DNA of 63,983 bases, filler included, from Porpidia crustulata (taxonomy: Eukaryota), in assembly GCA_964255105.1 (NCBI GenBank). It is 3 parts of 3 records of this genome, joined end to end, with 100 filler letters (N's around TTAATTAATTAA, not from the genome) between each part and the next. Parts side by side here need not be neighbours in the genome. Positions count along the whole stretch, not along the records: positions 1 to 23,246 come from CAXUWE010000075.1; 2 more parts are not named here. One strand, 5' to 3'. This document shows positions 1 through 63,983 of the stretch, piece after piece. How positions within the stretch are numbered: position 1 is the first letter of the stretch; every line of letters starts with the position of its first letter. The translations under genes and the position numbers were made by a program. The notes beneath the pieces were generated by a model. That model saw nothing but the letters and a program-made list of their open reading frames with translations. It was not told the DNA's origin and did not search any database.

Positions 1-1416
1 GTTCGTCGCCGCAGGCGTAGGGGTAGGAGGGGCCGGTGGTTGTGGGGTCGGCTGTCGACGCGGCGTTGTACTGGATTATGCCCAAGATGCCGTTGGGGTT
101 TCCATTGGCGTTGCATGAGGATTGCCAGATGGCGCGCAGCCAGTAGTTGTCGGCAGTTGGGTTGGTTTTGGCTTCGACAATCAGATCGTAGCGTTGGCCC
201 ATAGTGATAAGGATCTGGGTGCTTCATCAGCATCAAGCATGAAGTGCTAGTAGCGAATGAAACCGTCCACATACATTATCGGTCTGATAGGGAACGAGAG
301 GCACTAGGTCGTTTGCAATGACAGTAAAGGTGTGGTTGTCAATCGCAAATCGGAAGTGACCCTCCACAGCTGTGTTCACGATTCGGATGCGGTACTTGGT
401 ACCTTTCTTGAAGACCGTCTTGTACCTAGATCCGCCATTGCCATAAGTGTTGGTGCCGTTGATGAGCCCGTTCTCTAGGGTGGCTGGGATACCGGTCGCC
501 TGCACAGTATGCCATTTGGCGAAGACAGATTGGTGACCCCAATCGGAGAGTGTAAGCATCCCAAGGTCTTCGTCGTAATCGGCTGTAGCAGGGCCATTGA
601 TAATAATTGGGCCGAACAGACCGTCGCCGTACTGTAAACTATCATGAGAGTGATACCAGGTCTGCATAATAAGTAAGCTCTTACTCCAATACAATCTCGG
701 AGATTATCGTGGAAGACTTACACTTCCATACTCAGTAGCTCGAAATTTGTAAGTCATGGTATCGCCGGGAGCCTGTTTGGCCTATTCAGCTGGCTCTTAC
801 CGCGGTGTAGGAAAGGTGGGAAGTGAAGACGTACGATAGGACATTGTGTAACGCCAGGAACGCCGTCATATTGGTTACTCCCAAGTTGTCTCAGACCATG
901 CCAATGGATCGTTGTTCCATTATTTTCCATGCTATTGGTCACATGGACGATCACTATGCCAAAAGGTTAGACCAATACTCGAGTTTGGACCAAGTGCCAT
1001 TTTATAGCATTGAAGTAATAGGCTCACAATTATCACCCCAGTCAGCGGTAATTAGAGGTCCCGGGATACTGCCGTTGACATTCATGGTCAATCGCTCAAC
1101 GCCCTGTTGATTGTCAAACTGGATACTCCCTAAAGTCTTGTAGACAGCTTCGGCTACATACATCAGGAGCCAGAGTCGTGTTCTGAACATTGAGCCAGTA
1201 CTCCCGTGTGACTCCGGTGCTTGGAGTTTCTTCATAGTAGTTTGTATCAATACTGTAGTCACCCCAGCAGCCTCGGGATGTTGCCGTATTAATGCATGAG
1301 GTTCTGCGAGCTTGAACGGAAGGAAAAGCAAAAGAGCGAGAGGCTTCTTTAGGCAAGAAAAGAGAAGTGGCTAAGCCGATACAGCTGGCCAGGGAGGTAA
1401 AACAGAACGTCTTCAT
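1..1416 (-). CDS. Laccase / multicopper oxidase (AA1), multi-exon, 3' part runs off the window start
   Basis: Signal peptide [18 protein letters not shown], then [31 protein letters not shown], copper-ligand motifs TIHWHG and [16 protein letters not shown] and YRIRIVN; pieces are separated by GT..AG introns with CTAAC-type branch sites. Confidence 0.93.
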
Positions 1417-1790
1417 TGATGAAAAGGGTATTGGTAATTAATGCATTCGCCAAAGAGATTGTTTGATAGGACCTATGAGTATAGATCAAGATCCGAAAAT
1501 TGTTGAATGAAGGTGGTCCACAACAAAGTAGAGCAGGGCTTTGCGTGGCAATGAACGAGCGGATACTTTGTATTGGTAGTATCCAAAGCTCTCTTATAGG
1601 AGTCCTGAGCTCGTAAAGCATATTACCCTCCATAATCGAGATGATCATTATGAATGCGGGTGGCATTTTCACGCGGCGTATGGACAATGCTACATTATTA
1701 TGCCTGACAGGATCTAGAGCTCATCAACCAGAACCCTAAGCTCCTCCAGCGTATTACCCTCAAGTTCAAGATGACCATTGTTATAGATGT

Positions 1791-1943
1791 GGGTAGTATT
1801 CTTACACAGCGTATGAAGAAAGATAGTGTTTCTTACACGGCGTGTGAGAGAAGGTGCTATTCTCACACGGCTTGTGACAAAAGGTGGTGTTCACACACGG
1901 CGTGTGAAAAAAGGTGGTGTCCTTACACGGCGTGTGAACAAGG
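1791..1943. repeat. About five tandem copies of a ~30-bp unit with a palindromic core (TCACAC-GGC-GTGTGA)
   Basis: Units read directly, e.g. tcttacacggcgtgtgagagaaggtgctat, tctcacacggcttgtgacaaaaggtggtgt, tcacacacggcgtgtgaaaaaaggtggtgt. Confidence 0.9.
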
Positions 1944-2596
1944 CTAGGTACAATATGGATTCACTATAATAAACATCAGCAGGTGCAACGGAGTAAGATT
2001 AGAAGGATGTTGACTCATTTCTCGGGGGTTTCACCTATATATATATATGGTAGCAACGAAGGAACAGAAGGATACGGCTACCGTACTCGGCTGCTATGCT
2101 TGGCACAGCTATATGTAAGAGAATCCAGGCAGAAGTAAGCATAGAATGACCAAGGGACTTCCGTTTGAACGGATGATAGTTGCAATTGATTGGAAGTCAA
2201 ACCGTGCAGGGATTCCAAGGGATGAATCGTGGATAATCTGGCTAGGATAGTAAGCGGTTGGAGGCAAAAGTAAGAGGGGACCAAGGGGAAAGCAGTACCT
2301 ATGCTAGTAAGATCACGGTCGACTTTAAGGCGTAGGACCGGAGGCGTATACAGGACGAATTGGGCGGGAAGCCGGACTAATGATAGCCTTGGGTGTCGCT
2401 GACTTGTCGATCAGGAAAACCGGCCGTTAAAGTGTGTCGTCAGCTTCCATCAGCACCTAAAGGAAATGAATGTAGGATTCATTCAGATTCGAGCTGTAGT
2501 GATAGAATTTAGAGCCTCCTTGCTCACGAAACGCCTAGCTGAGTCCAGAACCTGCCAGCGCGGTATAGAGTATGGCTATCTTGGCAGCAAACCCTT

Positions 2597-3585
2597 CTAA
2601 GCAGCCTGTCCTTTCACAATCTCCGTGATAAGTGCCACAAGCTCACTCTCCTTCAGCTCTGTAATTCCAAACAACTCATTATCGAGGTGTTGAAACTGTC
2701 CACCATAGCCCTCCCTGAAGATCGCACTCATCAAGAAAGCCATGAAGACTCCCATATCCTTCTGTCCCTTTGCCAATTTCTCGTAACTCGATTTCTCATT
2801 TTCCGCCGTCGACCCTCCATCAACCTCTGTCCACCCATCCTCTCCTAGCACCTGCTTCGACAGCCTGAACAAGTCTTGTTGCGTCACCGCCGCATCCTGA
2901 ACATAGACCGCCCGATTTTTCGTTTCCTCAAGCTTCGTCAGCACTCCTATCACAGCCTTGCCGATGGTAGCCCGAGTCGTTGTACTGAACTTGGCAATTC
3001 CGCCATCGTAATACGTGAACTGCTTCTTCTTCAGATTCGGGCCTAGAAAGCCGAGATTCAAGCCAAAATCCAAGAAGGGCCCGGTGATTAGAATGGTATA
3101 GCTAATCTTACCTTGCGCCGCGAGTTCTTCGGCGTATTTACGCTCGGTAATCTTGGGCGCGAAGACGGGCAACGGCGCGGATTTGGGGTTGCATGTGTCG
3201 CAGCCGTATTCGGAGAGGATGAAGCGCTGAACGCCGGCGCTGACAGATGCGTCGAGCAATGCGTGCTGGTTGCCTAGAGCTTCGTGGCCTAGGGCGGAGA
3301 TGACGGCATCTTGGCCCTTTAAAGCATCGATGAGAGTTCTGGGGTCGGTATAGTCTACCTCGCGTATGTCGACGTCGCCAATCGAATCGGGTTTGGTCTT
3401 ACTGTCGGCACGGACTAGGGCCGTGACGTGAAAATGGTGGAAATTAAGGAGAGCTTTTACGATGGCGCTGCCAATGGTGCCAGTTGCCTTTTGGGGTTTC
3501 GTTAGATAATGTGTAGTGGGTTTCGAGTTGTGATCATGGAGGAGAGAAGACTTACTCCTGCGATTGCTACGTTCTTGATGGCCAT
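2597..3585 (-). CDS. NmrA-like / isoflavone-reductase-like NAD(P)H oxidoreductase (CipA-like), 2 exons
   Basis: ATG at 3585 gives MAIKNVAIAG; intron 3555-3489 (GTAAGT..AAG); then ATGTIGSAIVKALL, completing the Rossmann GxxGxxG motif. Also GQDAVISALG, AGVQRFILSEYG, ITGPFLD. Confidence 0.9.
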
Positions 3586-4478
3586 TGTGAGAGTCTAAAC
3601 TGTTATCGCCGTGGATGTTCAGCTTTGGGAGCTGGCAATTTCGGGATTGTTGATTGTTGATTTTGTAATAATATGTAAGATGCCAAGATGCTTAAGAAGA
3701 CCTCTAAAATTATATACTGAGACTTACTAAGTAGTGATACAGCGAGATTGGTTAGACTCGGCCCAGGAACTCCGGCCGGGAAGTCCGCCGTGTACTTCCG
3801 CCGAGATGATTTATAAGAAATTCAGCCCCATGGTGATTGGTAACAGATGATACATACACTCCGGCAGATGTAAGATCTTAATTTAAATTACGTGGGGCCG
3901 ATGTAGTATTACATGCATTGAATTATCTTACCTTCCGGGTACCTCGGTTGCGGTTCCATCGTATCATTATTTCATCAGAGGTCAAATTCACAATTATCAG
4001 TGGCATCTTATTAAGCGAAATTGCAAAATGATGAGCCACTGCAGTGTAAGCCACAGCTTGAAAGCAAGCAATCAACACACATGGAAGCCAGCCCTACCAC
4101 CTCTGCACTAAGCCTATCCTGGTAGCCTACAACATGAAATCTTTTTTGTAGTAGATAGTTCTTCATCGATGATTTCATCACTGGTGCCTGTACCACATCG
4201 TATGACAACGCTGACGTAAAGTATGGCGTAGATACTTGAGGACTAAAAGTCGATCATACGTCCAGCGAAAGACGATGAGTACAACGTATCTGTGATGGGT
4301 TAGACCCATTAATTGGATTAGGTACTACGTACCTGCATTCTCGATACGGAATTCCTTCCGCTCAGAAGCCGATCCCAAAAGGAGGTTTTCGCGACAGAAT
4401 TCCTTTCCCTCCTTAAGTTATTCTCCTTGTATTATAGGCTTAGTCTAGTCAATTGATATAGTTCACTACGACTCCTCA

Positions 4479-4883
4479 CAGTATCCGGGGTATTAATTGT
4501 TAGTACGTGGCGTTTGGCTATACCTAATATGACATCGTTTGTGGTCAGTATATCTACCGTAAAATCTAGTATGTTTTCCATCTGAATCAATAACGGCCAA
4601 CAACGAGCATACATGATGTCAATCAGCTCGTCTGTGCTTGAGCAGGTGCTTAAGCAGGTAATTGAGCAGGTAATTGGGCAGGTAGTTGAGCAGGTAATTG
4701 AGCAGGTAATTGAGTAGGTAATTGAACAGGTAATTGAGCAGGTAATTGAGCAGGTAATTGAGCAAGTAATTAATCAAACACGTGAAAATTTGCCGAGTTA
4801 GGGGCCGAGTATTCTGGCATTGAAAATCACGCGCTAGCAGGGGGGTTAACCGAGCGTACTAACAATCGATACCCCGGATACCG
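4479..4883. mobile_element. MITE-like non-autonomous DNA transposon (Tc1/mariner-pogo-like ends)
   Basis: 29-bp terminal inverted repeats: 4479-4507 cagtatccggggtattaattgttagtacg versus the reverse complement of 4855-4883 cggtatccggggtatcgattgttagtacg (26/29, all differences transitions). TA follows the right end; no coding capacity. Confidence 0.8.
4639..4772. repeat. 12-bp minisatellite (GAGCAGGTAATT)n, about 11 copies, inside the MITE
   Basis: Direct reading of tandem gagcaggtaatt units with scattered substitutions. Confidence 0.92.
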
Positions 4884-5107
4884 TAGTAAGAGAGAAAGAA
4901 ACTAAATCTTATCTCAACCACATAGAATTTGAATATGGAAGGGTAATAATCTTAGTCTAATCTAGGCGGCACTATCCCTAGGTAATAATTATCAAACAAC
5001 GTTTGTCTATAACGAAGCCTCACAAACAAATGTTTTTCGGAAAGCCAATCACCAAATCGGTCACATAAGGCAGATTCCTTATAGCGATGGTCGACGGTAT
5101 ATGTATA

Positions 5108-8100
5108 TCATGACTGGCCTACTACCAGCTTACTTTTCAACGCAATCTGGGCCGCGAACGTTTCCATTGGTACGGTCGCCAGAATATCCAACAGTGGTAT
5201 GTTGGCCTTCATCTCCCTTGTGATCCAGTTTCGCACCTCCAGCGCCACGAGCGAGTCCACGCCGTACTGGTACATGGACCTGCTGGGATCCACTTCGGAC
5301 GGTGGGATGCGCAAGATCTCGGCTGTTTTCTTGACCAACGCGTCTGCGATGATGCTAGGTGCTGAAGCAGGGCCAGCCTCCGAAAGTCGAGACGCAAGAG
5401 AGGCAGCGGTACCTTCGCCTGAGTCGCCGCCGGTGGAAGACGATACACTGGCGATTGCCAATGGGCCGAATCGCGGGTCCCTGAACCATGCAGGACTGCC
5501 GAGGCGGTGAATAGCCATAATGTCCGCCGTTCCTAAGCCAGTGCAAACCTGTGCGGGTGTCGCGTCCTCTTGTGCACCTCTTCTTCCCATCTGGCCGTTG
5601 ATCAGGCTCTTCATGAGAGCGTGGAAGGCAGGCTCACCGATACCTAGAGCCTTTTCCCAGACCTTCAGCGCATCGGAGCCCTTCTCGGCATACACACCAA
5701 TATCGCGCATGATGCCCAAGTTGACTGAAACGACTTTGAGCCCCTGAGCGCGGCGATAGTGGGCAAGCGCGTCCTGGTATGTATTACCGGCAGCGTACTG
5801 GGCTTGACTGGGGTTACCAAAAGTGCCGGACACGGACGAGCAGAAGATCATAAAGTCCAGTGGCCGCTCATGGCCGAAGTAGTTGTGTACGTTCCAGGTT
5901 CCTTGGATTTTCGACTGCAGAGGAAGTGTCCATTCATCGTATGTCATCTTCTCAAAAACGACGTCCCGAAGCACCATGGCCATCTGGATTACTCCTTTGA
6001 TGGGCGGAAGCTGATCTGAGCATTGCTCCATAGCGGATAGAAAAGAGGCTTCGTCGGCAATGTCGCCGCGGTATACCTTAACTTGTGCCCCACGCCCTGT
6101 CAGTTCGTTGACTACAGCCATTGCTTCGGGTTTGGTGTTGCCCGATCGCGAGATGAAGGCGATGTGCCTAGCTCCCGATGCCAGAAACTCCATGGCCAGG
6201 CTGCGACCTAGGCCTCCCAGACCGCCGACAAAGAGGTACGTCGCATTGGGATCGAGTTTGAGCGAGTCCTTGGATTTGGACAGGACGGGAGCCTCCGAAT
6301 CACCTTCCTTGAAAGACAGCAACATCTTGCCACGATGTTTACCCTGCTGCATAGTACGGAAGGCGTCCTCTACCTGACCCACTGGGTATATGGTCATGGG
6401 GTAAGGTGTGCGGAGGATGTTCGTGCGTAGGAGCTTGAAGACCTTGGTGAAAATCTCGCCAACCGTGTCCGGCGCTTGTTCGAGGAGAGTGTTGACATTG
6501 ATGAAAGTAAAGGTCGTGCTTTTGCTGAAAGGTCGCATGTCTAGACGCATATTATCTGTAATATCTCGCAGACCGATCTCGACAAAGGTTCCAAAGGTTG
6601 CAAGGCAGCCCCAAGAGACCCGCAGGAGCTCGCCAGAGAGTGAGTTGAGGATGCAGTCAACACCCCTTCCACCCGTTACTCGCTTAATGCCCTTGACGAA
6701 GCTACTGTCACGTGAATTGAACATATGCTCTTCAGGGATTCCATACCGTTCCATGAGGAGATGACGCTTGTCTTCTGCACCCACGGTGACATAGACCTTT
6801 AGACCCAGGTATGTGGCCAGCTGCAACGCCGCCTGTCCAACTCCTCCGGCTGCCGCGTGGATCAACACAGACTGACCGCGGCGAAGCTTAGCTAGGTTAA
6901 CGAGAGCGAAATATGCTGTGATATGCACCACGGACACCGCTGCAGCCTCTTCGAATGACATGGAGTCAGGTATCTTCTGCGTGGCACGGTAGTCACAAAC
7001 GGTCTTTGTTGCGTGGGTTCCTCCCAGTGTCAAGGTACTCACACGGTCACCAGGCTTGAATACCTCTGATGCCTTGCTGCCCGTCCTGAGGACAATGCCA
7101 CTAGCTTCTTGACCAAGCCCCTTGCCGGTAATCAGAGCCATGGAAGTCATGATATCTCGGAAATTGACGCCAGAGACCTTTACTTCAAGCTCAAGCTCGT
7201 GGTCGGCAAGCGGGTTGAGCAGAGCGCTTCCGTCTGGAACAAAGTGCAAAGTATCCAAAAGACCAGGCTTCCCGATGGCGAGACGGAGGACGGCTTTATC
7301 ATCAGCACTCGACAGGCTCATGACGCGAGTCGAATCGTTGAGGTGGTTGCGCAGATGATCATTCTCCTTGAGGCTCCTGTAGATGCGGTTGACCTGGAGT
7401 AGGCCACCTAGTTCTCTGAATTCATTGTCAACTGTTTCCTTCTCTAGGATACGCGCTGCGAGAGATGGGCCATGTTGCAATCCTTCGCTGCTGAGATGCA
7501 AGACCGAGAATGTAGGGCCGGCAATCTCGTTCCTGACAACCCGTAGGAATCCGTCGACCATCCCTAATAATGGATTATCGCCACAAGTAATCCATAGCAG
7601 CCGCCCACAATTTAGGACCAATGTTCGAATTCGCTGGAATTCGGACTCTGAGAGATTGTCCAACATAGGCTGCTCAAGCTCAAGCAGAGAGATATATGTT
7701 TTGCCTTCGACGGCATCGGCCAACCCTGTGTTGGCCGTGACAGAGTAGCCTCGGTCCTGAAGAACCATCTTAAGCTCTTGGGAACAAGATTGCGCCTCGA
7801 CTGATGACGTGGATGGCTCAAGGATAACCACTTCTTCCATATGGTAACCGTTGATGAGCTTCTTTTCGAGTTCTTGCTTTTCTGTTGCGGCAGAGGTGTA
7901 TAGGGCGAGACATTCGGCGCCTGATGGGATGAAAGAGCGGAGTTGAAATCCTTTCGTTCTCAAGGCAGGCAGCGCAACTTCCTTGTAATTACAAGCAGCA
8001 GGAGCAGCGATGAGGACAATAGCATCAGGCTTGGCCAGGCTCATCAAACGCTCTAAAATGTCGTTGAAGTCTTTGAGATTATGGTTGACTCCGTGAGATA

Positions 8101-11100
8101 TAATGACTAGGTCTGCTGGTGCAATCTCTGGGGATGAAACAGTACCCAAGTCACCGAGTGCGAACGGCTGTCCAAATATTGAGTTTTCGTTGTGATTGTC
8201 GTAGGCACCGTGGGCTAAAGCATACCGAACTTGGGTTGGCAGGATCGTGTCTCTTGACAGTTTGGACATGGTTGCGTTAGGAAGCTCCTCGTAGCTCGCG
8301 ACTAGCTCAATAACATTAACTGATGGACGCTGGTGGACCGCCATGCGGATGAGCTCGAGCAGTCTGTCGTTGGTGGCAGCTGCGCCTGACACGACTTGAC
8401 CGATTTCCGCTGGCTCTATGAGATCCAGGGAATAGTTCCAACAAGGCTCAGAAGTGATTCCAGATGGGTCAACGTCGAGGACTTCAGCATTGTCGACGTC
8501 CATTTCCACCTCCAACAGCCGAAAATCCGTAACGGATAAGAACACCTTCGACACCTCTTTGTTGAACATAGTTATGCCTAAGGACCACTCGTTAAAGCCG
8601 TGTTTCTGCGAGTGGCAAAGCCCTGGCATCAAATATCCTGCCTCAGCAGGTATGTCGACCGAAATCTCCAACTCGCCAATGGCAGTGGGTAAGTAAGGTT
8701 TGTCGAAGCCGAAATCGCTGTTGTCACTGCTGCCGGTACTCCCTAAAGAGCCCTGAAAGACGGCATCGAGAGTTGCCGCGTGGATGAGAAACGGCCGATC
8801 CAATTGCTCCTGGCTAAATGTATCTCCAATGTCGACGTGTCTCACATCGAAAGCCGTCTTGCCGCAGCCAATATGACAATTCTCCACTCCCTGGAAGAGC
8901 TCACCGTACCGAAAAGCGCACTTCGCCATGCGATCGTAGAAGGCCCCCTTGGAGCATGTCTCTGGGTACTCAAGGAGGATGTCACGGTAGTCAGCAATAC
9001 GTGCGGTATCAATGCTGGTGTCCTCATTGGCCATTTGGGAGCTTCTCTGCTCCTCATAGACGATTGTCATTAAGCCACGGCAATTATCTCGCAGCTGGCC
9101 TGTAGGCCCCGTGGCTGATGACATTTTGAACTCCCACCAAGCTGCTGGGGTCGAGCCAGTTGTGGCGATAAGGTGCGGTCTCATATGAAGAACAACTTCG
9201 GTGACCACGTCCTCGGGCAGCGTGATGGCAGCCAAGAAAGAGACATCACGCAACTTGAAGGCACAAGGTGTCTTTCCTGGGTCCACCAACTGCTGGGCGG
9301 CCTCGAGCACAACGCTGACCATTCCGGCACCTGGGAATACCACAGTAGTCCCCACAGTGTGGTCGCGGAGCCAAGGCTCTTCATCAAGACGAATGAAGCT
9401 GCGCCATATGGTCTCATCTTCATCCATCTTTGGCATAGAAGCTCCGAGGAGACTCTTGGTCGGAAACTTCTGCGCAACCAATTCTCGTTGCATGCGAGAA
9501 TCAGCACGAAATACCTGGGAATGGTTCCATGCATACGGCGGGAGGTCTGTCAGTACACTGCAGTTGGAGTCGCCATTGACCTTGCTTATATCAAGAGATA
9601 CACCGTGACGGAAGAGCCCGGCCGCAAGGCTCAGGCTAGTATTGATTGCGTTCTGACCACGAGTGATCATAGACATATAGTCGACACCTTTGATACCATA
9701 GTGGGCCATGATTTGCTCAATCGGCCCTGCTAGGGCACTGTGCGGGCCAATCTCGATGAGCAGGTTGACAGCGTTCTTCCCATCTACCCCGTCGGCGGGA
9801 GAGACCAATTCTTTGACCGCATCGGCGAATAAGACGGGGGAAATTAAGTTGCGGACCCAATAGTAGGGTCCTAGAAGTTCCGGATCGACCTCTTCGCCGG
9901 TGACGCTGGATACCATAATGACGGGCTGCTTGTCGTATACTGTTATTGGCTTCATACCCTCCAGATTGGCAATGGAATTGGCGTATTCTGTCGAGCAGGA
10001 GTGCATATAGGTAGAATGGTATGCGACATCGACCTTGAGCCTTCGGGCAAATACACTGCGCTCTTCAAGGATGGATCGGAGCACTTCCAGTGCGCTTGAG
10101 TCTCCCGAGAGTGTGACATTGGATGGCGAGTTAATACAGGCGACGGTTGCGCGGACCTTTGTCTGAGCCAACAAGTCCTCTGCCTCCTCCCGCGAGCAGC
10201 CCACGGCCATCATCCCCACGGCGGACTTGACACCATTTCCGACCGCTTGCAGTCTCGCCGCGGCCTTGCCCCTGAAATAGGCTGCGGCCACGGCGTCTCG
10301 ATGGGAGAGAGCTCCAATGCTGTATCCTGCAGCTATTTCACCACTCGAATGACCGACTACTTTGGATGGGGTAATACCCCACGACCACAGCTCATCGACC
10401 AAGGCAATCTGGAGCACCGAGCAAATGGGTTGACTTATTTCAGGCACACCCAGTCGAGAACTCTGGGGATCTTTGGCCAGCTCGGTGGCGGGATCCCAAT
10501 CGCAGCCCATCTCGCGCAGCAAGGCGGCTGACTTGGCTACCGAGTCGCGAAACACATCTCTTTCCATCATCTCCACGCCCATCCGGGCCCATTGCGCTCC
10601 TTGGCCTGTGAAGACCCATCCGATCCGGGGTGGCCGGCTGTTCGAGACCCGCGCAGCGTTTTCGCCCACGGTAACCTCTGTCTGCAGTTGCTCTCGCAGC
10701 TCCGCAGCGCTCTCGGCCACACAAGTCGCTTTCCATGAGAAGCCCGATCGCGCCGAGGAGAGAGTGTTTGCAAGATTGGCCTGGTACTTTGAGCTTGATG
10801 CGGCGGGGCCAAGATTGTCCAGGTGTTCGACGAGAGTGTTGCGCTGGCGTGCAAAGCCAGCTTGATCATGGCTGCTCATGACGAAGAGTCTCTTCTTCTC
10901 AGCGTGGGTTTTTGTACCGCCATTTACAATAATCCCGCTACCGCTGCCGATGCCGCTGCGGTGTCCCTCTTCTAAGACGAAGTGCGCGTTCGTGCCACCC
11001 ATGCCAAATCCACTGACGCTCATGCGTTTGGTTCGGCACGCTGGCCATGGCGTTAATTTACCGGGCACCGTCATCTCCCAAATCTCCATTGGGATTTCAG

Positions 11101-12402
11101 GATTGGGCGTCGAGTAATGGATGTTGGGCGGGATGAGCCCGTTTTCCATGGCCAGCACTCCTTTGATAATGCTTGCGACCCCTGCAGCGGCCTCCAGATG
11201 GCCAATGTTCGGTTTGACACTACCAATCCAAAGCTTCGAACGCCTTGATTTGGGCTGGCCAATGGTGTTGTAAATGGCGCCTGTTTCCACCGGATCTCCT
11301 GCTTTAGTCCCCGTTCCGTGTGCTTCGACGTACTGTAAATTTCGTTAGCGAGATTGTTGCAAAGAATTGAGTATATAAGAAGGATTACCTGCGTCGATCC
11401 ATAATCCAGACCATTAGACTCATATACACGCTTGATGAGTGCAGCCTGTGCCTCACCTGATGGCATGGTAACTCCTGGTTTGCGGAATTAGCGGAAAAGG
11501 TCACTCCGCTGTCTTTGCGGGTTAATGAACCCACCTGGTGTCCACCCGTCCGAATTTACCCCTGAAGCTCGGATGATGGCCCGTATAGGATCACCATCTT
11601 CAATCGCCCTGTCAAGTCTTTTCAACACGAGGACTCCGGATCCTTCTCCACGCCCGTAACCATCCGCGTTGGCGTCAAATGTACGTGAAAGACCTTCTTG
11701 ACTAAGGAAGCTCAAATTATTAAGGTGCATGATGCTGTCTGGAGAGAGAATCATCCCGACGCCTCCGGCGATAGCCATGTCTGCCTCTCCCGAATGCAGA
11801 CTTTGGCAGGCCAGGTGAGTGGCTACGTGACTGGACGAACAAGCCGTCTGAACCGTGGCACTAGGGCCGTGGATGTCCAAAAAGTGAGAGATGCGGTTCG
11901 AAATCATCTCCTCGCTAGTTCCGAGGAGGTGGTACTTGGGATAGTGCGTAAAGTCCCTTGACACGGCTTCTCGATAATCACTCATCGAGGAGCCCATGAA
12001 GCAGGAAGTCTGTGTGCCTGCCACTTTCTGAAGCGGCATGCCAGCATTTTCGAGCGCTTCGTATGCAACCTCCATGGCAATACGCTGTTTGGGATCGAAT
12101 GCTGTTGCTTCTGCCGCCGTGATGTTGAAGAATGCTGCATCGAAGACGTATGGGTTCTGTTTGAGGAAATGGCCTCCTTTGGTGGGTAAGACATTCTGAC
12201 GTTTACTGCCTTTAGGGTGATAGAACGCATCCGCGTTAAACCGGTCTGTTGTTGGGGAATGGGCAGATCTTCCGTTCTTCAGAAGTTCCCAAAATCTTGA
12301 TGGGGATGTGGCATCGCCGGGAAACCGACACGCTAGGCCTACAATAGCGATAGGGACGCGGGCTTCGTTTGGACTTGTGGGAGGCATCTCGAGAGAATCC
12401 AT
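5108..12402 (-). CDS. Highly reducing iterative type I PKS (KS-AT-DH-ER-KR-ACP, no recognisable active C-MT), ~2390 aa, partner of the NR-PKS; CurS1/Dhc3/Hpm8/Rdc5 class
   Basis: Exons 12402-11535, 11474-11389 and 11332-5108 splice in frame. KS TACSSS/HGTGT/GHLE, AT GHSSG and VAYHS, DH HTVGTTVVFPG..DAVFQ, ER HAAAGGVGQ, KR GGLGGLG..VLRD..YAAGN, ACP GVDSL. Start may alternatively be the ATG at 12387. Confidence 0.95.
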
Positions 12403-13216
12403 GCCAAAAGTGGAAGCGAGTGAGAAGGTAGTGACAATGCCAGAATAAACATTTATTGAATGCGAATTGTCTAGAAGGTCAAAGTGACGGGGAAAGATAA
12501 GAGGAAGCAAGAGTTGAAGACATGTTGAAGATTTTATGGAAAGCTAGTAAAGGATTCAGGGGTCTCACGCCATGATCCTCCAAAGGGTTGACATAGGCGA
12601 GGTGTTGAGACATTGATCAAAAATCGGTGAAGTAGGCTATCACATCGTATGGCTTTTGTCGAAGAACTATCTTCACCGTAAGTTAGGAAGGATTTGGCAG
12701 AGCTTACCTGCGCGCAGCTCAGCTTACTTACATATATCAGACTACATACAGTCATAGCTTACGCAACTGGGTTGAATGTAACTAGACAGGGCGTGACAAA
12801 CTAATTGAAGGTACATTGGCCCTTGCACCGCCAGCGAGTATTCTAGGATCTACGTTTATTCTTCGTAGCCCGTACCATCAGATGTCTGTGAGAGACTACG
12901 GTACGTAGGTCCATCGAAGCCAGATGCTCTTTCGTCGGGCATGTTTATCCGAATAGACTTAATCGCATCCAAGTGGTTTGAGTCTACCTGTAAGTCTTCT
13001 GACCTTGGTCTAAAAATTGTTGTATATATGTTACAATCACAATCGCTTATCTACCTTCTTACTAAGCGAGTATCGCGCTCAAGCCGGACCACGTCAAATG
13101 GTGATTTTCAATACGCCGAACGCCAGGCTGGGCTCTCTCCCAGGAACGTGAAAAAATTGAGTCACCTGCCAGCCCAAAGCAACGCTGTGTCCTCCTTACA
13201 ACGAGGGTTCAGATTT

Positions 13217-15024
13217 TTAGTCGGCGTACTGCTCGAAGTCCATGTTGTATTGAGGGTTGTTCAGGAGTCCAAGTAGGTCGGCTGCTTGAAAATCTTCATA
13301 CAAGATGTAATCGAAGTCTTTGTCTATCCTGTCGATGTCGCTGACATTCCGATGCGATGTCGGTGGCGTCTCGTGATTGTGCTGGCGATCTCGTGCATCA
13401 TCCACGTCCAGAGGATGTTGGTTTGAAGTACAGTATGACTGGGATGTAGAAGGGAGGGAGCACATGGGTGTATTTTGGTTGGACATTTGCTTGAAACTTG
13501 ACCTCCTTGACAAATTCATGCTGTGGGTATCAGCAAAATCCGCATGATTATGGGGATCGAGGCTTAATTACCAGCCTTGAGCGCCCACGCCGTTGCGCAA
13601 GACCTCTTTGTAGTCAAAGACCAAGTAGTGATTGGCTGCCAGGCTTTCCCACTGCTTCTGCCGTGACTCTACAATCTGAGAAAAGCTGATCTGAAAATGT
13701 TCTCTTGACGCACGAAAGTGGGCTGTCTTGAGTAATCCGTCAAGCGTCATGTATTCTGCAAGAATTTGTTAGTATAAACTCGAAAGATCGCGACATCGCG
13801 GAGGATAGATACTTTCCTGAAAGAATGAGGAGGGCGAAAGATTGTGCCGCGGTGCTTAAATTCGTGATGATGCCAAAGACCATTCCTGCTGCCGTTCTTG
13901 CATCGCTTGCCCAGTCTTTTGTTCTTGCACGACGACTGGATATTTCCGCCATTTTGTGGTTGACCTGGCCATAGGGTAAGAGATTGGCGAATCAAGGCAG
14001 TGCGCTACCTTACCTGCTTGGCGGCCACTAGGCGAGCTCTTCCTTCATCTCGAACTAATCTCTTCTCCTCCCAACGGAAAACTTCCCAGCTGAGAAGACT
14101 ATATATCATGCCCACGGCGCTGGAGACACTCCCCAGTCGTCCGAGTAGGTTACCAAACTGCTCCATTGAGGTTACAGCCTGAGACGAAGCGCTAGAGTGC
14201 TGATAGAGTCGGCGTATAGTATCGTTGAACTCATTTCTATCCGGTATAATGTTGTCCTTGATCGCCTTGAGCTTTGCTTCCAACTTCTGCGTGCGTTTAA
14301 TCATCGAACAAGGAGCTGACGTCATAGCAGAGCTGTCAAGAAGAAGTGAATCTGTCTCATGTGTTATGTTTGTAGAAATGAGAGACTGCTCTATAGATCT
14401 GCTGGTCAACGGGCTCCCCAGGGTCACAGGTGACTGCTGTCTAGCTTCTATCGTGTACGGGGGCGAGGAGGACTTGTTAAAATTGACATTCAACAATGAT
14501 TCTTGGCCTGGCGGTAGCAGGTTGGTCATGAGTCTATCTGATTTATTGGCAGAGTGAGACGATTGGTTATCGGTGTCCCTTGAAGAGGGCCACGTCGTTT
14601 GCCCGTCGTTTTGCGGTCTACGAGGTTTCTTTGCTACGGGTGTACAGCGCCTTCTCTCCGAACGGTTGACTAAGGAGTGGCGAGAGTGAGATGCATCTCG
14701 ACTAGGGTTCGAAATAGCTGGAGACGGCGAGATGGTCGCATAAGAATCTGCTAAGTGGGTATTTCTGGTGTCTGCTGCTATAGCCTTCAAGGCCGTGACC
14801 CATTCGGCGGGGCAGTCAAAACCTTCGAAGCTGGTCTGGAAAACTTTTGTACCATTGGGGCCAATGATCGATGTGGAGATCTTCACACGTGGGACTGAGA
14901 AGAACGATATTTCCAGGTGCTCGAATGACTCCATCGAGACGGACAACGGGGACATGTGCTTGACCAAGCTCAATTTGAGGTAGGTTATAGTTTGAGCATC
15001 TAATACTCTTAGAGCTGCAGACAA
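13217..15024 (-). CDS. Multi-exon hypothetical protein (possibly pseudogene) between the two PKS genes
   Basis: ORF pieces 15024-14005, 13952-13740, 13750-13568 and 13519-13217 are linked by branch-site/AG acceptors and GTAAGG/GTAATT donors. One needed donor reads GAAAGT rather than GTAAGT. No clear ATG and no recognisable domain; basic KKPRR patch present. Confidence 0.5.
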
Positions 15025-15731
15025 CCTTATAGCATTGTGCCTAACCCGAGTTTACCCATGCATGTCAGAGATTATCTACGTTTCACCATCATATCACTAC
15101 CCGTCTGGGCCATTTCTGCGCTACAGTACGTGTAGTCAAAGGCCATGAAATGTTGTTACATGCATGCTCAAGAAGTTGCGAGGGCTGAAAGCTGAAGTAC
15201 CTACCTTAGCGAGAGTAACTTCAGGGAGGTGAAAGTAATCATGAAGGTCGCCGAGATAAGCATCGTCAAACATCTCGAACCGGTCAGCGATCGAGGGTCG
15301 TTGTTTGGTCGAGAGGCCTATGCATTATCAGAGAACGGCGTCACTTTCCGTTTTCAGAGGATGCGTGAGGCGCCTTCTTACACACGTCGCATGTTCATAC
15401 TCCTTCGCTTGTGCCTCTACCTATCAGCATGGACGCCATACTTACAGGCAATCCTGCAAATGCGCTCAATGTGATCCGAAGAAGTAGGCATGGAGGAATG
15501 GAGGAATTGTGGGTCTGCCACGATGAGCGGTGTAAGGACAGAAAACATAGGTATGGTTTCACGTAAGATACCGGTACCAACTAAAAATAATACCGTAATC
15601 TTTACTGTATCCAAATTGCGTCGCGCATTTGCAGGGCGGCTGGGCGGCTCATAGGTAAGCTACCTTACGCTAGTGCGGCTGATGTGCAGATGAGGTGACA
15701 ACGTCCCTGTCGAAGGTCCGGTTTTTGCACG

Positions 15732-15775
15732 GAGTCGCCAGAGTCGCCAGAGTCGCCAGAGTCGCCAGAGTCGCC
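15732..15775. repeat. 9-bp tandem repeat (GAGTCGCCA) x ~5
   Basis: gagtcgcca repeated perfectly in the inter-PKS region. Confidence 0.9.
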
Positions 15776-16423
15776 AACCAATGACGGAAGAATATAATAT
15801 GCCTTATCAGTACCGTGCCTTGCTGCGGGGCTTTATCATCCCTGAAGTCTCCCTTGAGAGACCAGATCAATAAAAGAATATGTGGCATCGTGAGCAGTCT
15901 CACTTGTCTCTTTGGTCGATGATTTTTGGAGCAGAATTAGTCTTAAGAGTGGAATGTCGAAAAAGGTGAGAGAGATCAACTAAGGGAATGAGTCGGTGAA
16001 TGCCGATGTTTTTCTTGGAAAAAGATTCCTCATATCTTATGAGCATGCGTATGCTTTCGCTGCAGGCAAAATATAGGTTGTTGTAAGCCTTGTGTTGGAT
16101 TCCTCCGAGCGTACAACATACGGTGAAGACAGTAGATGTGGGATATCTTCTTCGTCCAGCCAATCCTCTTCCTACCTGAGCCCCTGCAGGTTCCTCACTC
16201 AGGACTAATCAAATCCTTCGGAGTGTTACTTTGAAGGAATAATATTTATGGATACATCAACAGTTGCGTGGATTATAGTGAGATTTTCGCGTAGTGATAA
16301 TCGAGTAGAGATAAAGCAAGTATGTTCCCACATGGCTGGTCCAAGACCTCTGGAAGTCACTAGATCCATCTCAAAGCTGTCTCCTACATTGCCGGCTGTC
16401 AAGTCTCAACAAGACAGAACAAA

Positions 16424-19400
16424 ATGGCGGATTTGCAGATGTCACCGACGACGATTCTCCTCTTTGGAGATCAGACAGACTCGTGGGTCAACGGTATCGA
16501 CCAACTCTACCAGCAGGCTGCCTCAACACCATGGCTAAAGTCGTTTTTGGGTCAGCTGGCTGACGTCCTCAATGCGGAAGCAAGGAAGATAACGCTGGAC
16601 CGTGCAATACAAGACAGCCTGGGCCGTTTCTCGAGCCTCCAAGAACTGGCCGACCGATACCGCTACGATACCGACGAACTGGGTGTAGTGCGATGTCTCT
16701 TACTATACACTGTCCGAGTAGGTACCCTACTTCAGTGGGTGAAGCGAGAGCCGCACCTTCTCGGACCACATGCTCGTACTGAATGGCTCGGTATATCTGG
16801 GGGCCTGCTCCCCCTTTCAGCCCTCACCATCGCCAAAGATTTCGAAACCTTGTACGACGCATGTCTAGAGATGGGCCGACTCGTGATGCGAGTCTGCAAA
16901 CTCACTTCGGTTCGATCTCGGGCCGTAGAAGATCAACCGGGTGTGTGGGGTTGGGCGGTGCTGGGAATCTCGCCCAATGATCTCCGCAAGGCGCTGGACC
17001 AGTTCCAACAGAGCGCCGGCATCCCACCCACCAAAAGAGCACAGGTGGGCGTGACCGGAGCCGGATGGAGCACCATCATTGGCCCTCCGTCGGTCTTGCA
17101 ACTTGTGATCAAGCAATGTCCCGCAGTGAGGGGTCTTGCGAAGAATTCGTTGGAGATCAGGGCCATCCAACACACCCTCAACATCTCATCCGCCGAGATC
17201 GACTTCATGGTCGGCAACAACTCGACTTTTTTGGACCGACCGCTCAGATATCCAAACCATCGTCTCTGGGGCATGGACGATCCAGCAGTCCCCTATGTCA
17301 CCTGGGGCCACCAGCTCAGTGCTGTATGCTCGCAACTTTTGTCCCAGCCTTTGGATATCACGCAGGCCGTGGGCAAGCTCGCTTCTGAAATTGAGGGAGT
17401 CGGTGCCGTGAGGGTGATTCAAGTAGGATCTAGCAGCCATACGCCTTACTTGACAAGTGCGTTAAAGGTAGCGGGAAGGAGCGTATCGGTTCTTGATCAA
17501 CGTTCTCTCGAACCTACCGATGATGGAGACTCATCCTCGAAGGCTGATCGTATTGCCATTGTGGGAATGGCCGGACGAGGTCCCGGAAGCGACAATGTAG
17601 ACAAGTTCTGGGACGTCATCATGTCTAAAGAAGATCTGTGCCAGGAAGTCCCCAAGTATCGCTTCAACGTAGACGACTTCTATTGCCCACAGCATGAACG
17701 TGGTGACCAAAGGTGCAAAATGACAACCCGATACGGCTGCTTCATGGACAATCCGGGCCATTTCGATTCACGCTTCTTCCATATCTCGCCTCGAGAAGCA
17801 ATGTTGATGGACCCAGGCCACCGGCAATTTTTGATGAGCACCTATGAAGCCTTAGAAATGGCAGGCTATTCACATGGACAGACAAAGAAGACAGATCCCA
17901 ACCGCATCGCCGCCTTCTTAGGGCAGTGCACCGATGACTGGTATAGCCACAGTCACCCTACACTCGGATGCGACGCGTATACTTTGCAGGGGGTTCAGCG
18001 AGCGTTGTAAGTATATAAGCGCCTTTCGTTTTTTTAAGAGCTTGCGGGTTTGATGCTGTTCCATCTCGTCTCCAACTACTCCAACCTCCTTTTGAACTCC
18101 ATTGTCTTGAACCCTTCTCCTCTCGAGACATATTCGAACCGGAGAAGCTAATTGATTTTTTACGTAGTGGCCCTGGACGGCTTGCCTGGCAATTCAAGTG
18201 GGAGGGTCCGACCTACTCCCTCGATTCGGCATGTGCAGGTACCACAGCCGCCATTCACCTGGCTGCCATGAGCTTGCTGTCAAAGGACATCGACATGGCT
18301 GTTGCAGGAGCCGCGAATATCCTGAGTACGCCCCACTCGTTTACCTCTCTCAGCGACTCCGGTGTGCTGTCCGACACGGGCAACTGCAAGACGTTCCGTG
18401 ACGATGCAGACGGCTACTGCCGCGGCGATTTCGTTGGTGCGGTGGTACTCAAACGGCTGGAGGATGCCGTAGCCCATAATGATAATATTCTAGCAGTAGT
18501 GGCTGCCTCGGGAAGGAATCATTCCGGAAACTCGACATCTATTACCACCTCGGACGCGCATGCTCAGGAGCGACTCTTTCGGAAAGTCATGCGTAACGCG
18601 CAAGTTTCTCCGGATGATATCTCCTTTGTTGAGATGCACGGAACAGGTACTCAAATTGGCGATCCAGCAGAGATGGGCGCCGTGGGCAGCACTTTCAAGC
18701 ATAGGTGCCGTGCTAACGGGCCATTGCCTGTGGGTGGTATCAAGGCAAACATTGGCCACAGCGAAGCGGCCGCCGGCATGGCAGAACTTCTCAAATGCAT
18801 CATGATGTTCCAAAAGGATATCATACCGCCACAAGCGGGTATGCCCCATGCTCTCAACCCGAGATTTCCACCGCTGTCCGAGCTCAATATCGAGATTCCT
18901 TCGGAGCCCAAGGCATTCAACAGGAAGTCTCAGCAGCCGAGACGCATTCTTCTCAACAACTTCGACGCAGCAGGTGGTAACGCATGCATATTACTGGAAG
19001 ACTTCAATCCCGGTCACGAGCAGCATGCCGCAGACCCTCGATCAAACCATGTCGTTGTATCTTCTGCCAGAACGAAAGCCTCCTATCATGCAAACAAAGC
19101 CAAGCTCCTCGAGTGGCTACAGGCAAATCCAGGGGCCAGGATCGAAGACGTTGCCTACACCACGACAGCGAGGAGGATGCACCACCCTTTTAGATTCGCC
19201 TGCACGGTATCGTCGATTCAAGACCTGACTACGAAGCTTGAGGCCTCTGAGACGACCTCATCACCATCAGCATCGTCGCAGCCACCTATCGTCTTCGTCT
19301 TTACGGGACAGGGGTCCCACTACGCAGGTATGGGTGCAGAATTGTACCGCACGAGTCCGGTTTTCCGTGAGACAGTCGATCTGTGCGTGGAAATCTGCGA

Positions 19401-22400
19401 TGGCAACAACTTCCCGCGATTCCTAAATATGATAATCGATGATGGAGTCGACGAGTCCACCAAGAGCACTGCACAGATACAACTGGCGGTCATCACCTTG
19501 GAGATCGCCCTAACTGTCTTCTGGCGATCGATTGGGATAGAAGCTGCTATGGTCATAGGCCATAGTCTTGGGGAGTACGCTGCTCTACACGCTGCTGGAG
19601 TCCTGTCGCTATCAGATACTCTGTACCTGGTCGGCCATCGTGCCCACATGCTCCTGGAGCGATGTGAACCTGACTCTTGTGCCATGCTCTCAGTGTTGAC
19701 TTCAGCAGCGACTGTGAGAGACCACCTCCTTCAGTCTTCTTCTTGTAATGTGGCATGTATCAACAGTCCTAGTGCTACCGTTGTCAGCGGGACTGCCACG
19801 GATTTAGCACATTTCCAAGCATCCATAACGGCACAGGATGCAAAAGTCCGCGTGAAGAAACTATCCATGCCGTTTGCATTCCATTCATTTCAAATGGATC
19901 CACTTCTACAGGATTATGTCTCCCTTGCAGGCGGTGTTACATATGCAGCTCCCAAGATTCCCGTATCATCAACGCTGCTGGCCTCTATTGTCGATGGCCC
20001 AGGTACCTTCAACCAAGACTATCTCGCCCAGCAGACGCGTCAGCCCGTTGACTTCGTCGGCGGACTTGATGCTGTGATGTCAAGGTTGAATAACCCAGTC
20101 TGGCTTGAAATCGGACCGGCAGCGGTTTGCACATCTTTTGTGCGCGCCACCCTCTCCCCGCCCCCGGCCAAGGTCATGCATAGTATGGAGGCTAATACTA
20201 AAAACTGGACATCCATTTCCAAAACCCTCTCGGCGGCTTACATGAACGGTGTTGACATTGACTGGCTTGCACTCCACACACCCTACGAGAGCAACCTCGA
20301 ATTATTGACGCTCCCGGCGTACGCATGGGATATGAAAGACTATTGGGTCAGTTGGCCCGAAAGAGGCAGCGAGAGCGTGCCTGAGAAGTCTAAAGCTGCC
20401 TCATCCGAACCCTTTGTCGCTACATGTGCGCAGTACCTTGTCCAGAAATCCACCTCCCCAAAGATTCAAGTTACTTTCCGAGCCTCAATTTCTGATCCAG
20501 GATTCCTAGCATTCATTGACGGCCACAAAATGCAACAAATTGGCCTTGCTTCCGGGAGTGTCTTCTGCGACGCAGCTGCAACAGCGGCCAAATATGCTAT
20601 CGAGTACGGCGGCAGAAAGGGTGTAACCGCGACTAGCTTAACACTTCACGATCCCGAGCTTCTCGCCCCTTTGACAAAGAAACTTGTCGGCGTCGACGGA
20701 GAACTCGTCACAACAGCTGTCATGGAGAGTTCGTCCTCGGACACCGTCTTGGTTTCATTCAAGGCTACATCGACATATGCATCACATGATCTAGGCTCCA
20801 TCAGAGTCGAAATTCGTAGTCCTGAGAAGACTCAGGCCGAATGGGACCGAGTGTCATACTTCATCAAGGCCAAGATGGATGAGAGGATTAGAGAGGTCAA
20901 AGAAGGTTCAGGCCATAGAATGCAGCCAGAAATCATCTACGCGCTTTTTGCTAATGCGGTAGAGTTCGATTCAGCTTTCAAGGGTATTCAGGAGGGGTAT
21001 CTAGCCAGCGACTTCCAGGAGGCTGCAGCAGTGGTTGTTCTCCCGAATGATCCTCCTGGTACTCGATTTACATTTTCACCGTATTGGGGTGAAGCTCTGG
21101 TGCATCTGGCTGGCTTCATGGTGAACGGAAACCCCAGTCGATCTCCCCATACAACCTTCATTGTGATGGGGTTCGAGAGCACCCAGCAGACGGTCGCTTT
21201 TGAGACCGGAAAACAGTATCTCGCGTATACCCGCATTTCAAGTTGGGAAAAGGACACGGCGTACTGTGACGCGTTTGTTTTCGATCCTGATTCGTCGAAA
21301 TTGGTCATGCAATGTATCAACCTACGGTACCAGGAGCTCCCCAGAGCCACTTGGCGACACATTCTTGAGGGACCCCATGCAGCACCTGGAAAAAGTGCTC
21401 CTACACAGCGCATCCATAAAACGACTGTAGAAGAAATCAAGAATAACGACGCGGCTGAGGAGAGAGAACAAGTATCTCAAGACTTAGAGGGGGAGGCTAC
21501 AGCTGCAGGAGTATTCGATAATATCCTGAACAGCATCTCCAAGTCTACGGGTAGCGACTCTTCTGACTTTACAGATGACACCGTGGTAACCGACCTCGGT
21601 GTCGACTCCATTATGGCCATCGAGATCGTCGCCACCGTGAAGGCTGAATCAGATCTAGACCTACCCGCCTCATTCATCTTCGACTATCCCACAGTTGGCG
21701 ATCTCCGTCGCGCCTTTGGAAGAGAAATAAAGTCCCAAAAGGCTCCAGAGCCCAAGATCAGCTCGACACCCTCCAGTAATGGGGCCTCCACTCCAGAAAG
21801 CACTAAGTCTGACCCTATAGTAAGGTCGGAATCAGCATCGTCCTCGGGCTCGAGCATGGTGCACATCAATGCGGGCATATCGACTCCAGAGGTTAACGAG
21901 AACACCAAGCGACGGGAGATACCATCCAATGACAATGTTATTGACACCTCGCCCGCTCCCACCGTCAGAATTACGCTGCTGCAGGGCCGTCCGAGCTCTG
22001 GCAAGACTCCTTTCTACCTGATGGCCGATGGTACAGGGTCCATCGCGACCTACATCCACCTGCCACCTTTCAAGTCCAAGATGCCCGTCTATGGTGTCGA
22101 GTCGCCCTTTCTCCGATGTCCGACCAGATTGACCAGCCAAGTTGGTATTACGGGAGTGGCCCGGCTTATCGTTGCTGCGCTGGTAAAGGCTCAACCCAAG
22201 GGGCCGTTGTTCATCGGCGGCTTCTCGGCCGGCTGCATGATCGCGTTCGAGGTCTCCCGACAATTGGCCGCGGCCGGCCGCAAGGTGGATGGTCTCGTGC
22301 TCATCGACCTGTGTTGCCCGCGACCTACGCTACTTGACGAGGCCGCAATCAGGGAAGAATCACAGGTCGGCGTGGCAGTCTTCGAGGCCGCCGTGGCTAA

Positions 22401-22833
22401 AGATGGCCTGTGGAGCGCAGCAGCTACCACGGATGAACATTTGAGTGCATACTTCGTGGCCATGAGGTTGTACAACCCGCCTGCGATGACCGTCGAGGAG
22501 CGACCTGCCAGGACAGCGGTGATCTGGGCCGAAAATGGGTTGATCAATCATGTTGCCGGCGACCCCAGAATGATGAAGATGCTGGTAAGCGAGGGGATTC
22601 CGACCAAGGCTTATCCAGGCTACATGGAGGATCCCAAGCTGTCGCCGATGGCGTGTCTAGTTCCGGATAAGACGAAGGCAGATCTAGGGCCGAACGGGTG
22701 GGATAGGTTTGCTGGAGACGTGTTGGCGCTGTCTGTGGGTGCAAATCATCTTGAGCTGCCTATGCCTGGGCACGTACATCTGCTTCATGCGCAGTTGCAA
22801 ACGGCGTTTGAACATTTTGACGCCTCGAGTTAG
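16424..22833 (+). CDS. Non-reducing iterative PKS (SAT-KS-AT-PT-ACP-TE), ~2082 aa, curvularin/DAL-type (CurS2/Dhc5-like)
   Basis: Single intron 18007-18167 splices in frame. SAT GISGG (Ser nucleophile), KS DSACAG/EMHGTGT/GHSE, AT GHSLG, PT DGHKMQ..WGEALVHLAGF, ACP DLGVDSIM, TE GGFSAG..LIDL..ANHL. Confidence 0.95.
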
Positions 22834-23246
22834 GTTATGCTATAGATTGCTATCTTTTTCCCTATCATCCTAGTAAGGCCAACTATGTCTAGCTCTTAGA
22901 AAGCGTGTTTAAGAGAAAGCTGCCTCCTGGAGGTGGGCTTACACAATTTACGAGTTGCAAATCTGATGCAATTCCTTGGCGATTAGTAGTAGCCCCAAAA
23001 CTACGAGGCTCATTGGCACAAATAGGAGCGTTCTGGCTGTCAAGCGCAGACACCCCCGGGCACTTGGTCTATAGCCAAGCTGTTAAAATTAACATCCTGG
23101 CTTGTCTTCCATTTTCTTTAATTCTCGCTTACTTTATTAATTAATATAATATAAAATATAATATAATATATTTAAAAGAAAACCTTTAAAAAAGGGTCCC
23201 ACTAACCGTACACCCTCTTTGCCTACTCGTACACCCCCCCAAATGG

Positions 23247-23346
23247 NNNNNNNNNNNNNNNNNNNNNNNNNNNNNNNNNNNNNNNNNNNNTTAATTAATT
23301 AANNNNNNNNNNNNNNNNNNNNNNNNNNNNNNNNNNNNNNNNNNNN
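23247..23346. other. Artificial assembly linker (N44-TTAATTAATTAA-N44)
   Basis: Exactly 100 bp, with a core giving stop codons in all six frames; an identical copy lies at 46567-46666. Confidence 0.97.
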
Positions 23347-23354
23347 GGGTTTAC

Positions 23355-24070
23355 GTGATGTAGTAGGGGATAAAGGTCCAGTAGCCGCATTGGTCGGCGG
23401 CGTTGATGGGTTTGGTGTTGGTATTGGCGGTGCCTTTGGATGTGGTGGTGCTGTAACTCCAGCTGGCGCCGAGGTTAAATCCGATCTTGAGGGCTTCGAG
23501 GGTCGGCGCTTGGCCCCCGCGTGCAACGAGGATGTTGTCTTCGTCGGGAATGCTATCGAAGTCGAAGTCGTTATTGCCTTCGTCATCGCGTTTGCCGAGG
23601 GTCAGGCCGACGCTGAACTCGTAGGTGTTGGTGACGGCAACGGAGACGCTGTTTTCGATCCTGCACGACGAGTCGCTGGCCGAACAGTGGGTGCGCGGGA
23701 AGGGGACCTCTCGGCCGTACGACCAGCTTTGTTTGACTTCGCAGTATTGGACGCACTGGGGAAGGTGTTAGAACGGTGATGACTCTTTTGAACGACAGAG
23801 CGTAATGGTGCTTACGCTGTTGTCAAGGCTCAATCCCGGACAATCACCCTTGGCATCCATCTTGATCTTGTGAGGGCATTCATAGACATCCTAGATAGTA
23901 TTAGACTGAGAAGACAACGAGGTATAGATTTTTATTCCGATAACACATACGACGTATGGCGGTCTAGTGTCGGGGTTCATGCAGGAAGCATTATCATCTC
24001 TTTCAGCCAAAGTGGGAATGACGACTGCTGAGACGGTCCCGACGCCAGCTAATAGCAATGGGAGAAGCAT
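23355..24070 (-). CDS. Secreted Cys-containing protein with Ser/Thr-rich beta-hairpin pattern (candidate aerolysin/ETX-MTX2-like fold), truncated by the gap
   Basis: Exons 24070-23951, 23890-23816 and 23755-23355 with canonical GT..AG introns give MLLPLLLAGVGTVSAVVIPTLAERDD..DVYECPHK..CVQYCEVKQSWSYGREVPF..SVSVAVTNTYEFSVGLTLGKRDDEG..IGFNLGASWSYSTTTSKG..CGYWTFIPYYI. Confidence 0.8.
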
Positions 24071-25270
24071 AGCCACTCAATCCTATCAATAGATAATAAA
24101 TTGAAAGATCGATATGTTAAAATAAATAGAAGAAGAGATGTCGATACGAGCGATACTGTAGTAAGGTAGGTACTGACTGACTTCCACACCAACTATCGAC
24201 GTGGACGAGCGTCGTCTTATACATTTCGAATACAAGTGTGAAGTAGGTTTTCTAATTACCTCATTAGGCGTGCACAATGTTGTTCCACACCTAGTCTCCT
24301 CACTAGCAACGAGGCTGTATATGCCAAGGACTGCGATATGGCGTGAGCAGATACCCATTCACTGTAAGAACCAAACTAAAACGACATGTCGAATCACCCA
24401 AACAGTACAGCGGAAATTGCAGTTCAGATCAACGACGATAAAGAAAAGAGGCTCCAGCTGAGTCCGGTATAAAATGGAGGGATGAGCCTCAAACCATCAT
24501 GTCTTCAGGCGTCCCAGGACCCTCCAGTCCAATTTGGGGATTGGGAGGCCTAAGGCCGATGATTCTAGCCGCGACTTGATGAAGACGGCTTGAAACGAAA
24601 CAACCAAACTTGTGCTAGGAGAACATATCAGACTCCTTCGGACAGGCGCGCTTGTATACCTGCTTCGGAACCCAACATCTTCGTACTGATTGCGCCTCTC
24701 CAAGCTTCAGTGCTCATCTTACAACCACAAATTCAAAGGCTGCATCATAAGAAGATACGTTGGTGAGCTGAATACTGCGGCGACACAGGAAAGGGCCAAC
24801 TCGACCCCCTTCTGGTCCGTACTCGATTGTTCGGATCTCGAGGCCCACTGCTATGGTGAAAGCCCCATTGAGGATGTAACGACAAGCGAAACACCGCACG
24901 AAGATGGGGCTGACATTGCCCCCTTCAGCCTTGGGGGCTGAAACACCCGCTCAGATTAGCGAGAAGCCACACCCGGCACCTTCCCGCTCCAACTCTCATT
25001 CCAGCCCAGCACGCCTAAACTAGTGGGATTATCAGATATGGTTTGGAACATCTATATTGTCCTGCTCTGAGGCGGGTGCTGATTTACGGATAACAGTGAA
25101 GGAGAAAGGGGATTTATAGAGATGAAGGAATCGGCACTGCTGTGGGCGTGAAGGAGAAATGTGATCAATGCCGCTGGCGCGGTTGCTGATCGTTTATGAG
25201 GATCGAAGATCACAATTACTTGACTGCGAATACAGTAACCGTAAAAAATTCCGCCCAAGATTCAAAAAGT

Positions 25271-26715
25271 TTACGATTTCCGCGTATACCCCGGGTACTT
25301 CCCAAACTGGCTCAAATCCACACTCTTTAATTGCGGACATGCCAATCCCGACGTCAAAGACGACAGGATGCCATCCAGCTTCCCCAGCGCCGACGTGGGG
25401 TCCACCCAGACCCCGTTCAGCAGATCCGGGCTCGCCTGCGCCAGGAACTGGTAGATGAAACACTGCAGATTGTTCCCCTGGGTCAGCGTTTGCGCGTTGT
25501 ACACCCCGCCCGTGAGACTGCCGATGTCAACACCGGTGAAGGAGTTTACGGTGCCGGTGTTGCCCCCGACGTTGAGGATTTCCGGAAACTGCGCTGCGTA
25601 GGCGAGGATGTCGGTGATCAAATAAGGGATGGTGTATTCGTCGCCGATGGCCCTTTTGTACCAGTTGTCCGGGATCCGCTCGTAGCCAGGGTTATACTTG
25701 AAACTGCCAGGCTCGCCGGTGACGGCGAAGAAGCTTTTGAGGACTTGTTGGTTGAGGACGCCTTCGGGGTGTTCGGCGGATTTGTTGCCCATGAAGCGGT
25801 AGATGAATGTGAAGGCGGCCTGGGAGACGCCGATGCCGGTGAAGGGGCCGTAGAAGAAGTAGGGGTTCTGCGAGACGGATTGTTGGTAGCGAGATTTGCG
25901 GAATTGGAGTAGGACGTCAAGGTTGTAGTTGGCTGTCGCGGCGTTCGGCTGGAGGGCGTATAATTCTTGGAATTGTGACATTACGTTGAGGTAATCATTG
26001 CCGCTACGTTTTCGTGTCAGTGAACTCGGATTATCTTAGCCAAGAGTCTCGCGTACACCTGATAAAGATCTCCCTTCACAGGAGAGGAATCACTCTCATA
26101 CTTGTTGTGAGAGTTGGTGATTCCCCCTGGAGTGCCAAGCGGGCCACTCAAAGGACCAACCTCGAGAGGATTGTTATCAACCCCACCGATGGACCATGCG
26201 AGCCCATTGCCGTCAAACACCGAGCCGTAAGTCGCAAGAAATTGGCCCAAGTCAAGGCCCATACCGAAGACTATATTCAAAGTAAGCCATTATTTATGGG
26301 AGCGTAGAACCTCGCGATCCTGACCAGAATTGGTCGCGTCAATAAATTGAGTAATTGACGCCCAGCCATCATGGGGCAGATAATTATGATTCGCCATAGC
26401 ATTCAGCCCGGGGCAAGGACCACGTAGATCTGATGCCGAGGGTGGAACGAACGCGTGGGCGCCCGTCGTATCGATATGCTGCGCTGCGGCGTCGAAACCT
26501 GGCGCAACACCGTTGACCCTCTTGACCTTGTCCTTCGTTCCAGCAAATGGACATTCCCGCTTCTCCTTCGCCTCGGATCCCGCATATGGGCATCTCTTTT
26601 CCCTCATCTGGGTACCAGCCGCTTCCGCCGCGGCCTCGTACATGATGGCTGGAAAGGCAATCACCCCCGCAACAGGGAAGGCCAGTAGGCCAAGACTGAG
26701 TTGGAAGAGCTTCAT
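25271..26715 (-). CDS. Unspecific peroxygenase / heme-thiolate peroxidase (long-type UPO), 3 exons
   Basis: Signal peptide; proximal heme-Cys motif LRGPCPGLNAMANHNYLPHDG; distal HNKYESDSSPVKGDLY; SVSQNPYFFYGPF and GYERIPDNWYKR. Confidence 0.92.
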
Positions 26716-28917
26716 GATTGACTTAAAAGGTATGAAAGACCAAGGACCTTTTCACACGGTAGGAGGCGGAGAGAAGAAGAAGATGTAATATCTATGGAGC
26801 GGCGTGTTCAAGGTTTGTTTATATAAGTTGGTGGACCCCACTCGCCATGATTGCCGCATTGGCGCACCATCCATCAGTGGATGAGGACACGAAGAAGAAC
26901 CGAGGTACCCCAAATTGATCATGATGGAAAGGTGGAGGATGCTGTTACGAATGCGGCTTGGGTTTGACAATTAGCAACTTGTAACAACAAGCCTTCGTTT
27001 ACTATTGGAATGGCGTCTCGATCTTTTGACGAATCATCTGGTTGATCTCGCTTGGGAGGGAAGTCCTTCATTCCCTCCATTCCCTTTTGAGCACATTAGA
27101 CTGATACCTCCAACCTCGAAACGGACAGCGCCCCGAAGGACCGGCCCGTTGGTAGCAAATTAGCACAGACTGATGAGGTCATGGTCTAGTGATGAAGCCA
27201 GAGGTTGGCGGTCGTTGAGTTCTGTATGCTAAGAAGCATGGGATGAGAACTGTATCACAGCTGAAGCCATCCCGGCGATTATCCAACACTAATCCTGACC
27301 AGGACAGACGGATCCACAGCGTCAGCAACGAGCGGTTAGCGTAAATCGAAGGCAGAGTAATTCCATGACATTGATACTTCGAATCCCCAATTTAGCCATC
27401 CTCTTCCCTCAATGAAGGAAGAAGTCCGGTGGTGATGCCCAACCAAGACGCGTCCCTCCAACGCCAAAATGCGGGGAAACCGTTCATGGTCTGGGTTGAC
27501 TACTGTTCATGCACACACGCACACACGCATAAACCCCGGGAGCGAAGCAGGGTATCAAACCCTAAATCGAACAAATCGAATAAGCCTCGTGTAACACTTC
27601 GACAGCTCACATCCCATCACCACCAGTCATTGAATCTCACCGTGCACCGACGCAAATGACTGCACCCAACGAACATTCGGATGCAACTCTTGAATCCCCC
27701 TCGCAAAGCCAAGCATGAGTCAACATCCCAGTGAAGTCTAATAAGCATGAGTAATGCACCGTACCACTGTCACTGACTTGCCAAATTCCAACTGAACCCA
27801 ACCAGATCCCAGGGACTAGTTTCCACCGCCGCCCCCTTTCCAATTCCGACCATTGCTCAGGCCAGACGATATTGCGAGATACTCCTTGCGTGCACGTCGC
27901 CGGAAGATTTCGGCCGCCAGGGCGGGCTCGGGTCGTACATTGCATGGGACCGATGTTTGGTGGGTATCTTGTTGAAGGGGTACAGGACGATAATGTAGAG
28001 TACCTCTTCAAACTCGATGCGTGTTTTCGATGGGACCAGAGCTTCTGTGTACCGTCCGGTGGGATTCGATTTCTCGTGGAACACGATCTCGTATGGACAG
28101 CAACTGCGCTAGTAAAGTGTTGGGATTCCAATCCAATGCGGAAGTCTACGATTCCCAACGTCCTGACCTTGTACTTATCCTCTTGTTGCGTCTTCAAGGT
28201 CGCTGTAGATTCTTTTCGCCGTTGATGGTCTTCACTGTGGGAACTCGTTCGGACGTGGACGAATATCTATTGTTCCACAAAGTGAACCTGACCAATGCCT
28301 CGTACAAAGCTTCTAAGTGGCTCGATCGAAATCTCTGTTCCTGGTGTAGAAAAATAAGACAGTGAAAGATGTCAAATACAACTGGAGTGAGATGGATTGT
28401 CTTGTTCATCATTGGTATACTCTATTATCATCTCACCTTTTTCCAAATATTTACAGTAGTATACTGTCAGATCACGGGACGACGTAATTTGATATCTCAC
28501 AACTGTTCTACTCTACACCACTTATCACAATTTGACCGTCTCAACAGGCCAGGCCAAGCTTTGATAACAGCATCATCATACAAGCTACAGGTTCGTAGGA
28601 GGCTTTTCACATTAGGATCAAATTCATTGTCATTAATGTCTTCTGTAATCGTCTCCTTTTCCCTGAATCCAGCTTCCCATCATCTCCACTCCCGTCACAA
28701 GTACCGCAATGCTTTCCCACAGCTCCAAACCCCGCCCTTTTCTTCCAAGGACCGAGTTGATGATTCATCTCGCCCGGATCTGACCTATCTGTACACGGCC
28801 CAACCATCCCGGCGCAGCGGCCTAACGCTCGCTAGAAGTACAATCACCAATCCCAAAGTCTTTTATAAAAAATTAAAAACGATGCTTTAAATTATTGTTC
28901 TTTCTAACGGAAAGTTT

Positions 28918-31900
28918 TCACGGCTTGCTTAATTGCTCCTTCCTGAAAAACGTGAAAAATCCTGTGTCGCAGATTAGCCTCGATTCAAGAATTCTGCGAG
29001 AAAATCCGTGAAAGAAAGGAGGGACCTTAAACTTACCAACGCAGATCATCAACTGAAACACCAAGGCGACCCAAAACCAAGCCTTGGCCAATCCGTCGCC
29101 AAGCCCGGCGCTGAAATCCGGAAACACGTCCCCAGGCCCAATCTTATTTGGTGCAGTGGCGCGCGCAAGGATGGTGGCGATGGACCCAAGCACCTGCGCC
29201 GCAATGAGAGTGAAGGCGATATGGATACGCGTCAGCGTCTGTAGCAAGATCATGCCGAAGCCGACGCCCTGCAGGGAATCAAGGACACCGAGCCACAGCC
29301 AGAGGCTGCGGCCGACAAGGGCGCTGGCGATTGGACCGCCGGCCCAAGGGACGTAGAGGCCAATGTTTGAGATGCCCCAGAGCATCTGGCACCAGCGCGG
29401 GGCGCCAAGTCCAATGGCGAAGACGGGGAGGATCCAGCTATGATCTTTGGAGAGGATCCCAAAGAGCCAGAGAAAGGCAGCCCAAACAAAGCCGAAAAAG
29501 AGGATAACGAGGAGGATGATCTGCCATGCCTTGGCGTGGTTGGAGCTCCACAGATAGCCCCAATTGCGGCCGTAGGGTGCACTGAGCCAGTAATTTTGAA
29601 TCAACACCGTGACAAAGAACCAGAGGATAATCTTGCGACGGCCGATGGAGCTGTAGAAGGAGGGGACAGCACCGGGAGCTTGACGGTAGTAGGCGGGTAG
29701 GCCGGCAAAGAGGATGAAACCCATAGCCCAGAGCATCACTGCGATTGGAACGGTGATGGCGGTCATGACCCACGAATTGACGACAGGATTGACTTGGGTG
29801 ATACCGGAGGCGGTTGCTTTGGTGAGGGTCGAGCCCCAGTACCAAAGGGCGACGACATATGCTTGTTGGGTTCCTTGGATGACACAGGCTCGATAGACCC
29901 ATGCTTTGACGGGGGCACCTCCTTGATGCTTGTCAGCATTGCAGCAACGAACGTACTAATAGGAATGATGATTTTACCTTCGTCTCCGAAATTCAAGGCG
30001 AAAAAAATGGAACCACTAGATGAAGCTATGGCGTAAAAAGCAGTGGCAATATTCTGAACCCATCCTCTTCCACTTGTGCTGTCTACAAAGTGCGCCATTC
30101 CAATGAGGAAGAACTGGATATTCATTAGCGTTTCCCGCAATGACGTGTTGAATCTTGACTTACCGCAATGCCATATGCGAGGAAAGGAAGACTAAGGACA
30201 TAGACAGATTTGAAATATCTAAAGCAGAGCCACCACATAATCGATGTAACCAGATAGATGGAGGCAATCACATATAGCTTTTCCGCCGTTTGCCCAACCG
30301 TGCCCGTCAACAGTGTGATCTGGTAGGAATTTGCCGCAATTATCTGACCGAACGCTAGGAAGAATGAGTAAACCGGCCAGTCACCAATGCGCATCTGCAT
30401 CCATTTCTTCAACCCAGTTGGTGGTTTATAGTCATCGCCAAGCAGAAATTGATCGTCGATTGACCCTTCCTTATCGTGGTCAAAGTGGCCCATTTCCATA
30501 TTGTCGTTGAAAATCGAACCAGGTGGACTTTGCGCTCGAGCTTTCCTGAACATAGACGGCGCTGGACTGCCTTGTCGACTGGTCTGTCTGCTGTGACCCG
30601 GAGTTCGTCCTAATCGAGCATCTCGAAAACGGTCGAACCATTTCTTCTCACTCTTTACCAAATAGTCTTCAATACACAATGCACCTTCAGAATTGCCCCC
30701 GTCTAGTCCTTTTAGGCGCTCTTCGAAAGCTTTGTAGTACTCTCCATTGCTATCTGTGAAGAAGGGATCCACCTTTTGCAGCTTGAAGTCTTTCTTATCC
30801 CCAACAACCGAATTCAGACTTAGCATCGAATGGCTGCTTAGACGCTTTTCCCTAGCGTCTTGCGCAAATGCTGCCGAAGGTGGCAATAAGGCATCTTCGG
30901 GGCCATATGGTGTTCTTGGCGAGGCGGGTATTGATAAACTCGAAGGATTGGGGGAATTAAATTGCGGGGAGTGTAAGGATGATGAGTTATGGAAATCACT
31001 CTCGACACCAAATGAAATATGTCGTGGTGAAAGGAAATCTTCGTTGAGTTGTGGTAATGGTGGAGTAGAGGTTGATTCCACTATTCGGTCTCTTCGCTGC
31101 ATAGCCCTCGCCTGTTCAGGAGTCATGGTGTATTCATCGTCATCGACATATTGATCATATAGGTGATCTATTTCATCACCGCTATCTTCGTCTATATCAG
31201 TGATGGCCAGACCATGATGTAATTCTGGACTAGGCGGTCCTAAAGAAAATCCAACTTGAGGAATATCTTGCCGGGAAGGTGGCACTCTACTGTCTGGGGA
31301 TCCTGGTCGTGATTTCGAAATAGAAGATTTTTGGATGCGTTTCCGGCCACTTCTTTCTGTTGAAGGTAGATGGCCCGGGCCTGCCTTGACACCTAATGAG
31401 AGCGTTCTCTGTAGCCCCTGGCTATTCGGTAATGGAGGGACCTCGTCATCACGCACTGGGCTCGACGCTCTGCTGGTTGCGTTGCTACCTGGTCTAGACT
31501 TTACCCAAGTACTAAGACGATTGAGGTTTCCGTAGCTTCCATTTCTGGATGCTGGAGCAAGCGGTGCAGCCAAATTTGAATGACTGTTGTTTCGTGAATG
31601 AGCTGCGAGAGGTGTTGTCATACCGCTCGGGGTATTGAAGCCGGAAGCTGAAGGTGTCAGTGGCTGATGAGTGTGGGATTTGGCAGCCTCCTTTTGATGT
31701 GTCTTGATCGCGGTTGACTGCAGTATCTCGAGGTCTTCTACCCACTGTGCCACTGGAAAACGCTGCTTGGCCGACCTGGCCCGCATCATAGCTCTTGTCT
31801 CTTGTTTTGACGCCAGTGCGCTCTCAATCGCCATCTTGAATTGATGTATTAGATGGGTCGTGGTGGTACTTTCGACCGTATACCACCAACCAGGCATGGT

Positions 31901-34900
31901 TCCCAGTCCTCCGACTCTGGCTCCGATTCCCAAAGCACCTTTTCTACCAAATTCTACGGCTACCAAGCCAAAAGGCTCATCTCTGGACGGAATGAGAGCG
32001 AATTCGGCTCCACTGAATATATACGGCGGAAGAGCAGTAAATTCAGGTTTCGAGAATACCCTACCAGGGTAAATCTTCATCATCTTTTCCAGCTTTAGAG
32101 CCGCAAATTTTCCGTAGAGATCAATGACAGGGCCAATACACATCAGCTGAACATTGGGATGCTCTTCAAGGATTGATGGAAATACATCGGCGATAAGGTC
32201 GACCCCTTTCTGATTACTCCATCGGCCAACAAAGACGAGAAGATCGGCTTTTGGATTTTGGGCAAGTCCAGCCCATTCCTGGGCCTGTCGCTTCAGCTCA
32301 CCACGACCAGCTTCCATTTCTGTATCAATCTGAATGTCTTCTTCTTTGGGTAACTGTTTGTCCCATTCTCCGGTATCTGATGGATCAGGATTAGGTAGCT
32401 TACCAATCTTTTTCAAGCCCCAAAAAATAGGATATCGAGCGTAACTTCGCTTGCCATATTTTGCGCTTACACCCACAGCTCCGAATCCCTGCTGATGAAT
32501 GCGAAGGTATGATGCGCCGGCGTGCAAGAGGTTGAATACTTCGCCAAATTGAACATATTTTCCAGCAGTCTCGGGCGAGAGGTTATAGACGTTACAGACT
32601 TCCTCGACCTCTTTTGGAGTTCGCATTGGCCACAAGCCCTGGAACTCGGCATTATGAAGTGACAGGCAAATCGGAATCGTTGCTGGCAGGAGGTGGATTG
32701 GTGCTACAGCGCCGTGATAGTCATTAACGTGATATAAATCCACCGGAAATCTCGTCAAGGTGAGTGCAATACATTGATTCCAAGCGCTGTAGTAGATGGC
32801 GGAGTCTAAATCGTCCATTCTAGGTGGATACGGCTCGCTCTTGGTCTGAGCCCTGAAAACGGGAGCATCCAGTAGGACGTAGGTGATATTACGCAACGTA
32901 TGATACTGTACCTTGACTTCATAAGGATTGCCTAGAATGGTGACTGACATTGGTTCAGCGCGCTCGTCTTCGGGGTAATCAATGCCTCCGACGCAAGGTA
33001 CGACCCAAATAAGGTCTTGATGGCCTAAATTTTTACCCATGAGTTGAGCCATGACACCCAAGCCTCCGATTTTGATTTTGATTGCCCAATCTTCGATATC
33101 ATACTCCATTGTTGCAATAAGAACGGTTCGGCGTGACCCTCCCATACTTCCCGCCAAAGCTGTTTTTGACTGCATCATGACTGATCGATTTCCGAGCTTC
33201 ATAAGAGGATTCCGGCTTTCTTGATTCTCCGTCATGGGATGCTTCCTAAACTTGCGGCGGAAAGCAAGTGGGATGATCGCCTTTTTATCACTGATTCCAG
33301 TCTGATTGAATTTCACCTGATAGAAAGACTTCATGAAAGCCCAGATACCGAATGCTCCGGTGAGCACGGGAATAATTGCGAGGAGGAAGTACAGTGCACA
33401 CTGCTGCCATCGCGAGCCCACTGGAATTAAATTGAACCTGTAAGTACCATCATCAAGGGAGAAGCGCCATGCGAGATATGGGGACGGAGGATCTTGCGTA
33501 ATATTGAGTACAACGGAGGATAGAGCAGATGGTGGTAGCCGGTCGAGGATTGAATCTCCATCTATGTCACCCAAGACTCCTGTTTCATCAGGCTGGCCAT
33601 CAGGATTCATCCCCCAGATATTAATTTGCGCTATGGCGGGCCACTCGGTCATAAAGTTAAACTTCCATAGACCGTCTTTCTCATCAAGGGCAAGTTCGTT
33701 ATTCAGACCCGCGTCGAATCCGAATTGATTGTACGGTCCTTGCCAGAAAAGATGAGGGAAACGTCTTGGTGGTAGATCTTGTCGATCCAAATCAGCGTGT
33801 TGCACATGGTCACTGCTTCCAGTCATGCGACTATGATATTCAACAATCACATGCTGGCCAGACCATTCCTGGCGCTTTGTCCCGGACCATGGCTGCTTAT
33901 CCAATGTCGTATTCCCCCCTTTGTAAGACGTCCAATTCGAGTATGAAGAACCCCAGTTCAATGAGTAGCGGAACATGTCGGCGCCCGCCGCTTTATGTGA
34001 TAGCATAAGGGCTCCGGAATTGTCTTGGTGGAGGAGAGCTTTGGTATAATTTGCGGTCCGAGGGAAAATCATAGGGTTATCTGGCTGGCCGACACGTAAA
34101 AGGAAGTGATCAACGGACTAAGTATACGTTGTTAGAGAATCTTCAGCTAAGCCAAGTACATGAGACACATACCCCAGTAAAGCTCTTGTTATCAGATGTA
34201 GTGACGTTGTTAATGGTCACTCGATGTACACCGTTAGACACATTAACCAAATTGGCAGTCCACGTCCACGAAGTTCCAATAGCTCCCACAAGAGCCGACG
34301 TGGTGTCTTTTGCTGATATCTGACATTTCACTGTGGCTTTGTCTATCGTGGGGATTATCAAATCCTCGGTCGTAGAATTAATACTGAGCATATTCGTGAT
34401 GGTAGCACAGTCCATTTCCTGGGAAAAATGCAGTTCGATTGGAATTGTTTCCTGTTTACCAGGCGCGGCGTGTGACAAAACCCGTGCATCATGTCCTGGA
34501 ACAAATCTGGTGATCATAGGTCTAGGCATCACAAATTTGTCGATTGGAACATAGGCCTTGAACTCCCAAGCCTTCAGAGTCATATTATCGAGACATCCAC
34601 TGAATTTTGTCGAGCCTTCCAGCCCGAGTTTCGTGGCAGAGGCCTTTAGAGTGACTTCATCATACGGATAGAAGAGATTTTTGACAGTGGTCCCGGTATC
34701 GAAAGGGGCAATAAGCGCGGTGGTATTCTTGGTGTCGTTGTTCGAGCAATCGAAGTGGTGGTCGATAGTTTGATTTTCATTTGTGTAGACCAACCAGATC
34801 GACTGGTTGCCTTGACCCTTATCAGAGAGATCTTGCAAGTCCCATCGACTTCGGAGCGTACTCCACATTCCTGTTTCGGTGGCAACGCCTTGGGAGCCGG

Positions 34901-36792
34901 GCATGTAGACATTGTGGGTTCGGTTAGATAACTGTTGCAAGAACCATCCATCATTGAGTACTGGAAAGTTCTCGCGCATTTGGTACATGCTTTTGATGAT
35001 ATTACGTACCGGGTTGGCGGGATCTCGGTGATCTTGACCCACCCAGTCATCGTGGCAGGCGTGTAGGGCCGATTCCACGGGAAAGTTGTAGAATTGAGCT
35101 GATGTTAGATTGTAGCAGCCGTGAGTCTGCCAAGCAGTGGCCGAAGACATTGGTTGTCGGCCAAAGATGTAATTGCCGGCTGTATTATCCAGAACATAGA
35201 AAGCTTGTTCTTCGCCCCAGAGTAAAAGCGGTATACCTGGCATGTGCAAGGTGGTAATGAATAAGCCGAGAAGCATCTTCTCTGTGCCATGAGAGATAGC
35301 TGGCCAACGGAAAACATCCTGATTGGTCACACCATACATATGTCTTGGATCAAATCCTCTCGGGCCACCAGGGTTGTGGTTCACAAGATCATTGGTACGG
35401 AGCATGGTATTCCAGGCATCTACCCAGTTAATCGGAGCATCATAGCCTGCTGCAAGATTTCCGTCCATTCCCAAGAACCGGGTGAGCGAGCGATAAACTG
35501 TGTAATGAAAGGCTGCGGCATCCAACGCGTTCTGTTCTGGGTCTCGTAGGAAGTACTTGTGATCGGATGTATTTTTCAATTTGACGGCATCGGTTTGAGT
35601 GTCTGGTAGCATGTCCGGTTGTCTGCCCCTACCGAGGTATATTGACCCAAAAGTGTTGCCGCCAGTGATTTCGCCAGGCATGAAGAAATTATCTTTGCCA
35701 TGGTCATGGGCACATTGCCTAATGTATTTGCCAAAGGCGGCTTGCGCATCGACTGTGACTTGGGTTGCTTTGTCGAAACGGAAGCCATCAATGTCGAGCT
35801 GAGCAATCATGATACATGAATGACGCTGGATTCTCTCACGAACTGAAGGGACCCATTCTCGCAGACGGTCTTGCACCGACGCGAACTTGGCCAGCTACTC
35901 AAGGTATTAGCTCCACCTATATAAATATCACTTTACGTCATACCTGTCGTTGCCAGTCAGGAAAAACACCAAAGGCCTCGATATCGCCGAACTGGTCGAA
36001 ATCCGAATCATAACATCCTTTAAGTTCAGTCTTTACCACGTCGTCAACAGGATACCCAGTCTCATTCCAAAACCGTGGGTAAGCACATGTTTCGTTGTAC
36101 GTATTTCCAAAGTTAAAATCCATATATCTACGATCTGTTTTCCACTGCACTTGATGTTCCGCGGTAGAGAAAGGCGTAGTGGTGTTCAGATACCCCTTGA
36201 AACCGATCAGGTCCCCCAGTGTAGCCATAGTGTTATCCATGACGATGAACATGTCTCTTCTGTGGACCTCCGTAACAGCATTCCTCCACTCATCGATATT
36301 ACCAAAGTGATGATCCTGTTGATAGGATTAGTACAGATACATTGTGTATGGCCAAGACGTAGTGCTCACCAACAAGGTCAAGTCGACTGGCGAATAACCA
36401 TCACTGGCCCATGGAAGGTTGATGAACGCGCTTCCTGCGACATACAACCCTTTGATACCAATGGATTGAATGTAATCCAGGCTGTCGACAAAACCTTGTA
36501 GGTCTCCGCCATGCCTGAGCTGATTTGCCATGTGATCGACTTCGAACTGTGTGCCATTGGCGTTGTCATTCTTCGGGTCGCCATTGACATATCTGTCGAG
36601 GAAGACTGTGTAGAAGGGGAAGCGCCAATTCGACGGCGACGGATGATATGTGTGGTTTGGCCAGCTTCCCCAATAGTCGACTGGGGACACAGCAGTGACG
36701 TTCTCATTCAGATTAAAGCCAACCTGAGCTGGATCATATCGAAGAGATGCCACCAATGTCAGTAAGGATATCCCCACCAAGACGCCCCACAT
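28918..36792 (-). CDS. ags1: Cell-wall alpha-1,3-glucan synthase (GH13 amylase-like + GT5 + C-terminal multipass membrane domain), multi-exon
   Basis: LRYDPAQVGFNLN, NWRFPFYTVFLDRYVNGDP, DIDGFRFDKA, IKIGGLGVMAQLMG, FALIPSRDEPFGLVAVEF, and the C-terminus FFRKEQLSKP. Confidence 0.96.
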
Positions 36793-39700
36793 ATTCCAGG
36801 ACGGGCAGGGCCGGCAGCCTCCCAATTATTATGCGGGGAGCACCAAGTACCAATGTGAAGGAGAATGAATTATTGCACGCCAGAAAACTCCTGATCGGTT
36901 AGTAGACTCTCAAATACATTAATTGAGCGATAAGGTCAATATCCAAAACGAGTGACACTAGTAAATGAATGTATGTGCACAAGAGAAGTGAAATGACTGT
37001 GATAGAGAGAGATAGACAGACCGACAAGAGGTCGAAGGTGGTCAGGAAATGGGGGTTCAGCCGAGCGAGTAAATCTCTAAGTGAGGTTGCTTGGCCCCAT
37101 GGTCATGCATGACTACGAGGGACCTGCCTCGCCAATGTTACGCACCAAAGGGGAGTCAGGCGTGTTGTTTGTCAGCTCAGCCCAGCAAATGACAAGGCAG
37201 CAGAACGTGAATCAGCCGCCTGCATTACTCGAGCACGAGAAGGCGGGCGGTGTGAATGATTACAACCCATGTCCGAAAATAGCCCCAATTTGATATATCA
37301 GTGTGGCGTTACGAGGACATTTACTGCCGCCTAAGAAGCCCCCAGCACGATCAAGGCCCAAAGTAGTTGAAATTGTGATAAACGATAACAGAAAACGCAT
37401 TGTCACACGTCATCACCTCGGAAGGACCTTGAGGAAGCTGAGTCTTGTCAAACGTATGGGCGGGGGAGGAAATTTTCATGAACCAGATTCGGGGACAGTG
37501 CGAAAACTCTGTGAAATGCTCATCAGGAGAAGGACCCCAAAACAGTCAGAGGTCGGGAGGCAGAAAGTGGAGACTCATCTCGGACAACGTGAGCTGGGCG
37601 TCCCGGCAAGACGCAGCATGCAAAGAACTTGGGACTTGGTATCAGAGACTCGTGTATCGCCTGGGGTAGAACCCTGCGATTGGGACGATGGTACTACGGT
37701 AGACTGTCGTTGGAAGAAAATGGAGTGGGGCGAGTGGAAAGTGCGTGTGGGTGATATCGGTAAGGCTGCACCTATCCAACACGCTCTCAGCGACGAATGA
37801 GAAGAGAATGATTATGCATTACCCAGTCACATTCTGCATGCGACCCATCCGCTGCGTGCCGGCCCCTCCTCACGATCTGGATATTTCAGGAGCTTATCAT
37901 TTGCGACTTGACGATGCTGTGTCGACGTTACACGCTGAACACGAGAATACGACGATTACTCGCTGTGAGCTGGATAGGACAGCGAATCAAGTCAACACAA
38001 AGACGCATGGGCACATGCAACCATGGGGTGACTCGATGTGGATAGGGCCGCCGTGGTTGATGAGGACGGATTAGGCATCAAGCGAGCTGGAAGTGGACCT
38101 GGTCGTTGATAAGCCCACCTCTAGCGGACCACTAATAGCGCACTAGTTACCGAGAGGGCGGCCGTGGCTGAAAACCGTCTTTTTCACTGTCAGATTGGGG
38201 GACAAGCGCTCCCGGATCAATATGTCGTGTCCAGGAGAACCCTGTCATCAGCCTTGGCTATGATTACGGGATGGAGATTCCGAAAAATTGTGAATCTGTA
38301 ATTAATATGGAATGCTCCGGGGAAATAATGTAGCGTGGTAGCCCCCCGTGTCCCCCCAAGATAAGGAAGCGAAGCCACACGTCATGTTGGCCCCTGAGTG
38401 CAGGCCAAACCAACGCCGCTGGGCATGCGGCATTTGTTTGCTATCACTACCTTTCCCCTATTCCTTTTGTTACGAAATCCGCGTCACCACAGCGGAGGTA
38501 CGGTTACCTTTTTGCATCTCAAAACATCAGGGTAGAATACTGCAAACATCGTAAATGCGGACAATCGATGCTTCATCAGACCGCTAGGCTATTCTCGATT
38601 TTCGTACTAGATTCAATAAAAAGCTGGCGATCATCAACCAAAAACCGGAATAAGGCGTCGTGGATCCTCCCGGAGTAGGGCCGGAATCCTGCTGCTATTA
38701 AAGTTTTGGTACCTGATATGTTCTCAGTATGTCTGTAAGGTACCTGATTGACTTTCAAGCCTTAACGGCCATGCATTGTACTCCCTGAGTTCCTGATGGA
38801 GGATTTCATTGCCTATTATCTTTCCCGTCCTATCATGTGATTATTTCACCAAGGGCTCAGTTTCGAACTGCTGGTATATAAACGATATCTTTCTGAGCCT
38901 CATATCGTTTATGCTCAGTTTTTGTCTCGAAAGTATATCTGTATCATTTACCGGGCACACCATGGAGACTCATGACTTAAGAGTCTGCAGTGGACAGCCA
39001 CACGTCGAACATCCTGGCCAATCTAGACCCAGCTGATCTGAAACGGCACAGCTTTAGCGATCAACCACCGCGAGATCTAGTCTCACCCCCTCCCAGAAAC
39101 TCAAGTCTCAGGCTGCTTTTATTTTCCGAACAGACAAACTGGTCTAGACGTGAAATCTCGCTTATGTACCCGAAAATCATCCGATGGCCCTGAAACGCCT
39201 GCGACTATTCGCTTCCGTTCCACCTTCATCCTTTCCTTCGCCATCGACAGCATTACTTTTGGGTGCAAGTTCACATTGCTTCGTTCAGTCATCACGTTTC
39301 CAAGGGCAAAAATCAAAACAACCCATGTAGCAGTCCTTGGTCGACATCCTATTGGCCGTTTACTCCTCGTGTCTCTTCATATCAAGAGCCTATGCCCAGC
39401 TTCAAATGCATCTCCTCATCCTCTATCTATCATTTTCAGAACTCTAGCTTCACAGATTGCCCCCGAGACCCTTTCTGCGAGCGGAGTCCCCCCAATCCAA
39501 TTCAAGATCCATGGATCTGGGTTATTGAGGAATATGTCAATCATGAAACTTTCTCCTCTAAACCGGAATTATCCTTTCAACCTCTCCCATCCATTTTGTC
39601 AGCTCACCTATCCGCCACAAAGAAATCTTAATGAACACAGCGACAAAGATCCACTTCTCGAAACCCCACTTCTCACACCATTGCTGACTTGATGCGGAGA

Positions 39701-39891
39701 TGAATAATGGTTTTGGCCAAATGTCATTGCGAGAAAGTTTTATATTGAATTATAATGATCTCACATAAGCCTCGCTTTTTCTTTCGTTCGGAATATTTGG
39801 CCCGTTTGGATCAATGTCACCTCATCTTGTCTCATTTCGTTTCGTCTCATCCTACCAAAACCCTTTTTCCCTTCTCCTTCGCCCTCTTGAA

Positions 39892-39919
39892 AAATCAAAT
39901 CAAATCAAATCAAATCAAA
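39892..39919. repeat. (AAATC)n pentanucleotide microsatellite; a 25-bp imperfect tandem duplication follows at 39943-39992
   Basis: Direct reading; duplicated units gtttgaggggtcaagagggacagta and gtttgagggatcaagagggatagta. Confidence 0.85.
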
Positions 39920-40192
39920 CAAATCCGTGGTAGCAACGTAATGTTTGAGGGGTCAAGAGGGACAGTAGTTTGAGGGATCAAGAGGGATAGTAGTTTAGAT
40001 GTTGCTATGGTGAGGACGGGGGAAGTGGGGAAGAGGAAAGTTAGGGATGTGGAGTATGAAGGGTGGAAATATACGTAAAATTGAACTGGTAGATCTGACT
40101 ACGGTGCATTGGATATTGCTAACGCTAGTCCACCCAACGTGTCCTGAAACCCTCACTAACCCTACCCACAGGAAAAACTCCGCCCAACATCC

Positions 40193-41731
40193 TTATAAAC
40201 TCGCCTTCCCCCTCGGCTCAAACGGCAAAGCCACGCACAGCAACCCGGCCAACACAAACAACGCACCGCTAACATACACCGGTACCGGTGTCTCCAGGTT
40301 CGCATAGATGGCAACAATCGGCGCCATGATGCCAAACACCCGGTTCGCCGTCGCCGTCAGCGCGTTGCCCGTGCCCCGATCCTTGGTGGGGAAGATCTCG
40401 GGCGTGTAGGCGTAGAGAACGGCGTACATGACATTGGCCATGAGATTATACGCGCAGTTCCACCCAAGCAGCGCGTTCGAGGTCACTGCGGTCGTGGAGG
40501 CGAAGAGGAAGACACCGGTCGCGGCGGTAGAGACAGCGAGGGCGCCCCTGCGGCCGAAGTTGGGCAGCTCGACCAGGGCGCCGCCGATGAGGGCGCCGGG
40601 GACGCCGAGCACGGCGATGATGAGGGAGTTGCGGAAGGTCAGGTAGGTGGAGCCATCGCCGAACTGGGCGCCGCGGGAGGCTTGAATGTAGGGGAGAAAG
40701 GCATTGTAGAGTGGGAAGCCAAGGCCAATGAAGGCCCAGATGAGCATGATCAGGGAGGTGGACCAGGCGAGCTTCGGGGTCGCGAAAAGGGCGCGTACGT
40801 GCGTGAAGTTGAGTTTCGCGAGTTTGCGGCGGAGGGCGGCGGCGGCGTCTGTGCCTTGTTGACCTTGTGCGTTGTGCTGGTCGAGGTCTTCAAGGCTTAG
40901 GTTGGAAGTTTTGCCGTTGCGCTTGGCGACTTCGTGGATGACCTGGACAGCTTGGGCATCCTTTCCTCGGCCCATGAGATATTTGGGAGATTCATAAAGG
41001 GTGAAGCAGAGAAAGCGGAGGATGAACATGATCATGGCGAGTAGACCCATAGCGATCATAAAGTATCTCCATCCAAAGTTCTGCGAACGTGAACAAGTTG
41101 TCGCTTTCTGTTGACATGTGTGATATCCCAAAAGGGGCCAGGCGATGAGCGTCGCCAAGAGTTGAGCAAAAGCCCAGAAGACAGACAGCACGGTAAGCAG
41201 GTATTGGTGAGTTCCAGGGAGAAATTCTAGGAAGACCGCCGAATCTACAGGCAGATTGCCTCCAACCCCTACGGACCAGAGTGCTGCAAAGACTCCAATA
41301 GCTGCAAAATTCGGCGAACCAGCCGCAATGAGACCGAAGACGGAGGTGATGCCAATCGTCAGGTTAAAGGCCCAACGTCGTCCAAAGATATCGCATCCGA
41401 ATCCCCAGAATATCGCACCAGCCAACAGTCCAATATTTTGCGACAACGACAGAAGAGGCGGCTTCGACGGTTTAAACTCTGTTGAAATCGCCGGCAGTAT
41501 CAACGAAGTTACTACCGGCCATAGGTTGTCGCTCGCCCAGCCAAAGCCCACGACGACGAAAAGCTGCCATTGATACCATCCCATTCCAATTTCTTGAATG
41601 GCATTGTTGAGGACCTGTGCTTTCGCCTCATAAACAGGATCCACGGCGCCTTTGGACAAGACTGGGGGGGGAACTTCGTCTGTCAAGCTTGGGGCGCTCG
41701 ATACGTCCGGTTCGTTCTTGGAATCCGTCAT
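40193..41731 (-). CDS. MFS transporter (sugar-porter-related / SV2-like), intronless
   Basis: 512 aa with many hydrophobic segments; CDIFGRRWAF, GVGGNLPVD, YAYTPEIFPTKDRGTG. Confidence 0.93.
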   Translation of the reverse strand: MTDSKNEPDVSSAPSLTDEVPPPVLSKGAVDPVYEAKAQVLNNAIQEIGMGWYQWQLFVVVGFGWASDNLWPVVTSLILPAISTEFKPSKPPLLSLSQNIGLLAGAIFWGFGCDIFGRRWAFNLTIGITSVFGLIAAGSPNFAAIGVFAALWSVGVGGNLPVDSAVFLEFLPGTHQYLLTVLSVFWAFAQLLATLIAWPLLGYHTCQQKATTCSRSQNFGWRYFMIAMGLLAMIMFILRFLCFTLYESPKYLMGRGKDAQAVQVIHEVAKRNGKTSNLSLEDLDQHNAQGQQGTDAAAALRRKLAKLNFTHVRALFATPKLAWSTSLIMLIWAFIGLGFPLYNAFLPYIQASRGAQFGDGSTYLTFRNSLIIAVLGVPGALIGGALVELPNFGRRGALAVSTAATGVFLFASTTAVTSNALLGWNCAYNLMANVMYAVLYAYTPEIFPTKDRGTGNALTATANRVFGIMAPIVAIYANLETPVPVYVSGALFVLAGLLCVALPFEPRGKASL

Positions 41732-42329
41732 CTTCCACGGCTCGATTTCTCGAATTTGCCGATTGACCTGCTGAAGTTGGAGTTCTCCGCAATTTGAACG
41801 GCGTTTGACGCTCTATCGATTCGCCGACAGGTGGATTTCGAAACGGCAGGACATGTCGCATGAGGTGGGGGGACTTACAGACATGTCTTATCACATCAAT
41901 CGTAGATCCAATTGCGCCTTATCGTCCGACTAGCACAATGCCAAATCCATGGAGTTCCGAGCTGGCTGATTGGATGTGACCTGACACATCATGCAGCTTC
42001 GGATCACAAACGGCTGGTCATTTGAGGAAGGCTCAACTTGCTTGATGTAGCTTAGCACCAGCAGAGCAGAGCTTGACCGTCTGGTCTAACCCACACTTGT
42101 CTCTACATGATAAATGGAGTGATACTGAACGTACGGTCTTGCAATTGGTATTAAACACGGTGACTAAAGTTGAATCACACTGGTCATCTGGTTGCGAAAG
42201 ATATCTGAGTTTGAGATGCCGATCATCCTCCGACCCTAGAAAGCTCGGGCCACCCTACGCGTCTCGTCATCTTCAAACGCGCTGGTGATTTGTGAGGATG
42301 TGGCCTGGCTCAACAAGTCCGCACCAAGA

Positions 42330-44930
42330 ATGGCTGCCTTCGATGGCTCTCCTCGCCCTAACAAAAGGCGGAAGACTAATCTACAGGAGACGTCGAGCCT
42401 GACCCTACCAGGTCGTGCTCTCCGCGCTGTCAAGCAAGCTGTGTTTGGAAAATCGCCATCGAGAAGCAGTCCCACATCTAGAGATGGTAGCGGATCCACA
42501 GATCGGGCAACTTCGGCCCGGTTCATCAATAGAAGAGACAGTCCCATTCACGAAGAAGTTGTTGATTGGGACATACCCGATAGTAATAACGAGGGCTCCG
42601 ACATTCAAGCAAAGTCCGGCACCCCCACCAATCCGGTGAAGCCTAAACAGAGCACTGGAATAGAACCCAGAACTTTACGAGGGCATAACGGGCGGACAAA
42701 AAGATCGCAGCTTGGACCAAGTGAAGGGAATAGTTCTCTCGGAGATGGTCACGAAATCCAAGTCACGTCTACGAAGATTGTCAAGAGGCCTACAACATCG
42801 GCCAAGAGGACGTACAAGGCTCATCGAACCTCACAAGAGTCCGATGAGTTGGGGGATAATAATAAACAAGATGTAGTCTATGCATCTGGGAAGGTCATCC
42901 AGTGTGGTGCCACTTCGAAAAGACGGCAGAAGGCTAAGGGCATGATTGATCACGGGAGACCTATAGAAAGTGACGACGGAAATGACTTATTGTCATCCTC
43001 TGGCGACACTGATGCCAGCTTAGATCAGCCTCGCGTGGAACGGTTGTACCAGCCCAAAATTGGGTATTCATCCGCAAAGCAGCGCCACAAGCCTCGCATA
43101 CCGTCTGTCGAATCTGATAGATTTATCAAGGTTGCCGGAACACCTACGACTAGATCGGGACGGAAACGAGGCTTCTCAGAGGTTGCTAAATCACCTGTGG
43201 CGCCCGCTGACAAAACACCCATAACTCCTTCTAGTCGAAAGCGTGGTCGCCCTCCAAAGCAACCTACTGCAGCTTCAATCGCGCAAAGAGAACAAAACGA
43301 TGATCTGGGGTTCAAGAAAATACCCTCCAGGCATGGGTCTATTAGTCGCTCACCAGAGCAAGCCAGTAATGAAATTGAAACCTCACCGATCGAAGAGCTG
43401 ATTTCGCCAGCAGGTGCTGGAGCTACACTAAAGACAAAACAAAAGGGTACAGGAGTTAGGGAGAACAATTCACCGGCCGCTGAAACCGCAGCAAATAACA
43501 GTCACCTGGAAAACATGTTAGATACTACTCTCCAGGATGATAGTATCAGTTATATTAAAGAGCTCGAAAACGCATTGAAAAAGGACAGTACTGGTTCACT
43601 CGCCATTCTCAAAACGCAACTCATGGTCAACGTAACTGGGAAATGTCGTTTACCGTTGGTGAACCTCGAAGCAGAATACCAAAAAGTTCATCAGCTGGTC
43701 GAACAAACCGTACTAGCCGGTGAAGGGAATTCGATGCTTGTGATTGGTTCTCGGGGTACTGGCAAGACCGTGTTGGTTGAGACAGTCATCGGGGAGCTTG
43801 CAATGGATCACCGCGAGAAATTCCACGTGGTGAGGCTGAACGGTTTTGTACACACAGACGATAAATTAGCTCTCCGCGAAATCTGGCGGCAGCTTGGACG
43901 AGAAATGGAAGTCGAAGACGATACAGGAGATAGATGCAATTATGCCGACACCCTCACATCTTTACTCGCTCTATTATCCCACTCCGCTGATGTGCCTGAC
44001 ACCGAGCAAGAACAAATCGCCAAATCCGTCATCTTCGTCATTGATGAATTTGATTTATTTGCATCTCATCCACGGCAAACCCTCCTCTACAACTTATTCG
44101 ATGTGGCACAGTCCCGAAATGCGCCTGTTGCAGTGCTCGGATTGACCACTAAAGTCGATGTCGTAGAGAGCCTAGAGAAAAGAGTGAAGAGCCGCTTCGG
44201 CCAACGCTATGTTTACCTTTCTCTACCTAAAACTTACACTACCTTTCAAGATATTTGCAAATCCGCTCTGACCTATCAGCACTCTACCATGTTCACGCGG
44301 CTCACCAAGGAAGACAAGACCTATCAAAGGTTGCATAATATCTGGGCGAAATACGTGAACGCCCTGTTCACTAACGATAGGGCCTTTGACCTTTTCCTTT
44401 TTAAAATCTATACACGAACAAGATCGGTTCCGTCTTTCCTGACCGCCTGTCTCCTCCCTATCTCTTTCCTTTCTCCATCATCGATTCCCACAGGCCCGGA
44501 TTTCGCCAATCAGACCCTATCACCACCCGATTCAAAATTACACGTTCTACCTGGCCTGTCTAACCTAGAGCTCTCCCTTCTGATCGCCGCCGCTAGACTT
44601 GACATCATCCTTGACACAGACCTGTGCAATTTTAGCATGGCATACGACGAATATCAGCAATTGGCCAGTCGAGTCAAGGCGCAAAGTAGTGCTGCTGGGC
44701 AAACGGCTGTTGGAAGTGGTGCGAGGGTATGGGGGAGGGAAATAGCAAGCAGGGCATGGGAGCACCTGGCAAATTTAGAACTAATTCTTCCCGCTTTAGG
44801 AGGGAGTGCAAAATACGACATGGGTAGAGCCGACGGGAGAATGTGGAGGGTCGATGTAGGGCTAGAGGAGATTGGCCCCAGCGTGAGCGGAATGAATGGC
44901 GTTATGAGCAAATGGTGCCGAGAAATCTGA
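42330..44930 (+). CDS. orc4: Origin recognition complex subunit 4
   Basis: Long disordered N-terminus with AT-hook RKRGRPPK; AAA+ module EGNSMLVIGSRGTGKT, IFVIDEFD, RQTLLYNLFD, LEKRVKSRF; winged-helix C-terminus. Confidence 0.95.
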   Translation: MAAFDGSPRPNKRRKTNLQETSSLTLPGRALRAVKQAVFGKSPSRSSPTSRDGSGSTDRATSARFINRRDSPIHEEVVDWDIPDSNNEGSDIQAKSGTPTNPVKPKQSTGIEPRTLRGHNGRTKRSQLGPSEGNSSLGDGHEIQVTSTKIVKRPTTSAKRTYKAHRTSQESDELGDNNKQDVVYASGKVIQCGATSKRRQKAKGMIDHGRPIESDDGNDLLSSSGDTDASLDQPRVERLYQPKIGYSSAKQRHKPRIPSVESDRFIKVAGTPTTRSGRKRGFSEVAKSPVAPADKTPITPSSRKRGRPPKQPTAASIAQREQNDDLGFKKIPSRHGSISRSPEQASNEIETSPIEELISPAGAGATLKTKQKGTGVRENNSPAAETAANNSHLENMLDTTLQDDSISYIKELENALKKDSTGSLAILKTQLMVNVTGKCRLPLVNLEAEYQKVHQLVEQTVLAGEGNSMLVIGSRGTGKTVLVETVIGELAMDHREKFHVVRLNGFVHTDDKLALREIWRQLGREMEVEDDTGDRCNYADTLTSLLALLSHSADVPDTEQEQIAKSVIFVIDEFDLFASHPRQTLLYNLFDVAQSRNAPVAVLGLTTKVDVVESLEKRVKSRFGQRYVYLSLPKTYTTFQDICKSALTYQHSTMFTRLTKEDKTYQRLHNIWAKYVNALFTNDRAFDLFLFKIYTRTRSVPSFLTACLLPISFLSPSSIPTGPDFANQTLSPPDSKLHVLPGLSNLELSLLIAAARLDIILDTDLCNFSMAYDEYQQLASRVKAQSSAAGQTAVGSGARVWGREIASRAWEHLANLELILPALGGSAKYDMGRADGRMWRVDVGLEEIGPSVSGMNGVMSKWCREI

Positions 44931-46080
44931 GAGGCGCGGAGAATAAGAAAAGGACTAATGAGGGAAATGCTGCGCAGACGAGTATGGAGTACTCTATTAC
45001 TTCGCTTCGCACCCCTACCCGATCCGTTATGCAGCGGTGACACGACAGAGAGCTAGGAGTTTAGAACGATGGCAGGGACTGACCACACCGTACTAATCAG
45101 CATCACTACTTGTCACCATCATAAAGCGTTCGAATTCGCCCTACTTGGAAGTCCACTGAGTCAAATTATGTGAACGCTACGATGCCAGTTAAGGCGGTAT
45201 TCGATGGCTTCAGAGATGCTGATTGGCTCTATGTGGAAACCACTCTCAGCTCCAAGGAGATGGCAGCAGTCTTCATGGTGGTCATCACCCGATCTTGATC
45301 ACTATTTCCCAGCCACGTGCTTGTCACGTCGGTCAAACTTCCATAGCTGGGAGTCAAGATGGTTTGAGACAAGCCACTACCATGTGATCCAAGACAGTGG
45401 ACTAGTCGTCACTATAAGCGCATATCTGTTTATCTAGAGCCTACCTGACTCTGACAGCAAACACTATCACAAAACAAGCCTAGCTGTCTGGTCCCCAAGA
45501 TCTACGTTTCGTGGAATATCGGTATAGGTAGTGTGGGGGACGCGGAACACAAAGAAAAAGGCCTTCTCGGTTGGGGATGCTAATGCCAGCGGCTATTGCG
45601 TTTGCAGTGGGTGAAACTGTGCTGCAGGGATATTAATTCTTAGCCTCCTGGTCTACGCGACCCGTCCTTATGAATCTGCCTTCTCTTTCTCAATCGAAAA
45701 TGCCTTGACGCTTGGTATTGACACGGTGAGCCCGAGGAACCTCCTCCGCTCCAATTAACCAAGAAGGGCTTTTCATCATCGATTTCGCATGCGAATGCTG
45801 GTTAAATCTGACTGTAAATGGTATGATGGAAGCATTAAGCTTGTCACTGATCCCATGATCATTGGAAGATATGCGATTTGCGCAGGCCGTTACTTCTTTC
45901 TTAGAGAGCCGAACAAGCCTTTCCAATCTTCAATCAGGTCGATAAATACTGGCGAATTCATCACCATTACGCTATATGAATCCTTGGGCCCAGGTTTTCT
46001 TCAGCTTTCTTGCAATTTGCCAATCTTCGATTTCGCAGGGCAACTCTCTCCGTTAAGATCAACATATCGAGTCACTCACC

Positions 46081-46566
46081 ATGCTCTTTTCTTGCCTCTT
46101 CCTTCATTTCGCTCTATCTGTCTTAGTCTCATCAACCCTCGCGCAACCAACAAAGCTCTTCCATCGCTCCTCCCTCAGCCCCTATCTTCACATGCCAACA
46201 ACCTTAACAATGCCACAAGCTATGACCCCAAGCATCAACTCTCTTCCCTCTTACATACTCAATACGACCAGCGATAACACTATTTGTTTTCCCGACAGCG
46301 GACTCTTCAAGCCGCCTTTCCGCGTTGACTGCGATGACCTTGTCGAAAACTTTATCCTTGACCCTTCTTCCTTGGACCCGGCGCACTGGCATGGTACCGG
46401 AACTCGCCCGCTCGCAGCGTGGCTCAATGGCTCGTGCAGGATCTTCATGTTTGCGGCGAATCCCGAAAAGATGTCCGATGACACGTTTCCGGCCGTCCGA
46501 ATTGCGGTTGCGGCTTCAGCAATCATAAAAACATGTATAAGGGATGGGGGTTCGAAGAGGCTGGGC
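46081..46566 (+). CDS. Small secreted Cys-containing protein, truncated by the gap
   Basis: Signal peptide MLFSCLFLHFALSVLVSSTLA; pattern ICF..DC..W..GSCRI..AASAIIKTC..G typical of small effector-like fungal proteins. Confidence 0.75.
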
Positions 46567-46666
46567 NNNNNNNNNNNNNNNNNNNNNNNNNNNNNNNNNN
46601 NNNNNNNNNNTTAATTAATTAANNNNNNNNNNNNNNNNNNNNNNNNNNNNNNNNNNNNNNNNNNNN
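46567..46666. other. Artificial assembly linker (N44-TTAATTAATTAA-N44)
   Basis: Identical to the linker at 23247-23346. Confidence 0.97.
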
Positions 46667-46888
46667 AAGACAAAAACATACAGCAGAAGGGATTCGCTGG
46701 TCGTCACCGACCCAACTACTAGCCTTCCGATCACCAGTTTATGTATGGCAGAGCGGACGGGATGCCCAGTGATCTGGTGTCTATGGCCGTATGTGAAAAA
46801 TCTATCCATATAATGGAATAGAAACAGCACTGCATTAAGGATGCCTCCCAGATATTGCAACAGAAGATGAAAACACTCCCCCACTCAC

Positions 46889-47347
46889 CTCATAATGCCC
46901 CAACCTCATCCACCCCGTCAAGTCATCCGGCACCGTCAGGATATTCCGCAACGTATAAATCTCAAACTTGTCAAACGTCTTGTCCACCGTCGCCTCCAGC
47001 AGCGTTTCCAGCTGATGCGCCCCATTCTCGATCTCGGCCGTCGCGTCGGGGTACTCGATATTACCGTCGCCATCGGCGTCCGGGATCGCAGAAATGCTGG
47101 TCGAAGGTTGATCTGCGCCGAAGCCGAGGGTACGGGGAGGGAGGGAGAGGAGACCGTTTTCGATAGCTTCGATGGCGTGGTAGATGATGGTGTTGACGGC
47201 GTTGATGATTTCGTCGATGAGGGACTTGCAAGGGGGAGGGGCGGATTAGTGATTGGGTTCGGAGGGTTTTGAGGGATCACGTACCAGTGGTGTATATTGG
47301 AAATGTTCTGTTAGCAGGGCGTCTGCCTGGCGCGCTGGATTTGCCAT
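46889..47347 (-). CDS. mis12: Kinetochore protein Mis12/Mtw1, 5' exons (remainder lost at the gap); not in the ORF track
   Basis: Hand translation MANPARQADALLTEHFQYTPL / intron / SLIDEIINAVNTIIYHAIEAIENGL..EIENGAHQLETLLEATVDKTFDKFEIYTLRNILTVP matches the Mis12 domain signature. Confidence 0.9.
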
Positions 47348-48105
47348 TTTGGAAGGCCTTGATGGGACTGTCGCAAACGGTAGTATCGCATTCGCATTTG
47401 AGGGTCGAGAACGCGACGGATGTTTACGCGAGGCCTAAATTCGCGTATAATCTCGCACCAAGAGGCTACCTGGCACTCAATCTAGGTACATGAATCCAGG
47501 CTTGCCCGCAACCCCATTTCTCTTTTCATACTTACCTTGTGAAAATTCCCCTGCTCAAAAAGACGGGCAATTATGACCCGAGCCCTGCATTGCACAGCGC
47601 GGAGGCAAGTGTCATTGAGTGGCCTTCGGGTCCCTCATTCGCGCAATTTTTGATGGTCTTATCCTGCCATAAAGGCTTCTTTTCATCGATGTTTTGGCCT
47701 TGCGCCGGGCTTCGAAGAAGAGTTTGACGACGAGAAATGTAAGCTCTTGATTGCCCAGGTTCATTTACAATAAAGTAAATGTAATCCGGAATCAGTAATC
47801 ATGTGTGTGCATGAAAGCCCTGTACAATGACACCGTGGCAGGAGGTCTGTTGCCACTCTTCGACAATAATGCTTCACATGACCTCTTGATGAATCTATTA
47901 TCTATATACCAGTGGCGCCAGCTAATGCTTATCAAAGACAGAAAGACACCTTAGTATCCGACATATCCGCAGCGGCGACTATGTGCGCTTTCGCTCCAAT
48001 ATTTATCTGCTTCCCTTTAACCATTGCTTCTCTCAGCATACATGGCTCCTCGCCGCATAAGAAGCAAAGACGCTTCTCGCGGTGAATCAGTGGCAGTCAA
48101 ATTTC

Positions 48106-49049
48106 TCAGAGTACAAATGTAACGACAAATCCAACCACGGTCGCCAGTCCAACGCCTATAAATACGTCTTGTTTGTTTGCATATCGGCTTGAGTCGGCAG
48201 CTGATTTTGCCTGGGTCGTCGGAGCCGTAGAGCTTGGCATTGCCATTGAAGTATTTGAGGATCCCATTGTCGTCATGGTCGTGCTCGAATTGCTGGATGT
48301 CCCGGCGGTGCCACCGGTTGTTCCCTCCATGGGAGATGTGTTTGATTGCGCCTTCTTTGCTAGTGCGGCGAAAGCATCAATGGTCCTCGATTGGTTAGTT
48401 GCAGGTCTGAGGGGCGATAGTATCAGCAATTGAACCTGTGATGTGGGTTCAAGGCAAGTACTCACGCGTTGATGACCCCGACCATACCGGATTGGCAATG
48501 ATCGCCCTTGGAGCAGTAATACCATATGGGCTTGGTGTCGTTTACCATTATCGTGTATGCAGGCATCTTCGTGTCTGTAGGCTTGACAGGCATGTATCCA
48601 GAGAACAAGCCTTTAACACCCATCGAATCTTTCATTGGCATGCATGGCATATCAAAGGACGCTTGAACGACAGAGTGGTTCTGTAAACATACAATCAGCC
48701 TGCGTAACCCTGAGATGATGGAGATTCGACATACCATTGGGTAGAACTGGAATTGCACCATATCTCCAACTTTGGCTTTCATATCTTTCGGCGTAAACGC
48801 CAAGTCCCCGTTCTTGTTTGAGACTTTGACAATGTGCATGGTAACCATGCCCCCCATACCTGAGGGAGCAGCTGCTCCGGCTGCCATTGTCGAAGAAGCA
48901 GCCATCGGCATAGACGACGACATTGCCATACCAGTCATCATACTGCTGCTCATTCCAGCTCCCCCAGCGGCTCCGCCAGCAGCACCATATTGCGCCAAAG
49001 CTCCACCGGCGAGGATTAATGTAGATGCGAGAGAAAGCGTTGAATACAT
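48106..49049 (-). CDS. Secreted/GPI-anchored Ser/Thr/Met-rich cupredoxin-domain protein, 3 exons
   Basis: Signal peptide; GDMVQFQFYP / NHSVVQASFDMPC; PIWYYCSKGDHCQSGMVGVIN (type-1 copper-like C-H-M); Ser/Thr stalk and hydrophobic C-terminal tail. Confidence 0.88.
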
Positions 49050-49968
49050 GTTTAGTAACGGGAAAGGTGGTGGTAGAATTATAGTAGCGGCCGGCGCTGA
49101 TATTATAAACAGATAAATGCCACTGTATTATGTAAAGGAATAGCGAAAGTGGTCGAAAAGACTGTAGAGGAACTTTTGAAGGAGAAGCTTGAAGATTGGA
49201 TAGAAGCCTAATGCAGGAACGCAGATGGAATATATATCGCGGGAGTATAATCAGAGATAGAAGGGCTGGTCACAAGAGCAATACGCGTACTTGCTAAGCA
49301 CTCCAACCTTTCGAGTTTCAGTTGTACACAATGCGCATTATCTAGAGTACTCAACTGGTTCTTCGATAATTACGAGCCCATGATGGGCGTTTAATCCTCT
49401 GGGATTAGCTATCGTTTAACCATTATTCGACGGAATTTCGTGCTATGTGATCGGATTCCAAGAGAATCCTCCATCTTGAAAGACTAATCAGATCTAAATC
49501 GAACTCATCACGAGTATTCAAATTCTTGATGATAAAAATCTTCGAGAGTCATGAGGCATTGACCAAAATTGAACCACTAGCGCAGATCCGGCGCTTAGGG
49601 TTTGGCATGTGTCGCAAAGAGTAAAGTCCGCGTTTCAGCGTCCTATCTCAAGCAATCCTCGCCCCATGCCTTGAATAAGGATCTTGAATTGAGGGTTATG
49701 CGAGCATGGTAATTGGCCACAGTCTGGCAGGTGGTTGCGAGATCAACCACCTCATTGAATCAAGCTTTCATTTTCAACTTGAGAGACCACGCTACTACGT
49801 CTTGGTCTCTTTGGCCCCCTGGAAATTAATAATACTTACATGAAGGTATCGGTTGATAAGATCTCGAGGTATCATGCTGTAAGGGTGCTCTCGTTGTGAG
49901 GTCAATCTTTGCATTGGCGTTACTCGTCCCATGTGGTGCGGTCGTCATCGCCAACAGGCGTTGCAGTA

Positions 49969-50488
49969 TCAAAAGTCCAGCAGTAACTGCGGAGCTAGCT
50001 TCTCAAGATCCTCGACCTGTGTTCACGGAAATCCATCAATGACTCGTCCTCTCCTGTTGTGATAATTTCTTCTCCCTCACCTCCAAAAATTGTCCTCCCA
50101 AGCCTCCCTCAGCCTCCGACCGCTCAAAAGCCGCACGAGCAATAGCTTCTCTGACAAACGTCTCGATGTATTTCCCAACCACCTCGTTGGCATCCTTGTT
50201 GATACGCGTTTTTTCGCTTCCAAAGTTATGGTGAAGGAGTCTGGTGAGAAGCTTGGGTGGGATCGTGGGAGGAGGGTCTCGAGTCGCGGCGGGGATAATG
50301 GCTTCTGAATCCTCATCATCTATCAGAGAATTCAAGTCTTCCTCGGACGACGAGGAGAAGGAGGGAGCTTTAGCGGGAGCAGATTTGCGCCGAGGCGCTA
50401 TTGTCTTTGCGACTTTTGACGCAGGGCGAGGAGGTTTGAAGGCTGCAGGCTTGCGCTTTGGCGCTGGGTTTGAAGGTCCAGATGGCAT
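49969..50488 (-). CDS. mhf2: Centromere protein X / Mhf2 histone-fold protein, 2 exons
   Basis: IPPKLLTRLLHHNF..KTRINKDA..KYIETFVREAIARA..FLE / intron 50080-50017 / VEDLEKLAPQLLLDF*. Confidence 0.9.
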
Positions 50489-50797
50489 GGCTTTGTGATG
50501 CGTAAGGGTCTATGTTTCTAGACAAAGACGCATCTCGTATTAAATTTCCCCGCAATCTCACAAAGATCGCCAAGCCCTGTGAGCGCAAATCAAACCTTTC
50601 CACAAGAATTCGAATCTAATACGGCATATCGTGAATGAATTTTGATTGTTGTCCAAATAGAAAAGCAAAATTTCAGTGCATTGCTGGCATCAGAAATCGC
50701 TTTGTCCTTCAGCTTGGACAAGTACTATATTCTAAAGTCTAAGTCCTACAATCTCCCATCATATTATTGTAAGCCTCTCTCTAGGCAACTCTATTCA

Positions 50798-51249
50798 TTA
50801 CTTCTTGTTAGCAAGATTCTCCTGTACCATGCCACCAATCTTGCCATCGGCGTTGAAATTTTTACCAACAGCTCCCTCCTTTTCGAACGGGCCGCCAACC
50901 TTTTGGGCAGTACCTCCAATGGCGCCATCAGCTGGAAGAAAAAGTATCAGTATGTGCCCAATTGGGATTTAGAAAATAACAGAGGTTTGTATCCATCAAG
51001 CTCGCTGTCAGGCGTACCGTTGAACATTGAGCCCACCGCACCATCCTTGGAGAAAATGCTACTACCGGTGCCCGTGGTCTTCTCGCCAGCCGCAGGCTGA
51101 TTCTCCTGTTAGCGTTCTCATTGGATCCCGCGAAAGAAGAGACTCACTATTTGTTTTGTTGACTCATGTACGCCACTTGTCAACTCCTGATCCTTCATCG
51201 CGCTGTTGGCGCCTTGCTCGAAAGTCTTGGCTGTGCTGTCACCGTCCAT
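50798..51249 (-). CDS. Small hydrophilic Gly-rich protein with an internal repeat, 3 exons
   Basis: MDGDSTAKTFEQG..KQI / NQPAAGEKTTGTGSSIFSKDGAVGSMFN / ADGAIGGTAQKVGGPFEKEGAVGKNFNADGKIGGMVQENLANKK*, joined by canonical introns. Confidence 0.8.
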
Positions 51250-51753
51250 TGTTGCGATTGAGTATTGAGATGAGGTATGTGCTTTAATAATGTTTATAGT
51301 GTAGAGGGTGCTATCGTCAATAAATATGTGTTTGAGCAGACGAACGATGTCGATAATAGATGAGATGCTCGGTGATGTAATAGAATGCACTTGACATCAA
51401 TGACGGCATGATGAAGCCCTCACATGCTATTTTTTTTTTGCCAGAAACTTCAGCACGGTCATTGACTCTATCATAGAAGTTAAACTTAATGATTAAAGAA
51501 CTTTGTTAAGAAAAATCACTTGGTAGATAATAGTATGCTTCAGAGTATGGCATGGCCAAATCTGTGTGGCGTATAGATAATTAAACTCACAGGGGGTTGT
51601 TAAGAGTCAAATGAGGCGCCTCAGCGAAACACCCCTATCGAAGTGCAACTTCAACCTCCACCTTCTACTCCGCTCTCCAATCTACACTCTTCACTACCCC
51701 CTCTTTGCTGTATGCATTCCACATCATTAATTCTTTTGATTCTCTGATAAAAA

Positions 51754-53790
51754 ATGGAAGCGACAAAACCGCCTTCGCAGCAGCCTTCTGATGCGCTGGA
51801 TTTGGGACAGAAAGAAAACGAACATAACCGTTCCATTCTTCCATCCGATGAACATAAACTTGAACCGAAATTAGATCCAACCTCCACGCCAAAGCCACCC
51901 GCAAACCAAGACCAAGAGCCTGAATGGGTTTCTGGCTTCAAACATTTCACCGTCATGGCCGCTGTGACTTTGGTTTGCTTTCTCAAGCTCCTCGGTTCAT
52001 TCGTTGTAACGGCCGTTCCTCGCATCACCAACGACTTCTGACAGATAGATCAGTAGACTGACTGAACCGACATGCTTGTAGCGCAGTCCTTCAACCACTT
52101 ACCGGAAAGGTTTACGCGAAGTTCAAGGCCAAGGTTAATCAGTCATAAATTTCCCGTTTTATCGTTCTCCATCCAGTACATAATCATTAAGTCGTTGCAT
52201 GCAGTGGACCTTCCTGAGCTTTTTCGCCATCTTTGAACTCGGTTCCATAATATGCGCAGTCGCTACGTCCTCAAAGATGTTAATCGTAGAACGAGCAGTC
52301 GCAGGTATGGGTACTTCAGGTATTATGAATGGTAGATGGTTATCGTTGCAGAGTGCGCCCCTATAGAGAGGAGACCAAGTATAGATTGTTTTCCTCGCAT
52401 TTTTGGCATCTTCGCATAATTGACACTTTTCACAGGTCTCATAGGCTTTATTATGGGCAGTAAGTCCAACTTTTTCCGATGCCATTGACTGCACACTCAT
52501 CACTGATCCAGTTGCAACTGGCCTGGTCAGCGGTCCATTGTTAGGAGGACTACTAACAGAGTATGCAATTTGGAGATGGTGTATGTCACCCGATTTCCCT
52601 CCTTAATCTGCGCTCATTAATGGTCTTACTTATACCAGACTTCTACATCAACCTCCCCGTTGGTGGCCTCATTGCAATACTGCTAATACTCGTCCGTATC
52701 CCTGAACAATTTCCCAAGCCTCCTCCAATGTCAATTATTCGCTCCCTCTCATCCCCCCTCGATCTAATCGGCTTTGCCATCTTTGCTCCCGCGGCCATCC
52801 AGTTGCTCGCTCTACAATACGGCGGTAGCAAATTCGCATGAAACAGTGCTCAGATCATCGGACTCTTTTGCGGCGCTGGCGGCACATTCATCGCTTTTCT
52901 GCTTTGGGATGACTATAAAGGCGATGCGGCAATGATTCCTTTTTCTATGATCCGCAAGAAAATTGTTTGATCGAGCTGTCTGGTATATGGAATTTTCATG
53001 AGCCAGCTATATACCGCTTCCTACTGAGTGCCAATTTATTTCCAGGGGGTCAAGGGCGCGTCTCCAACAATGGGTGGCGTATATATTCTACCGGTGATCG
53101 TGGTCCACATTTTCGCTGCTCTAAGCTCTGGACTGATACGTAAGTAAATATAAATTCCGATAGCGTGCATTACTGATGTTCCTACAATCAATAGATGGGC
53201 TACTGTATATTAATAAGTCTCTTTGCTGCGGTCTTGATATCAGTTGAAAGTGGCCTCATATCTACATTCTCCCCTGAAACCTCAACAGGAAAATGGATCG
53301 TATATCAGATCATCCTAGAAGTTGATCGTGGCCTTGGATTGCAAACGATACGACTGATCTTCCTCATCACTCATCTCACTACCCATTCACTAAGCATTAT
53401 CCCCCTTCGCAGCCAATCATTGCCGTTCAACATACGCCCAACTCCCCATCGTCATGGCACTCGTCATGTTCAGCCAATCCTTTGACGTCGCATTATTTTT
53501 CAGTTTTGTCGAAATCATCTTCATCAACAGTTTCAAGACTCTCATCCCCAAATATGCATCTTCTGTTGATGCTCAAAGCGTCATCAACACCGGGGCTACT
53601 GAATTCCGGACGATTATTTCCAAGACAGACTTGACTGGTGTATTGATTGCATATGCGAAGAGTATCGATCGCGTTTTCTACTTGACAATGGGGATGGAGG
53701 TTGGTTATTTTGCTTTTGCGTGGGGAATGGGGTGGAAGGATCTGAGAATGAAAAAGGAGGTCACGAAAGCTCAACTTTCACTTTTTGAAG
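51754..53790 (+). pseudogene. MFS drug:H+ efflux transporter (14-TM, secondary-metabolite exporter type) pseudogene
   Basis: TAVPRITNDF, QPLTGKVY, FYINLPVGG, PIYFQGVKGASP, AYAKSIDRVFY. In-frame stops at Trp positions (TGA 52839, 52968, 53025) and a segment missing after ITNDF. Confidence 0.85.
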
Positions 53791-53849
53791 GACGAGTTTT
53801 AGATTGTCATCGAATTTACTCAGGACGATTCTCTCCCTTTGACCACCAC

Positions 53850-54610
53850 CATTCCACCACCGGAATTTCGGGGTGATGCCTCCTATCTGCTAGCTGGTGG
53901 CTTAAGCGGTTTAAGAAAGGCAGTAGCTAGCTAGATGGTCTCACACGGCGCCAAGAATCTGATGTTCCTTTCAAGGTCTGCAGGGAAATCAGAAGAGGAT
54001 CGAGATTTCTTTGAAGAGCCGAACAAGCTGGGTTGCTCAACTCAGTACTTCCCGTGCGATATTACAGATGAAGTCGCCGTCGATAAAGAAACTTCTCCGG
54101 GAGCCTTGCCCGTTACCGGTGCTATGCAAATGGTGATGGCTTTCACCGAGGTAGGCGTCCTGGATATGGATCTGGATCCGTGAAATAAGGCAATAGGTTC
54201 TAAGATTAAAGGAGCATGAAATCTTCACAATGTCCTTCGCAAAGACGTGGATTTCTTGGTTCTCCTTTCTTGGATAGGCGGAATGTATGGATACTATGAA
54301 CAGTTAAACTACGCCTCAGGAAATACTTTCCTTGATTCATTTGCCCAATACCGACAGAGCCTTGGCCTGGCCGCTTCAGTGCTTAGTGTCGGTCCAATCG
54401 ACGAGGTTAGATTTGTCAGTCGTACTCCGCCTACTAGAGAAACATTGCTTCAAAATTCGTCAGCTCTGCTGATAGCAAAACTTCGTGGACACTATGCAAC
54501 TGGCTATCGCCGTTCATTAGCGAACTACGAATCAAAGTGATTGGGATCACCATTCAACGGATATCAAGCTCCAAGTCACATCGTCCATGCACTCGAATCC
54601 TCCATTAGAT
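53850..54610 (+). pseudogene. Isolated, degenerate ketoreductase-domain fragment of an HR-PKS
   Basis: FRGDASYLLAGGLSGLRKAVAS*MVSHGAKNLMFLSRS..KIKGA*NLHN..DFLVLLS..QLNYASGNTFLDSFAQYRQSLGLAAS; stops at 53932, 54181 and 54217. Confidence 0.85.
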
Positions 54611-54959
54611 GCGTCTCCACATGGTAGTCGATTTTGTTTGATCAGTCCGCTTTGATTCTGGCATAGAATTCTGCAACCCCATCGAAGTATCCGAATACGT
54701 ACGCTCAGCCTAATTGTATCGCGTAGCTACTACTCAATTTGAGATTTCCAGTCATACAGTCTAAGACATGAAACGGATCTTTCTAGATGAAAACACCATA
54801 TTTGGTTAGATGACTGGGAAACGGCGGTTTGTCGTCCTGTTGTGAGGGCTGTCTAAGGCTCAGACCGAAGATTACTGATAAATCATCAAAGCATCGCATG
54901 CTACTTGACACTCGTCGTCAATGCTATCGCTCAGTGGCTGTACAAACCAGTCCCTATCT

Positions 54960-55310
54960 TGAGAAGCCTGAAATCACGATTATTCTGGCCACCATTTCGA
55001 CCAACATCGAAGAGCTTCGACAAACGATACAACGCATTTCAGCCTGTCATGTGTTCTTAACAGTACTCGTCACTACGACACATCGATATGCAGCTCTTCG
55101 GAAGTTTTCCAAATCAACAAGCGCAAGCAATCCTCAAGTCCTCAGCACTCCGATTGCCCATGAATAACTCCAGGTCTCCAGAGCTATCATTTTCGTCAAG
55201 ACCCGTATCACGATTATAGCTGATGATGATGTTATATGGCCGAGGACCATTCTTACTTGGCTTTTAGCACCATTTGAGAATGAGAAGATGGGCGGGGTAG
55301 GAACATGTTT
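54960..55310 (+). pseudogene. Fragment of a family 2 glycosyltransferase (Cps1-like polysaccharide synthase)
   Basis: ITIILATI..QVLSTPIAHE*LQVSRAI..ITIIADDDVIWPRTILTWLLAPFENEKMGGVGTC: DxD motif, internal stop at 55165, abrupt end. Confidence 0.7.
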
Positions 55311-56321
55311 TTAGATCATCAATCATTTTGATGTTGATTCATTATTCCGATCACCTGTAGTAAAGTGATGTTTGTCACTTAAATCAAGATGTGAATAACT
55401 TCTCATCATGTTTCAACATGATGAGTGAGCGGGTGCGTGGCATGCGTGGCTACCTCAGTGCCTTATTGATAAGCTAGCCACTTTGAGTGCTAGTCCTTAA
55501 GATACTTCGAGCAGCGTACAGTACAGACCGAGGGGACAAGTGTAGTCGAGTACAAGTACAACATAGCCGATATTTGCTACGCCTGATGCGCCCCCTGCAC
55601 TTCAGGCTTCAGGGAAGGCCTTACTCTAGGGCTGTTCACTATTGACTCAGGTCAAAGCAGCCCTCGAGCCTCCGCTCACCTCTGAGACTAAACGCGGAAG
55701 CGGAAGAAGTTTGTTGTGCCACTGTGCTAAACTCTTAGCTGATAAGCTTTGTGGTACTTCTATCCACATCAGGCCGCAGTCACAAATGCTTCTTTCCTTT
55801 CAGTAAGCCCTGATATTGGTCCAAAAACGCCATCAAATTATCAAGCGCATTGCGGAATCATGGAAAGGGCCCCTCTTCCCCTTGGCATCCAGATCTTCCA
55901 GGATTGGGGCCCAGAAGCAGACAACCGAACAAGCCTTCCTCATTTAGTGGTGCCGACACCGACATTAGCGGGTTCCCTGCTCTATCTTGCAATCGCTCGT
56001 GGTGGATGCCATTATCTTTATTGTGGTAGGATGTCCTGCTAGGTGCTAAATACTACTAATCTACCTCAGTGCAGCCTTTAATTCTTTACTCATTCATCCG
56101 ACTGTGATTCCGCCAAATTATCTCTTTTCCTTCTCGCGTCAGGCCCAGTGGTTTATTCGAAACGACCAGCATTCCATGATCGCGTGACCTGCATGCAAGA
56201 GCACTTCGATTATTACTGATCCATCCATTGCTGTACGTCTGCAGCTGTATCTATCGAAGCTCTCCCTATTACTATTTGCATCTCCTTTGCTGTTTGTATA
56301 CTCGCACGTCCCTCCCTAACG

Positions 56322-57401
56322 ATGCACGCCTCCTTACAAAATGGTACCGTGTCGCCAGTCTCCAGCGGACAGATTTCACCGACCGTCAATGAATTCCCTC
56401 GACAAGCAGGACAAACTCTGAAGGTGTCGAAACGTGACAACGGTCTCATCTCACCCGCCAAGTCGACATTCTCGTTCAACGATGATGAGCCTGAAGCTCA
56501 ACCGATCTCAAACATGCCGGATCTGATCGATGAAAAACAGATAGCACGACACGTATCCCGTGGCGCTCCTGGAGACGCTGCTCTGATGTCGATGGTCCAG
56601 CGAGATCAAGAGGGTACAGATTTGGCAAGGAGAAAAAGTCAATTTTACACGGAAGTGTTCGCTTACAGGGAACCAAATCTCTCGATCAGAGAGAAGACCT
56701 ATAGAAACTCGGTTATCACTGCTGAAGTAAAGACCAACGTTATCGTAAGAATGCTCTAGAGCAATTGGTAACTTTTAGCGGACGTGCTAACAAGGCGTGA
56801 GTAGGTCAAGGATGAATTCGTGTTCCTCGAAGATTTCTCCCAACATCTATCCCAACGATACCAAAGACCCACCACCTCGATTTTCATAACCCTCGACCAT
56901 TCAGCTTGCCTACTGCTAGCTGGCACATTCGACTCAGCTTACATTCTCACCATAACCGCCCTTCCCTCACAAATTCAACCTGTCACAAATAAGCGAAACA
57001 CAGCACTGGTTCAAGCCTTTATGAACGACTCCCTTGGCGTCTCAAATGATAGAGGTGTGGTAAGATTTGTGGGCATCGGGGAGGAATATCTTGGCACAAA
57101 TGGCATGACAGTACTCGGCGAAATTGAGAGCTTAAGCAGAGGCGAGGACAACGGTGGTGAAACGACACGATCAAATACAATTAGGAGAGGCCGAAGCCGA
57201 AAGGTACCTAAGCCCAAGGAACTTGTGCCACAAGAAAAGAGCCGACGTCCGTCACCGACCGCAGCGAAAGCACCAAGTCCTCCACTCAAGAGCCCACCTA
57301 TGCCGGCGGTGCCTACCGAGAAGAGTGCGCTAGATAAAAAGGCAGAAAAGGTACAGAAGATGGGACGAAGACGGAGTTTTCTGTCTATGTTTGGAAAATA
57401 G
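56322..57401 (+). CDS. Fungal MIF/tautomerase-domain protein, 2 exons
   Basis: SVITAEVKTNVI / intron ~56745-56804 / VKDEFVFLEDFSQHLSQRYQRP..HSACLLLAGTFDSAYILTITALPSQIQPVTNKRN..RGVVRF. Confidence 0.8.
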
Positions 57402-58104
57402 GGAGATTGGATGGGCTGCGGGTACTTGTTGGGCTACTTAGCAATCTGGGCTGCTGTGGTCTTAATAAGGAAGCACTCGATAGCTTCACGATCCAGCACC
57501 CACTGCGTGAAAGAGGAGCCCATGGGAACTTTGGGCCTCTGCTGTGGATTTGACCTATCTATCATTGGGAAGGCGTAGTGCAAGCATTTGCAGAGGAAGC
57601 ATTCAAGCGAGTTGTTGGGGATGACCATTGGGTTGGCCATTGGGATATCTGGCTGTCTTTTGGACTCTCCTGAGCCCAATTTCTTTCATTTCTGGTTAGC
57701 GGAGGTGTTTGGTATGGAGATCTGACCATATTATACCTTATTTTGGTTTACAATCAGGAAATTTCTTCCAGGCGCACCCTCTATCTACTCAGTTGATGAA
57801 ACGCCTCTCGTTATCAACCAGGACCGTGAACTGTCGGTTACTTTTTGATATTGAATGGGGTAATAACCCAGCAGATTGTCTTCGCTAAGCCCTATATAGG
57901 CAGCTCATGAACAGATACAACCACGCGGTGATTCACCTTCCCGCACATCGAAAGAATGCTTGCTTCGATTGTTCTATCGCTAGTGAATAGAAAGGCGGTC
58001 ATACCATCAGGCTGTAATGTCCTCTCTGCAAAGTCTCTCATTCTACCATCATTTGCGATTTCCTATGTCGACCGGCTCCGGTTCTAAATTACGTTACGCA
58101 AAGG

Positions 58105-59588
58105 ATGAGTGGTAATTCCAACGGTTGTCTCATCGAAGACTACCGCACCCGTCTCGACGGATTCAGAAAGTATGACGCTGATAGAACTATCTTCGTTGAG
58201 GTGCACCTTCTGCAAACCTTCTAATCAAGCAAGTTAAAACAGCTACTTACGATGGCGCAAATTTAGGAGCTTGTGGATCACCTGGAGAAATTAGAAGATG
58301 AAAAGCGGAAGGTCACGTATGATTTGGATAGCGAGAAGAATGAGCGTCGCCGGTTGCAGCAGCTTGTGGATCAGCTCCGCGACGACCTAAGTTGTGTTAC
58401 AGTGAGTGGTCACTTGAATGCGAGGTCAACCTGAACGTGAAATTTACGGGTGGGGTATATTTGCAGACTCGTCGGCCGTTCGTACTGGTGTTGATAGATG
58501 CTGATGGAGACGGTTATACGGTATGAATCTTTCTCGTCTACCAAGTAGGGAGAAACCTAGGTCTGTAATGCTGATCAGACAGTTTCAAGAGCGGCTTTTA
58601 AGTAAAGGTGAAGAGGGGGGTAAAGGATGCCGCAGACAAACTTCTAGCAAGAGTCAGGCTTTACTTGAGGAGTTCCAAGATCTGTTCGGAAGATGTGGAT
58701 CTTATGGTCCGGGCTTATGCCAATCTCAGAGGGCTGGGACAAGCTTGTGTTCAGTCTGGGAAGACGAAACATGCCGCCGACCTGGGCTTGTTTGCCGTGG
58801 GTTTTACCAAACGTCAAGCACTGTTTGACTTTATAGATGTTGGTGCTGGAAAGGAGAGGGCTGACAACAAAATTCGCGGTATGTATGCGCCGAACGATGC
58901 ATTCTTACCGTTGAGAACTAATTATTCCATAGAAGTTTTGAGCTTCCACATGGGTAATGGGCAATGCCAGCATGTCATTCTGGGTTGTTCTCATGATGGT
59001 GGGTATGCTCCTTCTCTGGAGAGATTTGCTGCAGATGATTCTACCCGGGAGAGAATTACATTACTCAAGGGTGGTCCAATTCACCCGCAAATCGCGTCCT
59101 TGGGATTCACAAGAACTTTGAAGTTGAAAACAGTGTTTGGAATGGAAGATACCAAGAAAGTCGGGGGTTTTCCCAACCCAGGTGTATCGCCAGCCTCATA
59201 TGTTCCTCGCCCCGTTGTACCTTCCCTTACGTCCGCCAGCTTTCCAGCAAACGCTTCGACATCAGGCCCAAAGCATTTGAACCCTGCTGCTCATGCTGAT
59301 CGGCTCGGGCCAGTACTGCGCCACGCTTCTGGCAAGCGGATTGACAAGCAGTTGGCAGTCGACCCAACTACTCCATATCTTCAAGTATTGAAGAAGGCCA
59401 ATTTATGTTCGTGGTATTATCTTCGTGGTGAATGCACCGGCTGCAGCAAGAACCATTTTGTTGGTCCTTTGACTCCCCGTGAGTTTGACTGCCTTTGGTA
59501 TCTTACTCGTGCCGGGCTGTGTTTTCAAGTGCGTAAGGGTAAGGACTGTGACGATCCAAAATGCATCTACGGACACCGTGAAGGATAG
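58105..59588 (+). CDS. C-terminal tandem CCCH zinc-finger protein with N-terminal coiled coil and NYN/PIN-like domain, multi-exon
   Basis: FVLVLIDADGDGY, VRAYANLRGL, FDFIDVGAGKERADNKI, HVILGCSHDGGYA; CSWYYLRGECTGCSKNH and CFQVRKGKDCDDPKCIYGH. Confidence 0.82.
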
Positions 59589-61183
59589 ACACTTCATACC
59601 GGAACCTGGGGTTTCTGGATGGATGGATAGTCTATCCTTTGGTGGTTGGTCCGTGTTCGCCTTGATGGAGTCTTGCAACTCTGCGAACAGCTTTCGATTG
59701 CCGGTCACGCAACAGATTTTGGCTTGTGGAGCTTTGAATCATTCCAACATGCGGGTAGAAGACATATCGAGTCTTCTCGATGGTCAGTCTTTGCATGGAC
59801 CGGCAAGAGAAATTTGGACAGCAATGGATCTTAGAGAGCTCTGCCACCTTGCGTCAAAATGTATCCAGTGGCTTTGGAAGTTTTCCCTGAGCGTCCCTCT
59901 GTTTGCCTGTTATGATTTGCCTGCAAGCGAAAATGTTTATTTCCAAAGTTCAAGGAATTGGCTGGTGTTCCAAGTCGAGTCATAGCTGTCGCTCTATGGT
60001 TTGGAGGACTTCGGGTCTTTGTTGAGCTAGCTCCAACACAAACTTCACTTCTTGCTCACATACAGGTAAATTTACGGTCGTTTCACAAGGCACGTGCACA
60101 TGTCCATGCGTGAGACAGAAGGGTCTTGTAGGGACTCGATGCTAGCACAACGGTGGCCCTCCATCTTGGTAGAGCCTTCCAATCAGTGTCGCTAATAACT
60201 AGACTATACGATCGTTGCTACATCATGCATATGTCTTGATCATATCCTGCCATGCTTCAAATTTACAGCGAAATCTATACAACATACAGAGAAAGCACGG
60301 CAGGCAGCCAACACGGCGAGTATTATCCAAGAATAGCCAGCTTCTGCCTGCAGAGACCTTAAGGTCCCTGCTGCATGCCACCGTGATGAAGACCTCCATT
60401 GTACTGCCTCTATTGTTTACTGCGGACAGCCATCAAATTGTTCTCGTGGCTACACGAGAAAAGGGAATTGTCGACTACGGTGATTAGCTTGCCGGTACGG
60501 AGGGAAGACGGAAATAGCATCAAATTTCAGTAGGACTCGCTAACCGCCCATGAAGCCAGGGATCCCGCTTGGTCTGTGCGCTCCCGCACCGCGCACTCTT
60601 TCCCCTGTCCCTAGATCCGGACATCATCAACCAGTCAGATCACAGTCTCTTGCACCTCAGGCTTTCTAGGCGCCGGATGACTACCAACGCCCTTGTTGCA
60701 TACTGGATGGCGCATTGTTTGCTTGATACGAGCGAATCAATTGATTTGACGGTTGCTGAAGATCAATAGCTCAACTGCCCGCCAGGTACCGATGGCAGTT
60801 TCACCAATCACTCGAGTTACGCGCGCATTCTTTAAGGTGAGACAAACTGCCAGCCGTCGCTGGTCGATCTGACTGGATACCGGCCGTGATGCTGCTGGCC
60901 TTGAATGGGCGTCTCGCTGCCAGTGAATGTTCGAGCGTACTTTACAGCTGGTATGTGCATAAGGTGGGCGACGACGGTCAACGGTTGGACGATGAATGTA
61001 TAGCATCTGACTCTATTTGGAGCAGCATCAAGGGATCGATATTGATTTAATCTATATGACCTTGTCCAGATTCCACTAACACACACTGTCGTTTCCTACC
61101 AAGACTTGTTTTTGCATCTCTTCACATTTGGCGTCGTTCCTATCTCTAAGTTTGCACGGCTAGACCGCAACTCCACGGCGACA

Positions 61184-61986
61184 ATGTCTTTTCAATTAAT
61201 CACTCCCAACTCTGCAGCGCAGAGAGATAGCAAGCACCCCGTGTCATTCTCTTCCTCCCGCCGAAATACAAGTCTGGAGCCACCAGCGTACACGACAGAT
61301 GATATCCTTGCGGACAAATATCGGAGGTTCTCAAAGTACTGGCAGTGGATACGGGTCGGCGTTACGGCCATCACCCTGGGCGTTTCTGTTGCTGTCACCG
61401 CCTGCGCCGCAAGTTCTCTGAGGGCATACTCGGACACCCATCTTCCATCGGAGTGGTTGCTACCTCTATGGCCCATGAGCGTCGATTTGCGTCCGACTCA
61501 TGCTGTCCTAGCTTGCGGCATCGTAGTTGCCATTGCAGATCTACTCTACTTAGCGCCAGCTTTGTTCCCTTCCGTACGTTATATTCAGTTCCCAATCAAA
61601 GGCCCACACTAACGCGGTTCAATTCATAGCGCTCTTCCAAACTCCGACTCCTCAACATCATCTCCACCGCATTCTCCTTCGTATGCCTCAGCGTGACCGT
61701 CTTCACGGTCGCCTTTGCCAGCATCATTACATCTCACCTCGCAGATAGTAGCAACGCTGGTACCCTTACCTCCTGGACCTGCAAATGGCAGGGCTTTGAT
61801 TCCGTCGCTCCGGCCGGCTTCCCAAAGATCTGCACGGAGAGCATGGTAGCGCTGGACTTAGTGATCTTACTTTTGATCCTCGAGGTCTTTGCTGTTGTAG
61901 TCTCCGGCTGGGGATGGTGGGTGGAGTCCAAAATCAAAAGAGGTATGGACAACGTGGAGGGGAAATTACAGAGCGGGTCTCCTTGA
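61184..61986 (+). CDS. Uncharacterised four-TM (MARVEL-like) membrane protein, 2 exons
   Basis: Four hydrophobic segments; LPLWPMSVDLRPT, TLTSWTCKW, FPKICTES; intron ~61575-61630. Confidence 0.75.
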
Positions 61987-62493
61987 GAGACGGCGCACAT
62001 GGCATCAAACGATGGAAATCTTATTGTGAAGAGGGATGACAGGATTTAGCCAGCCATGTTGGTCGTGTGTATCATATTTCAATGTTGATCAGAGGCAGTT
62101 GGGAAGGTGTTGCGCATGCGCCTGGCGCACAGGAATATGATCGTATCTACAAGGCGTTTGCGAAGTGGAAGGGTCGATATGATTCCGACGTAGGATTTAC
62201 TTATTTAGATTCAATGTGATATGATCAATAAGACTTGAGCTTGCCCACTTTTCTCACGTGATGATCGACGAGTCCAGCTTCCCCGCAACGGTCAATCACA
62301 TCGACGATACGACTGAAAGGCAGTTCTCCCCGACCCTTCAAGATGCGGGGTGCCGTCATTCAGTCTTGGAGAATGACTTTGGCCCGGCATGTCTGCTGCA
62401 TCTGCTGCATGCTATCCCCATCTGCATCGTTCTTGTCTTTCGACGCTTCATCCTGTTCGATTGAAGAGACACGCTTACCCATAGTTCTTCAAT

Positions 62494-63983
62494 ATGGCTC
62501 TCCCAGGGCACTTGGCTGACCATGTACCTAACACGATCGAGTACAATGCTGATGATAAGTTCACCACAGAGCACGTGTCAAACACTACCTCACTTGAGAA
62601 TGTTCAGACCGTACGTCGACACAGAGAGGCACCTCCGCTTATCAGAGACCTATCGACAGAAGAACGTCATCGGCTGGAAGCGAAGCTCGTCCGAAAGATG
62701 GACATCAGGCTCTTGCCCATGCTTGTCGTTATGTATATCATGAACTACCTGGATCGCAACAACATTGCGGCAGCTCGTTTGGCTGGCTTGCAGAAAGACC
62801 TTCACCTCACGGGTACCCAGTATCTGACATGTCTGAGTATTCTGTTTGTTGGGTACTTGCTTATGCAAGTCCCATCGAATTTGTTCCTGAATAAAATTGG
62901 GAAACCTGCGCTGTACCTCCCAACCGTAATGATTGTCTGGGGCGTCATCTCTGCCGCAACGGCGGGAGCTCAGAGCTATGGCGGTCTCATTGCAATTCGC
63001 TTCTTCCTCGGCTTCGTCGAAGCTGCTTACTTTCCCGGCTGCTTGTTCTTCCTTTCTTCTTGGTACACGAGAAAAGAGCTAGGATTTAGGACGGCGGTAC
63101 TGTACTCGGGCTCACTTCTATCGGGAGCCTTTTCCGGCTTGATCTCCGCCGGGATCACCAAGAACCTGGATGGAGCAAAAGGTCTTCGAGCTTGGCGGTG
63201 GCTATTCATCATCGAGGGGGTAATTACCATTGCCATTGCCTTTGTAGCATATTTCTGGCTGCCAAACTTCCCTCGCACGACGTCTTGGCTCACGGAAAAT
63301 GAACGTCAATTGGCGATCTGGCGATTAGATGAAGATATTGGCGAAGACGACTGGATTGGAAGCGAGGCCCAATCGTTCGCTCACGGAGCAAAATTGGCCT
63401 TTACCGATGTAAAGATGTACATCTTGGTAAGCCATCGATCATATTCACCGTAGCATTAACTAAGCCTTGTAGATGGTCCTCCTCTTCTGCTTTGTTGCGT
63501 CCGGAACAGTAACAAACCTGTTTCCCACGGTAGTCAAAACTCTCGGGTTCTCCAACGTAACTTCTCTACTCTTGACCGTTCCACCGTATGCCTTGGCTGT
63601 CATCACAACCTTCCTCAATGCTTGGCATGCCGACAGAACCGGGGAGCGATATTTCCACATCACCCTTCCTCTGTACTTTGCAGTCATTGCATACATCATC
63701 GCTGCATCTACCATCAAAACTGGCCCTCGGTATCTTTCAATGATGCTCATGGTTCCTGGCGTTTACACCGGCTATGTGGTGGCTTTGGCGTGGATCTCGA
63801 ATACACTTCCTCGACCCCCTGCAAAGGTAAGTCAACATATATACAACCATACCCAGGGGCTTTCTGACGACCCATGTAACCAGCGTGCGGCCGCATTGGC
63901 AGCAATCAACGCCGTCTCCAATACCTCCTCGATCTACGCTTCGTACATGTATCCCGATTCCGCATCCCCACGATTTAGTAAGC
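62494..63983 (+). CDS. MFS anion:cation symporter (allantoate/nicotinate permease Dal5/Tna1 family), runs off the window end
   Basis: KMDIRLLP, NYLDRNNIAAARLAG, RFFLGFVEAAYFPG, SSWYTRKELGFR, WRWLFIIEG. Confidence 0.93.

What the first reader, a model, noticed from the sequence alone, without database searches (positions are those of the whole stretch)
20524..21354. NR-PKS product-template domain has the complete curvularin-type (DAL, C8-C3 aldol) fingerprint rather than the resorcylate one
Seen: codons for His at 20524, Phe at 20965 (+147 aa), Glu at 21091 (+189), Tyr at 21328 (+268) and Trp at 21352 (+276). Recalled knowledge, to be verified: the Aspergillus terreus AtCURS2 PT has the catalytic pair H1308/E1497 and regiospecificity residues F1455, Y1576 and W1584, which are exactly these offsets. 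Resorcylic acid lactone synthases such as CcRADS2 have Asp, Tyr, Phe and Leu at those positions. Inference: the PKS pair makes a dihydroxyphenylacetate macrolactone like dehydrocurvularin, a much rarer class than the zearalenone/hypothemycin type that automatic annotation would probably assign.
Basis: partly seen in the sequence, partly recalled or inferred. Interest (0 to 1): 0.8.

Follow-up and report, generated by a model that had tools for sequence, protein, structure and literature searches.

The report
Hybrid fungal polyketide synthase pair
This fungus has a two-enzyme assembly line whose front part comes from the radicicol-type pathway and whose back part comes from the curvularin-type pathway, so it probably makes a curvularin-style ring on a different chain, a compound not yet identified.

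Summary
The five codons are real and align exactly to AtCURS2 H1308/F1455/E1497/Y1576/W1584, so C8-C3 (DAL-type) first-ring cyclisation is well supported. Three corrections. (1) The Glu is not diagnostic: CcRADS2, Hpm3 and LasS2 have Glu too; only F/Y/W discriminate. (2) The signature is common: 119 of the 120 best PT hits carry it. (3) This is not a curvularin orthologue. The NR-PKS is a mosaic: SAT-KS from the radicicol (RAL) lineage, MAT-PT-ACP-TE from the DAL lineage, switching near residue 925-940. The neighbouring HR-PKS is also RAL-lineage. AU tests reject the non-mosaic trees. The same mosaic marks 39 of 63 classifiable homologues, and the closest named relatives are from Agyrium, Teloschistes and Oidiodendron. 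One precedent is reported, the Rhytidhysteron RAL-HR/DAL-NR pair, described as incompatible with no known native product (PMC12721105). Best reading: an old, intact hybrid lineage making a dihydroxyphenylacetate macrolactone or acyl ester of unknown chain length. Boldest reading: a natural 14-membered DAL like the engineered radilarin.

The parts
1..1416 (-). Laccase / multicopper oxidase, multi-exon, cut off at the contig start
   Evidence: Pfam Cu-oxidase; best PDB hit laccase 3SQR, E 5e-53; start codon read from frames
2597..3585 (-). NmrA-like NAD(P)H-binding protein
   Evidence: Pfam NAD_binding_10 and NmrA; start read from sequence
5108..12402 (-). Highly reducing PKS, KS-AT-DH-ER-KR-ACP, 2392 aa, introns 11475-11534 and 11333-11388; radicicol/resorcylide (RAL) lineage
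   Evidence: Pfam; model intact with catalytic motifs, 64% to Hpm8, 60% to Rdc5, 58-60% to DAL-clade HR-PKSs; trees and AU test
13217..14955 (-). Uncharacterised, probably multi-exon ORF between the two PKSs; no Zn2Cys6 motif; most of it is missing in one relative
   Evidence: No Pfam match up to E 5, no Atlas hit, no Zn2Cys6 pattern in the window; a contig of run X6 joins 12687 to 14583. Exon borders not resolved.
16424..22833 (+). Non-reducing PKS, SAT-KS-MAT-PT-ACP-TE, 2082 aa, intron 18007-18167; mosaic gene
   Evidence: Model; Pfam; all 11 catalytic sites checked are present
16424..19357 (+). SAT-KS half (to about residue 925), radicicol (RAL) lineage
   Evidence: SAT 63% / KS 83% to RADS2 against 50% / 73% to AtCURS2; informative sites 57 RAL: 14 DAL; AU p 1e-4 against grouping with DAL
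19357..19402 (+). Best-fit crossover zone (residues 925-940, start of MAT)
   Evidence: Best split of 177 informative sites, Fisher p 8e-20, not corrected for choosing the split; sliding identity flips at about residue 850-900
19402..22833 (+). MAT-PT-ACP-TE half, DAL lineage
   Evidence: 73/70/75/68% to AtCURS2 against 59/51/51/55% to RADS2; informative sites 14 RAL: 92 DAL; AU tests
20524..21354 (+). PT core: catalytic H1314 (20524) and E1503 (21091); DAL-diagnostic F1461 (20965), Y1582 (21328), W1590 (21352)

Best explanation
A collaborating HR-PKS/NR-PKS pair of hybrid origin. One old crossover near the KS-MAT border joined a radicicol-lineage block (HR-PKS, intergenic DNA and SAT-KS, which lie together in the DNA) to a DAL-lineage block (MAT-PT-ACP-TE). 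Shown: the anatomy, the intact catalytic residues, the mosaic ancestry, the DAL-type PT. Inferred mechanism: the HR-PKS builds a reduced, hydroxylated tetra- or pentaketide; the co-inherited SAT-KS accepts it and adds four malonyl units; the His/Glu PT with the F/Y/W pocket closes C8-C3 to a 2-acyl-3,5-dihydroxyphenylacetyl chain; the DAL-lineage TE (S1881/D1908/H2055) releases it. My odds for the product: macrolactone DAL of 12 or 14 members 0.55 (dehydrocurvularin itself about 0.1), acyclic acid/ester or other release 0.3, resorcylate or nothing 0.15. The laccase and NmrA-like protein may tailor it (weak inference).
For: Residue mapping. Domain-wise identity flip and informative-site switch, which true RAL synthases do not show (Hpm3 43:22 left, 61:34 right). 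SAT-KS tree: window clade with RADS2 at 100/99, grouping with DAL rejected at p 1e-4. MAT and TE trees: with DAL at 100/99 and 100/100, grouping with radicicol type rejected. HR-PKS: inside the Rdc5-containing clade (SH-aLRT 100), grouping with DAL HR-PKSs rejected at p 9e-11. The same mosaic in 39 of 63 classifiable hits, 24 canonical, 57 of 120 too short. Of 24 NR/HR hit pairs that share a contig length, the 10 with canonical NR-PKSs have HR-PKSs clearly closer to DAL references; the other 14 are closer to RAL references by 0.5-4 points, and the 12 of these 14 placed in the tree fall in the RAL clade. The junction is crossed by contigs of four other runs, so it is no assembly chimera. No second HR-PKS of this kind in the assembly: next full-length KS match 47%.
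Against: No product, expression or enzyme data. Chain length and release mode cannot be read from sequence. [quoted passage not shown] The direction of the crossover is not settled: a tree with radicicol-type plus all DAL C-terminal halves is not rejected (p 0.10), and the hybrids' C-terminal halves are one clade only at 83/95, so one origin is likely, not shown. CurS1, Dhc3, Dhc5, Rdc1 and the Rhytidhysteron proteins were not in my sets; stand-ins were labelled from recall. The AU groups for MAT and TE were named after the first trees were seen, and used LG+G4 without the mixture model.
Confidence: 0.75

Rival explanations
1. Ordinary curvularin-type cluster: an orthologue of CurS1/CurS2 making 10,11-dehydrocurvularin or a near congener.
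For: Full F/Y/W signature; MAT, PT, ACP and TE 68-75% identical to AtCURS2. A RAL-lineage HR-PKS can still make a C8 starter, as in the Rhytidhysteron ADA ester (PMC12721105 figure legend).
Against: HR-PKS and SAT-KS are RAL-lineage; orthology fails for both. No MFS exporter or Zn2Cys6 regulator on the 23-kb contig (their presence in curvularin clusters is recalled), though the contig is cut on both sides.
Confidence: 0.1
2. The hybrids are the ancestral DAL stock: the DAL pocket arose in a radicicol-lineage cluster, and the curvularin/cytosporone clusters are the recombinants that later took a different HR-PKS + SAT-KS block.
For: In the FastTree PT tree DAL PTs are sister to the radicicol group (1.00) and cytosporone-clade PTs nest among hybrids; this topology is not rejected on the joined C-terminal domains (p 0.10).
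Against: The MAT tree keeps all RAL synthases together at 98/96; the best C-terminal tree has RALs as one clade (78/88) and hybrids as one clade (83/95); the DAL PT stem is long (0.41), so its attachment is unreliable. This rival changes the history, not the predicted chemistry.
Confidence: 0.25
3. A mismatched, nearly silent pair: the TE cannot cyclise the chain and only traces of acyclic esters form, as reported for Rhytidhysteron in yeast.
For: PMC12721105 passage; TE gating in CcRADS2/AtCURS2 swaps (PMC4334309 passage); the ORF between the PKSs is largely missing in one relative.
Against: Both reading frames and all 11 catalytic sites are intact; none of the 21 other hybrids checked has a substitution at those sites (gaps only in truncated or mis-modelled proteins); the arrangement persists across several fungal classes and at 65-90% KS-to-TE identity, which is hard to square with decay.
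Confidence: 0.15

Closest known systems
Rhytidhysteron rufulum RAL-type HR-PKS / DAL-type NR-PKS pair (Wang et al. 2020; names RrDalS1/2 recalled; seen only through PMC12721105)
   Same: RAL-associated HR-PKS beside a DAL-type NR-PKS, ascribed to intracluster recombination; starter synthesis (HR-PKS, SAT) has a separate history from the rest
   Different: Its sequences were not in my sets, so the breakpoint could not be compared. PMC12721105 puts its HR-PKS sister to the trans-resorcylide enzyme; the window's HR-PKS is in a separate subclade with Agyrium, Teloschistes and Lojkania. Here KS travels with SAT.
AtCURS1/AtCURS2 (10,11-dehydrocurvularin, Aspergillus terreus)
   Same: Domain order; PT H/F/E/Y/W; MAT-PT-ACP-TE 68-75% identical
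   Different: SAT only 50%; SAT-KS and HR-PKS from another lineage; laccase and NmrA-like neighbours
CcRADS2 / Rdc5 radicicol synthases
   Same: SAT 63%, KS 83% to RADS2; HR-PKS in the clade that holds Rdc5; His/Glu dyad
   Different: PT 51% identical with F/Y/W instead of Y/F/L; MAT and TE are DAL-lineage; no halogenase or P450 on the contig
Radilarin (engineered 14-membered DAL from CcRADS/AtCURS swaps; PMC4334309 passage)
   Same: The natural mosaic resembles the engineered combination: radicicol-type starter side, curvularin-type ring closure and release
   Different: Starter length here is unknown; no product shown
Cytosporone and aldaulactone clusters
   Same: Same PT signature and C8-C3 closure
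   Different: The Cytospora, Diaporthe amygdali and Alternaria NR-PKSs taken as stand-ins are DAL-type along their whole length and the Cytospora/Diaporthe HR-PKSs group beside the DAL clade

Membership tests
Benzenediol lactone HR-PKS/NR-PKS pairs | Adjacent HR-PKS (KS-AT-DH-ER-KR-ACP) and NR-PKS (SAT-KS-MAT-PT-ACP-TE), both in the macrolactone clades | tested here: met
DAL-type (C8-C3) NR-PKS | PT residues F/Y/W at AtCURS2 1455/1576/1584 | tested here: met
   the functional role of these three residues is recalled from Xu 2013 (not held); PMC11026467 says three residues switch the mode without naming them
DAL-type (C8-C3) NR-PKS | PT groups with AtCURS2, apart from RAL PTs | tested here: met
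   PT tree; joined C-terminal tree 100/100
DAL-type (C8-C3) NR-PKS | Product has a dihydroxyphenylacetate core | not testable with these tools
   Needs expression and NMR
Curvularin synthases (CurS1/CurS2, Dhc3/Dhc5 orthologues) | HR-PKS in the DAL HR-PKS clade | tested here: not met
   AU p 9e-11; stand-ins used, true CurS1/Dhc3 not in the set
Curvularin synthases (CurS1/CurS2, Dhc3/Dhc5 orthologues) | SAT-KS orthologous to CurS2 | tested here: not met
   AU p 1e-4; informative sites 57:14 for RAL
Resorcylic acid lactone synthases | PT Y/F/L (C2-C7) | tested here: not met
   F/Y/W here; Y/F/L in 22 of 22 RAL-type PTs
Rhytidhysteron-type RAL/DAL hybrid pairs | RAL-lineage HR-PKS with DAL-type PT | tested here: met
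Rhytidhysteron-type RAL/DAL hybrid pairs | Same crossover / common origin with the Rhytidhysteron cluster | not testable with these tools
   Proteins not among the hits; Wang 2020 not held

The most novel reading that the evidence does not exclude
A widespread, ancient third class of benzenediol lactone clusters: natural radicicol-front/curvularin-back recombinants, conserved in lichen-associated and other ascomycetes, that are productive rather than orphaned and make a natural 14-membered dihydroxyphenylacetate lactone (radilarin skeleton, so far described as an engineered product), possibly oxidatively coupled by the neighbouring laccase.
Probability: 0.2. Interest if true: 0.75.

Novelty: new variant of a known kind. 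Interest (0 to 1): 0.45.

Why it matters
PMC12721105 states that the native products and roles of hybrid, orphaned DAL clusters are unknown and treats the Rhytidhysteron pair as incompatible. Dozens of intact pairs with one shared breakpoint make that question testable and show where evolution itself cut an NR-PKS (between KS and MAT, keeping HR-PKS, SAT and KS together), a useful rule for domain swapping. It also warns that HR-PKS-based markers will call such clusters RAL and PT-based calls will call them curvularin; both miss the hybrid. The PT fingerprint alone, as first reported, is known and common.

Tried and rejected
Primary papers Xu 2013 and Wang 2020 are not held; a search for the residue names was swamped by unrelated accession numbers (15 listed, none relevant). 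A scan of metagenome contigs gave 46 pattern matches and 0 confirmed relatives, so gene neighbourhoods of distant hybrids could not be read and the laccase/NmrA link rests on close relatives only. Accession numbers for cluster members could not be obtained, so HR/NR pairing in other genomes rests on equal contig lengths. No RNA holder listed among 20 runs; no evidence on expression either way. Atlas and Pfam gave nothing for the middle ORF. No earlier findings of the scan matched. Rejected: Glu as a DAL marker; assembly chimera (and independent genomes); a second, DAL-type HR-PKS partner elsewhere in the assembly (assembly is fragmented, 2447 contigs); membership of genes beyond 23246, which lie on other contigs joined by N-linkers. 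No structure or complex was predicted: it would not decide the product. The Oidiodendron HR-PKS in the PMC12721105 supplement hits CurS1/Dhc3/ZEA2 but lies on a far longer scaffold than the hybrid NR-PKS P0019 (31 kb), so I did not count it for or against.

Full report
Setting. Window bases 1-23246 are one whole contig (C75) of a fragmented 22.9-Mb fungal assembly; the rest of the window is other contigs joined by N-linkers. The contig carries, in order, a laccase cut at the contig start, an NmrA-like gene, an HR-PKS (minus strand, 5108-12402, 2392 aa), an unassigned ORF, and an NR-PKS (plus strand, 16424-22833, 2082 aa, SAT-KS-MAT-PT-ACP-TE). The nearest named relatives are from Teloschistes flavicans (HR-PKS 78%), Agyrium rufum (HR-PKS 76%, NR-PKS domains 74-87%) and Oidiodendron maius (NR-PKS domains 76-90%). 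Contigs of a run labelled lichen metagenome cover the laccase, NmrA-like gene and both PKS genes as far as laid, at about 90-95% identity. A lichen-associated host is an inference.

Observation. All five codons are present at the stated offsets and align without ambiguity to H1308, F1455, E1497, Y1576 and W1584 of AtCURS2 as named by UniRef. His and Glu sit on the PksA catalytic His and Asp. That F1455, Y1576 and W1584 control regiospecificity is recalled from Xu et al. 2013, which is not held; passages of PMC11026467 confirm only that three residues switch the mode. Independently, these columns read F/Y/W in at least 95% of 43 DAL-type PTs and Y/F/L in 22 of 22 RAL-type PTs, and the window matches the DAL state at 11 of 11 such columns.

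Corrections. CcRADS2 has E1520, Hpm3 E1485, LasS2 E1485 and a Fusarium PKS13-type protein E1484 (the PKS13 label is mine, from recall). Glu is therefore shared across these synthases and is no DAL marker; Asp appears mostly in more distant PTs. The signature is also not rare: 119 of the 120 listed hits (of 188 found) carry HFEYW.

The real feature is mosaic ancestry. Per-domain identity to AtCURS2 versus RADS2 is SAT 50/63, KS 73/83, MAT 73/59, PT 70/51, ACP 75/51, TE 68/55. Of 208 columns that separate five radicicol-type from five DAL-type references, the window matches one state at 177: 57 RAL to 14 DAL before residue 925, 14 to 92 after residue 940. RAL synthases outside the reference set (Hpm3, LasS2, PKS13-type) show no such switch, nor do canonical DAL-type proteins. 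With 18 sequences, the SAT-KS tree puts the window's clade with RADS2 (100/99) and rejects its union with DAL enzymes (p 1e-4); MAT and TE trees put it with DAL enzymes and reject union with the radicicol type (p 2e-38 and 4e-9). The HR-PKS falls inside the RAL clade beside Rdc5 in trees of 72 and 22 sequences, and union with DAL and cytosporone-type HR-PKSs is rejected (p 9e-11). The tree sets were hand-picked subsets of the hits (71 NR-PKSs and 72 HR-PKSs, then 18-22). Labels such as Dhc-like, LasS1, ResS1-like, Cla2-like and cytosporone clade are mine, from organism and recall; the true CurS1, Dhc3, Dhc5, Rdc1 and RadS1 were not among the hits. Since HR-PKS, intergenic DNA and SAT-KS are contiguous, one crossover at the start of MAT explains everything.

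Breadth. Among the 120 PT hits, 39 are mosaic, 24 canonical and 57 too short to classify. The query was itself a hybrid, so this ratio is no frequency in nature. Named mosaics come from Agyrium, Oidiodendron, Exophiala, Cladophialophora, Hypoxylon, Podospora, Diaporthe batatas, Corynespora and Didymella. In 24 NR/HR pairs matched by equal contig length, the 10 with canonical NR-PKSs have HR-PKSs 8-23 points closer to DAL references; the other 14 are 0.5-4 points closer to RAL references. No substitution was seen at 11 catalytic sites in 21 other hybrids. Four other runs hold the cluster, one contig of 23.6 kb spanning laccase to NR-PKS, and contigs in all four cross the junction; one run lacks most of the middle ORF. 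These are close relatives, so they show that the assembly is right, not that laccase and NmrA belong to the pathway.

Mechanism. Shown: intact enzymes, DAL-type PT, RAL-type starter side. Inferred from the established two-enzyme scheme (PMC9114375 and PMC12721105 passages): reduced starter, transfer through SAT, four extensions, C8-C3 aldol, TE release. KS controls chain length and TE gates release in swaps (PMC11026467, PMC4334309 passages), so the PT cannot tell ring size or even whether a ring closes. A pentaketide starter as in radicicol (recalled) would give the 14-membered radilarin skeleton; a C8 starter as in Rhytidhysteron would give a 12-membered DAL or an ADA ester.

Against my reading. 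No product or expression data. The direction of the crossover is open (p 0.10) and the hybrids' C-terminal halves form one clade only with moderate support. The single tested natural hybrid was nearly unproductive in yeast.

Novelty. A RAL-HR/DAL-NR pair is already in print for Rhytidhysteron (seen only via PMC12721105: passages, and searches of its two supplements, the second cut). Searches listed no paper describing a broad hybrid clade or such a cluster in lichen fungi; I saw listings only for most, and Wang 2020 with its supplement, unseen, may already cover part of this. Papers read as passages: PMC9114375, PMC12721105, PMC5386248, PMC4334309, PMC11026467, PMC8374128. Verdict: observation confirmed, interpretation partly supported, new variant of a known kind, interest 0.45.

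Noticed in passing
window:23247-23346 and 46567-46666: Runs of N flanking TTAATTAATTAA: artificial linkers between contigs, so the window is three unrelated contigs.
   Followed up: yes
window:13217-14955: ORF without family match between the PKSs, with a basic stretch that could be a nuclear localisation signal; kept in two relatives, largely deleted in at least one. Possibly a decaying regulator.
   Followed up: partly
window:4640-4775: Tandem run of about 12-base units (GAGCAGGTAATT-like) between the NmrA-like gene and the HR-PKS; 4277-4885 is skipped in two relatives.
   Followed up: no
window:1790-1945 and 15732-15780: Short tandem repeats: about five ACACGGCGTGTG-containing units upstream of the laccase, and (GAGTCGCCA) x5 upstream of the NR-PKS; could be regulator binding sites.
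   Followed up: no
window:28918-36825: Large minus-strand gene with alpha-amylase and glycosyltransferase domains, probably an alpha-1,3-glucan synthase (name inferred).
   Followed up: no
window:25271-26035, 40193-44930, 56805-63453: Heme-thiolate peroxidase-like gene, MFS transporters, ORC4, a MIF-like gene and DUF7923 on the other two contigs; not part of the cluster.
   Followed up: no
protein hits P0410, P0419, P0421, P0163, P0166: Teloschistaceae-named records (Gallowayella, Xanthomendoza, Xanthocarpia) hold hypothemycin-clade RAL-type pairs, so lichen fungi carry both plain RAL and hybrid clusters.
   Followed up: partly
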